DNA from: Chloroflexota bacterium
GTDB lineage: Bacteria > Chloroflexota > Limnocylindria > Limnocylindrales > CSP1-4
NCBI GenBank assembly: GCA_031404615.1
Contig: JANNHX010000021.1
Location: forward strand, 1-45,031
DNA length: 45,031 nucleotides
Direction of reading: 5' to 3'
Part shown: positions 1-45,031 of the stretch, one piece after another
Layout: each line of letters begins with the position of its first letter
How positions within the stretch are numbered: the first letter of the stretch is position 1
Position numbers and translations under genes: made by a program
The notes under the pieces: model-generated
Databases searched by the model: none
What the model was told of the DNA's origin: nothing
What the model saw: only the letters and a program-made list of their open reading frames with translations

Positions 1-168
1 GGCGGCTTCGGTGGCCTCCTCGGTGGCGGTCACCGGGGTGGTGGCGGTGGGGCCGGGAGCCTGGGTCGCGGTCCCGGCGCCCGAGCTGGCGGTGGACGAC
101 CCGCCGCAGGCGGCGACGACGAGGGAGAGGCCGAGCGCACCCGCGAGCAGGCGGCGGTCGATGGCCAT
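1..168 (-). CDS. Secreted lipoprotein, N-terminal fragment (gene continues past the window start)
   Basis: Reverse complement from ATG at 168 reads MAIDRRLLAGALGLSLVVAACGGSSTASSGAGTATQ... It has a basic n-region, a hydrophobic core, a lipobox-like VAAC, then a Thr/Ala/Pro-rich linker. The frame stays open to position 1. It is absent from the ORF track because no stop lies inside the window. Confidence 0.6.
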   Translation of the reverse strand, partial: MAIDRRLLAGALGLSLVVAACGGSSTASSGAGTATQAPGPTATTPVTATEEATEAA

Positions 169-417
169 GTGGTGGTTCCTTTCGCGGGGGACGATCTGTG
201 CCGCGCGCGGGCCCCGGGCTCCGTGGCGGCCGGGGCACCGTACTCGGCGCCGGTGCCACGGGTCAACCGTCCGACGGTACGAGGAGGTTGCGACCGGGCG
301 ACGTTCCGGCGCTTCGGCCGGCTTCCGGCTCCGTCGAGCGTCCGGCAAGCGCCGGGAGACTCGGGGTCGTCACAGGCGCTGCCTCGAGGACCGTCCCGGG
401 GTGCGCTCGACCCGGAC

Positions 418-447
418 GTGGACGCTCCCCGGCGGCTCCGCTATGAT
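418..447 (+). promoter_or_regulatory. Candidate sigma-70-type promoter for the aminomutase gene
   Basis: GTGGAC (418-423), an 18-nt spacer, then TATGAT (442-447), in the only AT-richer patch upstream of ATG 476. If real, it argues against the in-frame ATG at 443 as the start. Confidence 0.3.
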
Positions 448-475
448 CGCCGTCCATTCAGGATGCATAGGATCT

Positions 476-2020
476 ATGCACTCGACCGGTGGCGGGACGC
501 CCGCCGATGGCAAGCGGGGCAGCGGAGGTTCGGCGGTGGTGGAGCAGGCGCAGGGTTCCGGCAGCGAGACGGCGATCGAGGCGGCGCCATGGGTGAACCA
601 GCGGGACCCCGCCAAGCGCCTCGGGCCGGACGGCAAGCCGGCGATCAGCCGTCGCGCCCCGAGGTGGGCGGACGTTCCCGACGAGAAGTGGAACGACTGG
701 AAGTGGCAGCTCTCCAACCGCGTCAACGACCTCGCGGACATCGAGCAGATCCTCGAGCTCACCGACGAGGAGCGTGAGGGCCTCTCCGCGCCGGACAAGT
801 TCCGCGTCGACGTCACGCCCTACTTCATCAGCCTGATCGACCCCAGGGACCCCAACGACCCGATCCGCCGCCAGATCATCCCGCTTGGCCGGGAGCTGCG
901 CAGCTTCACCGGGATGATGGAGGACAGCCTCGCCGAGGACCGCCACTCCCCGGTCCCGGGCCTGGTCCATCGCTACCCGGACCGCGTCCTGATGCTGATC
1001 ACGACGCAGTGCGCGGTCTACTGCCGCTATTGCACGCGGTCGCGGATCGTGGGCGACGCGACCCAGAACTTCAACCGCAAGGAGCACGAGGCCCAGCTCG
1101 AGTACATCCGCAACAACCCGCAGATCCGCGACGTGCTGATCAGCGGTGGCGACGGGCTCACGCTGGCACCGAAGCTTCTCGAGGCCGCTCTGCGCGGCCT
1201 GCGAGACATCCCCCACGTGGAGATCGTCCGCATCGGGTCCCGGGTGCCCGTGTTCATGCCCCAGCGGATCGACGACGCGCTGTGCGAGATGCTCGCCAAG
1301 TACCACCCGCTGTGGCTGAACATCCACGTCAACCACCCCAACGAGATCACGCCCGAGCTCGCCCGAGCCTGCGACAAGCTTTCGCGCGCCGGCATCCCGC
1401 TGGGCAACCAGTCCGTGCTGCTCGCGGGCGTCAACGACTGCGTCCACACGCAGCGCGAGCTGGTCCAACGCCTGGTCGAGAACCGAGTGCGGCCGTACTA
1501 CCTCTACCAGTGCGACCTCGTCGAGGGCGCCGGGCACTTCCGGACACCGGTCGGCAAGGGCCTCGAGATCATCGAGGGCCTGCGCGGCCACACCTCGGGC
1601 TATGCGGTGCCGCAGTTCATCGTCGATGCGCCGGGCGGCGGCGGGAAGATCCCCGTGATGCCGAACTACCTCGTGTCCTACTCGGACCACAAGGTGATCC
1701 TGCGCAACTACGAGGGCTACATCACCACCTACGAGGAGCCCGCCGAGTACCAGCCGCACGACCAGTCGACCTGCAAGTACTGCCTGAACCCCCGCCCGGA
1801 GCCGGGCCAGGAGGGCATCACCGGGCTGCTGGACGGCAAGAGGATGTGGATCGAGCCCGCTGGCTTCCAGCAGGTCCACGATCGCGGCGCGGTCGGGACG
1901 CATCGGCTCAAGGACCCGGCCAAGTGGGTGCCGCTGGGCGTTGGCGCGATCGAGGGGACCGCGACGGACTCGGCGCGCGCGCTGCCGGTGCTCGAGTCGG
2001 GGGACGTGGCGGCGGAGTAG
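476..2020 (+). CDS. kamA: Lysine 2,3-aminomutase family radical-SAM enzyme (KamA/AblA-like)
   Basis: Radical-SAM CxxxCxxC motif (CAVYCRYCTRS). KamA-like blocks WNDWKWQLSNR, ISGGDGL, YYLYQCDLVEGAGHFRTP and PQFIVDAPGGGGK. The upstream part of ORF 11..2020 is Arg-rich junk; in-frame ATGs lie at 443 and 476. Long Gly/Ser-rich N-terminal and C-terminal tails relative to canonical KamA. Confidence 0.85.
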   Translation: MHSTGGGTPADGKRGSGGSAVVEQAQGSGSETAIEAAPWVNQRDPAKRLGPDGKPAISRRAPRWADVPDEKWNDWKWQLSNRVNDLADIEQILELTDEEREGLSAPDKFRVDVTPYFISLIDPRDPNDPIRRQIIPLGRELRSFTGMMEDSLAEDRHSPVPGLVHRYPDRVLMLITTQCAVYCRYCTRSRIVGDATQNFNRKEHEAQLEYIRNNPQIRDVLISGGDGLTLAPKLLEAALRGLRDIPHVEIVRIGSRVPVFMPQRIDDALCEMLAKYHPLWLNIHVNHPNEITPELARACDKLSRAGIPLGNQSVLLAGVNDCVHTQRELVQRLVENRVRPYYLYQCDLVEGAGHFRTPVGKGLEIIEGLRGHTSGYAVPQFIVDAPGGGGKIPVMPNYLVSYSDHKVILRNYEGYITTYEEPAEYQPHDQSTCKYCLNPRPEPGQEGITGLLDGKRMWIEPAGFQQVHDRGAVGTHRLKDPAKWVPLGVGAIEGTATDSARALPVLESGDVAAE

Positions 2021-2307
2021 GTTCCGCGGCGCGGCCACGCGCCCACCTGGCCGCCTCGCGCCCACCTCGCGCCCATCTGGCCGCCCGGCGGTCCAACGGT
2101 CGACAGCGACCGACGACTCGATCGCGGGACGGTCACTTGGTGGTCGCGTGCCCTGAACCGGCCGCGCTCCCGACGCGCCCGGCCGCCGGGCGATGCAGAA
2201 CCGCGGTTGTCGCCGGCGCATGGACCGCGTGGCGGCCCGACGCACGAGCCGCCCCAGGGGTCGGCGCATGGACCGAGTGGCGGGCCGCCGGCGCCCCGGT
2301 CGCTGAG

Positions 2308-3081
2308 CTAGCGGCCCGCCTCGTCTTTGGCGGCGGCCCGCAGGTCGTCCGCGGTCAGGCGCAGGGACCGAGGCTCGCCCGTGGGCCCGTCGCGCTCACG
2401 CAGCTCCCAGCCCGGCAGGCCGGAACGCTTCGGTGACGAGGCGAGGGCCGATGCCACGACCTCGGCGACCTCGGCGGCGCTCGGGCTCTTGAGCGAGGCG
2501 ATCGCCGCGAGGACCGCACGGGCGAGCAGGCGCGTCGCGACGGCCGGGGTTCCGCCCCGGAGGTCACGCCGCACGAGGGCCTCGGCGTCGGTGATGCCGT
2601 CTCGCTCGAGGGCGGCGATGAGCTTGCGGGCACGGATGGCGCCGTCGCGATCGGCGTCCTCGAGGGCGCCCAGCCAGGTGCGGGCCGGCGGCGCGGGCGC
2701 GGGCTCCGGCGCGGGCTCAGGCGCGGGATCCGCGCGCGGATCCGCCTTGAGCACCGGCCGCGGGGCCGCGGGCGTCTTCGCGGGCGCGGCAGCCCGGGGC
2801 CGTGCCGCGGCTTTCGCGATCCGCGCGGCCAGCGGGGACGCCTCGACCGGCCCGCTCCGGGCCGCATCGCCCGCCGCCTTCGCCGCGTCGAGCGTCGCGA
2901 ACGGTCCCGAGGTGCGGGCGAGCCCCAGCTCGTCGAGCGCGTCGGTGTCCGTGACGAACCATCGCCCGCCGCCGGACTCCAGGGTGAATCGCCCGTCGGA
3001 CGACCGGTAGCGGCCCGCCTCGGCGCGCGCCCACGGCTTGACCGGCTTCTCCTTCTGCGGGCGCTTCGCGGCAGGGCTCAT
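2308..3081 (-). CDS. Hypothetical protein: small N-terminal domain, Pro/Ala-rich linker, helical C-terminal domain
   Basis: 257-aa ORF with protein-like composition (MSPAAKRPQKEKPVKPWARAEAGRYRSSDGRFTLESGGGRWFVTD...). ATG start with TAG stop. No family recognised. Confidence 0.55.
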   Translation of the reverse strand: MSPAAKRPQKEKPVKPWARAEAGRYRSSDGRFTLESGGGRWFVTDTDALDELGLARTSGPFATLDAAKAAGDAARSGPVEASPLAARIAKAAARPRAAAPAKTPAAPRPVLKADPRADPAPEPAPEPAPAPPARTWLGALEDADRDGAIRARKLIAALERDGITDAEALVRRDLRGGTPAVATRLLARAVLAAIASLKSPSAAEVAEVVASALASSPKRSGLPGWELRERDGPTGEPRSLRLTADDLRAAAKDEAGR

Positions 3082-3237
3082 CGCCCAACTCTACGGGACC
3101 GGCCAAGACCCGGCCCCGGGTCCTGCGACTACAATCGCCCGACCCATGACGGCCCCCGCTGCACCCCATCCAGGCGACGCCCTGCACGCCCCCGACACGC
3201 GGTTCTGCCACGGCTGGATCGTGCTGGCGTTGGCGGC

Positions 3238-3564
3238 GTGAGCGGCAAGCCCGAGGACCAGGCGTCCGGGGAAGAGGCGCCCGGGGTCGATGTGACCGAG
3301 GACGAGACGGCCGTGCCGGAGGAAGCGGCGGAGCCCGACAACGTTCCCCAGCCGAGGAAGCGCGGGCAGTCGATGGCGCAGTCCATCGGCGGCGTCCTGT
3401 TCGGGTTCGAGCAGCAGGTCTGGCGGAACATCCCACCGCCGCACGAGCTGGTGCACCACGCGCGACCGGACGACCCGCTGCCCGCCGGGGATGGCGGCCT
3501 CATGACGCTCGAGATGCCCGATCCCCTGGGGCCGACCGAGGTGGTCCCCCCGCGCCGCCGCTGA
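3238..3564 (+). CDS. Small acidic hypothetical protein
   Basis: 108-aa ORF with a GTG start. Acidic N-terminus and a conserved-looking core GVLFGFEQQVWRNIPPPHELV. High third-position GC. Confidence 0.5.
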   Translation: MSGKPEDQASGEEAPGVDVTEDETAVPEEAAEPDNVPQPRKRGQSMAQSIGGVLFGFEQQVWRNIPPPHELVHHARPDDPLPAGDGGLMTLEMPDPLGPTEVVPPRRR

Positions 3565-3675
3565 GCCGGGGCCCTTCGCCCGGTCGACCACGGCCCGGCG
3601 GGTGGCACGACGGGCGGCATGGCGGGCGCACGGCGGTGTGGGGGTCCCGTATCGGCCTCGTGCTAGCCTCGGGCG

Positions 3676-4119
3676 ATGAGCACGGACCCCGGCGCCATCG
3701 GTCGCCGCCCCCTCCCCGCCGGCTTTCCCGACGAGCTGCCGCGCCCTCCGGTCTACGCCGAGTCCGGCGACCCGTTCGCGACCCTGCGCGTGATCGACGC
3801 GGTCGCGCGGATGGACCGCGGCCGTCCGGTGCGGGTCGACGACATTGTCGACCGGCTCAACGCCAGCCACCTCGACTGGCTGTTCACGCGGCGGGTCGTC
3901 GTCGACGTCCTGGTCCTGCTCCAGGCGAACTGGATGACCGACTACCGCAACGCGTCGGGCATCGTGCTCGATGACGGCGACCGCGGCCCGATCGTCGCCC
4001 TCGAGGACTCGTCACGCGTCGACCCGTGGCTCGCGCAGCAGGCGCGGCGTGAGGCGCTGGCCTGTCGCGAGGCGCTCGACGAGTTCGCCCGCCGCGACAC
4101 CGTGCACTCCGGCGGCTGA
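3676..4119 (+). CDS. Hypothetical protein
   Basis: 147-aa ORF with an ATG start and globular-looking sequence (RVIDAVARMDRGRPVRVDDIVDRLNASHLDWLF...). No family recognised. Confidence 0.5.
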   Translation: MSTDPGAIGRRPLPAGFPDELPRPPVYAESGDPFATLRVIDAVARMDRGRPVRVDDIVDRLNASHLDWLFTRRVVVDVLVLLQANWMTDYRNASGIVLDDGDRGPIVALEDSSRVDPWLAQQARREALACREALDEFARRDTVHSGG

Positions 4120-4130
4120 CCGAGCGCACC

Positions 4131-4808
4131 GTGGCCGCGCCCTCCGAGCCCGAGTCCGCGCTGTCCGCGCCGGTCAAGGCGCTCCTCGAGGCGCAGGGCT
4201 ACCACGTCAAGGGTGAGATCCGGGGCTGCGACCTCGTCGGCGTCCGCGGCGATGACCCTCCCGTCATCGTGGAGCTCAAGCGGACGTTCTCGCTCGCCCT
4301 CGTCCACCAGGGCATCGACCGCCTCGCGCTGTCCGACGCCGTCTACCTCGCCGTCGGGGCCTGGCCGACCCGCGCCCCCGAGGTCCGGCGCCTGTGCCGG
4401 CGGCTGGGTCTCGGGCTCATCGTCGTGACCGCCGGCCGCGCGGATGTCCTCGAGGACCCGACGCCCTACCGCCCGCGCCGCGACGCCAGGCGCGCCGGCC
4501 GGCTCCTGCGCGAGCACCAGCGGCGCGTCGGTGACCCGATGCCCGGCGGCTCCACGCGCGTCCCGGTCATGACGGCCTACCGCCAGCAGGCGCTCCGCTG
4601 CGCGCGGCTGCTCGATGCCGGGTCGATGACACCGCGCGAGATGCGAGCGGCCGCGGACGTGCCCAACGCGGGCGGGATCCTCCGCGACGACGTCTACGGC
4701 TGGTTCGAGCGCATCGCGCGGGGGACGTATGCGCTCACGCCGAAGGGCCACGCGGCGCTCGAGGCGGACCGGGCGCTGGACCCGGCAGGGGCGAACGGCT
4801 CGGCCTGA
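4131..4808 (+). CDS. PD-(D/E)XK-like nuclease-fold protein with a C-terminal wHTH-like region (possibly DUF2161-type, from memory)
   Basis: GTG start 12 nt after the previous stop. The N-terminal block GCDLVGVRGDDPPVIVELKRTF fits a D...E-x-K restriction-endonuclease-like motif. The C-terminal part (TAYRQQALRCARLL...MTPREM...RGTYALT) looks like a winged helix. Confidence 0.55.
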   Translation: MAAPSEPESALSAPVKALLEAQGYHVKGEIRGCDLVGVRGDDPPVIVELKRTFSLALVHQGIDRLALSDAVYLAVGAWPTRAPEVRRLCRRLGLGLIVVTAGRADVLEDPTPYRPRRDARRAGRLLREHQRRVGDPMPGGSTRVPVMTAYRQQALRCARLLDAGSMTPREMRAAADVPNAGGILRDDVYGWFERIARGTYALTPKGHAALEADRALDPAGANGSA

Positions 4809-4859
4809 AGACCCCCGGGTCCGGGAGGAGGCGCTCCGGGTCGCCATCCGGGCGGTCGG

Positions 4860-6041
4860 TCATGCGGTCGCCCGCGGCCCCCGGCCGTAGCGGGCCATGG
4901 TGTCCAGGAGGCGCTCGTGGTCGAGGGCGTGCGCGGTGATCCCATCGCGCCCCGTCAGCGTCCCGGCGGCGAGCAGCGCGTTCACGACAGCCGCCTCGAC
5001 CGCCTCGACCGCCGCCTGGAACAGCGGCGACATGCCCTTGTCCACGACCATCCGCGCCTCGACCGTCCGCCGCGGGTCCTTCTCGGTCCCGGTGGCGCCG
5101 AGGCCGCGGTTGCCGGTCGCGAAGGCGATGAAGAGGTCGCCCGACCCGTGCGACGCGATGGAGCCCATGCGCGCGAGGCCAAGCCCCGCCCGCTGCGCGA
5201 GCCGCTCGCACTGGTGGGGGAGGAGCGGGGCGTCGGTCGCCAGCACCACGATGATCGAGCCGCCGCCCGGACCCTGTCGCCCGGCCATCGCCGGGGCCGC
5301 GTCCGAGCGGCCGGCGCTGTCGAGCTGGTCCATCTGGTCCCAGGCGCTCGGCACCTCGCTCACCGGGATCGCCTGGCCGACCGGCACGCCGTCGACCCGC
5401 AGCAGGTCGCGCGAGCCGTAGTTGGCCTGGACAAGCGCCCCGACGGTCCAGCCGCCGTCCGAGTCCGGCACCCGCCGCGAAGCCGTCCCGATCCCGCCCT
5501 TGAACTCGTGGAGGATCATCCCGGTCCCGCCGCCGACGTTGCCCTCCGCCACGGGACCGCCCGATGCCGACGCGAGCGCTGCGTCGACGTGCTCGGCCTT
5601 CACGTGGAAGCCGTCGATGTCGTTGAGCGCGCCGTCGTAGGTCTCGCCGACGACGGGCAGCGACCAGAAGACGCCCTGCCCCTTGTTCTCGCGCGCCGCG
5701 TGGGCGACGAGCGCGTCGCGCACGACGCCGACGGAATGCGTGTTGGTGATGCCGATGACGCCGCCGAGCATCCCGGACTCGCGGACCCACTCGAGCCCTG
5801 TGAGCTCACCGTTGCCGTTGAGCCGGTGGCAGCCCGCGAAGACGGGCTCGGTCCAGACGTGGTCCTCGTGCGGGACGATGATCGTGACGCCTGTCCGGAC
5901 CGGACCGTGCCCGACGACGAGCGGCCCGTCGCCGTGGATCAGCGTCGTGTGGCCGACCATGACGCCGGCCACGTCCGTGATGGCGTCATGCTCGCCGGGC
6001 CCGAGCAGACCGATCCGCAGGCCCAGGTCTCGAGCGCGCAC
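4860..6041 (-). CDS. DmpA/BapA-family aminopeptidase (peptidase S58)
   Basis: ITDVAGVMVGHTT, GITNTHSVG, NVGGGTGM and ASHGSGD blocks are typical of L-aminopeptidase/D-esterase DmpA. The GTG at 6041 is preceded by GGGGAGG at a 5-nt spacing, which is favoured over the longer ORF start at 6104. Confidence 0.8.
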   Translation of the reverse strand: MRARDLGLRIGLLGPGEHDAITDVAGVMVGHTTLIHGDGPLVVGHGPVRTGVTIIVPHEDHVWTEPVFAGCHRLNGNGELTGLEWVRESGMLGGVIGITNTHSVGVVRDALVAHAARENKGQGVFWSLPVVGETYDGALNDIDGFHVKAEHVDAALASASGGPVAEGNVGGGTGMILHEFKGGIGTASRRVPDSDGGWTVGALVQANYGSRDLLRVDGVPVGQAIPVSEVPSAWDQMDQLDSAGRSDAAPAMAGRQGPGGGSIIVVLATDAPLLPHQCERLAQRAGLGLARMGSIASHGSGDLFIAFATGNRGLGATGTEKDPRRTVEARMVVDKGMSPLFQAAVEAVEAAVVNALLAAGTLTGRDGITAHALDHERLLDTMARYGRGPRATA

Positions 6042-6056
6042 GGTGACCTCCCCTGG

Positions 6057-7640
6057 ATGTCTCAGGCGAATGTGGGCCGCGTCGCTGCGGCCACGGCCTA
6101 TCATCGCCCGGTGCCGCTCATCCCGGAAGCCTCGATCCCGAATCGCCCTGGCGGTGGTCTCACGCCGCCGCTGACCCCGGCGCCCGGTGCCGTGCGCGCC
6201 GTGCGCCTGCCGGTCCTGGACGCGGTCGCGCCGCTGGACGCCGCCGAGGCTTTCCGCGACCGGCCGGGGCTGGCCCTGCTCGAGAGCGCGCGGCCGGGGC
6301 GGACCGGTCGCTGGACCTACCTGACCGCCGATCCGGTCGCCGTGGTCGATGCGCCCGCGGAGGGGCCGGACCCGTTCGCCGAGGCGCGGGCACTCCTCGC
6401 TCGGATGGGAGACGGTGCGGGGACGGCCCCGGCCCAGTTGTCAGCGCCGGCTCCCGGCTCCGTGTCGGCGCCCCCGTTCACCGGTGGGCTGGTCGGCTTC
6501 CTCGGGTACGACCTCGGCCGGCGGTTCGAGCACCTGCCGTCGATCGCGAGTGTCGACCAGCACCTGCCGGTGATGCGGCTCGCGCTCCACGACTGGGCGC
6601 TCGCCTGGGACCGGCGGCGGGGCGAGGCGTGGCTCGGCGTTCGCGAGGTCGATGGCGACGCGGACCGTGCCGAGACCCGCGTGCGCGAGGTCCGCACCCG
6701 GGTGGAGGCGCTGGTCGCCGGCTACCTCCCGGACCCCCGTCCGGTGCCGGATCACCGTTCCGCGGCCGAGGCGCCGATCCCTGCGTCCTTCGTGTCCGGG
6801 ACCCCGCACGCTACCTGGCTCCGCGGCGTGAACGCCGTGCGGGAGGCCATCGGCCGCGGCGAGATCTACCAGGCCAACCTGACGCGCCGCCTCGAGGCGC
6901 CGTTCGCGGGCGACCCGTGGCCGCTGTTCCGGCGGTTGCGGACCGGCGACCCGGCACTGTTCGCGGGCTACCTGGACCTGGGCGCTTCGCCAGCGACGGG
7001 TGCGCCGCGTGCGTTGCTCTCGGCCTCGCCGGAGCCGTTCCTCGCGGTCGACGGCGCGGGCAACGTCAGCACCGACCCGATCAAGGGCACCCGACGCCGA
7101 GGCAGGACGCCGGCCGAGGACCGGGCATTGCTCCGCGAGCTCGTCGCGAGCCGCAAGGACCAGGCCGAGAACGTGATGATCGTCGACGTCCTGCGCAACG
7201 ACCTCGGGCGGGTCTGCGAGCCGGGCTCCGTGCGGGTGCCGCGGATCCTGCGCCCGGAGCGGACGGCGGCGGTCCAGCATCTCGTGACGACGGTGACGGG
7301 CCGCCTGCGAGCCGGTCACGACGCCTTCGACCTGCTGGCGGCCTCGTTTCCCGGAGGCTCGATCACCGGCGCGCCCAAGATCCGGGCGATGGAGATCATC
7401 GAGGGCCTCGAGCCCGTGCGGCGCGGGCCCTACTGCGGCGCGATGCTGTGGCTGGGCCCCGACGGGCGCCTCGGTTCGTCGATCCTGATCCGGACGTTCG
7501 TCGCGGATGGCGAGCGGCTCACGCTTCACGTCGGCGGGGGGATCACGTGGCGCAGCGTCCCGCAGGACGAGTGGGACGAGACGGTCGCCAAGGCACGCGG
7601 CCCGCTGGGCTCGTTCGGCGCGGTGGAGGTGGAGCGATGA
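6057..7640 (+). CDS. pabB: Aminodeoxychorismate synthase component I (chorismate-binding enzyme)
   Basis: C-terminal chorismate-binding blocks: IYQANLTRR, PIKGTRRRG, ENVMIVDVLRNDLGRV, FPGGSITGAPKIRAMEII and RGPYCGAMLW. The stop overlaps the start of a class IV aminotransferase (ATGA). Start is uncertain: ATG 6057 or GTG 6111. The first 1.1 kb of ORF 4917..7640 is antisense to the peptidase gene. Confidence 0.8.
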   Translation: MSQANVGRVAAATAYHRPVPLIPEASIPNRPGGGLTPPLTPAPGAVRAVRLPVLDAVAPLDAAEAFRDRPGLALLESARPGRTGRWTYLTADPVAVVDAPAEGPDPFAEARALLARMGDGAGTAPAQLSAPAPGSVSAPPFTGGLVGFLGYDLGRRFEHLPSIASVDQHLPVMRLALHDWALAWDRRRGEAWLGVREVDGDADRAETRVREVRTRVEALVAGYLPDPRPVPDHRSAAEAPIPASFVSGTPHATWLRGVNAVREAIGRGEIYQANLTRRLEAPFAGDPWPLFRRLRTGDPALFAGYLDLGASPATGAPRALLSASPEPFLAVDGAGNVSTDPIKGTRRRGRTPAEDRALLRELVASRKDQAENVMIVDVLRNDLGRVCEPGSVRVPRILRPERTAAVQHLVTTVTGRLRAGHDAFDLLAASFPGGSITGAPKIRAMEIIEGLEPVRRGPYCGAMLWLGPDGRLGSSILIRTFVADGERLTLHVGGGITWRSVPQDEWDETVAKARGPLGSFGAVEVER

Positions 7641-8548
7641 GCGACGCGCTGCCTCGGTTCGTATGGGTGGACGGCGCCGTCCGACCCGCCGAGGGGACGC
7701 ACCTGTCCGTGTTCGACCGCGGCTTCCAGCTGGGCGACGGCATCTTCGAGACGCTCCGCGCGCGCGGCGGCCGCACGACGGAGCTCGCCGAGCACACCGC
7801 GCGGCTGCGGCGTTCCGCGGACGGCCTCGCGATCGAGCTGCCGGACGATGTCGATGGGCTGGTCGCTCGCGGGATCGCCGAACTCCTGGCGGCAGAGGAC
7901 CTGGCCGGCCCCGAGAGCGATGCCTCCGTGCGCGTCACGGTCTCCCGCGGAGCCTGGTCCTCGCGCGGACTGCTCCCGCCGCGCTCCGTCCACCTGACCG
8001 CGACGATCGTCATCCAGGCCTGGCCCGTGACCCCGGCCCCACCGGACCACCTCGAGCGCGGCCTGTCGCTCGTGGCGTCGGCCGTCCGGCGGGACCCCGC
8101 CAACCCGATCGTCACGCTCAAGACGACGTCGCGCGCCGACTACGTGTTCGCCCGCCTCGAGGCCCGGCGTGCGGGCGCCGAGGACGCGGTCTTCCTCACG
8201 ATGTCCGGCCACCTCTCCGAGGCGACGACCGCGAACATCTTCCTGGTGCGGACGGCCCCCGATGGCGTGGTGGAGCTCGCGACCCCGGCGCTCGGGTGCG
8301 CGATCCTCCCTGGCACGACGCGCTCCTGGCTCCTGCGCTGGGCCGCGGGCGCGGGCCTGCGACCCGTGGAGGGCTGGCTCACCCCGGACGAGCTGGCGGC
8401 GGCGACCGAGGCGTTCATGTCCTCGTCCGTGGCCGGCGTCCTGCCGATCACCCGATTCAACGGCCACTCCATCGGCGCGGGGAAGCCCGGCCAGTGGACC
8501 CTTCGAGCCCGTGCGGACCGCGAAGCGGTGTTCGGCGCCGAGGGCTGA
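7637..8548 (+). CDS. pabC: Aminodeoxychorismate lyase / class IV aminotransferase
   Basis: Class IV fold signature (FDRGFQLGDGIFETLR, ATTANIF, ILPGTTR). The ATG overlaps the pabB stop (ATGA at 7637-7640). Confidence 0.75.
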   Translation: MSDALPRFVWVDGAVRPAEGTHLSVFDRGFQLGDGIFETLRARGGRTTELAEHTARLRRSADGLAIELPDDVDGLVARGIAELLAAEDLAGPESDASVRVTVSRGAWSSRGLLPPRSVHLTATIVIQAWPVTPAPPDHLERGLSLVASAVRRDPANPIVTLKTTSRADYVFARLEARRAGAEDAVFLTMSGHLSEATTANIFLVRTAPDGVVELATPALGCAILPGTTRSWLLRWAAGAGLRPVEGWLTPDELAAATEAFMSSSVAGVLPITRFNGHSIGAGKPGQWTLRARADREAVFGAEG

Positions 8549-8570
8549 CCGCCCGTCGCCCGGAGCTTGC

Positions 8571-9716
8571 TCAGCCGCGGTGCAGCACCATCTCCAGCAC
8601 CCGGCGCGCCGCGTCCGGCCGGCCGAGCCGCCGTGCGTTTGCGGCGAGAGACGCCAGGCGCTCCGGCTCCGTCAGCAGCCGGGCGATGTGCGCCGCCAGC
8701 TCGTCCGCATTGGCTGCGCGCAGGCCCGCCCCGTTCGCGAGCAGAAACGCCGCGTTGCGCTCCTCCTGGCCGGGGATCGGCGACACCACGATCATCGGCA
8801 GCCCCATCGCGAGACACTCGGCCGTCGTCAGGCCGCCCGGCTTCGTGACTGCGATGTCCGCGCAGGCCATGACACGCTCGACGGTCGTCGTGAAGCCGAT
8901 CGGGAACAGCCGGTCGGACGCGAACCGGGCCCGCCGTCGCAGGTCCTCGAGCAGCCCGGCGTTGCGCCCCGCCATCGCGATGATCTGCAGGCGCTCGTCC
9001 AGCGGGAGCAGCCGCTCGATCAGCGCCCCGATCGAGGTCACCCCCGCGCTCCCGGCCATGATCAGCAGGGTGGGCCGCGCGGGGTCCAGCCCCAGCTCCG
9101 CCGCGCATGCCTCGCGCTCCCATGGCTCGCCGAAGACGGGCATGACCGGGATCCCCGTCGCGCAGATCGCCTCGGTCGGGATCCCGCGCTCGGCCATGCG
9201 CCGCCCGATCTCCTCGTCGGCCGCGAGGTAGCCGGTCATGCGCTCGTGGATCCAGCTGGCGTGGAAGTCGAAGTCGGTCACCTGGACCCAGACCGGCCGG
9301 TCGAAGGTCCCCTTCCGAAGCATCCGCGACAGCAGCTGGGCCGGCAGGAAGTGCGTGCAGATGACGATGTCGGGGTCCAGCTCCCGAAGCCGCGCCGCGA
9401 AACGGCGCGTGCTCAACCGCTCGATCGCCTGGCGTACGCGGTTCAGCCTCGACTCGGCGGCGGCGCGGTCGGTCCTCGTGTAGAGGTAGCCCCAGACAGC
9501 CGGCCCATGCTCCACGACCTGCAGATAGCCATCGGCATATGTCTTTCGGAACGCCCGCGAGACCAGCGTCAGGACGTCGACGTGTGTCGCCTCGACATCC
9601 GGGAACCAGGCCCTTGCCGCCGCCTCGATCGCCTGGGCCGCGCGGACATGCCCGGCGCCGGCCGACACGCTGAAGATCGCAACCCTCGTCCTGCGCTTCG
9701 TCACGCGCCCCGTCAC
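8571..9716 (-). CDS. GT28-family glycosyltransferase (monogalactosyl/diglucosyl-diacylglycerol synthase-like)
   Basis: VAIFSVSAGAGHVRAAQAI, ICTHFLP, TKPGGLTTAECLAMGLPMIVVSPIPGQEERNA match MGDG synthase/UgtP-like enzymes. GTG at 9716 overlaps the upstream gene's TGA (GTGA); an alternative GTG lies at 9704. Confidence 0.8.
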   Translation of the reverse strand: MTGRVTKRRTRVAIFSVSAGAGHVRAAQAIEAAARAWFPDVEATHVDVLTLVSRAFRKTYADGYLQVVEHGPAVWGYLYTRTDRAAAESRLNRVRQAIERLSTRRFAARLRELDPDIVICTHFLPAQLLSRMLRKGTFDRPVWVQVTDFDFHASWIHERMTGYLAADEEIGRRMAERGIPTEAICATGIPVMPVFGEPWEREACAAELGLDPARPTLLIMAGSAGVTSIGALIERLLPLDERLQIIAMAGRNAGLLEDLRRRARFASDRLFPIGFTTTVERVMACADIAVTKPGGLTTAECLAMGLPMIVVSPIPGQEERNAAFLLANGAGLRAANADELAAHIARLLTEPERLASLAANARRLGRPDAARRVLEMVLHRG

Positions 9717-10330
9717 GCCCCGGATCGCCCGTCGTCCGCTGGCTTGGGGCGCGGCGGCGCCAGCTCGGCGGCCCGCACGCCGCGCGCGGAGGCTTCCACC
9801 ACCGCGGCCAGCCGCTTCGCGCGCGTCTCGGGGCGCTTCGCCGTCATGATCCAGGCCGTGGCCGCACGCCGGTAGGTCATCGGCTGCGCCTCGAAGAACG
9901 CCCAGCCGCCGCCCGCCAGGATCGCCGAGACCGCAGCCGCGTCCAGCGCGTCCTCGCGCTCGTAGAGGTAGATCGCGGTCCGGTCCTCGCGTCGCGCCGC
10001 GAACGCCGCCTCGCCCGCGGGGAGCATCCGGCCCTCGGCCCGCAGCGCCTCGACCCGGGCGACGTTCCGGGCGCTCCAGACCGAGCCCGTGCGCCGCGGC
10101 GTGATCCGAATGCACGAGCCGTCGCCCGCGGGCATGCGCACGCTGTCGATCCAGCCGACGCACAGCACCTCGTCGACGATCTCGTGCCAGGTCACCGTGG
10201 GGAGCCCGGTCGCCTTCGGGCGCATGCCGATCCAGGCGTCGTCGGCGGTGGCGTGGTGCTCGGCGAGCCAGGCCCGGAGCTCCTCGGGCGAGGCGAACCA
10301 CGCGATGTCGTGAGGTTCGAGGCGGGCCAC
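9713..10330 (-). CDS. YdeI/OmpD-associated family protein
   Basis: FASPEELRAWLAEHH...WIGM..K......VTWHEIVDEVLCVGWIDSVR, with a C-terminal AKRPETRAKRL, are typical of this family. GTG at 10330 (VARLEPHDIAWF) fits where the homology begins. Confidence 0.7.
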   Translation of the reverse strand: MARLEPHDIAWFASPEELRAWLAEHHATADDAWIGMRPKATGLPTVTWHEIVDEVLCVGWIDSVRMPAGDGSCIRITPRRTGSVWSARNVARVEALRAEGRMLPAGEAAFAARREDRTAIYLYEREDALDAAAVSAILAGGGWAFFEAQPMTYRRAATAWIMTAKRPETRAKRLAAVVEASARGVRAAELAPPRPKPADDGRSGA

Positions 10331-10572
10331 TCGGCGAAGTCTACCGGGGACCCGTTCCCTCGCGTACGCCTCTTCCCCTCGCGTACGCCTCCACGTCGTG
10401 GTGGGGGCACCGACGGCGGCCGCCCAGCCCGGATCCTTCTCGGGTACCACCCGGAGGCGTAGGCGAGCCCGTTCGCGGGCGATGCCGCCTCTACCACCAT
10501 GCCGAGGCGTACCTGAGGAAGGAGCGGTCGGGCCTCGGCGCGTTGCACCGGGCGGGCCTAGACTTGGTCAGG

Positions 10573-11184
10573 ATGACCCGTGACGAGCTGATCCTCCGCA
10601 CCCGCCAGCTGATCGCCGAGGGCGAGCGCCTCGCCGCGGCCCCGTCGCTGACCGCGCTCCAGACCTGGCTCCAGCTCTCCGACGACCTCCTCGCGACCGC
10701 CTGGGGCTCGATGGACCGCTACCACCTCGCGTGGCTCATGGTGGGCAAGCCGAAGGGCATCGTCCGCGGCCGGCCGATGACGCCCGGGGAGGAGGCGGCC
10801 TACGTGCGTGAGGTCGCGGGGCAGAAGACGGCCGCGCTGCGCATGAGCCTGGACGCCGTCGAGCGCCAGGGGATGCCGTTCCGTGGCGAGACGGGGGGCA
10901 TCGGGCCCGGCCAGGGCATGGGTGCGGTCCCCGGCACGGTCGACAACGGCGTGGGCCTCGACGACGGCGCCGCAGCAGACGGCGGGGCCGCAGCAGACGG
11001 CGGGGCCGCGGCCGATCCCGGCGCCGAGGCCGTCCGCCACGCCCACAACGCGCAGGGCTCGCGCCGCTCGATCCCGCTCGACCCCGAGCTCGCAACCCGC
11101 CTCGAGGCCGCCCGCCGTGCCGCCGCCGAGCATCCCGAACATGGCGCGCCCCGGGCCCCGCGCCCCGAGCGCCTTCAACGCTGA
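10573..11184 (+). CDS. Hypothetical protein with an internal GGAAAD repeat
   Basis: ORF with an ATG at 10573 (MTRDELILRTRQLIAEGERL...). The N-terminal half is helical; the C-terminal half is low-complexity. Start is uncertain (TTG at 10543 opens the track ORF). Confidence 0.5.
   Translation: MTRDELILRTRQLIAEGERLAAAPSLTALQTWLQLSDDLLATAWGSMDRYHLAWLMVGKPKGIVRGRPMTPGEEAAYVREVAGQKTAALRMSLDAVERQGMPFRGETGGIGPGQGMGAVPGTVDNGVGLDDGAAADGGAAADGGAAADPGAEAVRHAHNAQGSRRSIPLDPELATRLEAARRAAAEHPEHGAPRAPRPERLQR
10963..11016 (+). repeat. 18-bp in-frame tandem repeat x3
   Basis: gacggcgccgcagcagac / ggcggggccgcagcagac / ggcggggccgcggccgat, encoding DGAAAD-GGAAAD-GGAAAD. Confidence 0.9.
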
Positions 11185-11251
11185 ACCCGAGTCCCCCGAC
11201 GTGACCGCCGCCCCCGGCACCCTCCGCGACGACCGCCCGCGCACGACGGCG

Positions 11252-12189
11252 ATGGGCGGCCAGCGCGACATCCCGCTTCCGGACCCGATCGCGCGCGACT
11301 GCCTGCTCCTCGCGCTGCGACTCGACCAGCACGTCCCCGGGACCGTCGACGGCTACTTCGGCCCGGCCGACCTCAAGGCGCAGGTCGACGTGGAGCAGCT
11401 CCGGCCGCCGGCCCGCCTCGCGCAGGACGCCGCGCAGCTCCGTGCCCGCCTCACGGCCGAGGTCCACGAGCGCGACCGCCGGCACTGGCTGGACCTCCAG
11501 CTCGTGGCGCTCGAGACGCTTGCCGGGTCCGGGCCGGCGAGCCGATGTCGTACCTCGACCAGGTCCGCCGGTGCTTTGCCCACACGCCGGTCCGCCGTCC
11601 GCTCGAGCGGTTCGAGGCCGCCGCCGCCCGCCTTGACGTGTACCTGCCCGGATCAGGCTCGATCAACGCGCGGCTCGCCGCCGACGACGAGGGCTGGACG
11701 GTGCCACCGGAGCGCATCGCCGGCGTGCTGGACGTGCTGGTGGCGCGGTTCCGCGCGCGCGCCGCAACGCTGTTCGGCCTGCCGGAGCACGAGCAGCTCC
11801 GGATGGGCCTCGTCCGCGACCAGCCCTGGACCGGCTACAGCTTCATCGAGCACTCGCTCTGGCGGACCTACGTCTTCGTGTACTCCGAGGGCGAGACGCT
11901 GCTCCGGCGCTGGCTGGTGCAGGTGCCGCCGGAGGATCGTGCCGACCGGTTCGGCCGGCTTCTGTGCGAGCCCCTCACGCCGCCCGCGATCGAGGCGGAG
12001 ATCGCCGCCTCGGGCTGTCGCCGGGTCAGGAGGCCGCGGGCGCCGCCTTGTACGTGGTGGAGACCGCCTTGCCGTCCGCGGGGATCAGGTAGCAGGTCAT
12101 CTGCCGGTCGCCCTTGCCCCAGCCCTCCGACGTCGGCGAGAAGTACCCGAGATCGATGTCCGTGGCCGCCTCGAAGTCCTTGCCGGTGA
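11252..12189 (+). pseudogene. Conserved hypothetical gene with a broken reading frame (possibly DUF885-like, low certainty)
   Basis: The N-terminal part (MGGQRDIPLPDPIARDCLLLALRLDQHVPGTVDGYFGPADLKAQV...LVALETLAG) is in frame 2. The sequence continues sensibly in frame 1 (GEPMSYLDQVRRCFAHTPVRRPLERFEAAAARLDVYLPG...). The switch lies in gccgggtccgggccggcg at about 11525-11541. The 3' end is uncertain because the in-frame stop at 12189 would overlap the convergent lipoprotein gene by about 160 nt. Confidence 0.5.
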
Positions 12190-12478
12190 AGGCCTGGAAC
12201 GTTCCGTCGACGCAGGTCGTCTGCACCCACGCCTTGAACTGATCCTCGGTCGGGTAGGTGTCGGCGCTCGGGTACTCGCCCGAGAAGATCACCTCGCCGG
12301 TGTGCGGCTCGGTGCACGGCGCACGCTGGACGTCCTCGATGGTCTCGCCCTCGGGCTCGACAAAGCAGTCGCCGACCCCGAGGGTCGCGGCGCTCAGGCT
12401 CAGCCGGTCACAGGCGGCGAGCGTCAGGATGGGCAGCAGCAGGATCAGCATCCATGCGGCGGTGCGCTTCACGGTCAT
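12026..12478 (-). CDS. Lipoprotein with a septum-formation-like Cys/His domain
   Basis: MTVKRTAAWMLILLLPILTLAAC is a signal peptide plus lipobox. The mature part carries GDCF...APCTEPHTGEV and TTCV...MTCY, resembling the actinobacterial septum formation domain. The longer ORF upstream is Arg/Gly junk. Confidence 0.7.
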   Translation of the reverse strand: MTVKRTAAWMLILLLPILTLAACDRLSLSAATLGVGDCFVEPEGETIEDVQRAPCTEPHTGEVIFSGEYPSADTYPTEDQFKAWVQTTCVDGTFQAFTGKDFEAATDIDLGYFSPTSEGWGKGDRQMTCYLIPADGKAVSTTYKAAPAAS

Positions 12479-12545
12479 CCTCCCGGTGGCGCGGCCGATC
12501 CCGCGCGTCAGGGCGCCAGTATCAGGCCCCGCTTGGCCGGGCGCA

Positions 12546-12564
12546 CCCCCCGCGCGCAGGGGGG
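12546..12564 (-). terminator. GC stem-loop just downstream of the membrane-protein gene
   Basis: CCCCCC-gcgcgca-GGGGGG lies 4 nt beyond the stop at 12568. No clear U-tract. Confidence 0.3.
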
Positions 12565-12567
12565 ACC

Positions 12568-13128
12568 TCAGCGCGCGCGCAGCGCCGCTACTCCGGCCGC
12601 GACGACCAGGCACAGGATCGCGACCACGCCGTATCGCTGGGCCACGTAGTCCAGGAGCCCCAGCACGCCACCCTGCACCAGCGCGTAGACCCAGTCCACG
12701 AGCATCCCGCCGACGACGGTCCAGGCGCCCAGGATCGCCCCGACCGCGACACGCTTCGTCGCGATCGGGAGGGCGTCGCGGCCCCACCAGACGAGCGCGA
12801 GGGCCGTGATCCAGCCGGTGAACGCGCCGACCGCGACCAGCCCGATGCCGAGGTTCAGCAGGCCGAGCAGGAAGAACAGGACCGCGCCGGCATCGGCGAC
12901 GAGGACCGCCGCGATGATCGCCCGCGAGCGCCGTGGCTCAGGGCCGGAGCGCCGTGGCCCAGGGCCGGAGCGCCGCGGCCCCGTGCCGGAGCCCCCGGAG
13001 CCCCCGGAGCCGGCGCCGGAGCCCCCGGTCCCCGTGCCGTACCGCTCGCCCGGCGCGCGGTCCAGCGGGCGACGATCTCCGCCGACGGGCGGTTGGGCGC
13101 GAGGGTCGATCGGCTGGGGTTCGCTCAC
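12568..13128 (-). CDS. Integral membrane protein (about 4 TM) with a repetitive Gly/Arg/Pro N-terminal tail
   Basis: GTG start at 13128. The C-terminal 110 aa form four hydrophobic segments (IIAAVLVADAGAVLFFLLGLL, IGLVAVGAFTGWITALALVWW, and others). Confidence 0.65.
   Translation of the reverse strand: MSEPQPIDPRAQPPVGGDRRPLDRAPGERYGTGTGGSGAGSGGSGGSGTGPRRSGPGPRRSGPEPRRSRAIIAAVLVADAGAVLFFLLGLLNLGIGLVAVGAFTGWITALALVWWGRDALPIATKRVAVGAILGAWTVVGGMLVDWVYALVQGGVLGLLDYVAQRYGVVAILCLVVAAGVAALRAR
12928..13035 (-). repeat. 21-bp tandem repeat x3 followed by 9-bp repeats, in frame inside the membrane-protein gene
   Basis: gcgccgtggctcagggccgga / gcgccgtggcccagggccgga / gcgccgcggccccgtgccgga, then gcccccgga units. 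Encodes GPRRSGPGPRRSGPEPRRS and GSGGSGGSG. Confidence 0.85.
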
Positions 13129-13177
13129 AGCAAGATGCTACGCGCAGGCGTGCGACGAGGCGCTATCCTTCGGCATC

Positions 13178-13660
13178 GTGAGCCATCCGTCGCTTGGTCT
13201 TCCGCCGCGCAGCCTCCAGGCCGGGTTCCCGGACGCCGCCGCCCGCCTCCGCGTCAACCGCGCCGTCCTCGCCGTCCGCGCTCTCGAGGTGGCGGTCGAT
13301 GCCGACCCCACGATGCGCGACCGCTACGACGAGCTTGGCCTGCGCAACCTCCTGCGGGACGCCGAGGTCCACGTGGACCGCCTCGCGCTCTGCGTCGCGG
13401 GCAACGATCCGCACTGGCTCAAGCACTTCGCAGACGCCACCGCCACCGTCTTCCGCCGCCGGGGCGTGCCGATGGACGACGTCGTGTGCCTCATGGCCGG
13501 CCTGAAGGCTGCGGCCCGGGGCGTCCTGTCCGCCGAGGAGATGGTCCCGGCCGAGCTGGCGATCGACGAGGCGGCCACGGTCTACCACTGGTACCGCAGG
13601 CTCTCCGGCGACGCCCGCAAGAAGAACAGGATCGTCGACGCGATCTACAAGGGCATCTGA
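13178..13660 (+). CDS. Hypothetical all-alpha protein
   Basis: In-frame GTG at 13178 after the divergent gene. The sequence LRVNRAVLAVRALEVAVDADPTMRDRYDELGLRNLLRDAEVHVDRLA... looks helical. The stop lies 2 nt before the next ATG. Confidence 0.5.
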   Translation: MSHPSLGLPPRSLQAGFPDAAARLRVNRAVLAVRALEVAVDADPTMRDRYDELGLRNLLRDAEVHVDRLALCVAGNDPHWLKHFADATATVFRRRGVPMDDVVCLMAGLKAAARGVLSAEEMVPAELAIDEAATVYHWYRRLSGDARKKNRIVDAIYKGI

Positions 13661-13662
13661 CG

Positions 13663-13992
13663 ATGACGATCAAGTGGGTCATGCAGGACGCGCTGGTGAT
13701 GAACGGCGAGCCCTTCTGCTACGGCTCGCGCCTGACGGTCCGCCAGCTCCTGGAGCTGCGCGCGAACGGCTACACCGTCGTGGACCTGCTCAAGGATCAC
13801 CCAGAGCTCAAGCTCATGGGCATCGCGTCGGCCTACGCGTTCGCGGCCGAGCACAGGGATCGCTACGCGCAATTCTTCGAGACCGACGGGTCGCTCTCGG
13901 GACCCGGATACACGGACGCCGAGGCGGCGCTCCTCCCGGACTCGCTGCGGATCCCCGGCGTCGTGATCAAGCCGGCGGCCGTCACCGCCTGA
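13663..13992 (+). CDS. DUF433-like small DNA-binding (antitoxin-like) protein
   Basis: MTIKWVMQDALVMNGEPFCYGSRLTVRQLLELRANGYTVVDLLKDHPELKLMGIASAYAF fits the DUF433 pattern (G.P...G.R..V..ll......G.s...l....P.L....i..Al.y). The C-terminal 35 aa are extra. Confidence 0.6.
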   Translation: MTIKWVMQDALVMNGEPFCYGSRLTVRQLLELRANGYTVVDLLKDHPELKLMGIASAYAFAAEHRDRYAQFFETDGSLSGPGYTDAEAALLPDSLRIPGVVIKPAAVTA

Positions 13993-13999
13993 TGCGGGT

Positions 14000-14494
14000 C
14001 TAGGCTCGCGCCGCCAGGTCCGCCGCAGCGGTGTTCGGCCCCGTCACCAGGACCTCACCCGACTGGTCGTCCGTGCCCGGCGTCCGGATCAGGTAGCCGT
14101 GGTGGATCTCCAGGTCCCCGGACGAGAGCGTCGACCCGACAGCGCAGTACCGGGTCGCCGACAGCTCGATGGCGCGGCGCACGGCCTGAGGGTCGATGTC
14201 CTCGCCGTCGACCACATGCAGGACGTCAAAGCGGATGAAGTTGTGCGGATGCTCCTCGACGCCGAGGCCGGTGACGCGGACCTCGTAGCCGGTGACGACC
14301 TGGCGCTTCTTGCGCAGGATCGAGATGACGTCCATGGCGCTGCACCCGCCGAGCGCCGCGCCCAGCAGCTCCGACGGGCGCGCCCCGCCGTCCGCGATGC
14401 CGTCGTCCATGACGATGGTGTGGCCGCTGCCCAGGTGGGCCTCGAGGCGCATGCCGTCCCCGACGAGGTTGATGGTGGCGGTCTTGGTGCTCAC
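14000..14494 (-). CDS. osmC: OsmC/Ohr-family peroxiredoxin-like protein
   Basis: GARPSELLGAALGGCSAMDVISILRKKR and ELSATRYCAVGSTL carry the two conserved Cys blocks of OsmC. GTG at 14494 overlaps the upstream TGA (GTGA). Confidence 0.8.
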   Translation of the reverse strand: MSTKTATINLVGDGMRLEAHLGSGHTIVMDDGIADGGARPSELLGAALGGCSAMDVISILRKKRQVVTGYEVRVTGLGVEEHPHNFIRFDVLHVVDGEDIDPQAVRRAIELSATRYCAVGSTLSSGDLEIHHGYLIRTPGTDDQSGEVLVTGPNTAAADLAARA

Positions 14495-14916
14495 TGGACG
14501 GGCTCCATGGTGGCGAACTGCTGCTCGACGACGCCCACCGCGCGGATCAGCCGTGCGCGGATCTCGTTGGCGATCTCGTCCACTCCGGCGTCGCCGACCA
14601 GCGCCAGGACGGCCCTCGGGTCCATCGCCTCCACCACGACCGCGGTGCCGTCCGTGCGGACGACAACGTTGCAGGGAAGGAGGGCCCCGATGGCGGGGTC
14701 CCGCGTGATCGCAAGGTTGGCGAAGGGTGGGTTGCACGCCCCCAGGATCAGGTAGGGGTCACGCTCGACGCCCAGCTTCGCGCGCAGGGTGGCCGCGACA
14801 TCGATCTCGGTCAGGACGCCGAAGCCCTCGCCTCGCAGGGCCGCGACCACGCCTTCGCGGACGTCGTCGAATGGGGCATCCACCCGGGTGCCGAAGGTGT
14901 AGCGGGCGTCGAACAT
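14491..14916 (-). CDS. DUF302 domain protein
   Basis: FGVLTEIDVAATLRAKLGVERDPYLILGACNPPFA...ALLPCNVVV is the DUF302 signature. ATG at 14916 is preceded by GAGGAG. Confidence 0.75.
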   Translation of the reverse strand: MFDARYTFGTRVDAPFDDVREGVVAALRGEGFGVLTEIDVAATLRAKLGVERDPYLILGACNPPFANLAITRDPAIGALLPCNVVVRTDGTAVVVEAMDPRAVLALVGDAGVDEIANEIRARLIRAVGVVEQQFATMEPVQ

Positions 14917-15054
14917 GGATCTCCTCGTGGGGGTTCGACGCCAATGGTGCACCTGGTTGCGTAGTTGCGCAAATAGGCGAAGTTTCCCGTTGGCAGCAGG
15001 TCGAAGGGCCCGCTTCCGGGTCATTCCCTAGTCCGGTGGTAGGATTTCCGGGCC

Positions 15055-15384
15055 ATGACCGACATCTCTCCTGACGCCCAGCCTGTGGACGCCGCGTTCG
15101 ACGCGCAGCGCCGTGCGACCGAGCTCGCGATCCTGGACGCGCTGCGTGCCGTCGTGGACCCCGAGATCGGAATGAACGTGGTGGAGCTCGCCCTGATCCG
15201 TCAGGTCCTGCTGGGCCCGGACGCGACCGAGATCAAGATGATCCTGACCACGCCGTTCTGCCCCTACGCCGGCGCGATGATCGCCCAGGTGAAGGAGCAG
15301 GCCGAGACGGTGGTCGATCACCCGGTCAAGGTCACCCTGCTGGCGGAGCGCTGGGACCCGCGCGACGCCGGCCTGATGTGGTGA
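15055..15384 (+). CDS. DUF59/MIP18-family Fe-S assembly protein (SufT/PaaD-like)
   Basis: ILDALRAVVDPEIGMNVVELALI...TTPFCPYAGAM is the canonical DUF59 motif with the conserved Cys. Confidence 0.8.
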   Translation: MTDISPDAQPVDAAFDAQRRATELAILDALRAVVDPEIGMNVVELALIRQVLLGPDATEIKMILTTPFCPYAGAMIAQVKEQAETVVDHPVKVTLLAERWDPRDAGLMW

Positions 15385-15421
15385 GCGCGGCCATCCTGCC
15401 GCGAGCCGCAGCCACCGCCCG

Positions 15422-16096
15422 ATGAGCGATCCCCGCATCGACTACGACTCCGCCGTGGCGACCGGTCGTGGCGACGACGGCACGACCGCGCTGCTGTTCG
15501 GCGGCGACCGCGTGAAGAAGGACGACCTCAGGACCGAGGCATATGGCGCCGTGGACGAGGCCGTCGCGGCCCTGGGCCTCGCACGCGCCGAGCTGTCCGT
15601 GAAGGCGGCCGACGGGTCGATCACCCCGCGGCTTGCGCGCCTCAACGAGCTGGTGCTGCGGATCCAGCGCGAGCTGTTCGTCGTCGGCGCGGAGCTGGCG
15701 ACCAACCCGGAGGCCCGCGACAAGGCCCGCGACGACGTGACCCGCGTCTCCGGGCGCATGGTCGATGGCATGGACGAGATGCTCCGCGAGGTGGAGGCGC
15801 AGATCGTCCTCCCGCAGGAGTTCGTCGTCCCGGGCGAGACGCGGCTCTCCGCTGGCCTGGAGATGGGTCGTACCGTGCTCCGGCGCGCGGAGCGCCGTGC
15901 CGTTACCCTTTCCTACCACGACGAGGGGTTGGCCGGAAGCCGGCTCCTCCCCTACCTGAACAGACTGGCCGACCTGCTGTGGGTCCTGGCGCGAGCCGCC
16001 GAGCAGGCCGAAGCCCATGCGGCAACCGTCGCCCGGCCCGAGCGCACGCGGGGCCTGCGCACCGGGACGGCGAAACCGGAAAGGAGCAACGAATGA
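15422..16096 (+). CDS. PduO-type ATP:cob(I)alamin adenosyltransferase
   Basis: GRGDDGTTALLFGGDRVKKDDLRTEAYGAVDE, RIQRELFVVGAELAT, FVVPGE, RTVLRRAERR and YLNRLADLLWVLAR match the PduO/MMAB family. Confidence 0.85.
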   Translation: MSDPRIDYDSAVATGRGDDGTTALLFGGDRVKKDDLRTEAYGAVDEAVAALGLARAELSVKAADGSITPRLARLNELVLRIQRELFVVGAELATNPEARDKARDDVTRVSGRMVDGMDEMLREVEAQIVLPQEFVVPGETRLSAGLEMGRTVLRRAERRAVTLSYHDEGLAGSRLLPYLNRLADLLWVLARAAEQAEAHAATVARPERTRGLRTGTAKPERSNE

Positions 16097-16806
16097 GCGG
16101 CACTCCCTACACGCCCGCACAGCTGGGCGTCCGCCCGGCGCCGGAGCTGGTCCAGAAGCTCCTGATCGGGGCGTTCGGCTGGATGTTCGCGGGTCTCCTG
16201 CTGTCCGCGGGCGTCGCCTACCTCGTCGGGTCCAGCACCCAGCTGTTGGCGTACGTCAGGAGTTTCTTTCTCCTGATCATCATCGCCCAGCTCGTCCTGG
16301 GCATCGGGATCCAGGTCCTGGTCAACAAGGTCTCGCCGACCATCTCGCTGATGCTCTTCTTCGTCTACGCGGCGTCGATGGGCCTCACGATCGGCGCGAT
16401 CGTCTGGTCCGTCATGCAGCAGGCCGGCGGCGCGCAGGCGGTCGCGTCCGCGTTCCTCTCGGCGGCCGGAATGTTCGCCGGGGCCGCGTTCTACGGCGCC
16501 GTCACCAAGCGTGACCTGACGAAGATGGGCGGCATCCTCGTGATGCTGATGATCGGGTTGTTCATCGCCATGGTGATCAACATCTTCCTGGCCTCGAGCG
16601 CATTCTCGTGGGTCATCTCGATCGTGGGCGTGCTCATCTTCACCGGGCTCACCGCCTGGGACGTCCAGAAGATCACCAACGGCACCTATGCCGCCTGGAC
16701 CGGCTCCATGGAGCGCGCCTCGATCATCGCGGCGCTCCACCTGTACCTGAACTTCATCAACCTGTTCCTGTTCATGCTCCGCATCTTCGGCGGCAGCCGG
16801 AACTAG
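16093..16806 (+). CDS. Bax-inhibitor-1/YccA-family membrane protein
   Basis: Seven hydrophobic segments. Family motifs FLSAAGMFAGAAFYGAVTKRDLTKMGGIL and IAALHLYLNFINLFLFMLRIFG. ATG at 16093 overlaps the previous TGA (ATGA) and is preceded by AAGGAG. GC content is visibly lower than in neighbouring genes. Confidence 0.85.
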   Translation: MSGTPYTPAQLGVRPAPELVQKLLIGAFGWMFAGLLLSAGVAYLVGSSTQLLAYVRSFFLLIIIAQLVLGIGIQVLVNKVSPTISLMLFFVYAASMGLTIGAIVWSVMQQAGGAQAVASAFLSAAGMFAGAAFYGAVTKRDLTKMGGILVMLMIGLFIAMVINIFLASSAFSWVISIVGVLIFTGLTAWDVQKITNGTYAAWTGSMERASIIAALHLYLNFINLFLFMLRIFGGSRN

Positions 16807-16820
16807 GTCTCAGATCGCCA

Positions 16821-16835
16821 GCCCGGACTCCGGGC
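16821..16835 (+). terminator. Short hairpin after the BI-1 gene
   Basis: GCCCGG-act-CCGGGC lies 15 nt after the stop. No U-tract. Confidence 0.25.
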
Positions 16836-17050
16836 CGGCGCCCGTCACGGGGTCGCGCGAGCGGCCCCGTTTCGATTCCCCGGGGCTGGGCGGCGGGTCC
16901 TGGGCTGGGCACGCACCCGCGGTTCCGCGGCGCGCGCCCAGCCTGGCCAGATACCGATGAGGTTCGTACCGGCGGGGGACCTGGCCATGCGCAGCCCGCG
17001 CTCCGCCTCCGCGTTTGCCGGTAGCCTTCGGACTCGGGGCGCCCGACCCG

Positions 17051-17281
17051 GCCACAGACCGATGGCATGCGGCGTAGGCCAGGTGCGGATGGCCGATCAC
17101 GCACCACATCGGTCGGTGGACAGGAAGTGCCGTGCCCAGGGCGGCCTACGACGCACCGCATCGGTCGGTGGCCAGGATGGGGTGCTGGCGCGGTGTTACC
17201 ACGCACCGCACCGTTGGGTGGCCAGGTACGGGGAGACCCGCCGCGGAACACCGACCCGCCGCGGAACACCGACCCGCCGCG
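17051..17281. repeat. Intergenic repeat array: one inverted plus three direct copies of a roughly 26-nt element, then an 18-bp tandem repeat
   Basis: Direct copies: acgcaccacatcggtcggtggacagg (17099-17124), acgcaccgcatcggtcggtggccagg (17151-17176), acgcaccgcaccgttgggtggccagg (17201-17226). A partial inverted copy ccacagaccgatggcatgcggcg lies at about 17051-17073. Then acccgccgcggaacaccg x2.5 (17236-17281). The array sits between two convergent genes. Confidence 0.8.
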
Positions 17282-17300
17282 CCTCCGCAGAACCGACCGC

Positions 17301-20300
17301 CTACCGGGAGCCCAGCACGACGCGGCCGACCGGCGTCGCGACCAGCAGCGCCTCCATGGCCAGGTCCGGGAGCGGCCGCGCGAACCAGAAGCCCTGCCCC
17401 CGGTCGCAGGCCAGGTCGCGCAGGGACGCGAGCTGGGTCGCGGTCTCGATCCCCTCGGCCACCACGTCGATCCCCAGCCCGTGCGCAAGCGCGATCACCG
17501 CCTGGACGATCGGCCCGTCGGCGGGGTCGGCACCGCCCAGCCCGGACACGAAGGAGCGGTCGATCTTGATGGTGTCGAGCGGCAGCCGCCGCAGGTAGGC
17601 GAGCGACGAGTACCCCGTCCCGAAGTCGTCCAGCACGAGCTTCACGCCCAGCGCACGCAGGCCGCGCAGCCGCTCGATGCTCGCCTCGGACTGGTCCATG
17701 ACCACGCTCTCCGTGATCTCGAGCTCGAGGCAGCCGGGCGCGAGGCCCACGTGGTCCAGGATCCCGGCCACGTTGGCGATGAGCGACGACTCGGCGAACT
17801 GCCGCGCCGAGAGGTTGACGCTGACCGCCAGGTTGGCCGCGGCCGGCAGCCGGCGCTGCCAGTCGCGCAGCTGTTGGCAGGCGGTCTCGAGGACCCATCG
17901 CCCGATCGGCAGGATGAGGCCCGTCTCCTCGGCCAGCGGAATGAACGAGAGCGGCGGGATGAGGCCGCGCGTCGGGTGTTCCCAGCGCAGCAGGGCCTCC
18001 ATGCCCAGGACCTCGCCGGTGACCAGGCCGACCAGCGGCTGGTAGTGCAGCCGGAGCTCGGAACGCTCGACCGCCCGCCGCAGGTCGTGCTCGAGCGTGA
18101 CCCGGTCCAGCGTCTGGGCGTGCATCTCCGGATCGAACAGGATGACCTTGCGGATGGGGTCGGCCTTCGCCCGGTGGAGCGCGATCTCCGCCTGCTTGAG
18201 CAGGTCGAACGGATGCGCCAGGGTTGCCGAGCCGATGGCGATGCCCATGCTCGCGCCGACGCTGACCTCGTTGCCCTCGAGGTCGAAGGTGCCGGCGAGC
18301 GAGGCCTCGATCCGCGCCGCGACCCGCTCAGCCTCGCGGACGCTCCGCACGGGCCCGAGCAGGATTCCGAACTCGTCGGAGCCGAGACGCGCCACGGTAT
18401 CGGTGGACCGGGCGGCCGTGAGCAGGCGCTCGCCCACCTGAGTCAGGAGCAGGTCGCCGGCCCTGTGCCCCAGGCTCTCGTTGACGACCTTGAACCGGTC
18501 GAGGTCCAGCAGGATCAACGCGACGCGGCTCTGGGTCGCGCCCCGCCGACCCAGCTCACGGGCCGCGCCCTCCATCTGCTCGGCGAGGCAGTTGAGGAGC
18601 ATCGTCCGGTTGGGCAGCCCGGTGAGCGTGTCGTGCAGCGCGGCATGGGCCCGGCTCCGCACCTCGGTCTGGGCGCGCTCGAAGAGCCTGGCGTTGTCGA
18701 TGGCGATCGATGCGAGCTGCCCGAACCGCACGAGCGCCTCCACCTCACGCTCGGAGAATGGGCGGGTGGCGTCGCCCGACGAGAGGCCGATCAGCCCCAG
18801 CACCTCGTCGCCCGAGGTGAGCGGCACCGCGCAAATGGCGCCGAACAGGTCGGCCGGGAGGTCCGGCGCACGGGCCGGGTACTCGGCGTAGTCGTCGACC
18901 ACGACCGGCCTCCCGCTGCGCACGACGGCCCAGCCCATGCCCGTGCCGTGCGGGAGCCGATAGCCGTCGTAGCCCTCGAAGTTGCCTATGCCGACGCGGG
19001 CCACGAGGTCCAGCTCGCCGCTGCCGGCTCCTGGACCCTCGGGTCCCTCCAGCAGGTACAGGAACCCGTTCTTGACGCCGACGAGGCCCGCCGCGCGCTC
19101 GACGATCTCGGCGAGCAGCTCCCGGGGCTCCAGGCGATCGAGCAGCTTGAGCGTCGTCTGGTCGACGGCGGCGAGATAGAGGTCGCGCGTCGGATCGTCG
19201 GTGGGCTGGCGTGACCGGCTCGGTGGCTTGGCGAGGTACAGCGCCCGGTCGGCGTGGGCGACGAGCTCGTCCTTTCCCTGCGCGTCCTCCGGATAGTGCG
19301 CGATGCCGACGCTCACCGTCACCTGCGGCCCGAAGGTCCGGGTCAGCCGCGCGACCGCGGACCGGACCCGCTCCGCGACCTTGCGAGCGCCCGGGCCGTC
19401 CGCGCTGGGCAGGAGGATCGAGAACTCGTCGCCGCCGTACCGGTAGACGCGGTCCTCGTCGCGGAGCGACTCCCGCATCGCGTCTGCGATCCGGCGCAGG
19501 AGCGCGTCGCCGGCGGGGTGCCCGTGGGCGTCGTTGTAGCCCTTGAACGCGTCAAGGTCGAGCATGAGCAGGGCGAAGGCGACGCCGCCCTCGATGAGCT
19601 CGTCGAGCTGCTTCTGGAACGCGCCGTGGTTGCGCAGGCCGGTGAGGGCGTCGTGCTCGGCCAGGAGCACGACCGCACCGTGGGCCTCCGCGTTGCGCAG
19701 GGCGATGGAGGCCTGGCCCGCGAACAGCTGGACGAGCTCGAACTCGTCGCGCGAGAAGTGCGACTCCGCGCCGCCCATGCGCGCCATGTTGAGCGTGCCG
19801 ATCACCTCGCCGCCTCCGAGCAGCGGGCACACGATCATCGACTCCGACTCCTCGGGCGTGCCGGGGATCTGCACCGACCGTGGATCGAGGTGCGCGTCGT
19901 TGGCGAGCACGGCCTCCCCGTTGCGGATCGCCCAGCCGGTGATGCCAGCGTCCAGGGGGCTCTCGTGCGACAGGATCAGCTCCGCGAAGCGGTCGCGCGA
20001 GACCACGGCCCGCCGGACGCAGGCGCTCCGGTCCACCCGGTAGATCGTCAGCGAGTCGTAGGCCATCAGGGCCTTGAGGGAGTCCGCGATCATCTCCAGG
20101 ACGCCGCGCGGGTCCAGCGTGGACAGCAGCCGCTCGTTGACCTCGAGAAGCCGGCGCTGGCTCTCGAGCCGGTGGTGCAGCTCCTGCTGCTGGCGGCGCA
20201 CCTGACCGAACGCCTCCGCGTTGACGAGCGCCTGAGCGGCGTACCCTGCGAAGATCTCCAGGGTCCGCTGGTCGTCCTCGGTGTACTGGTCGTAGCCCGC

Positions 20301-21311
20301 CTTGGACAGGACGATGATGCCCAGGACGCGCGACTCGTAGGACATTGGGACCAGGAGCATCGACTCCGGCCCGCTGCTCTTGCCGATCTTGCGGCCGCGC
20401 GGGTCGGCCATCGCGTCACCGATGCGGATCGTCGTGTTGTGGAGCGCGACCCAGCCGGTCAGGCCCTCGCCGATCTGCAGTCGCAGGCTCTCCATCGACG
20501 GCGTGCCAATGCCCGTGAACTCGCCCTGGAACGCGATGGGGTCGCAGGTCTGGGTGACGTGGTCGACGCGGTAGACGCGGATCGTGTCGTGCCCGATGAG
20601 CTTGTCCGCCTCGGCGACGATCGCCTCACCGATGCCCTCCATCTCCTGGATGCGGTTGAGGCGCGCCGAGAGGTCCTGGATCGCCCGCAGGCGCGCGGCG
20701 CCCTCGCGGACCGAGTTGAACAGCCGGGCGTTCGCGACCGCGATCGCCATCTGGTTGGCGAAGGTGGTGCACAGGTCCAGCTCGTCGGGCGTCCAGTCGT
20801 ACGGCGTCCGGTGGTAGAGGACGAGCAGGCCCAGCGCCTCGTCGCAGACGACGAGTGGGACGAAGTTGACGACCCGGTAGCCCTCGCGGGCATTGATGTC
20901 GGCGAAGTCGTGCATGGTGTCCGGCCGGTCCAGGACGATGCTCCGGCGCTCGTTGACCGCGCGCAGGCCCAGTGTCGGATCGTCGCGGGTCGTCGCCTCG
21001 ACGGCCGCGATCATGTCGGCTGGCAGGTCCTGGTGGGCGGCGAGCTTGAGGGGATGGCGCCCGGGGGCCAGGAGCCACAGCGCCGCCGCGTCCGAGCCGA
21101 ACAGCGTTCGCGACGAGTCGAGGACGTCGCGGAAGACCTCGTCGAGCTCCAGGCTGGTGCTGATCTCGGCGACCACGCGACGCAGGGCGACGGCGCGCGC
21201 CGTCTCCGCGCCCATGACGCGCGAAGGCACCTCCAGGGGCGTGCGCTCCTGGCGGGAGGGGGTCGGCGCCCGAGAGCGCCGGGCCTTGCTGCTGTCGTGC
21301 GCGAGCGTCAT
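17301..21311 (-). CDS. Multidomain cyclic-di-GMP signalling protein: GAF x3, GGDEF, GAF, GGDEF, EAL
   Basis: 1336-aa ORF. First GGDEF domain has an intact RYGGDEF with RDED (RxxD) five residues upstream. Second GGDEF has LGSDEF with RSTD upstream. EAL domain has [43 protein letters not shown] and QGFWFARP. Four GAF-like segments precede or separate them. Confidence 0.9.
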
Positions 21312-21543
21312 GTCCGGTGCTTGGTACCCCCGATCACCGCGCGCGCGGGCTCGTCACGGGCCAGCGGGAGGTGTCAACTCGCACCGTAACGATTGGGAGG
21401 GGGCGGCACGATAGGACGGAGGTACCTCTCGTGCGGAGGACTGCGCCGCCGCCGCCTCAGCGATACCCCGGAATCGGGCGTCGAGCCGTGCTCACGGGTG
21501 AGGGCGGAACGCCGGCCGGACGCCGTGCCCCGATACTTGGACG

Positions 21544-22698
21544 ATGTCGACCCCGGACCCCCGGCTGACCGCCTTCCCCTACCGCCGGCAGAGGCTGGAT
21601 GGCTCGGCGTCCGATGCCCTGTCCGCGGTGGAGGCCGCGATCGGGGTGTACTCCGCGAACCCGAGCGGGCCGCTGTCGATCCTGGCGCGTGCCCCGTCCG
21701 CGACGGCCGCCGACGTGCTGGCGCTCGAGCGGCACGGTGGCATCGTGCGCGGGCGGGCGATGCGGACCTCGGCGTTCATGGTCCCGGGCGACACCGCGCC
21801 GACCGTCGCGGCCGCGACCGCGCAGCCGCTCGCGCGATTCGGATGGATGCTCAGGGCCGCGGGAGTCGCGCCCGAGGGGTTCGAGGCGGCCCGCGCGGCG
21901 GTCGTCGTGGCGGCGGCGGAGCCCCGAACGGCGCGCGAGCTGCGCGAGGCTTCGGGGATCGACGGGGTGGACGTCAGCCGGTTCGTGTCGTACCTCGCGC
22001 TCCGCGGCGACCTCGCGGTGCTGGGCGCGACGAGCGTGACCTCGAACGTGAACCGGTATATGGCGCGGTCCGCGATGCCGGTGGCCGGGCCCGCGATGCC
22101 GGTGGCCGGGTCCGGCGTCACGTCCTCGCCCGCGCGGTCCCGCACCGAGGCGCAGGCGTGGCTCGCGGGGGCCTACCTGCGGGCGTTCGGGCCGGCGCGC
22201 GTCGACGACCTCGCCTGGTGGGCCGGGTTCACGCGCGCCGAAGCGGCAGCGGCCATCGCCGGCAACTCGACGGCGGAGGTTGAGCCGGGCCTGCTCCTCC
22301 ATGTCGCGGACCTGCCGGCATACGCGGCCTGCCCGCCGCTCTCCGACGACCTCACCCTCGCGCCCAAGTGGGATGCGTGGACGATGGGCTACCCACTCGA
22401 CGGCCGTGCCCGCTTCGTCGACCGCGACGTCCACGACCGCCTGTTCGATGGTGACGGGAACGGGCTGGGCGCCGTGCTCGTCGCGGGCCGGGCGATCGGG
22501 GCCTGGGGGCATCGCGGGGTGAGCGGGCGGATGGAGGCGGACCTGGACCTGTTCGAGCGGCCCGCGACTGGGCTCCGCGATGCGATCGGGGCACGTCTCG
22601 GGTCCATCGCTGCCTTCCTCGGCTACCGCGAGCTCCGGGTCCGCGACGTCCCGACCGTCGTCCCGGATCGGCCGCGGGTCCGGCGGCCGCTCGCGTGA
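21544..22698 (+). CDS. Winged-helix DNA-binding protein of the YcaQ/AlkZ-like (DUF1006) family
   Basis: 384 aa. AAIGVYSANPSGPLSILAR..., ARELREASG..VSRFVSYLALRGDL, AQAWLAGAYLRAFGPARVDDLAWWAGF, PKWDAWTMGY resemble the YcaQ-type crosslink-repair glycosylase family (family recalled, not searched). Confidence 0.6.
   Translation: MSTPDPRLTAFPYRRQRLDGSASDALSAVEAAIGVYSANPSGPLSILARAPSATAADVLALERHGGIVRGRAMRTSAFMVPGDTAPTVAAATAQPLARFGWMLRAAGVAPEGFEAARAAVVVAAAEPRTARELREASGIDGVDVSRFVSYLALRGDLAVLGATSVTSNVNRYMARSAMPVAGPAMPVAGSGVTSSPARSRTEAQAWLAGAYLRAFGPARVDDLAWWAGFTRAEAAAAIAGNSTAEVEPGLLLHVADLPAYAACPPLSDDLTLAPKWDAWTMGYPLDGRARFVDRDVHDRLFDGDGNGLGAVLVAGRAIGAWGHRGVSGRMEADLDLFERPATGLRDAIGARLGSIAAFLGYRELRVRDVPTVVPDRPRVRRPLA
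22070..22111 (+). repeat. 21-bp in-frame tandem duplication
   Basis: ccgcgatgccggtggccgggc / ccgcgatgccggtggccgggt, encoding SAMPVAG-PAMPVAG. Confidence 0.9.
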
Positions 22699-22948
22699 GG
22701 CGGCCCGTCACCGCAAGACCGGCCCGTCCGGACCGTCCCGCGCATGCCCCGCCAGCCGTCACGTGACCCATCCGGCCCTCCTCCGGGCACGGCACGCGCG
22801 ACAGCATGGACGCCGCAGAGCCGGCCGGGGGAGCTGGTCCGCGTACCGGAGGGCGACTACCGGTCCTGGGCGGACATCGAAGCTTGGGCCCGGGAGATCG
22901 CGGCCGCCCTGGGGGCCGCTGGGCACGGCGCGGCCTGGCGACTACGGC

Positions 22949-23277
22949 ACCGGGAAGCTCGGGATTGTCCAGCTCGGACAGCCGGTCGTGGAGCTGCAAC
23001 CGCGCCCGGCCGGCATGCTCGACCTTCCGGGCCCACTGCGAGCCGACGCCCATCGGTGCAGGGACGAGCGTCGCGTCACCGCGCAGCGTCGGGTGGACAG
23101 GCGTGAAGTAGGCCGTGCCGCTGGTGCGACCGACGTGCTCCAGCGTCGCGATCTCCGCCTTCTCACTGCCCGGGACCCCGTGCGCCAATGTCAGGCGGCG
23201 TGGTGGGGGTAGCCCCACCCCAAACACGCCCGCTGCCCGGCTGGGATCGGCGCGCGGCCCGGCGCACAGTCTGGGCA
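22949..23277 (-). pseudogene. Probable remnant of a deazaflavin(F420)-dependent nitroreductase-family (DUF385-like) gene
   Basis: The segment IATLEHVGRTSGTAYFTPVHPTLRGDATLVPAPMGVGSQWARKVEHAGRARLQLHDRLSELDNPEL has high GC3 and resembles the core of that family (LeH.GR.SG...tPv...; dWvrNv.AaG.a.l). Flanking in-frame sequence is Arg/Pro-rich junk, and the frame has no stop until 22352, inside the neighbouring gene. Confidence 0.35.
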
Positions 23278-23345
23278 TCGAACCGATGCCCAGCGCGGGC
23301 CCCACGGCGGGCCGCGCGACGTGATCCCCGGGAGGGATGGATGCC

Positions 23346-24320
23346 ATGACCATACGACGCGGCACGCTCTACCTGGGCGTGTTCCTCCTCGCCGCGGGAG
23401 CGGTGACGCTCGGCGCCGCGACCGGAGCCCTCGACCGCACCGCCATCGCGAGCACGCTCGGGGCCCTGTGGCCGATCGCCGTCATCGCGATCGGGGTCGG
23501 CCTGGTGCTGCGCCGTTCACGGGCGGCGCTCGTCGCCGGGATCCTCGCCGCGGCCGTGCCGGGTCTCGCGCTCGGTGCCTCGGTGGCTGCCGTGCCCGAG
23601 CTCTCAGCCCCGTGCATGGACGGCCCCGCCCCGACCGCCCAGACCGCCCAGGCCGAGACGCGAGAGGGCACGTTCGGCAGCACGGCGGCCGTCGACCTGT
23701 CGCTGTCCTGCGGCGAGCTCACCGTGACCGCCCAGCCGGGGAGCGCCTGGCGCATCGACGCGCGTGACGGCGTCAACCGCCGGACGGACGTGACGGCCGA
23801 CGAGACGCGCCTGTCCGCTACCACGGACAGCTCCTCGGATCGATGGAGCCTCCGGGCCGGCAGCGCGGACTGGGACGTCGTCCTGCCGACCGGCACCACG
23901 CTGGATCTCACCACAGCGCTCAACGCCGGCCGCGGCCGGATGGACCTCGCCTGGACTCGACTCGGCATCGTGGACCTCGAGGTCAACGCCGGGGAGCTGC
24001 GGATGGACCTGGCGGGGGCGACGCTCGACCGCCTCGCCGTCGAGGTGAACGCGGGCTCGGTCGCCATCGGGCTCCCCGCCGACTCGTTCACCGGTGATCT
24101 ACAGACCAATGCCGGCTCGCTCGCCCTGTGCGCGCCGGACCAGCTGGCGCTCCGGGTGCGCTCGACCGCCGCCCTGGGCTCCATCGACGTCGACGGGCTC
24201 GTCAAGCGCGGCAGCGCCTGGGAGACGCCCGGCTACGACGCCGCCCCGTTCAAGGCCGACCTCGCGATCGCCGCCAGCGTCGGCAGTGTGACCATCAATC
24301 CCGAGGGAGGGTGCAAGTGA
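23346..24320 (+). CDS. LiaF-like/DUF4097-type membrane-anchored beta-helix protein (cell-envelope stress module)
   Basis: Two or three N-terminal TM segments, then repetitive strands (VDLEVNAGELRMDL, LAVEVNAGSVAIGL, GDLQTNAGSLALC) typical of DUF4097/LiaF C-terminal domains. GGAGGG lies 9 nt upstream of ATG 23346; the in-frame ATG at 23337 has no spacing. The stop overlaps the GTG of the PspC gene. Confidence 0.65.
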   Translation: MTIRRGTLYLGVFLLAAGAVTLGAATGALDRTAIASTLGALWPIAVIAIGVGLVLRRSRAALVAGILAAAVPGLALGASVAAVPELSAPCMDGPAPTAQTAQAETREGTFGSTAAVDLSLSCGELTVTAQPGSAWRIDARDGVNRRTDVTADETRLSATTDSSSDRWSLRAGSADWDVVLPTGTTLDLTTALNAGRGRMDLAWTRLGIVDLEVNAGELRMDLAGATLDRLAVEVNAGSVAIGLPADSFTGDLQTNAGSLALCAPDQLALRVRSTAALGSIDVDGLVKRGSAWETPGYDAAPFKADLAIAASVGSVTINPEGGCK

Positions 24321-25054
24321 ACCCGCGTCGTCTCACCCGCAGCCGCGACCGGCAGCTCGCCGGCGTCGCCGGCGGCATGGCCGAGTACCTGGACATCGAC
24401 CCGACGGTCATCCGGATCCTGTGGATCATCGTCATCCTCGCGTCCGGGGGCCTCGCCCTGCTGGCATACCTCATCCTCGCGCTCGTCATGCCGCAGGCGT
24501 CGTACGCCGCGGCGCCGGGCGGCTGGGCACCGACGGCCAGCGGCGCCGCCGCCGGCTCCACGGCCTGGGGCACGCCTCCGGCCGCACCCGCTCCGATCGG
24601 CGGCTGGGATGCCGGCGCCACTGCGCCGCCGCAGGTCCAGCCGCGCGCCGAGCGTCGCGGCATCGGCGCCGCCGCCATCGTGGGTGTCGTGCTGATCGTG
24701 TTCGGCGCCATCGCACTCGCGGACGCGGCGCTGCCCGGCTGGGTCGCCGGCGCCATCATGGGACCGGCGGTCATCCTCGCCCTTGGCGCGGCCCTCCTCG
24801 CGTCGTCGCTCCGGCGGCGCTCCGACGAGGCTGCACCGGCTGCGACACCCGCAGTCGCTCCGGCACCGGCTCCCGCTCCCGCCTGGGCTCCCACGCCGGC
24901 TCCCGCGTACACACCGGCCCCCACGCCGGACACGATGGCCACGGCGGCCCCGTGGGACGCGACGGACACGCAGTCGGTCGGCTCTGAGGACTTCGCACAG
25001 GCCCCCGGTGCCGTGTCGGACCAGGCCGCCGACGGTGGATCGCGTCCGGCCTGA
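24317..25054 (+). CDS. PspC-domain membrane protein
   Basis: LTRSRDRQLAGVAGGMAEYLDIDPTVIRILWIIVILASGGLALLAYLILALVMP is the PspC domain. Followed by Pro/Ala-rich low complexity and further TM segments. GTGA overlap with the upstream gene. Confidence 0.8.
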   Translation: MNPRRLTRSRDRQLAGVAGGMAEYLDIDPTVIRILWIIVILASGGLALLAYLILALVMPQASYAAAPGGWAPTASGAAAGSTAWGTPPAAPAPIGGWDAGATAPPQVQPRAERRGIGAAAIVGVVLIVFGAIALADAALPGWVAGAIMGPAVILALGAALLASSLRRRSDEAAPAATPAVAPAPAPAPAWAPTPAPAYTPAPTPDTMATAAPWDATDTQSVGSEDFAQAPGAVSDQAADGGSRPA

Positions 25055-25100
25055 TCACCCCCGCCACCCGTGCAATCGCGCTCTTCGGCTCCTCGGTCGC

Positions 25101-25126
25101 CGGCTCCCCGCCGGGCCGGGGAGCCG
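25101..25126 (+). terminator. Stem-loop downstream of the PspC gene
   Basis: Perfect 10-bp stem CGGCTCCCCG / CGGGGAGCCG with a 6-nt loop, 47 nt after the stop, followed by CTTC. Confidence 0.45.
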
Positions 25127-25218
25127 CTTCATGCCCGGGGTCGGTCCCCCCGCGCACAGCTGGCTGCGCCAGGGGCGCCCACCGCGAGGCCACCTTGTCT
25201 CGGGGTGATCGCACCCAC

Positions 25219-25338
25219 CTACGCCTGGACATGGTGCAAGACACCGTCGCTGAGCCAACACGTCTCACCTACGCGCCCGGGTGGTCGGTGATGGGAATTC
25301 GGCCGGTCCGCCGTGTCGACCACCATGTCCAGGCGTAG
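25219..25338. repeat. Perfect 18-bp inverted repeat flanking an 84-nt spacer in a non-coding region
   Basis: ctacgcctggacatggtg (25219-25236) and caccatgtccaggcgtag (25321-25338). Confidence 0.85.
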
Positions 25339-25539
25339 ACGAGGCTCGACGTCCTGCCCGTGGCGGCCCACGATGTGACCGACCGCCCGGCGGGACGCTC
25401 CGCCGGCGACAGTGTCGAGGGTCCGACGTCCCGCTCGCTGCCGCCCCGCGCTGCGAGCGCCCGTGACGGCAGACCGACCGTCGGGCCGCCCCTCACGGCG
25501 GACCGCCCAACAGCCGCGTCACTGACCGCCAACCCCTCG

Positions 25540-25569
25540 TTGACGCGATCCGCGGAAGGGGTCTAGACT
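25540..25569 (+). promoter_or_regulatory. Candidate promoter of the Rrf2-suf operon
   Basis: TTGACG (25540-25545), an 18-nt spacer, then TAGACT (25564-25569), in the only AT-richer patch of a roughly 690-nt intergenic region. Confidence 0.35.
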
Positions 25570-25744
25570 CAATCCCTAGGAAACAGGTCGGAATTCCCCG
25601 GCGGCCTCTGAGGCCGTACGGCGACCCCTCGGGGAACTCCGGACCGCCTCCGAACCGCTCATCCGCGAGGACCAGACCCTGACGCAACGCGCGAGCTTCC
25701 ACGGATCCGGCGCCGTCGCCTTCTCCACGAAGGGCGAGTACGGC

Positions 25745-26233
25745 GTGCGCCTGATGGTGCAGCTCGGGCGTCGCTACGGGGAAGGACCAGCCAGCCTGGC
25801 GGAGATCGCCCTCGACGAGGACCTGCCGCGCGCCTACCTGGAGCAGCTCGTGACGAGCCTCCGGGATGCGGGGCTGGTCACCTCCACCCGTGGCGCCCGC
25901 GGCGGCTACGAGCTCGTCGCACACCCCGCCCAGATCCGGATGAGCGACGTCCTCCGCGCCCTGGAGGGCCCCATCGCGCCGATGATCTGCGCCTCGGACG
26001 ACCCGGACCACGCCAACTGCTGCGACCGCTCAACGCAGTGCACGGTGAACGTGCTCTGGATCCGCGTCCGGGATGCCATCACCGGCACGCTCGAAGGCAT
26101 GACCCTCGCGGACCTCGTCCCGGTCCGCCACATCACCCTCGACCCGCGTGCGCCGGCCTCGTCCCGGGCCGGCGCCGCGGCCGGGGACCTCGACCCTGCG
26201 CCAAGCGCAACGCTCACAGGAGCCACTTCGTGA
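25745..26233 (+). CDS. Rrf2-family transcriptional regulator (IscR/SufR-like role inferred from context)
   Basis: wHTH (SLAEIALDEDLPRAYLEQLVTSLRDAGLVTSTRGARGGYEL) and a Cys cluster (CASDDPDHANCCDRSTQC). The Rrf2-like sequence FSTKGEYG continues in frame upstream of GTG 25745, so the true start is probably earlier (see finding). Confidence 0.8.
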   Translation: MRLMVQLGRRYGEGPASLAEIALDEDLPRAYLEQLVTSLRDAGLVTSTRGARGGYELVAHPAQIRMSDVLRALEGPIAPMICASDDPDHANCCDRSTQCTVNVLWIRVRDAITGTLEGMTLADLVPVRHITLDPRAPASSRAGAAAGDLDPAPSATLTGATS

Positions 26234-27111
26234 CCGACGCCAACGACCGGGAGCTGATCATCCGCGACCTGCGCGTCGCGCCGGCCGCAAAGCCTGAGCT
26301 CGAGATCCTCAAGGGGATCAACCTCACGATCCGCAAGGGCGAGGTCCACGCGATCATGGGCCCCAACGGGTCCGGCAAGACGACGCTCGCCTATGCGCTG
26401 GCGGGCCACCCGGCCTACAGGATCCTCGGCGGCGAGGTCACCTGGAAGGGCTACGACCTGCTCAAGCTTTCGGCCGACAAGCGGGCGCGCCTGGGCCTGT
26501 TTCTGGCGTTCCAGTACCCGACCGCGGTCCCCGGCCTGTCGGTCGCCTCGTTCGTGCGCTCGGCGCTCAACGCGAAGCTCCAGGGCATCGACAAGAACCC
26601 CGACATCGACCCCACGGACGCCATCAAGGGCGGCGTGTCAATGCTCGACTTCCGCAAGCGGATGCGCGCCAAGATGGCGCTGCTCAAGATGGACGACGGG
26701 TTCGCGGCCCGCTACGTCAACGACGGCTTCTCGGGCGGCGAGAAGAAGCGCCTCGAGATGCTCCAGATGGCGATGCTGGAGCCGGAGTTCGCGATCCTCG
26801 ACGAGACGGACTCGGGCCTCGACATCGACGCGCTGCGCATCGTGGCCGAGGGCGTCAACGCCCAGCTCAACCCGGACATGGGCGTCCTGCTGATCACGCA
26901 CTACCAGCGGCTGCTCAACTACATCACGCCGGACGTGGTCCACGTCCTCGCCGAGGGGCGCATCGTGACCTCGGGCGGCAAGGACCTCGCACTGCGCCTC
27001 GAGGACGAGGGCTACGGCCCGATCCTCCGCGAGAACGGCCTCGACATCGGCGTCCCCGACGAGGCCCTCGTGCTGCCCAAGGAGCCCGAGACGGCCACCG
27101 CCGGCCGGTAG
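26230..27111 (+). CDS. sufC: Fe-S cluster assembly ATPase SufC
   Basis: Walker A GPNGSGKTT, FLAFQYP, ABC signature FSGGEKKR, Walker B AILDETDSGLD, H-loop ITHY. GTG overlaps the Rrf2 stop (GTGA). Confidence 0.9.
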   Translation: MTDANDRELIIRDLRVAPAAKPELEILKGINLTIRKGEVHAIMGPNGSGKTTLAYALAGHPAYRILGGEVTWKGYDLLKLSADKRARLGLFLAFQYPTAVPGLSVASFVRSALNAKLQGIDKNPDIDPTDAIKGGVSMLDFRKRMRAKMALLKMDDGFAARYVNDGFSGGEKKRLEMLQMAMLEPEFAILDETDSGLDIDALRIVAEGVNAQLNPDMGVLLITHYQRLLNYITPDVVHVLAEGRIVTSGGKDLALRLEDEGYGPILRENGLDIGVPDEALVLPKEPETATAGR

Positions 27112-27123
27112 GAGCGAACGACA

Positions 27124-28392
27124 ATGACCACCGAGACGCGCCCGGTCGCCACGGCGCCGCTCGACCCGGCCGCCCTGCGGGCTGACTTCCCGATCCTCGA
27201 CCAGGACGTCTTCGGGCACCGGCTGGTCTACCTTGACTCAGCGGCGACCTCGCAGAAGCCCACCGCGGTCATCGAGGCGATGGACGCCTACTACCGACGC
27301 GACAACGCGAACGTCCACCGCGGCATCTACCAGCTGTCCGAGCGCGCCACGGCCGCGTACGAGGGTTCGCGCGCAAAGGTCGCCCGGCTGATCGGCGCGC
27401 CGGATCCGCGGACGATCATCTGGACCCGCAACGCCACCGAAGCGATCAACCTCGTGGCGTACTCGTGGGGCCGCCGCCACATCGAGCGCGGCGACGCGAT
27501 CATCCTGACCGAGATGGAGCACCACGCGAACCTGGTTCCGTGGCAGATCCTGGCCCAGGAGAAGGACGAGGACCTGGAGTTCATCCCCATCACGGACGAC
27601 GGGATCCTGCGCCAGGACGTGTTCGACGTCCTGCTCCGCCTCAGGCCCAAGCTGGTCGCGTTCACCCACGTGTCAAACACGCTGGGGACGATCAACCCGG
27701 TCGAGGAGATGACCCGCAAGGCCCACGAGGCCGGTGCGCTCGTCCTCATCGACGGCGCCCAGGCCGTGCCGCACCTCCCCGTGGACGTCGAGGCGATCGG
27801 CTGCGACTTCTACGTCTTCTCCGGCCACAAGGCGCTCGGGCCCACGGGCTCCGGCGTGCTCTGGGGCAGGCGCGAGCTGCTCGAGGCCATGCCCCCGTTC
27901 ATGGGCGGCGGCGACATGATCCGCGAGGTCCACCTGCGCCGATCCGAGTGGAACGAGCTGCCCTGGAAGTTCGAGGCCGGCACCCCGGACATCTCGGCGC
28001 AGATCGGGCTCGGCGTCGCCGCGGACTACCTCATGGCTCTGGGCATGGACCGGCTGCGCGCGCACGAGCGCGAGCTCGTCGCGTACGCGCTGGACATGCT
28101 CCCGCGCGAGGTCCCGGGGATCGAGCTGTACGGCCCGGCGGACCCGGACCTGCGCGGTGGCGTGGTCCCGTTCAACATCCCGAGCGTCCATCCGCACGAC
28201 GTGGCCCAGGTCCTGGACCGGTACGGCGTCGCGGTCCGCGCGGGCCATCACTGCACGATGCCGCTCCACGAGCGCCTGGACCTCGCCGCCACGGCGCGCG
28301 CGTCGTTCCAGTGCTACACGACCACCGAGGACATCGACGCGCTGGCGGCCGCGCTCAAGGAGGTCCAGCACCTCTTCGGCACGGGCTCCTGA
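27124..28392 (+). CDS. sufS: Cysteine desulfurase SufS (class V aminotransferase, group II)
   Basis: YLDSAATSQKP, NANVHRG, EHHANLVPWQ, SGHKALGPTGSGVL (PLP lysine), RAGHHCTMPL (catalytic Cys). Confidence 0.9.
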   Translation: MTTETRPVATAPLDPAALRADFPILDQDVFGHRLVYLDSAATSQKPTAVIEAMDAYYRRDNANVHRGIYQLSERATAAYEGSRAKVARLIGAPDPRTIIWTRNATEAINLVAYSWGRRHIERGDAIILTEMEHHANLVPWQILAQEKDEDLEFIPITDDGILRQDVFDVLLRLRPKLVAFTHVSNTLGTINPVEEMTRKAHEAGALVLIDGAQAVPHLPVDVEAIGCDFYVFSGHKALGPTGSGVLWGRRELLEAMPPFMGGGDMIREVHLRRSEWNELPWKFEAGTPDISAQIGLGVAADYLMALGMDRLRAHERELVAYALDMLPREVPGIELYGPADPDLRGGVVPFNIPSVHPHDVAQVLDRYGVAVRAGHHCTMPLHERLDLAATARASFQCYTTTEDIDALAAALKEVQHLFGTGS

Positions 28393-28420
28393 CCGGCCGG
28401 ACGCTACACTCCGGGGACCG

Positions 28421-28816
28421 ATGGACGACCTGTACCGCGACTACATCCTGGAGCACTACCGGCGGCCCCACAACTTCGGGGTCCTTGAGGCTCCCTCCGC
28501 CTCGTTCGAGGGCGCCAACCCGCTGTGCGGAGACCGCATCACGATGCAGCTCACCGTTGCCGACGGCGTCGTGACCGAGGTGGGCTTCACCGGCCGCGGC
28601 TGCGCGATCAGCCAGGCCTCCGCCTCCCTGCTGACGGACGAGATCAAGGGCAAGCCCGTGGGGGACGTGGCCGGGTTCGCGGCGACGGACCTCCTGGAGC
28701 TGCTCGGGATCGAGATCAGCCCGGCGCGCCTCAAGTGCGCCATGCTCTCGTTCGACTCGCTCCAGCACCTCCTCGATGAGACCGGCATCAAGCCGTTCGC
28801 GAAGGAGACGACCTAG
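28421..28816 (+). CDS. sufU: SufU/IscU-type sulfur-transfer/scaffold protein
   Basis: LYRDYILEHYRRPHNFG, NPLCGD, GRGCAISQASASL, ARLKCAML: the three conserved Cys of SufU. Confidence 0.85.
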   Translation: MDDLYRDYILEHYRRPHNFGVLEAPSASFEGANPLCGDRITMQLTVADGVVTEVGFTGRGCAISQASASLLTDEIKGKPVGDVAGFAATDLLELLGIEISPARLKCAMLSFDSLQHLLDETGIKPFAKETT

Positions 28817-28865
28817 CCGCCCCGCCGTTCGACGGCGGCCCGTCGTCCCACCGGAGCCCCTCGCC

Positions 28866-30062
28866 ATGCCCAAGACCTATGCCGAGCTCCTCCGCGAGGC
28901 GCGGAGCGAGATCCGCGAGCTCACCCCGGCGGAGGCCGATACGCTGCGCCAGCGCGGCGGCATCGCCCTCGTCGACGTCCGTGAGGCGTCCGAGTGGGAC
29001 CAGGGCCACGTGCCAGGCGCCCGCCACATCTCCAAGAGCTACGTCGAGCAGGAGATCGAGGCCGCCGTCCCGGACCGCTCGACCCCCGTCGTCCTGTACT
29101 GCGCCGGCGGCATCCGCTCGCTGTTCGCCGCCCAGACGCTGCGCGGCATGGGCTACGAGGACGTCGCCTCGATGAGCGGCGGGTTCCAGGCCTGGAAGAG
29201 CCAGGGCTTCGAGTGGACACAGCCCGTCCGCCTGACGGATACCCAGAAGCAGCGCTACAGCCGCCACCTGCTGATCCCCGAGGTGGGGTCGGCGGGGCAG
29301 GCGAAGCTGCTCTCGTCCAAGGTGCTGCTCATCGGCGCCGGTGGCCTCGGCTCGCCGGCGGCGCTGTACCTGGCCGCGGCTGGTGTCGGCACCATCGGCA
29401 TCATCGACTTCGACGTCGTCGACCTCTCCAACCTCCAGCGCCAGGTTCTCCACACGAACGACCGCGTCGGCGAGAAGAAGGTCGAGTCCGCGCGCAGGAC
29501 CATCACGGCCCTCAACCCCGACGTCACGGTGCTGGGGCACGACGAGATGCTCGTCGCGGACAACGTCGAGCGGATCATCACGGGCTACGACGCGATCGTG
29601 GACGGGACCGACACGTTCGAGACCCGCTACATCCTCAACGACGCGGCGGTCGTGGCCGGCATCCCGGTTGTCCACGCGTCCGTGTTCCGGTTCGAGGGAC
29701 AGGTCACGACCTTCCTCCCGTGCGTGGGTCCCTGCTACCGCTGCCTGTACCCGACGCCGCCCCCGCCCGAGCTCGCGCCCGGCTGCTCCGTCGCCGGTGT
29801 GCTGGGCGTCGTGCCCGGGATCATGGGCCTCCTCCAGGCGAACGAGGTGCTCAAGGTCCTGCTTGGGATCGGCACGACGCTCGCCGGCCGCCTGTTGCTG
29901 TTCGATGCATTGGAGACCGAGTTCACCGAGCTCCGGCTCCGCCGCGATCCCGCCTGCCCGGTCTGCTCCGATGCGGCCGTCGCCGCGCGGGAGGCCGGCA
30001 CCCCGCTCCCCATCCCGTCCACCGCTCCCGGCGGGGTGTTCACGCTCGGAGGATCCCGATGA
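28866..30062 (+). CDS. Rhodanese (N-terminal) fused to a ThiF/MoeB-type E1-like adenylyltransferase
   Basis: Rhodanese region: DVREASEWDQGHVPGARHI and active-site loop YCAGGIRS. E1 region: RYSRHLLIPEVG, LLIGAGGLGSPAALYLAAAGVG, DFDVVDLSNLQRQ, CYRC...CPVC zinc motif, loop Cys in PGCSVAGVLG. Confidence 0.85.
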   Translation: MPKTYAELLREARSEIRELTPAEADTLRQRGGIALVDVREASEWDQGHVPGARHISKSYVEQEIEAAVPDRSTPVVLYCAGGIRSLFAAQTLRGMGYEDVASMSGGFQAWKSQGFEWTQPVRLTDTQKQRYSRHLLIPEVGSAGQAKLLSSKVLLIGAGGLGSPAALYLAAAGVGTIGIIDFDVVDLSNLQRQVLHTNDRVGEKKVESARRTITALNPDVTVLGHDEMLVADNVERIITGYDAIVDGTDTFETRYILNDAAVVAGIPVVHASVFRFEGQVTTFLPCVGPCYRCLYPTPPPPELAPGCSVAGVLGVVPGIMGLLQANEVLKVLLGIGTTLAGRLLLFDALETEFTELRLRRDPACPVCSDAAVAAREAGTPLPIPSTAPGGVFTLGGSR

Positions 30063-30103
30063 GCACGGTCAAGGTCCCCGCGGTCCTGCGCGGGGCCGGG
30101 TGA
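30059..30103 (+). CDS. 14-codon ORF MSTVKVPAVLRGAG (CysO/MoaD/ThiS-like N-terminus only)
   Basis: Its ATG overlaps the E1 stop (ATGA), and its TGA overlaps a GTG in the JAMM frame (GTGA). The sequence resembles the first beta-strand of sulfur-carrier proteins (CysO begins MNVTVSIPTILRPHTGG, as recalled). There is no room for the remaining roughly 80 residues. Translation and function are unknown. Confidence 0.3.
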   Translation: MSTVKVPAVLRGAG

Positions 30104-30107
30104 CGGA

Positions 30108-30161
30108 GGCGGGGATGCCCGTCCAGGCGGGGATGCCCGTCCAGGCGGCGATGCCCGCCCG
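30108..30161 (+). repeat. 18-bp tandem repeat x3 at the 5' end of the JAMM gene
   Basis: ggcggggatgcccgtcca / ggcggggatgcccgtcca / ggcggcgatgcccgcccg. Each unit contains an in-frame ATG (MPVQAG-MPVQAA-MPAR). Confidence 0.9.
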
Positions 30162-30612
30162 AGGGCCAGCAGCGCCCAAGGTGGGAGACCATCCCGGTCC
30201 GGCCCTGGTTTCACTGCCCGGCGCGATCGCGGAGGCGATCGAGGCCCAGGCGCGAGCCGAGTACCCGCTCGAGGCCTGCGGGCTGATCGCCGGATCCGCG
30301 CCGGCGGCGTCCGGCGGCGTGGCGCTGCGCTACGTGGCCTGTCGGAATGCGGCCGCATCGCCGGTGCGCTACTCGGTCCACCCCGACGACCTCTACCGGG
30401 TCACCGTCGAGACCGACGACGCCGACGAGGTCATCTGGGGCATCGTCCACTCCCACGTGCGGTCGCCGGCCGTGCCGTCGCTGACCGATGTCGGGCTGGC
30501 GCTGTACCCGGACGCCCTCTACCTGCTCATCTCGCTCGCGGACGCGACGGCCCTCCGCGCGTGGCGGATCGTCGGCGGTGAGATGCACGAGGTTGGGCTG
30601 GAGCTCGCATGA
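30115..30612 (+). CDS. JAMM/MPN+ metallopeptidase (Mec/Mov34-like)
   Basis: EACG glutamate block and HSHVRSPAVPSLTD, an exact H-x-H-x7-S-x2-D JAMM motif. GGAGG lies 5 nt upstream of ATG 30115. Alternative starts are GTG 30100 or later repeat ATGs. Confidence 0.8.
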   Translation: MPVQAGMPVQAAMPARGPAAPKVGDHPGPALVSLPGAIAEAIEAQARAEYPLEACGLIAGSAPAASGGVALRYVACRNAAASPVRYSVHPDDLYRVTVETDDADEVIWGIVHSHVRSPAVPSLTDVGLALYPDALYLLISLADATALRAWRIVGGEMHEVGLELA

Positions 30613-31031
30613 ACAACGGGATGGATCGAGGCAGGCTCGCGTGGCTGCTCGCGGGCGGGCTGGCGCTCGTCGGCGGAACGCTCCTCGGGTGGAACGGGGA
30701 GCTGCTCGACGCCATCGCCCACCCGCCGCCCCTCGTCCGCTCGGCGCTGGTCGGGCTGAGCGTGGTGGCTGCGCTGTGGTGCGTCCTCCAGGCCGTCAAA
30801 CGCCTCGAGGCCGGTCGACACATCGACGCCGAGTCGATGACCGGGCGCGACCTCGCCACCCTCGTGCGCGGCGTGCGCTACGTCTTCCTCGCCGTCGCGG
30901 CACTGTCGGCCGCCGCCGGCTGGCTCATCGGCCACCCGCTGCCGTTCATCGTCGCGCTCGTCATCGCCGGCGTCGACATCCTCGAGACCACGTTCCTGCT
31001 CCTGGTCGTGGCGATGCGCCGCGAGGACTGA
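30609..31031 (+). CDS. Small integral membrane protein (about 4 TM), function unknown
   Basis: The ATG overlaps the JAMM stop (ATGA). Four hydrophobic segments (LAWLLAGGLALVGGTLLGW, ALVGLSVVAALWCVL, VFLAVAALSAAAGWLIG, FIVALVIAGVDILETTFLLLVVA). Confidence 0.6.
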   Translation: MNNGMDRGRLAWLLAGGLALVGGTLLGWNGELLDAIAHPPPLVRSALVGLSVVAALWCVLQAVKRLEAGRHIDAESMTGRDLATLVRGVRYVFLAVAALSAAAGWLIGHPLPFIVALVIAGVDILETTFLLLVVAMRRED

Positions 31032-31158
31032 GGGGCCTCCGGCGTCTCGGTGTCCAGCCCGCTGCCCGCGCCGCCCGCCGCCCGCCCCGCCTTGATGGAA
31101 CCGGTTCCACAAGGCACGGGATCGGTGTAGGCTAGGGGCGACCGCTTTGGAGGCTTCC

Positions 31159-33549
31159 ATGACCACGTCCGACCTCGCGTCTGCCCCCGCCGCGTCGAGC
31201 GGCCCCCTGTCCCCCGACGAGCTGCGCCTCATCGACGCCTACTGGCGCGCGGCGAACTACCTCTCCGTCGGCCAGATCTACCTGCTCGACAACCCGCTGC
31301 TCAAGGAACCCCTCAAGCCCGAGCACGTCAAGCCGCGCCTGCTGGGCCACTGGGGCACGACCCCTGGCCTGAACATGATCTACGCGCACATGAACCGCGT
31401 GATCCGGAATTGGGACCTCGACGCGATCTACGTGATCGGACCCGGCCACGGCGGCCCGGCGATCGTCGCCAACGCGTACCTCGAGGGGACCTACAGCGAG
31501 GTCTACCCGAGCATCACGCGCGACGAGGATGGCATCCGCAAGCTGTTCCGCCAGTTCTCGTTCCCCGGCGGGATCCCGAGTCACGTGGCCCCCGAGACGC
31601 CGGGCTCGATCCACGAGGGCGGAGAGCTGGGCTACGCGCTCTCGCACGCGTACGGCGCGGCGTTCGACAATCCCGACCTGGTGGTCTGCGCGGTCGTCGG
31701 CGACGGCGAGGCCGAGACCGGCCCGCTGGCCACGAGCTGGCACTCCAACAAGTTCCTCAACCCGGTCACGGACGGCGCGGTGCTGCCGATCCTCCACCTG
31801 AACGGCTACAAGATCGCCAACCCCACGATCCTCGCCCGGATCCCCAAGGAAGAGCTGGCGGCGCTGATGGAGGGCTACGGCCACAAGCCCTACTTCGTGG
31901 AGGGGGACGACCCCGCGGAGGTCCACCAGCAGCTGGCGGCAACGCTCGATGCCGTGGTCCAGGAGATCCACGCGATCCAGAAGGCCGCCCGCGAGGGCGG
32001 GGTGACCGAGCGTCCCGCGTGGCCGATGATCGTGCTCCGTACGCCGAAGGGCTGGACGGGGCCGAAGACGATCGACGGCCACCAGGTGGAAGGCGCCTGG
32101 CGTTCGCACCAGGTTCCCATGAGCGAAGTCCGCAAGAATGCGGACAACCGGGCGATCCTCGATGACTGGATGCGCAGCTACCGGCCCGAGGAGCTGTTCG
32201 ACGAGCACGGGGCGCTGGTCCCGGAGCTCGCCGCGTTGCCGCCGAAGGCCTACCGGCGCATGAGCGCGAACCCGGTCGCGAACGGCGGGGAGCTGCTCCG
32301 CGACCTCGTCCTCCCGGACTTCCGCAACTACGCCGTCGCCGTGCCCCGGCCCGGGGCCACCACGTCCGAGGCGGCCCGGGTCCTCGGCACGTTTGTGCGG
32401 GACGTCATGGACCGCAACCGCGAGAACTTCCGCATGTTCGGCCCGGACGAGACCGCCTCGAACCGCCTCGGCGCGGTGCTGGACGTCACGGACAGGACCT
32501 GGATGGCGGAGATCATCCCGGGCGACGACCACCTCGCCCGGGACGGCCGCGTCATGGAGGTCCTCTCCGAGCACCAGTGCCAGGGCTGGCTGGAGGGCTA
32601 CCTGCTCACCGGCCGACACGGCGTGTTCAACTGCTACGAAGCCTTCATCCACATCATCGACTCGATGTTCAACCAGCACGCGAAGTGGCTGAAGGTCACC
32701 GGTGACATCCCGTGGCGGCGCCCGATCGCATCGCTCAACTACGTGCTCTCGTCCCTCGTCTGGCGGCAGGACCACAACGGCTTCTCCCACCAGGACCCGG
32801 GCTTCATCGACCACGTGGTGAACAAGAAGGCCGACGTCATCCGCGTCTACCTGCCGCCGGATGCCAACACGCTGCTCTCCGTGGGCGACCACTGCCTGCG
32901 CAGCCGGCACTACGTCAACGTGATCGTCGCCGGCAAGCAGCCCAGCCCCAACTGGCTGACGATGGACCAGGCGATCCTCCACTGCACCCGCGGCATTGGG
33001 ATCTGGGACTGGGCCAGCAACGACCAGGGCGGTGAGCCCGACGTCGTCATCGGCAGCGCCGGCGACGTCCCGACGCTCGAGGCGCTCGCCGCGGTCGACC
33101 TGCTCCGCCAACACCTGCCGGAGCTCAAGGTGCGCTTTGTGAACGTCGTCGACCTGATGCGGCTCCAGGACGAGAAGGAGCACCCGCACGGCCTGTCCAA
33201 CGCGGAGTTCGACTCGCTGTTCACCACGAGCAAGCCGGTCGTCTTCGCCTACCACGGCTACCCGTGGCTGATCCACCGCCTCACGTACCGCCGGACGAAT
33301 CACGTCAACATCCACGTCCGCGGCTACAAGGAGGAGGGCACCACCACGACGCCGTTCGACATGGTGATGCTCAACGACCTCGACCGATTCCACCTCGTCA
33401 TCGACGTGATCGATCGGGTGCCGGGCCTCGGCCCCAGGGCCGGCCACGTCCGCCAGCTGATGGTGGACAAGCGCATCGAGGCGCGGGCCTACACGAGGCT
33501 CGAGGGCGAGGATGCCCCCGAGATCGCGAACTGGGCATGGCCGCACTAG
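31159..33549 (+). CDS. xfp: Xylulose-5-phosphate/fructose-6-phosphate phosphoketolase
   Basis: [66 protein letters not shown] are hallmark XFP motifs. GGAGG lies 5 nt upstream of ATG 31159. Confidence 0.95.
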
Positions 33550-34706
33550 GGGACGACACGTCGGCTGACGGCCACGTCACGGGCAGAGGGCCGCGCCGGA
33601 TCCTTGTCGTCAACGCGGGATCCAGCAGCCTGAAGCTGCGGCTGCTGGACCCCACCGACGTCGTCGTCGCGTCCGCGGATCTGCCGGCGGTCCGCGGGGC
33701 GACGGACGCCCGCCTGGTCGCCGAGGCGGTGGCGGCCTGGGGCGGCGAGACGATCGACGCCGTCGGCCATCGCGTGGTCCACGGCGGCACGGTGTTCACG
33801 CACCCCGTGCTCGTGGACAAGCGGGTCCTCGCGCAGATCGCCGCGCTCACCGACCTTGCGCCACTCCACCAGCCGAAGTCGCTGGCCGCGCTGGAGGCCG
33901 TCGGGGCCGTGCTGCCGAACGTGCCGGCGGTCGCCTGCTTCGATACCGCGTTCCATGCGACGCTGCCCACGGCCGCCTCGACCTACGCCCTGCCATCGGA
34001 GTGGCGCCAGCGCTGGGACCTGCGCCGGTACGGATTCCACGGGCTCTCGCACTCCTATGTGTCACGCCGCGCCGCGCTCCTCTGCGCCCGTGAGGGTGAC
34101 GCGACCTTCCGCGTCGTCACGTGCCACCTGGGCGCCGGGGCGTCGCTCGCGGCGGTGCTCGGCGGGCGCTCCGTCGACACGACCATGGGGTTCACGCCGC
34201 TGGAGGGCCTGGTCATGGCCACGCGCTCGGGCACGGTGGATCCCGGCCTGGTGCTGTGGCTGGCCGAGCACGTGGGGATGCCGCCGGCAGAGCTGGCGGC
34301 GACCCTCGAGCACCGTTCCGGGCTGCTTGGCCTTGCCGGGACGGCGGACATGCGCGCGGTCCTCGACGGGGCGCAGGCCGGCGAGCCCGGCGCGCGCCTC
34401 GGCCTCGAGGTCTACCTGCACCGGCTGCGGGGCGCCATCGCGACGATGACGGCGGCGATGGGCGGGCTGGACGCGATCGCGTTCACCGGCGGTGTCGGCG
34501 AGCGTGCCCCCGTCGTGCGCGCGCTGGCCGCCGACGGCCTCGGCTACCTGGGGATCGCGCTGGACGCGAAGGCGAACGGCCGGCCCGGGACGGCCGACCG
34601 GGAGATCGGCGTGCCGGGCGCCGCGGTCCGTGCGTTCGTGATCCCGGCCCGCGAGGACGTGGAGATCGCGCGCGACGTCAGGCGAACCATCGCTACGACG
34701 GCCTAG
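33537..34706 (+). CDS. ackA: Acetate kinase
   Basis: [75 protein letters not shown]. The ATG overlaps the last 13 nt of xfp. Confidence 0.9.
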
Positions 34707-34798
34707 CCGCGCCCGCCAAGGGGCAGGCCCGATCGGGCCGTTCGGCCGATCACGCCACCGATCCCCTGGGCGACGATCCGGGTGTTCGGAGGTTCACG

Positions 34799-35701
34799 AT
34801 GCGCATCCTTCTCGCCACCGACGGCTCGGTCTGCAGCGACCGTGCCACGGAGCTCGTGTCGAGCTTCGCCTTCCCGCCCGACTCAGTCGTCCGCGTCGTG
34901 GGCGTGCACCGCCCCTATACGGACGCGCTCGCCCTCTCGTGGGTCTCGGTGGGGGATGCCAGCACCAACCTCGAGACCGAGGAGGCGTCCGCCGCCCGAC
35001 ATCTCCGCGAGGCCATCGCCAGGGCCGAGTCCGCGCTCAAGCGCCCGGACCTCAAGGTCGAGGGCTTCCTGCTCCACGGCCGGCCCGGCAGCTCCATCGT
35101 GGACGAGGCCGGCGCGTTTGGCGCGGACCTCGTGGTGGTCGGCAGCCGTGGGCACGGCACCATCGCGACGATGCTCCTGGGCAGCACCGCCTCGGAGATC
35201 GTGGACCACGCGCCGTGCCCCGTCCTCGTCGCGCGGCACCGCCACCTCGAGCCGCTCGTCTTCGCGGACGACGGCTCCAAGTCCGCCAGGCACGCCGAGA
35301 CCGTGTTCACGCGCTGGCCGATCTTTGCCGGCATGCCGGTGAGCGTCGTGACCGTCGCCGAGGTCGCCGTCCCTGTCGCCGCAGGCTTCACGCCCGGCCT
35401 CTACGACCAGGTCCTCGAGTCCTACACCCAGTCCGTGGACGAGGCCCGCAACGAGGTCCGCGAGGAGGCCAGCAACGAGGCCCATCGCCTCGAGGCCATC
35501 GGCCTGCGGGCGACTCCCGTCGCGCTCGAGGGGGATCCGGCCGCCGAGATCGTCCGCTACGCGGCGGCGACGAACGTCGCCACGATCGTCATGGGGACGC
35601 GCGGCCACACCGGCCTCGCGAGGCTCATCCTGGGCAGCACGGCGCGCAACGTGCTCGTGCACGCCCCCTGCTCCGTCCTGATCGTCCGCGAAGGCCGCTG
35701 A
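34799..35701 (+). CDS. Tandem universal stress protein (two UspA domains)
   Basis: MRILLATDGS...ADLVVVGSRGHG...GSTASEIVDHAPCPVLVAR, with a second copy ATIVMGTRGHTGLARLILGSTARNVLVHAPCSVLIV. GGAGG lies 6 nt upstream of the ATG. Confidence 0.85.
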   Translation: MRILLATDGSVCSDRATELVSSFAFPPDSVVRVVGVHRPYTDALALSWVSVGDASTNLETEEASAARHLREAIARAESALKRPDLKVEGFLLHGRPGSSIVDEAGAFGADLVVVGSRGHGTIATMLLGSTASEIVDHAPCPVLVARHRHLEPLVFADDGSKSARHAETVFTRWPIFAGMPVSVVTVAEVAVPVAAGFTPGLYDQVLESYTQSVDEARNEVREEASNEAHRLEAIGLRATPVALEGDPAAEIVRYAAATNVATIVMGTRGHTGLARLILGSTARNVLVHAPCSVLIVREGR

Positions 35702-35741
35702 CAGCCGGCCCTCCGCCGCGCGGGGCGCGAGGGGGGACATC

Positions 35742-35795
35742 CGACCTACGCCGGGTGCCCGCGCCCCGCGACCTACGCCGGGTGCCCGCGCCCCG
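35742..35795. repeat. Perfect 27-bp tandem duplication spanning the 3' end of the nucleoside hydrolase gene
   Basis: cgacctacgccgggtgcccgcgccccg x2. Each copy carries the stop codon and the last codons (GRGHPA*) of the minus-strand gene. Confidence 0.9.
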
Positions 35796-36841
35796 CCGCG
35801 AGGGCGCCGACGCGCTCGATGAGCCGCCGCAGGAACTCGGCCGCGTCCGCCTCGGTGGCGACGTCAGCGTTCGGCGTCCGCCCCCAGAGCCCGCGCCAGT
35901 CCGCGATCGTCTGGCCGTCCGCGCGACCACCAGCCGTGTCCACGTCCACCGCCGCGGGCGCGGCGCGCACGAGCCCGGGGTCGAGCGCGCAGGCGAGCAC
36001 GAGGGGGTCGTGGATGAACGAGCCGTAGAAGCCGTCGTACCGCGCGTGGAACTCGAAGTAGAAGCGCAGCGAGTCCGCGATGTAGGCGACGATCGGGTTG
36101 TCCGCGGTGGCCCGGCGTGCGGGGTCGGGCGCCTGGTCCGGGTCCAGCGCAAGGTCGCCCGTGGCACCCGCGCGGGCCGCGAGCGCCGCCACGTCCGCGG
36201 GCAGGATCCGCGCCTGCTCCGTGACGTCCAGGCTCATTGCCAGCGCCCGGGGGATCGTCGGATCCGCGTCGATGGCCGCCTGCCAGGCGGCGAAGCAGAC
36301 CCTGGCTGACTCGGGGTCGCAGTGGACATTCCACTCGGCGGTCGGGGTCGTGTTGCCCGGCGTGCGGAACGCGCCGCCCATGAGGATCCACCGCTTCAGC
36401 AGCCGCGGGAGCTGGGGCTCCACCAGGACGGCGATCGCAAGGTTCGTGAGGGGGCCGAGGGTGACGAACGTGATCTCGCCCCGGCCGGCGGCGTGCCTCG
36501 TCGATGATCAGCTGCGGGCCGAAACGCGTTGAGACCTGGCGTGCGGGCTCGGGGACGTCTGCGTAGCCCGTGCCGAGGGGGCCGTGGGTCTCGGGCGTGA
36601 TCTCCAGGGGCCGGAGCAGCGGGACGCGACGGCCGATGGCCACCTCGACGTCGCCGCGGCCGGCGAGCTCGAGGACGGCCAGGGTGTTGCGGGCCACGTC
36701 CGCGGCCTCGGCATTGCCCGAGAGGCACGTCACCGCGACGAGCTCCGCCTCCGGGCTCGCGGCGGCGTAGAGGAGGGCCAGCGAGTCGTCGATCCCCGTG
36801 TCGACGTCGAGGATGAGGGGGATGCGGCCGGTGGTCTGCAC
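35773..36841 (-). pseudogene. Inosine/uridine-preferring nucleoside hydrolase with a frameshift
   Basis: N-terminal part: IPLILDVDTGIDDSLALLYA (DxDxxxDD motif) ...QLIIDEARR. The sequence continues in another frame as GEITFVTLGPLTNLAIAVLVEPQLPRLLKRWILMGGAF...EWNVHCDPESA. The switch lies at a 4-nt G/C run (plus-strand C run 36479-36482); one extra base restores nothing, one fewer restores the frame. Confidence 0.8.
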
Positions 36842-36853
36842 CTGTCGATGTCC

Positions 36854-37720
36854 TCAGGTCGCCTTCGGGTTCACGGCCCGGCAGCGGTCCCGGAGCGGGC
36901 ACAGGTCGTGCTTGGGGTTCTGCGCGTGGCAGATCGCCCGGCCGTGGTGGATGAGCAGGACGTGGGCCGCGTACATGTCGTCCGGCTCCAGAATGCCGAG
37001 GAACAGGTCGTGTGCCTGGTCCGCGGTCGCCTTCTCCGGGATGAGCCCGATGCGCTTGCTGACCCGCTCCACGTGCCGGTCCACCGCCATGACCGGCATC
37101 CCGAAGCAGAAGGCGAGCACGATGGAGGCCGTCTTCCTGCCGATCCCGTCGATCGCGGTCAGCCAGTCCCGGGCCTCGAGCGCCGGCATCTCGCCGAGGA
37201 ACCCGAGGCCGTAGTCCCCGCGCTGCTCGCGGATGTGGCGGAGCGTCGCCTGGAGGCGCGGCGCCTTCTGCGGGGCGAGGCCCCCGGGCCGGATCACATC
37301 GATGAGCTGGGGGAGTGGCGCGTTCTCCACCGCAACCCAGTCCGGAGGCGGGGCGACGGACAGGCCCTCCCCGCCCCACCCGATGCCGTGCTTGTGCTCC
37401 TCGGGCGCCCTGTCAGACGGGTACGCGACGCGCAGCGCCTCGTACGCCTTCTCGGCGTTCACGTCCGCGGTGTTCTGGGTGAGGATCGTGAGGATGAGCT
37501 CGCTCGTGGGGTCCAGGCGGGACTCCCAGACCTGCGGCCCATACGTGACGGTCAGCCCGCCCAGCACGTAGCCCTGGAGGCCGGGCCGGTAGCGGCGCAG
37601 GTAGCTCGCCCAGCGCCTGGCCGGGTCCGCGGCCTTGCGGGCGCGCTTGACGGGCGTCTTCGCGGCGGGCTTCTTCGCCTTGGCGGCCGCGGGCTCCCTC
37701 GCGCTCGCGGTGGCGGGCAT
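36854..37720 (-). CDS. nth: Endonuclease III-like HhH-GPD base-excision glycosylase with a Lys/Ala-rich N-terminal tail
   Basis: HhH: LTAIDGIGRKTASIVLAF. Catalytic Asp block: MAVDRHVERV. C-terminal Fe-S loop: CHAQNPKHDLCPLRDRC. N-terminus: MPATASAREPAAAKAKKPAAKTPVKRARKAA. Confidence 0.8.
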   Translation of the reverse strand: MPATASAREPAAAKAKKPAAKTPVKRARKAADPARRWASYLRRYRPGLQGYVLGGLTVTYGPQVWESRLDPTSELILTILTQNTADVNAEKAYEALRVAYPSDRAPEEHKHGIGWGGEGLSVAPPPDWVAVENAPLPQLIDVIRPGGLAPQKAPRLQATLRHIREQRGDYGLGFLGEMPALEARDWLTAIDGIGRKTASIVLAFCFGMPVMAVDRHVERVSKRIGLIPEKATADQAHDLFLGILEPDDMYAAHVLLIHHGRAICHAQNPKHDLCPLRDRCRAVNPKAT

Positions 37721-37728
37721 GGCGGGGC

Positions 37729-39511
<1,783 letters not shown>

Positions 39512-39515
39512 CCTC

Positions 39516-41456
39516 TCAGTCGCCCTGCTCGCCGCCGTCGCCGGAGTCGTCGTCGGCCGCGGCCGCACGCCGCTTCTCCAGGTACTCGGGGATGCGGATC
39601 ATCGGCGGGCGCTCGTGGTCGGCGATCTCGAGGACCTCCAGCGAGAGCCGCCCACGGCCCGACCGCGGCAGCTTCATCGTCGACCCCAGCTCGGCGAACA
39701 GCCGCGCCCGGCGCCGCTCCTCGAGCCGCTTCATCACGGCCTGGAGGATGACGAACGACATCCGCGAGAGCCCCTCGAGCTCCTGGTTGCGATGCACGCG
39801 CCGCTCGAGGTCCACCTGCCCGAGGCCGCCCAACCCGGCCTTCTCGGCCGCGTCGACGAGGTGCCCGATCTCCACCGCGTAGCCCGTGAAGAAGGGGATC
39901 TGCTCCAGGAGCGTGCGCCGCCCGGCGTACTCGCCCGAGAGCGGCTGGATGAACCCGGACAGCTCGGGGAAGAACAGGTTGATGAGCGGCCGCGCGACGA
40001 GCTCCGTGACGCGCCCGCCGCCGCCTTCCTTGAGCACGCCGCCCTCGACGATCGGGCGCTGGTAGTAGCCCTTCACGTACTGCAGGCGCGGCTCCACCAG
40101 CAGCGGCCCAAGGGTCCCGTAGACCATCCGGTGGTGCCAGTTGCGGACGTCCGTGTCCGCCCAGACCACGATGTCGCCGGACGTCTCGTACAGCGACTTC
40201 CAGAGCGCCTCGCCCTTGCCGGCAAACGAGCCGTAGCGCGCGAGCACGTCGGGGTGCTGGATCACGCGCGCGCCCTCGGCCTCGGCGATCTCGCGGGTGT
40301 CGTCCGTGGAAGCGGAATCGATGACGAGGATCTCGTCGAGGATCGGGTAGCGCTCCTGCATCTCGTGGACGGCGCGCCGGACGATGGGGCCGATGGTCTC
40401 AGACTCGTTGAGCGTCGGGAGCACGAGGCTGACCGTCAGGTTCTGCTTCTGCTTGAGCGCGGCGAGGCGCCCGAGGTCCGAGAACTCGCTGTGGTGGAAG
40501 TTCGCCTCCGCGAACCAGCGCTCCACCTTGGCCGGGATCGCGCGCGACTCCTCGGCGGCGCGATCCGCGGCGACCAGCGTCTCGGCCTTCTGGGCGAGCT
40601 GCTCGAAGGTCTGGCGGCCGATGGGCTCGCGCGTCTTGACGACGATGACCGTGGGCTTGGCGCGCTGGGCGATGGCCTCGGGCAGCGACCCGAACAGGGA
40701 GCCGCCGTTGTCGCCGGGCGGGGCGGAGGCGCCCATGACCACGAGGTCCGCGCGCTCGGCCTCGCGCAGGATCGCGGTGCGCACGTTCGCGGTCTCGCGC
40801 AGGAGCGGCTCGGAACGCGCGGTCACGAACTGGCGTGCGAACGAGGCGAGGGCGCGTTCGGCCTGGGCGCGGACCGCCTCGGTGACGCCGGCCGGCACGA
40901 GATGCATGACGACGACGGTGGCGTCGTGGCGGTGGGCGAGGGCATCGGCGAGGCGGAGCGCCAGCTCCGCGTGGGGGCCGCCGCGGACCGGGACCAGGAT
41001 CCGGCGGATGTCCCGAGCGCCGCGCTGCTTGACCACCGCGATGTCGCACGGCGCCTCGCGCACGACCTCGTCGATGGTCGGGCTGATGACCGAGGCGTTG
41101 GGATCCCGGTGCGGGCCGGACTTGCCGCCCCAGCCGAAGATCATGAGGTCCGCCTCCTGCTCGGCGGCGGCCTCCACGATGCCGGCGGCCGCGTGGCGCC
41201 CGATGCGCACGAGCGGGTGGATGACGGTCCCCTCGGGGACGTAGTCCAGGACCTTCTGGAGCAGCCGCCGGGCCTGGCGGGCGCGGGTCGCCCCCTCGGA
41301 GAGCGGCATGCCTTCCGGCACCTCGACGATGCCCAGGGCGGTGAGCTCGCCGGTGCGCTCCTCCATGAGCGCTGCGCCGATCCGGATCAGCTCCTCGGCG
41401 GTGAGCGGGTTCGCGACCGGGATGAGGACGTGGCTGGGCAGCGGCTGGGTGCTCAT
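39516..41456 (-). CDS. gpgS: Tandem USP domains fused to glucosyl-3-phosphoglycerate synthase (GT81, GpgS-like)
   Basis: The N-terminal roughly 290 aa have two USP-like halves (ADLMIFGWGG..., ADLVVMGAS...). The C-terminal part has VSLVLPTLNESETIG, DEILVIDSASTDDT, GKGEALWKS, GDIVVWADTD, GGGRVTELVARPL, QPLSGEYA, GYAVEIGHLVD and HRNQ, all hallmark GpgS motifs. The ATG overlaps the upstream TGA (ATGA). Confidence 0.85.
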   Translation of the reverse strand: MSTQPLPSHVLIPVANPLTAEELIRIGAALMEERTGELTALGIVEVPEGMPLSEGATRARQARRLLQKVLDYVPEGTVIHPLVRIGRHAAAGIVEAAAEQEADLMIFGWGGKSGPHRDPNASVISPTIDEVVREAPCDIAVVKQRGARDIRRILVPVRGGPHAELALRLADALAHRHDATVVVMHLVPAGVTEAVRAQAERALASFARQFVTARSEPLLRETANVRTAILREAERADLVVMGASAPPGDNGGSLFGSLPEAIAQRAKPTVIVVKTREPIGRQTFEQLAQKAETLVAADRAAEESRAIPAKVERWFAEANFHHSEFSDLGRLAALKQKQNLTVSLVLPTLNESETIGPIVRRAVHEMQERYPILDEILVIDSASTDDTREIAEAEGARVIQHPDVLARYGSFAGKGEALWKSLYETSGDIVVWADTDVRNWHHRMVYGTLGPLLVEPRLQYVKGYYQRPIVEGGVLKEGGGGRVTELVARPLINLFFPELSGFIQPLSGEYAGRRTLLEQIPFFTGYAVEIGHLVDAAEKAGLGGLGQVDLERRVHRNQELEGLSRMSFVILQAVMKRLEERRRARLFAELGSTMKLPRSGRGRLSLEVLEIADHERPPMIRIPEYLEKRRAAAADDDSGDGGEQGD

Positions 41457-42859
41457 CGGCCGCCCCTCGGGTCGGCGGCGGCTGCCTCCTCGGCGTCCAG
41501 CGCGTTCCAGCGGTCGGTGAGGTACGGCTTGAGCAGCTCGAACTGGCGGGCCTGGCGCTCCACGCGTTCCTCCGCGTCGGCCGTCGTCACGTTGCGGTTC
41601 TCGATCACGAAGCTGCCTACGCGCCCGAAGTAGACCGGCACCAGCGCCGCGACCATGGCGCCGGCCTCCAGCTCGCCGCGGCGGACCGCGAGCACCAGGT
41701 CGTAGATGGCGCGCGCCCAGAGGTCGTCCGGGAAGTGGAAGGCGGACAGGGCCTCGGCCATCTCGAGCGTCCCGACGCGCGGGGCATCCTCGCCGCCCAG
41801 GCCCAGCTTGCGCGACGCACTGTCCGAGAGCTTGCCGGCCTCTGCGGCGAGCGCCAGGACCGTCTCCAGGTTTGCCTTGTCGAACATTCTTCCCCACGTG
41901 TCCGCGAGGGTCAGGGAGCCGGCGTGGAACTCCGAGAGGAGGCGGATCGCATTCACCTCGAGCGGCGGCGGGTCGATGATCCGCTCGAAGCCGTAGGCCG
42001 GGACATCGTGCGAGCCGCGGACGTTGAGCCACGAATCGGGGTGCGCCGCCGCGAGCCGCAGGATGGTGCCCACGACCTGGCGGAACATGGGCCCGAGATC
42101 CGAGCCGGGATCCTTGGGATCGTGGACCTTCGCGCCGAGGCGGGTCTGGCAGACCGCGAAGCCGCCGGTGAGGGCGGACGTCGTCATCCAGATGTCGATG
42201 CCGAACTTGGAGATGTCCTCCGTCCAGTCGTCGAGCTCGAGATAGTGTCGGACGAGGTCGCCGCTGACGCCGAAGTCGCCGCCGATTGGCTGGCGGATCC
42301 GGTGGCCGTACAGCGCGCGGGTCAGCGGGTAGGTGACGGTGTTGGTGATCGTCCCGTCGTACTTGTAGCGGGCGTACAGCGGGGCTGTGAAGTCGTAGCC
42401 GCCCTTGAGGATGGGGCCGGCCAGGAGCTCGATCCACTCGGGGACGATGCTCCGCAGGTCGCTGTCGACGACGACCAGCGCCTGGACGTCGAGGGCCGCC
42501 GCGATCTCGAAGATCGTGCGCAGGGCCGCGCCCTTGCCGCCGACACCGTCGATCTCGGGGTAGGTGAGCGTGACCCGGTCGAGCTTGTTGGTGGGCCGGA
42601 CGAGGAGGATCTCCTCCACGTAGTCGGGCGGCTCGGTCTCGATGACGACGCGCTGGGTGCCGTCGGGCGAGCCGGCATCGCTGTTGACGAGGACGGGCTT
42701 GAGGTCCGGGAAGTACTGGACCAGCCCGGCATGCGCCGCACGCACCACGTAGCCGATGGTGGCGGCGTTCTTGAAGCTCGGGATGCCGACCATGATGTCG
42801 GCGCGGCCGAGGCGGGCGATCTCTTCCCGAATCGCGGGCGTCAGGGTCGTCGCGGGCAT
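41453..42859 (-). CDS. GT-A glycosyltransferase related to mannosylglycerate/glucosylglycerate synthases (GT78-like)
   Basis: MVGIPSFKNAATIGYVV, NSDAGSPDGT, GGKGAALRTIF, VVVDSDLRSIVPEWI, RQPIGGDFGVSGDLV, KFGIDIWMT parallel the GKGD...DADI...QPLGGE...DWGID blocks of Rhodothermus-type mannosylglycerate synthase (from memory). Substrate not established. Confidence 0.55.
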   Translation of the reverse strand: MPATTLTPAIREEIARLGRADIMVGIPSFKNAATIGYVVRAAHAGLVQYFPDLKPVLVNSDAGSPDGTQRVVIETEPPDYVEEILLVRPTNKLDRVTLTYPEIDGVGGKGAALRTIFEIAAALDVQALVVVDSDLRSIVPEWIELLAGPILKGGYDFTAPLYARYKYDGTITNTVTYPLTRALYGHRIRQPIGGDFGVSGDLVRHYLELDDWTEDISKFGIDIWMTTSALTGGFAVCQTRLGAKVHDPKDPGSDLGPMFRQVVGTILRLAAAHPDSWLNVRGSHDVPAYGFERIIDPPPLEVNAIRLLSEFHAGSLTLADTWGRMFDKANLETVLALAAEAGKLSDSASRKLGLGGEDAPRVGTLEMAEALSAFHFPDDLWARAIYDLVLAVRRGELEAGAMVAALVPVYFGRVGSFVIENRNVTTADAEERVERQARQFELLKPYLTDRWNALDAEEAAAADPRGGR

Positions 42860-42918
42860 GGCCTGACCCTACCACCCCGAGCGACGCACCGGGATGCGGG
42901 GCGCATGCCGGGGGACCC

Positions 42919-43668
42919 TCAGCGGGGTGCGACGGGTGACTTCGCGGGGCCGTGCGGGCCATCCGGCGGCCGCGTCACGGCGCACTCCGGGTTCTCTCGC
43001 CCGGGGAGGTAGCGCGAGTTCGCGGCGCGGTAGTGGAGCTCGCGGAACCCGAGCGTGCCCCACGTCACGAGCGTGAGGATCGCGGACGGCTTCACGATCG
43101 GCGTGACGCGGACGAGGTACGACGCATCCAGCACGCCGTCGAGCAGGCGCTTGCGCTCCAGGAGCGGCACGTCGTCGAGCGGCGTACCGTCCAGCCAGAG
43201 CAGGTCCGTGGCGACGAACACATGGCGCTCGCCGCGGGCGAGCTTCGCGAGGACCGGGCCGGCGATGGCGTCCTCGCGTGCCTCGTGATCGCGGGCGCGC
43301 ACGAACGGGTCGTCCTGGACGCTCCTGCGCGCGACCCTGGGGACGAGGATCGGCGGACGCTCCACGCCGGGCATCGGGGGGAGGATCCCTTCGCCGCTCT
43401 CGAGCGCCTTCGTGGTCAGGGTGCCCTCGACCAGGGCGTCCAGCCCGTCGAACGCGTCCACCATCGCCGGCGGCAGCTCGGCGGGGACGGCGATCGCCTC
43501 GCCTTCGTGGATGAAGACGGCGGCATCGACGCTCAGCGCGCAGAGGACGCGCAGCCCGTTCCAGTCCGGCTCCACGAGGGCGTCGGTGATCGTCTTGAGC
43601 GGTTCGCGCCCGGGGCGCTGGGGCCGCCACGCGGCGGCGAGATCGAGCAGCGCAGGATCGACGGCCAT
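42919..43668 (-). CDS. ATP-dependent DNA-ligase-like nucleotidyltransferase-domain protein lacking the catalytic lysine
   Basis: Ligase-like blocks: VEPDWNGLRV (where EPKWDGxR is expected), ALVEGTL (LDGELV), HVFVATDLLWLDGTPLDDVPLLERKRLL (motif IIIa region), LGFRELHYRAANSRYLPGR (EGxxxK...Y.PGR). Confidence 0.55.
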   Translation of the reverse strand: MAVDPALLDLAAAWRPQRPGREPLKTITDALVEPDWNGLRVLCALSVDAAVFIHEGEAIAVPAELPPAMVDAFDGLDALVEGTLTTKALESGEGILPPMPGVERPPILVPRVARRSVQDDPFVRARDHEAREDAIAGPVLAKLARGERHVFVATDLLWLDGTPLDDVPLLERKRLLDGVLDASYLVRVTPIVKPSAILTLVTWGTLGFRELHYRAANSRYLPGRENPECAVTRPPDGPHGPAKSPVAPR

Positions 43669-43737
43669 CGCCGGATCGTACCGCGCGTGAGCGCCGCGGG
43701 TTCACGGCGCGCGTGCGGTCGCCATGCTCCGGGCCGT

Positions 43738-43767
43738 GGGGTGCCGGGCCGGGGGGTGCCGGGCCGG
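43738..43767. repeat. 15-bp tandem repeat x2
   Basis: ggggtgccgggccgg x2 in the divergent intergenic region. Confidence 0.85.
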
Positions 43768-43924
43768 GGACTCCCTGTCATACCCGCACGGGCCCGAGGG
43801 CCCGACCTATGACTGCTGGTCATCGCCTGGGCCCGAAACCGGCGCCTGGAGGTCCCATGCTGTGCCCCGCAGTCATCGCTCGGCGTCGCGATCCGCTGTA
43901 GCGATGACTGGCAGTCCCACTGCA

Positions 43925-44018
43925 GGGCTCGGGATCAGGTCAGGGGGCTCGGGATCAGGTCAGGGGATCGGGATCAGGTCAGGGGATCGGGATCACGCAG
44001 GGATCGGGATCATGCAGG
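43925..44018. repeat. Degenerating tandem array (about 5 units of 17-20 bp), very rich in GATC
   Basis: Units: gggctcgggatcaggtcagg x2, ggatcgggatcaggtcagg, ggatcgggatcacgcagg, gatcgggatcatgcagg. Eight GATC tetramers in about 95 bp. Confidence 0.85.
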
Positions 44019-44175
44019 GCCTCGAGACCAGGGCACGGGCTGCGGCGCCCGCTGTCCCTTGACACCCGGCCCCGTCCCGCGGCTCGCTCCGGGCCTGCCG
44101 CGCCTCGCGCCGACGCCTATGATCCCCGCGTCGGGAGGGACGACTCCAGCAGCCGAACGAGGGTCACACGCCGTC

Positions 44176-45031
44176 ATGCAGGCGACCGTCACGCCCACCG
44201 CCGCACCCGTACCGGACGCGCGGAACCAGCGCAGGTTGGCGCAGGGCTCCTGGACCCTGTATGACTTCGCGAACACGATCTTCTCGTACGCGATCGTGTC
44301 GACGGCCATCGGCCTGTGGCTGACCGCCGACGACCGCTTTGGCCAGGGGCTGGGGCAGCTCGTCCAGGGAATCGCGATCGCGGTGAGCGTCGGGCTCAAC
44401 GCCTTGGTCTCGCCGATCCTTGGCGCGATGAGCGACCGGGCCGGCCGTCGGCTCCCGTTCCTGCTCTTCTTCACGGTCCTGACGATCGTCCCCTCGGCCA
44501 TCATCGGCCCGAGCCCGGCGGTCCTCGGCGCGATCCTGTTCACGATCGCCAACTTCGGCTACCAGGCCGCGCTCATCTACTACGACGCCACCCTCACGAT
44601 GGTCAGCCGCCCTGAGACGCGGGGGCAAGCTGTCGGGGCTCGGCGTCGGGATCGGGTATTGCGGCACGATCTTCGCTGCCCTCACGCTGATCCTCCTCGG
44701 GATCACCGAATCCCCGGACCCGATCTTCCTCGTCGCCGGCATCCTGTTCGCCGTCTTCGCGATCCCGATCTTCCTCGTCGTCCGCGACCGCCCGGACACC
44801 GCGACCGCACCCGCCGAGAAGATGAGCGCGATGCGCCAGCTGACCCAGGTCAGGGAGACCATCGCCCACGCGCGGACGGTGCCGGGCCTGGGGGCGCTTC
44901 CTCGTCAGCCGGTTCTTCTACAGCGACGCGGTGAACACGCTGATCGTCGTCATGAGCGTCGTCGCCGTGAAGGCCGTGGGCCTCACGCAGGGCCAGTGGC
45001 TGATGACCTCGGTGCTGCTGACGGTCGTGGC
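44176..45031 (+). pseudogene. MFS transporter of the UMF1/Atg22-like type; frame broken twice; partial at the window end
   Basis: SWTLYDFANTIFSYAIVS..., SPILGAMSDRAGRR. The protein continues sensibly only after +1 shifts at GGGGG 44621-44625 (...ETRG|KLSGLGVGIGYCGTIFAAL...) and at GGGGG 44890-44894 (...VPGLG|RFLVSRFFYSDAVNTLIVV...). Confidence 0.75.

Follow-up and report, generated by a model that had tools for sequence, protein, structure and literature searches.

The window examined here (the whole 45,031-nt stretch of DNA that was analyzed) comes from a high-GC member of the Chloroflexota, in the Limnocylindria group, neither an actinobacterium nor a Firmicute, and it probably has a two-unit regulon of Limnocylindria-type Chloroflexota in its compact form, a grading that applies jointly to the whole of our preferred explanation. 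Between positions 25679 and 31031, genes for rrf2, sufC, sufS, sufU, a rhodanese-ThiF protein, a 14-codon open reading frame (mini-ORF), a JAMM peptidase, and a protein with four hydrophobic segments (4-TM) run head to tail. Almost all of cysO and cysM, which related loci carry between the ThiF and JAMM genes, was removed from the window by deletions, and the mini-ORF is the stump of cysO.

A packed gene string without sufB and sufD

Gene identities were called with Pfam and NCBIfam, and the matches (Table 1) bore out those given in the initial annotation. The tight packing that it described was likewise found: four junctions are 4-nt overlaps (rrf2/sufC GTGA, thiF/mini-ORF ATGA, mini-ORF/JAMM GTGA, and JAMM/4-TM ATGA), and the remaining intergenic gaps in the eight-gene string are 12, 28, and 49 nt. 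No terminator-like site was found in positions 25000 to 31400. SufC and SufS are 51% and 48% identical to their E. coli counterparts, and in the translation of SufS the motifs of the active site (GHHC) and of the PLP lysine (SGHK) can be seen. Among solved structures, T. thermophilus 2QQ4 and B. subtilis SufU come closest to the window's SufU. A rhodanese loop (CAGGIRS) and CxxC pairs are visible in the E1-like protein, which is predicted to be MoeZ-like in function, and the JAMM motif E...HSH-x7-S-x2-D is intact. The 4-TM protein matched no Pfam or NCBIfam family; its 1092 homologues are all named "hypothetical," with Limnocylindrales as the sole organism name given, and its gene follows JAMM in most surveyed loci.

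Table 1. Features of the locus, in coordinates of the window
Feature	Position	Strand	Details
Promoter-like site	25540..25569	+	-35 TTGACG (25540-25545), 18-nt spacer, -10 TAGACT (25564-25569)
Candidate palindromic operator, 25 bp	25571..25595	.	directly 3' of -10 box; conserved in relatives
RNA hairpin in 5' leader	25594..25636	+	outer stem UUCCCCGG/UCGGGGAA enclosing inner stem-loop; conserved
Rrf2-family (IscR-like) regulator	25679..26233	+	Pfam Rrf2, 5e-33
SufC ATPase	26230..27111	+	TIGR01978, 315 bits (cutoff 213)
SufS cysteine desulfurase, type II	27124..28392	+	TIGR01979, 577 bits (cutoff 475)
SufU-type protein, short, 131 aa	28421..28816	+	TIGR01994, 107 bits (cutoff 92.5)
E1-like adenylyltransferase with N-terminal rhodanese	28866..30062	+	Pfam Rhodanese and ThiF; NF006444, 551 bits (cutoff 449)
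cysO relic (ThiS/MoaD-type carrier gene), 14 codons	30059..30103	+	first 11 cysO codons and stop region
JAMM/Mec-like metallopeptidase	30100..30612	+	Pfam Prok-JAB, 1e-18
Tandem repeat, 18 bp, 2.8 copies	30107..30157	+	in frame (GMPVQA), 96% matches
Small membrane protein, 140 aa	30609..31031	+	four hydrophobic segments by eye; ATGA overlap with JAMM

The reported lack of sufB and sufD at this locus was confirmed. A tblastn search of the 45-kb window with E. coli SufB and SufD gave a best E value of 0.89 (positive controls: E. coli SufC, 4e-77; E. coli SufS, 2e-125), scanning the remaining called ORFs of the window with Pfam revealed no SUFBD domain, and among relatives from ~80 related species neither gene lies within 10 kb of any sufC. 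We assume that SufC would work with SufB and SufD encoded elsewhere in the genome. As in Gram-positive and actinobacterial SUF operons (sufCDSUB; sufRBDCSUT), SufC, a type II SufS, and a SufU-type acceptor are encoded together. The locus differs from those operons in having no sufB or sufD within 10 kb, in a SufU that is part of the E1 unit and is short of ~20 residues in the SufU-specific insertion, and in having Rrf2, not SufR, as its regulator. In addition, its only DUF59 gene lies 10 kb from the suf genes; the initial annotation was right that this separate gene exists, but it is located at 15085-15384 and not at 15055.

An assembly join or mis-assembly had also been raised as a possible source of the string. 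The window is an entire 45-kb metagenomic contig, and no record holds an exact copy of its SufS, but the gene order, including the deletion form, is repeated in assemblies made independently, with other samples and other assemblers (L003, L005, L008, L012, L016, and others), and flanking synteny is common to the window, L002, and L004. Because the order recurs in dozens of independent metagenome-assembled genomes (MAGs), short-read assemblies included, the arrangement is not an assembly artifact, and we give the opposite reading a negligible probability.

Two units and their shared palindrome

Our comparison set comprised 84 related loci from ~80 species, many of them in long-read MAGs in which frameshift errors are possible. 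Unit 1 in these relatives is rrf2-sufC-sufS, and unit 2 is sufU-rhdThiF-cysO-cysM-JAMM-4TM. In 19 loci sufS and sufU lie 24-38 nt apart, and in 42 the gap between them measures 0.45-8.4 kb; of 65 loci, 42 have the two units physically apart, and the genes inserted between them are unrelated and heterogeneous. Where both are present, sufU lies just upstream of rhdThiF (of 60 such loci, 52 have a gap of <310 nt and the other 8 one of 567-1030 nt), even in loci where sufS is far off. Most relatives have a separate promoter for each unit, with the same IscR-type-1-like palindrome at both. The proposal of one operon thus holds for the compact form seen here only, because in most relatives sufU-E1-JAMM has this promoter of its own and is separated from sufS by the longer distance.

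Within 25000-31400, the promoter-like site in Table 1 is the only sigma-70-like site, and its -35 and -10 hexamers are almost invariant in aligned relatives (sets of 22 and 36). The palindrome that follows reads AATCCCTAGGAAACAGGTCGGAATT in the window and AATCCCGAC-GAAATCG-GTCGGAATT in its majority form, and relatives with a separate sufU promoter have it upstream of sufU as well. The type-1 consensus for E. coli IscR is ATASYYGACTRWWWYAGTCRRSTAT (PMC3899308). By our count, the relatives' palindromes match it at 18-19 of 25 positions (72-76%), close to the 68-76% reported for type-1 IscR sites of P. aeruginosa (PMC3899308), and the window's own, with its degenerate left half-site, at 14 of 25. 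Like the type-1 sites of E. coli and Pseudomonas, this palindrome spans 25 bp, has a YYGAC-N7-GTCRR core, and overlaps promoter elements, and as in iscR autoregulation in those bacteria, an Rrf2 regulator heads the operon; here, however, the candidate operator would govern suf genes and genes of the cysO type in place of isc.

The first canonical rrf2 start is GTG 25745 (ORF 25745-26233), and the true start is almost certainly CTG 25679, upstream of it. Upstream of 25745, the in-frame peptide shows conservation at the protein level, and ATG, GTG, and TTG are missing there in most loci. This probable start is preceded by GAGGA at 25667-25671, and the CTG is near-invariant among relatives, with TTG in L029 and L049. 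The Rrf2 protein contains a Cys-x10-CC-x5-C cluster, whose spacing is unlike that of IscR. Given the cysteine cluster and the palindrome in the promoter, the Fe-S-sensing regulator suggested in the initial annotation is plausible. In the leader hairpin, minimum free energy (MFE) folds were concordant across variants, both stems showed compensatory double changes, and 92% of cells were paired, compared with 49-69% when the partner was slid by one column. The observed covariation was reached by 0 of 500 shuffles, and a comparison with Rfam gave no family match.

Loss of cysO and cysM from a thiocarboxylate pathway

The relatives' ThiS-like (CysO) protein reaches the SAMP1/MoaD-type model (61 versus 60 bits), their PALP protein scores 333 bits as cysKM, and the JGI name found among the best 120 matches is [quoted passage not shown] Judged by sequence, unit 2 of the relatives is the pathway (CysO/CysM/Mec) already known to make cysteine by way of a protein thiocarboxylate. 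In this intact unit, E1 would adenylate CysO at the C-terminal glycine, the rhodanese domain of E1 would bring sulfur to form CysO-COSH, CysM would condense CysO-COSH with O-phosphoserine, and the JAMM peptidase would set cysteine free. Thiocarboxylate chemistry, with cysteine synthesis among the options, had been anticipated for the E1 and JAMM genes, and the ThiS(CysO)-CysM pair between them in relatives supports it. The combination had not been recognized as a described operon type, but its E1/CysO/CysM/JAMM part is already known from M. tuberculosis (PMC3227635).

Thiocarboxylate-dependent cysteine synthesis by M. tuberculosis CysO-CysM-Mec and MoeZR (Rv1334-1336 plus Rv3206c) shares with the window's relatives a rhodanese-E1, a carrier of the ThiS/MoaD type with a terminal GG, a PLP enzyme of the CysM type, and a JAMM protein; the window has E1 and JAMM of these four parts, cysO and cysM being deleted. 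Its rhodanese domain is N-terminal (NF006444 architecture) and that of MoeZR C-terminal. Also unlike the M. tuberculosis pathway, the E1 gene lies inside the cluster, with sufU before it and a clade-specific 4-TM gene after, and the regulator is Rrf2/IscR-like. Wolinella HcyS/HcyF/HcyD, Thermus TtuB/TtuC/TtuD, and archaeal SAMP/UbaA/JAMM1 obtain sulfur from cysteine desulfurase plus rhodanese and, as here, combine an E1-like enzyme, a ThiS-like carrier, and JAMM modules. Their downstream enzymes are different (MetY, TtuA), and we know of none described with sufC, sufS, and sufU in the same regulon.

Both sufU and JAMM are present in 48 of the 84 loci, window included; cysO-cysM lies between E1 and JAMM in 35 of these, and both genes are missing in 13. 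The pair occurs in all basal clades, and losses are scattered over the NJ tree, with deletion scars that differ from lineage to lineage. We read the tree as indicating at least five, possibly seven, independent losses, the exact number being uncertain because the tree carries no support values. Within genomes that have the deletion, cysO-cysM may have been relocated elsewhere, a possibility against which the best 120 matches give weak evidence.

Colinearity between the window and L001 is lost at 30092 and regained at 30234, with ~1.27 kb of relatives' sequence reduced to 141 bp, and window positions 30041-30092 align to the thiS start of L004 and L001. The mini-ORF (MSTVKVPAVLRGAG) reads MSTVKVPAVLR where relatives have LSTVKFPAVLR and LSIVKVPAVLR. 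The colinearity break and the thiS-start alignment show that the mini-ORF, first listed as a gene in its own right, is a cysO stump. The first JAMM codons (VTEA) resemble the relatives' cysM start (VTHAAG or VTEAAG), and by this weaker alignment a few first cysM codons appear to be fused to JAMM, whose GTG start at 30100 overlaps the mini-ORF stop (an alternative GTG start lies at 30181). The 18-bp repeat sits inside the scar and the JAMM N-terminal extension, and every stop/start overlap is kept despite the deletion. The stump may have been kept since it would couple translation of JAMM and 4TM to the E1 gene.

Competing explanations and sulfur flow

In the window, rrf2, sufC, sufS, sufU, E1, JAMM, and 4TM are intact and under purifying selection. 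Relative to the sister genome L003, dN/dS was 0.13 for E1, 0.16 for JAMM, and 0.11 for 4TM (0.08-0.16 over all of these intact genes; SufC, 0.13). The corresponding values were 0.16, 0.27, and 0.23 for the deletion lineage L005/L008 and 0.11, 0.09, and 0.18 for L012/L016, and pairs retaining cysO-cysM were similar. That E1, JAMM, and 4TM no longer function and have been decaying since the loss would fit the absence of the pathway core and the unstable repeat in the scar, but intact reading frames and catalytic motifs, retained overlaps, and dN/dS of 0.09-0.27 in three distinct lineages with the deletion, equal to that of intact ones, largely refute this explanation and make it very unlikely. 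Improbable, too, is ubiquitin-like conjugation and deconjugation by E1 and JAMM (as in archaeal SAMPylation or Thermus TtuB), instead of or besides sulfur transfer. The relatives' carrier passes the SAMP1 model, "desampylase" is the single NCBIfam match of JAMM, and E1 also scores on the SAMP-activating E1 model, yet the latter two scores fall under curated cutoffs (64 versus 130 and 328 versus 450 bits), the window has no Ubl gene, and relatives conserve a cysteine synthase as the partner.

A credible possibility, although one we lean against, is that a single IscR-like regulon balances cysteine supply by CysO/CysM against its use by SufS under oxidative or Fe-S stress, with no direct sulfur transfer from Suf to E1 and with SufU serving Fe-S only. 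Co-regulation of this kind fits the palindrome shared by both promoters and the frequent separation of the units, and it avoids a circular flow from cysteine to cysteine; it leaves unexplained why it is the E1 gene, and not sufS and sufC, that sufU accompanies, and why E1 and JAMM persist after cysO-cysM loss. Those same observations, and continued purifying selection on sufU, favor a dedicated relay from cysteine through SufS, SufU, and rhodanese-E1 to a thiocarboxylate, for a thio-cofactor or tRNA thiolation, as the main purpose of the string, and cysteine desulfurases have been proposed as sulfur donors to the rhodanese domain of such E1 enzymes (PMC3227635). This idea overlaps with our preferred explanation and differs in making the relay the reason for the string and the mini-ORF a real component. 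We find it rather doubtful: the mini-ORF is a deletion stump, the ancestral downstream enzyme was a cysteine synthase, and the window has no tRNA-thiolation, thiamin, or Moco gene. The window also lacks a sulfur carrier and a cysteine synthase, and therefore the relay proposed in the initial annotation cannot be run by the locus alone.

Under our preferred explanation of a compact two-unit regulon, the rhodanese persulfide would be loaded from cysteine via SufS and then the short SufU. Where cysO-cysM is present, cysteine-derived sulfur would thereby be spent on making cysteine, a circularity that argues against such feeding; sulfur could flow from cysteine to thiocarboxylate, or from thiocarboxylate through cysteine to SufS. 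Alternative carrier substrates are out of view because no ThiS/MoaD gene lies in the window. The E1, JAMM, and membrane proteins encoded there would have a job independent of neighboring cysO and cysM, most likely to activate and process other carriers of the ThiS/MoaD type whose genes lie elsewhere.

Anatomy and setting of the gene string

The eight reading frames lie in series on the plus strand between 25.7 and 31.0 kb of the window, a complete metagenomic contig of 45,031 bp with a G+C content of ~72%, and they are joined by four 4-nt overlaps and by three gaps of 12, 28 and 49 nt. The gene order, the overlaps and the absence of SufB and SufD from the window, all of which the initial annotation had proposed, were borne out by Pfam and NCBIfam searches, by the junctions and by tblastn. 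The interval 25000-31400 yielded a single promoter-like site and nothing that resembles a terminator. The rhodanese loop CAGGIRS and the CxxC pairs of the E1-like adenylyltransferase (E1, or rhdThiF when named with its rhodanese domain) are intact in the window, and the protein carries its two domains in the reverse order to MoeZR of M. tuberculosis.

Features of the gene string and its flanks in the window
Feature	Coordinates	Evidence and remarks
DUF59 / FeS_assembly_P (SufT-like) gene	15085-15384	lone; adjoins the gene for a cobalamin adenosyltransferase; suf genes 10 kb away
Signalling protein gene	17301-21311 (- strand)	1336 aa; four GAF + GGDEF + EAL domains; syntenic in related locus L004
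Promoter-like site	25540-25569	
rrf2 leader hairpin	25594-25636	conserved, ~43 nt
Start region of rrf2	25667-25745	apparent CTG start at 25679; first canonical GTG at 25745
Rrf2 regulator		Rrf2 domain by Pfam; IscR and CymR equivalog scores under their cutoffs
SufC ABC-type ATPase		TIGR01978, 315 bits (cutoff 213); 51% identity to E. coli SufC
SufS, type II cysteine desulfurase		TIGR01979, 577 bits (cutoff 475); GHHC motif intact
SufU-type protein	28421-28816	TIGR01994, 107 bits (cutoff 92.5)
N-terminal rhodanese + ThiF/E1 protein		Pfam; NF006444, 551 bits (cutoff 449)
Conserved E1 C-terminal tail	29990-30062	GTPLP..GVFTLG(G/A)xR, after the last CxxC
JAMM/Prok-JAB peptidase		Pfam Prok-JAB, 1e-18; E...HSH-x7-S-x2-D motif HSHVRSPAVPSLTD visible in the sequence
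Four-segment membrane protein (4TM)		140 aa; no family match in Pfam or NCBIfam; four hydrophobic segments by eye
Inverted repeat CCTTGATGGAACCGGTTCCACAAGG	~31090-31114	near-perfect; in the 115-nt gap between the 4TM and phosphoketolase genes
Phosphoketolase (XFP) + acetate kinase genes	31159-34706	13-nt overlap; directly downstream, as in related locus L001

An actinobacterial origin had been assumed for the string, with actinobacterial and Firmicute suf operons as the comparison. We found that the E1-like homologues are named Chloroflexi or Candidatus Limnocylindrales, and the 80 genome loci found with SufC are likewise Chloroflexi/Limnocylindrales, except for a few labelled Thermomicrobiales or Dormiibacterota and one labelled 'delta proteobacterium'. 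Since the relatives are Chloroflexota, that comparison was set against the wrong background.

Several further features of these loci are recorded here. The E1 tail is conserved in relatives and is shortened or replaced in some lineages that lack cysO-cysM; the idea that its end, GVFTLGGSR, mimics the Gly-Gly end of a carrier was not robust, as many relatives end in GAAR, GSAR or other residues. One 547-aa protein (P0088) has ThiF, rhodanese and JAMM domains, and in one relative (L023, ~15630-16100) the E1 frame reads on into cysO as an apparent fusion; each may be natural or an artefact of assembly or gene calling. The inverted repeat downstream of the 4TM gene may act as a terminator that has no U-tract, or else as a binding site for a regulator.

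The cysO-cysM scar and its relatives

In the related locus L001, whose E1 is 86% identical to that of the window, sufU and rhdThiF are followed by genes for a 92-aa ThiS-fold protein and a 331-aa PALP protein, and then by the JAMM gene and a small membrane-protein gene. The ThiS-like protein of the relatives passes a SAMP1/MoaD-type model, their PALP protein scores 333 bits with the cysKM model, just under its cutoff of 344, and many close PALP relatives are named in JGI '[CysO sulfur-carrier protein]-thiocarboxylate-dependent cysteine synthase'. Judged from these sequences, the PALP protein is a cysteine synthase and the relatives' cluster encodes the CysO-CysM-Mec pathway, known from M. tuberculosis (PMC3227635), with a MoeZ-type activating enzyme encoded inside it.

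By blastn, the window is colinear with L001 to position 30092 and again from 30234, and 141 bp in the window stand in place of ~1.27 kb of L001, a segment that takes in the greater part of cysO, the whole of cysM and 44 nt at the start of the JAMM gene. The 14-codon mini-ORF between thiF and JAMM had been listed as one of the eight ORFs. Given that window positions 30041-30092 align to the cysO start of L001 and of a second relative, L004, we conclude that it is the stump of a deleted cysO, and it should not be called a gene in annotation. It reads MSTVKVPAVLR-GAG*, the first 11 cysO codons joined to the last cysO codons, with a weaker alignment in the stop region. A GTG overlapping its stop opens the JAMM frame, which starts VTEA and resembles the cysM start of relatives (VTHAAG in L001; in L003, the sister of the window, VTEAAGLHA, there fused to JAMM), and an in-frame 18-bp repeat of 2.8 copies (GMPVQA) lies within the scar. 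The window contains no ThiS/MoaD-fold carrier ending in Gly-Gly beyond this stump, and the CysM-type PLP cysteine synthase is missing from it through the deletion. None of the best 120 CysM homologues, which reach down to ~83% identity, lay on a contig equal in length to a large contig of the MAGs that lack the pair, which speaks weakly against relocation.

We surveyed the window and 84 related loci by tblastn with nine proteins, and the commonest order was rrf2-sufC-sufS-(insert)-sufU-rhdThiF-cysO-cysM-JAMM-4TM. Both sufU and JAMM are present in 48 loci (window included), 35 with cysO-cysM and 13 without either. On a neighbor-joining tree of SufC+SufS, built without support values, cysO-cysM occurs in all basal clades and the losses are scattered, falling by eye into the groups window+L003, L005+L008, L012+L016+L019, L018/L015, L024, L033 and L049. 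The distribution suggests at least five, possibly seven, loss events. The nearest outgroups of the window and L003, which are L004 and L001, both still have cysO. The scars differ: the cysO start is retained as a separate ORF in the window, the cysO tail GGAG* is fused to E1 in L003 and L005, the E1 tail is shortened in L012 and L016, and L002, L019 and L033 have no recognisable cysO/cysM remnant.

The genes that remain after these deletions show low dN/dS (Nei-Gojobori) within deletion lineages: for the window and L003, 0.13 for E1, 0.16 for JAMM, 0.11 for 4TM, 0.08 for SufU and 0.13 for SufC; for L005 and L008, 0.16, 0.27 and 0.23 for E1, JAMM and 4TM; and for L012 and L016, 0.11, 0.09 and 0.18 for the same three. 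Pairs that retain cysO-cysM fall in the same range. Given these low values and the intact catalytic motifs, we conclude that the remaining genes are being maintained and are not decaying. The core of a cysteine pathway has been lost repeatedly; translational coupling survives the deletions, and a stump ORF is left behind. The stump probably persists by relaying terminating ribosomes from thiF to JAMM, and the loss is a clear example of how a mini-ORF can originate and of why such ORFs may persist.

Two units, a shared operator and the rrf2 leader

Most relatives separate rrf2-sufC-sufS from the genes that begin with sufU. The gap between sufS and sufU is 24-38 nt in 19 loci (window included) and 0.45-8.4 kb in 42 loci. 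The sufU and E1 genes lie <310 nt apart in 52 of 60 loci and 567-1030 nt apart in the remaining eight. The genes between sufS and sufU are unrelated and differ between lineages (FAD oxidoreductases, an ABC importer, an alcohol dehydrogenase, a LuxR-hydrolase, a cyclase). The reading of the inserted ABC transporter as a sulfate/thiosulfate importer found no support, its top models being of aminoethylphosphonate, polyamine or iron type and all under their cutoffs. In one long-read MAG (L002, 790-2597), SufC and SufS match only in part (166 and 359 residues), from decay of the first unit or from assembly frameshifts.

In loci with an insert, sufU is preceded by a promoter of its own: the palindrome AATCCCGAC-N7-GTCGGGATT coincides in part with a -35-like TTGGAC/TTAGAC, and TAGACT/TACACT comes next, 10-14 nt ahead of the ATG. 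The Rrf2 protein of the window has four cysteines in the pattern C-x10-CC-x5-C, a spacing that we take to differ from that of IscR. In each of the 36 aligned relatives, the same 25-bp palindrome stands immediately 3' of the rrf2 -10 box. By our count, the copies in relatives agree with the E. coli IscR type-1 consensus (as given in PMC3899308) at 18-19 of 25 positions, and the window copy at only 14 of 25. Because one palindrome recurs at both the rrf2 and the sufU promoters across relatives, the prediction that both units are under IscR-like, probably autoregulatory, control is well supported by comparison.

A conserved, non-canonical CTG appears to be the start codon of rrf2; 7 nt separate it from GAGGA, a motif resembling a Shine-Dalgarno sequence. 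The peptide LTQRASFHGSGAVAFSTKGEYG, encoded in frame 5' of the first canonical GTG, is conserved at the protein level in ~80 loci, with synonymous changes that include TCC/AGC serine codons. Most loci have no ATG, GTG or TTG in this stretch, TTG replaces the CTG in L029 and L049, and indels 5' of the CTG are not multiples of three; annotation of rrf2 would need the CTG start. The leader hairpin carries compensatory changes in both stems. On the trimmed alignment on which it was evaluated, 92% of cells are paired, compared to 49-69% after a shift of one column, and the observed covariation was reached in 0 of 500 shuffles; from the raw MAFFT alignment, RNAalifold derived another fold with weak support, and the hairpin had no match in Rfam. 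In an alternative RNAalifold structure, CGGGG from the 3' half of the stem pairs with a CCCUG containing the CUG start, and this modelled pairing could be a switch that sequesters the start codon.

SufC without nearby SufB/SufD and the possible source of sulfur

With E. coli SufB and SufD as queries, tblastn gave a best E of 0.89 in the window, compared to 4e-77 and 2e-125 for the E. coli SufC and SufS controls. No SUFBD Pfam domain was found among the window's other called ORFs, and tblastn at E<=1e-5 found no SufB or SufD homologue within 10 kb of sufC in the 84 related loci. The sufC gene normally adjoins sufB, and for that reason this split of sufC-sufS from sufBD is unusual; a whole Chloroflexota class retains sufC-sufS with no sufB or sufD nearby. 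Given that SufC acts as part of SufBC2D, and that the protein found here matches at the equivalog level and is under strong purifying selection, we assume that sufBD very probably sit elsewhere in the genome.

SufU is also peculiar. At 131 aa it is ~20 residues short in the insertion by which SufU differs from IscU, as compared with the structures from T. thermophilus (2QQ4) and B. subtilis. The SufU-like Cys/Asp/Cys/Cys positions are retained, with Lys instead of His before the last Cys, and the length is identical in L001-L004, all four of the relatives with called genes. By TIGR01979 and TIGR01994, SufS and a SufU acceptor are both present in the window.

The comparisons show the layout of the genes, the origin of the scar, the conservation and the operator common to both units; the enzymatic steps that follow are inferred. 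In intact relatives, E1 would adenylate CysO, to which the rhodanese domain would supply sulfur; CysM would then make a CysO-cysteine adduct, from which JAMM would free cysteine. The rhodanese domain may itself be loaded by SufS-SufU. The constant adjacency of sufU and E1 argues for such loading, and it is argued against by the consideration that, with cysO-cysM present, sulfur taken from cysteine would go into the synthesis of cysteine. In the window, E1 and JAMM would need other carriers as substrates, unless the two units are connected through regulation only. A bolder reading, which we regard as improbable, makes the short SufU a dedicated persulfide shuttle from SufS to the E1 rhodanese domain and lets SufC function independently of a SufB/SufD scaffold, for instance as the ATPase partner of a SufS-SufU-E1 relay.

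The initial annotation had not recognised the combination of sufCSU, rhodanese-ThiF and JAMM as a described operon type. Its parts are known. The literature searched does not describe the combination, which joins sufC-sufS without sufBD, a short SufU tied to an E1 with N-terminal rhodanese, control of the IscR type, a membrane protein specific to the clade and a recurrent loss of cysO-cysM that preserves coupling. The apparently new operon type resolves into known parts plus real peculiarities. For the pathway in M. tuberculosis, the sulfur donor is still open (PMC3227635), and the genetic tie of sufU to the rhodanese-E1 and to CysO/CysM/Mec gives a testable candidate, SufS-SufU. If the SufU shuttle were true, it would be a genomic answer to the question of where the sulfur of CysO/MoaD-type thiocarboxylates comes from.

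What the first reader, a model, noticed from the sequence alone, without database searches (positions are those of the whole stretch)
30059..30103. 14-codon ORF with a sulfur-carrier-like N-terminus between an E1-like enzyme and a JAMM peptidase
MSTVKVPAVLRGAG is translationally coupled on both sides: ATGA with the rhodanese-ThiF gene and GTGA with a possible start of the JAMM gene. In CysO/MoaD/ThiS/TtuB-type loci this exact slot holds an approximately 65-95-aa beta-grasp carrier ending in GG. Here only the first strand-like segment (compare CysO MNVTVSIPTILRPHTGG, as recalled) is present, and the JAMM gene follows immediately. There are two readings. (a) It is a deletion remnant of the carrier gene, with the adjacent 18-bp triple repeat as a scar; the E1 and JAMM genes would then be orphaned or would use a carrier encoded elsewhere. 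(b) It is a genuinely translated micro-peptide ending in Gly that is handled by the E1-like enzyme, analogous in principle to ThiF-like enzymes that modify short ribosomal peptides (MccB/MccA, PaaA/PaaP). The sequence alone cannot decide between them.
Basis: partly seen in the sequence, partly recalled or inferred. Interest (0 to 1): 0.75.

Follow-up and report, generated by a model that had tools for sequence, protein, structure and literature searches.

The report
Leftover stub of deleted cysO gene
The 14-codon reading frame is the leftover head and tail of a sulfur-carrier gene (cysO) that this soil Chloroflexota genome has largely deleted, together with the neighbouring cysteine synthase gene, so it is ordinary gene decay and not a new micro-peptide system.

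Summary
The ORF (30059-30103, MSTVKVPAVLRGAG*) and both 4-nt overlaps (ATGA, GTGA) are real. About 55 related Limnocylindria loci carry E1 (rhodanese-ThiF), a 90-92-aa ThiS-family carrier ending ..AMAGG(AG)*, a CysM-type cysteine synthase, then JAMM. The carrier and synthase best match M. tuberculosis CysO and CysM.

Against the closest intact relative (L081, E1 92% identical) the window shows two deletions. An in-frame 234-nt loss inside cysO leaves codons 1-11 plus the last three codons and the original stop. A loss of about 0.93 kb removes cysM except its first ~77 nt.

The GTG at 30100 is the old cysM start, not the JAMM start. The native JAMM start is probably GTG 30181. The 18-bp repeat is inherited from the cysM 5' end (L081 has four diverged units), so it is not a scar.

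The stub occurs in none of 88 related loci and in no JGI metagenome contig. At least five other deletion architectures in relatives remove cysO-cysM and keep E1 and JAMM. In one such pair JAMM has dN/dS 0.09. Reading (a) is right in essence. Interest is low.

The parts
28866..30062 (+). E1-like gene (N-terminal rhodanese domain plus C-terminal ThiF/MoeB adenylyltransferase domain). It is intact.
   Evidence: Pfam Rhodanese 2.1e-22 and ThiF 1.4e-83. It is 83-92% identical to E1 of Limnocylindria relatives. GAGGLG, CAGGIRS, CYRC and CPVC motifs are visible in the translation. Best PDB sequence matches are ThiF, MoeB and Uba4.
30048..30053 (+). Shine-Dalgarno-like GGAGGA, 6 nt before ATG 30059. 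It is the inherited cysO ribosome-binding site, lying inside the last E1 codons.
   Evidence: Read directly from the sequence. The same GGAGG/GGTGG lies before the carrier start in L001-L006 and L081.
30059..30092 (+). 5' piece of the cysO stub: start codon plus codons 2-11 (MSTVKVPAVLR) and the first base of codon 12.
   Evidence: Colinear with L081 1342-1375 as part of a 112/131-identity alignment that ends at 30092. Left-side alignment with L001-L009. Carrier profile positions 1-12.
30092..30103 (+). 3' piece of the cysO stub: the last three codons (GAG) and the carrier's own stop TGA. The junction of the 234-nt in-frame deletion D1 lies at about 30091-30093.
   Evidence: GGGGCCGGGTGA matches GGAGCCGGGTGA, the carrier end ..GGAG* of L081 (1609-1620), and the same end in L082, L086 and L087. 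92 codons in L081 versus 14 here gives a loss of 78 codons.
30100..30176 (+). cysM 5' remnant: the old cysM GTG start (overlapping the carrier stop as GTGA) and about 25 codons of the non-conserved N-terminal extension of CysM. It is now in frame with the JAMM gene.
   Evidence: Window 30106-30176 matches L081 1641-1710 at 56/70 identities, score 63 versus 21.4 +/- 2.5 (maximum 30) for 200 shuffles. Multiple alignment A1. L081 CysM starts VTEAAMPAETGLPLEMGLPDQAAHPHEGQER and L085 starts VTEVGMPAQAAHPHEG. The Mtb CysM fold starts only at L081 residue 31.
30107..30157 (+). 18-bp tandem repeat, 2.8 copies, encoding (EAGMPV)(QAGMPV)(QAAMPA). It is an inherited and locally re-homogenised repeat of the cysM 5' end, not a deletion scar.
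   Evidence: TRF. L081 has four diverged units at the homologous place and L085 has two.
30177..30182 (+). Junction of deletion D2 (about 0.93 kb). cysM sequence from just before the conserved HGGRHESILD to its last codons is missing.
   Evidence: Homology to the cysM 5' end stops at 30176. Homology to the JAMM start region resumes at GTG 30181. tblastn with L003 CysM finds nothing in the window.
30181..30612 (+). JAMM/Mec-type metallopeptidase gene. GTG 30181 (VGDHPGPA..) is the probable native start. The open frame extends upstream to GTG 30100 through the cysM remnant.
   Evidence: Pfam Prok-JAB 1.2e-18. The EACG Glu and HSHVRSPAVPSLTD (HxHx7Sx2D) are intact. The N-terminus matches L081 VVGQHPGPA, L088 VGHPGPP and L083 VTAHPGPA.
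30609..31031 (+). 140-aa predicted membrane protein with no Pfam family. It is ATGA-coupled to the JAMM stop and is part of the conserved operon tail.
   Evidence: No Pfam hit. It is conserved after JAMM in both intact and deleted loci.

Best explanation
The 14-codon ORF is a vestige of cysO, the ThiS/MoaD-family sulfur carrier of a CysO-CysM-Mec type cysteine pathway.

The ancestral operon in this Limnocylindria (Chloroflexota) lineage was sufS - nifU - E1 (rhodanese-ThiF) - cysO - cysM - JAMM - membrane protein, with each junction translationally coupled. Two deletions hit this genome.

- D1 is an in-frame loss of 234 nt inside cysO (codons 12-89). It leaves MSTVKVPAVLR joined to the last three codons GAG and the original stop.
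- D2 is a loss of about 0.93 kb that removes cysM from just before its conserved fold to its last codons. It leaves the cysM start codon and about 25 codons of its repeat-bearing N-terminal extension fused in frame to JAMM.

ATGA is the E1-stop/cysO-start junction. GTGA is the cysO-stop/cysM-start junction.

Shown: the homology, the breakpoints, the absence of a carrier fold and of cysM in the contig, the non-conservation of the stub, and the recurrent independent loss in relatives.

Inferred, first: the stub is probably still translated, because it keeps the cysO Shine-Dalgarno site and ATG, but the peptide has no function of its own. At most it passes ribosomes on to the downstream frame.

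Inferred, second: E1 and JAMM remain functional and work on a carrier encoded elsewhere, for example MoaD, ThiS or another CysO-like protein. Rhodanese-MoeB enzymes such as M. tuberculosis MoeZR are known to serve several carriers.
For: **Intact relatives.**
- Of the 55 or so Limnocylindria-type loci found with the E1, 49 have carrier, CysM and JAMM in order after the E1. The window has only JAMM.
- The closest intact relative, L081 (E1 92%), has called genes ThiS (92 aa) and PALP (345 aa) between E1 and JAMM.
- These best match M. tuberculosis CysO (3DWG_C, 7.8e-23) and CysM, an O-phosphoserine sulfhydrylase (3DWG_A, 7e-101).

**Breakpoints.**
- Window 29962-30092 matches L081 1230-1375 at 85%.
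- Window 30092-30105 matches the carrier end plus cysM start, GGAGCCGGGTGACC.
- Window 30106-30176 matches L081 1641-1710 at 80%, about 16 SD above shuffles.
- Window 30214-30330 matches L081 JAMM at 83%.
- E1 stop to JAMM start is 119 nt here versus 1303 nt in L081.

**No replacement in the contig.**
- A carrier profile against the six-frame window hits only the stub.
- Coding-like small ORFs give no ThiS-family Pfam hit.

**Stub not conserved.**
- There are 0 matches in 88 loci and 0 in JGI metagenome contigs, even with synonymous positions left free.

**Recurrent loss with different breakpoints.**
- L082/L087: the E1 tail is fused to the carrier end ..SMAGGAG*, and JAMM starts VTEAAGLHAPARGLAADHPGPA.
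- L083: a 16-codon stub VSPATRRIAQRHRAGW* with GTGA at both ends.
- L044/L049: the E1 TGA overlaps the JAMM GTG directly.
- L088: only TTGAGC of cysO is left.
- L039/L047/L050: a spacer only.
- Deleted and intact loci are interspersed in an E1+NifU tree.

**E1 and JAMM still constrained.**
- L044 and L049 share one deletion. Between them JAMM has dN/dS 0.09 at dS 0.59 and E1 has 0.11.
- Catalytic motifs are intact in the window.
- MoeZR sulfurates MoaD1, MoaD2 and CysO, and Mec+ cleaves the CysO-cysteine adduct (PMC3227635).
Against: - No reads are available, so a mis-assembly or a minority strain variant cannot be formally excluded.
- The nearest intact relative is still about 15% diverged at the DNA level and the junctions lie in G-rich low-complexity sequence. 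Breakpoints are therefore good to only a few bases. The cysO/cysM and cysM/JAMM junctions of relatives resemble each other (GGTGA[CG][CG]GAG), which at first allowed a single-deletion reading.
- Whether D1 and D2 were separate events or one complex event is not known.
- The claim that a carrier exists elsewhere rests only on purifying selection in relatives. The rest of this genome was not available.
Confidence: 0.9

Rival explanations
1. The stub is kept because it works as a translational relay. The peptide is irrelevant, but a short translated ORF that starts on the E1 stop (ATGA) and ends on the next start (GTGA) hands ribosomes from E1 to the cysM'-JAMM frame. Only deletions that preserved this chain of coupling survived.
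For: - The stub keeps a strong GGAGG site 6 nt before its ATG.
- D1 is an exact multiple of three, and the cysM remnant is in frame with JAMM.
- Independent deletion forms in relatives also keep coupling or frame. L082/L087 have two in-frame fusions, L083 has a 16-codon ORF with GTGA at both ends, and L044/L049 have a direct TGA/GTG overlap.
- JAMM is under purifying selection in deleted lineages.
Against: - L039/L047/L050 have 90-250 nt uncoupled spacers and L088 has TGA-GC-GTG without a stub, so coupling through a stub is not required.
- The count of in-frame events is post hoc and small.
- JAMM has its own probable start at 30181.
- No expression data are available.
Confidence: 0.15
2. Reading (b) of the first reader: the 14-mer is a genuine ribosomal micro-peptide ending in Gly that the ThiF-like E1 adenylates or modifies, by analogy with MccB/MccA or PaaA/PaaP.
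For: Only position and probable translation support it. The ORF lies directly after the E1, has a good ribosome-binding site, and its last residue is Gly.
Against: - It is not conserved: absent from 88 related loci and from JGI metagenome contigs.
- All close intact relatives have a 90-92-aa carrier at this place, with breakpoints that explain every base of the stub.
- The C-terminus is RGAG. In relatives the AG follows the functional GG and would have to be trimmed, which would leave ..RG.
- Only the first of the beta-grasp strands is present: profile positions 1-12 of 90.
- The E1 shows only Rhodanese and ThiF domains, with no extra peptide-binding domain detected by Pfam.
Confidence: 0.02
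3. Assembly artefact: the genome really has full-length cysO-cysM, and the metagenome assembler skipped about 1.2 kb.
For: The window is a single 45,031-bp contig from a metagenome-assembled genome. No reads could be inspected. The exact junction was not found in any other assembly.
Against: - Two separate junctions would be required.
- Neither junction sits in a repeat of k-mer length. There are only 1-4 nt of microhomology at D1, and the 18-bp repeat lies between the junctions, not at them.
- Independent assemblies from JGI, ENA and NCBI show at least five other cysO-cysM deletions at the same place in related genomes.
Confidence: 0.04

Closest known systems
CysO-CysM-Mec+ cysteine pathway of Mycobacterium tuberculosis with the E1 MoeZR (Rv1334-1336, Rv3206c)
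   Same: The intact relatives have the same four parts.
- A ThiS-family carrier best matching Mtb CysO (3DWG_C, 7.8e-23).
- A PLP enzyme best matching Mtb CysM, an O-phosphoserine sulfhydrylase (7e-101).
- A JAMM peptidase.
- A rhodanese-containing MoeB/ThiF E1.

The pathway logic is described in PMC3227635.
   Different: - In the window the carrier is reduced to 14 codons and cysM to a 77-nt 5' fragment, so the pathway cannot operate from this locus.
- The E1 has its rhodanese domain at the N-terminus. MoeZR, MoeBR and MOCS3 have it at the C-terminus (PMC3227635).
- Here the E1 is in the same operon, downstream of sufS-nifU.
Ordinary gene remnants left by deletion (pseudogene stubs) in bacterial operons
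   Same: The stub is a short ORF made of the 5' and 3' ends of a gene whose middle is deleted. It retains the start and stop signals of the parent gene, is not conserved elsewhere, and has differently broken versions in sister lineages.
   Different: Nothing essential differs. The only unusual aspect is how often this particular two-gene module was lost while its flanking E1 and JAMM stayed under selection.
ThiF-like enzymes acting on short ribosomal peptides (MccB with MccA, PaaA with PaaP)
   Same: A ThiF-family adenylating enzyme sits next to a very short ORF.
   Different: The short ORF here is a demonstrable fragment of a 92-aa carrier gene. It is unique to one contig, and the E1 is an ordinary carrier-activating rhodanese-ThiF protein, 83-92% identical to those that sit next to full-length carriers.
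JAMM peptidases that trim C-terminally extended sulfur carriers to expose GG (for example QbsD/QbsE, as I recall)
   Same: Many relatives' carriers run 2-27 residues past the GG (AG, SG, AGEAG, and longer tails in L001, L006 and L048). This gives the adjacent JAMM a plausible trimming role in addition to adduct cleavage.
   Different: This was not tested biochemically. In the window the only 'substrate' left at the locus is RGAG, which has no GG.

Membership tests
ThiS/MoaD/CysO beta-grasp sulfur carrier | A beta-grasp domain of about 65-95 residues (Pfam ThiS PF02597) | tested here: not met
   The ORF is 14 codons. The profile of 53 relatives' carriers aligns only to positions 1-12 of 90. The full-length homologue in L081 does hit PF02597 at 2.4e-14.
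ThiS/MoaD/CysO beta-grasp sulfur carrier | C-terminal Gly-Gly that is adenylated and thiocarboxylated | tested here: not met
   The stub ends LRGAG*. Relatives end ..AMAGG* or ..AMAGGAG*. The GG lies in the deleted part apart from its last Gly.
ThiS/MoaD/CysO beta-grasp sulfur carrier | Descent from a carrier gene (sequence homology and synteny directly after the E1 gene) | tested here: met
   There is colinear DNA homology at both ends of the stub with the carrier genes of L081, L001-L006 and L085. It is therefore a remnant of a member, not a member.
CysO-CysM-Mec operon (thiocarboxylate-dependent cysteine synthesis) | A CysM-type PLP-dependent O-phosphoserine sulfhydrylase next to the carrier | tested here: not met
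   tblastn with L003 CysM finds nothing in the 45-kb window at E < 1e-4. Only about 77 nt of the non-conserved 5' end remain.
CysO-CysM-Mec operon (thiocarboxylate-dependent cysteine synthesis) | A JAMM/Mec metallopeptidase with the Glu ... HxHx7Sx2D motif | tested here: met
   Prok-JAB at 1.2e-18. PLEACG and HSHVRSPAVPSLTD are present in the translation.
CysO-CysM-Mec operon (thiocarboxylate-dependent cysteine synthesis) | An E1 with MoeB/ThiF adenylation domain plus rhodanese domain | tested here: met
   ThiF at 1.4e-83 and Rhodanese at 2.1e-22. The domain order is reversed relative to MoeZR.
Ribosomal peptide substrates of ThiF-like enzymes (MccA/PaaP type) | The short precursor ORF is conserved next to the enzyme in related genomes | tested here: not met
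   A degenerate pattern for KxPAVLRGAG* gives 0 matches in 88 related loci and 0 in JGI metagenome contigs. Relatives have a full carrier or differently broken remnants.
Ribosomal peptide substrates of ThiF-like enzymes (MccA/PaaP type) | The enzyme carries a dedicated peptide-binding (clamp/RRE-like) domain in addition to the ThiF fold | tested here: inconclusive
   Pfam finds only Rhodanese and ThiF. No structure prediction or direct comparison with MccB or PaaA was made.
Ribosomal peptide substrates of ThiF-like enzymes (MccA/PaaP type) | The peptide is adenylated or modified by the enzyme | not testable with these tools
   This needs biochemistry or peptidomics.

The most novel reading that the evidence does not exclude
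The stub is not inert debris. It is a retained relay ORF, and in this lineage only those cysO-cysM deletions that keep an unbroken chain of overlapping start and stop codons from E1 to JAMM are tolerated. JAMM expression would then depend on translational coupling to E1. The E1-JAMM pair, freed from CysO-CysM, would serve another, still unidentified carrier or protein-modification system.
Probability: 0.15. Interest if true: 0.35.

Novelty: already known. Interest (0 to 1): 0.15.

Why it matters
It matters mainly as a correction. An apparently intriguing micro-ORF between an E1-like enzyme and a JAMM peptidase is explained base by base as decay of a known cysO-cysM module. It should not be pursued as a new peptide-modification system.

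The annotation consequence is concrete. The frame from GTG 30100 is a cysM'-JAMM chimera, and the native JAMM start is probably 30181.

A modest by-product concerns Limnocylindria soil bacteria. In them the thiocarboxylate-dependent cysteine module has been deleted at least four or five separate times, while the flanking E1 and JAMM genes stay under purifying selection. This suggests that this pair has another client in these organisms.

Tried and rejected
1. **Single-deletion model.** I first read the locus as one deletion running from cysO codon 12 to the cysM stop, with GTG 30100 as the native JAMM start and the repeat as a 75-nt insertion in the JAMM leader (note). I rejected this once closer relatives were found. 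The carrier end GGAGCCGGGTGAC and the repeat-bearing cysM 5' end of L081 and L085 are colinear with window 30092-30176. The confusion arose because the cysO/cysM and cysM/JAMM junctions of relatives look alike.

2. **Exact look-up of the window's E1** in the contig index found nothing. The protein is nevertheless in the protein collection as P0001, on a 45,031-bp NCBI contig.

3. **Exact 27-mer across the junction** in JGI metagenome contigs gave 0 hits. A degenerate version of the stub also gave 0 hits. No independent assembly of the same junction was found, so the deletion could not be confirmed from a second source.

4. **Search for another carrier in the window.** The CysO-type profile, a screen for ORFs ending in GG and Pfam on coding-like small ORFs found none. 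These screens are limited to 45 kb, and my crude coding filter misses some genes.

5. **P0088, an apparent 547-aa E1-JAMM fusion.** On inspection it is a frame slip in the E1 tail, in an assembly whose phosphoketolase gene is also split. I did not take it as a real fusion.

6. **L086** shows frameshifts in cysM and JAMM that look like assembly indels. I counted it as intact, with reservations.

7. **Structure prediction** was not attempted. The peptide is below the tool's minimum length and the question was settled by comparative sequence evidence.
Full report
**1. The observation**

The sequence is as described. ATG 30059 to TGA 30103 encodes MSTVKVPAVLRGAG*. The ATG overlaps the stop of the upstream gene (ATGA). 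The TGA overlaps a GTG at 30100 (GTGA) that opens a frame running into the downstream gene.

Pfam identifies the upstream gene (28866-30062) as Rhodanese plus ThiF. The downstream frame (30100-30612) contains a Prok-JAB domain. The gene before the E1 is NifU-like, and the 140-aa gene after JAMM has no family. Tandem Repeats Finder reports an 18-bp repeat at 30107-30157, 2.8 copies, 96% matches.

**2. Where the window comes from and what relatives carry**

A scan of one genome per species with the E1 protein returned 80 loci. The best 55 or so come from Limnocylindria or 'Chloroflexia' metagenome-assembled genomes, with 70-87% E1 identity. The window itself is a complete 45,031-bp NCBI contig (P0001).

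Translating the DNA after the E1 stop showed a 90-92-aa ORF in nearly all of these loci. It starts on the E1 stop with (M/V/L)STVKFPAVLRANVGG.. and ends ..RLLPAMAGG*. A CysM-like gene follows it.

tblastn with the carrier, CysM and JAMM of L003 gave this order in 49 loci. The window has only the JAMM hit, and neither a carrier nor a CysM hit anywhere in 45 kb.

In the closest intact relative, L081 (E1 92% identical), the called genes are Rhodanese/ThiF, ThiS (92 aa), PALP (345 aa), then the JAMM gene. By sequence search of the PDB, the carrier is closest to M. tuberculosis CysO (3DWG chain C, 7.8e-23). The PLP enzyme is closest to M. tuberculosis CysM, an O-phosphoserine sulfhydrylase (7e-101).

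The ancestral operon is therefore a CysO-CysM-Mec type module placed directly behind its E1. In M. tuberculosis this pathway works as follows. MoeZR thiocarboxylates CysO, CysM adds O-phosphoserine, and Mec+ releases cysteine (PMC3227635).

**3. Anatomy of the remnant**

blastn showed that about 1.2-1.3 kb present in relatives is replaced by about 100 nt in the window.

My first reading was one deletion from cysO codon 12 to the cysM stop. Closer relatives corrected this. Piecewise alignment with L081 gives four colinear segments.

| Window | L081 | Identity | Content |
|---|---|---|---|
| 29962-30092 | 1230-1375 | 112/131 | E1 3' end and carrier codons 1-11 |
| 30092-30105 (GGGGCCGGGTGACG) | 1609-1622 (GGAGCCGGGTGACC) | 12/14 | carrier end ..GGAG*, stop overlapping the cysM GTG |
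| 30106-30176 | 1641-1710 | 56/70 | cysM 5' end |
| 30214-30330 | 2684-2800 | 97/117 | JAMM |

The cysM 5' segment scores 63, against 21.4 +/- 2.5 (maximum 30) for 200 shuffles searched over the whole cysO-cysM interval. The carrier-end match is seen. A multiple alignment with L085, L081, L084 and L086 shows the same colinearity.

The stub is therefore cysO with an internal in-frame deletion of 234 nt: 92 codons in L081, 14 here. The TGA at 30101 is the carrier's own stop. The GTG at 30100 is the old cysM start.

The second deletion begins after window 30176, just before the conserved HGGRHESILD, where homology to Mtb CysM starts. It ends within a few bases of GTG 30181. That codon begins VGDHPGPALVSLPGAIAEAIE. 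It matches the native JAMM N-termini of L081 (VVGQHPGPA), L088 (VGHPGPP) and L083 (VTAHPGPA).

The distance from E1 stop to JAMM start is 119 nt here and 1303 nt in L081.

The 18-bp repeat is part of the retained cysM 5' end. L081 has four diverged units, (EAAMPA)(ETGLPL)(EMGLPD)(QAAHPH). L085 has two. The window has three nearly identical units. It is an inherited, slippage-prone coding repeat in a non-conserved N-terminal extension, not a scar.

**4. Is the stub conserved or functional?**

The exact junction also has none.

The stub lacks the beta-grasp fold and the GG. In relatives the AG follows the GG. It keeps the cysO ribosome-binding site (GGAGG, 6 nt before the ATG), so it is probably still translated as a by-product.

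**5. Recurrent loss**

Relatives show other ways of losing the same two genes.

- **L082/L087:** the E1 tail is fused in frame to the carrier end (..GPLRSMAGGAG*), and a 13-17-codon cysM remnant is fused to JAMM.
- **L083:** a 16-codon ORF with GTGA at both ends.
- **L044/L049:** the E1 TGA overlaps the JAMM GTG directly.
- **L088:** only TTGAGC of cysO remains.
- **L039/L047/L050:** a spacer only.

In a neighbour-joining tree of E1 plus NifU the deleted loci fall in at least four places among intact ones. The tree has no bootstraps, so this is indicative only.

Between L044 and L049, which share one deletion, JAMM has dN/dS 0.09 at dS 0.59 and E1 has 0.11. Both genes have therefore stayed under purifying selection without the local cysO-cysM. 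The window's E1 and JAMM keep their catalytic motifs.

Rhodanese-MoeB enzymes can serve several carriers. MoeZR sulfurates MoaD1, MoaD2 and CysO (PMC3227635). The simplest inference is that E1 and JAMM here work with a carrier encoded elsewhere. That could not be tested, because within the 45 kb no other ThiS-family gene was found.

**6. Verdict**

The finding is a correctly observed but ordinary gene remnant. cysM was also lost. The GTGA is a cysO/cysM junction. The repeat is inherited.

Residual uncertainty concerns assembly correctness, since there are no reads. It also concerns whether the translated stub has any relay role in coupling JAMM translation to E1. The frame-preserving nature of most independent deletions hints at such a role but does not establish it.

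Noticed in passing
L001 5188-5538, L006 5191-5544, L048, L002, L005, L081 1342-1620, L085 2427-2705: Many relatives' CysO-like carriers continue past the Gly-Gly. The extensions are +2 (AG or SG), +5 (AGEAG), +15 (L048), +26 (L001) and +27 residues (L006, which has its own PEDGLV x2 repeat). Such tails would have to be trimmed, presumably by the adjacent JAMM, before the carrier can be activated.
   Followed up: partly
L052 5203 onward: In a contig labelled Deferrimicrobiaceae the carrier frame reads straight on into CysM (..LLPAIAGGSVAPLSQ...GTPIVEVGRLSP..). This is an apparent CysO-CysM fusion protein.
   Followed up: no
window 28866-30062 (and all related E1 genes): The E1 has its rhodanese domain at the N-terminus (residues 20-112) and the ThiF domain after it (131-366). 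This is the reverse of MoeZR, MoeBR, MOCS3 and Uba4, where the rhodanese domain is C-terminal (PMC3227635).
   Followed up: partly
window 30609-31031: A 140-aa predicted membrane protein with no Pfam family is coupled by ATGA to the JAMM stop. It follows JAMM in both intact and deleted relatives, so it belongs to the operon. Its role is unknown.
   Followed up: partly
L044, L049, L082, L083, L087, L088, L039, L047, L050: cysO-cysM has been deleted in at least five different ways in related Limnocylindria genomes, while E1 and JAMM are kept. For L044 versus L049, JAMM dN/dS is 0.09 and E1 is 0.11. Most deletion forms keep reading frame or start/stop overlap from E1 to JAMM.
   Followed up: yes
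L088 2501-4144 (P0088) and L086 4478-5913: There is an apparent 547-aa E1-JAMM fusion (L088) and a frameshifted cysM/JAMM (L086). Both come from 'contig_' style ENA assemblies in which other genes, such as phosphoketolase in L088, are also split. These are probably assembly indels rather than biology.
   Followed up: partly
window 25745-28816 and 31147-34706: The operon context is an Rrf2-type regulator, a SufC-like ABC ATPase, a SufS-like cysteine desulfurase and a NifU-like scaffold directly upstream of the E1. Phosphoketolase and an acetate-kinase-like gene lie downstream. The sulfur-carrier module therefore sits at the end of an Fe-S cluster assembly operon. The window's own upstream genes were assigned by homology to the annotated genes of L082 and L084. 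Only the NifU-like gene was scanned directly.
   Followed up: no
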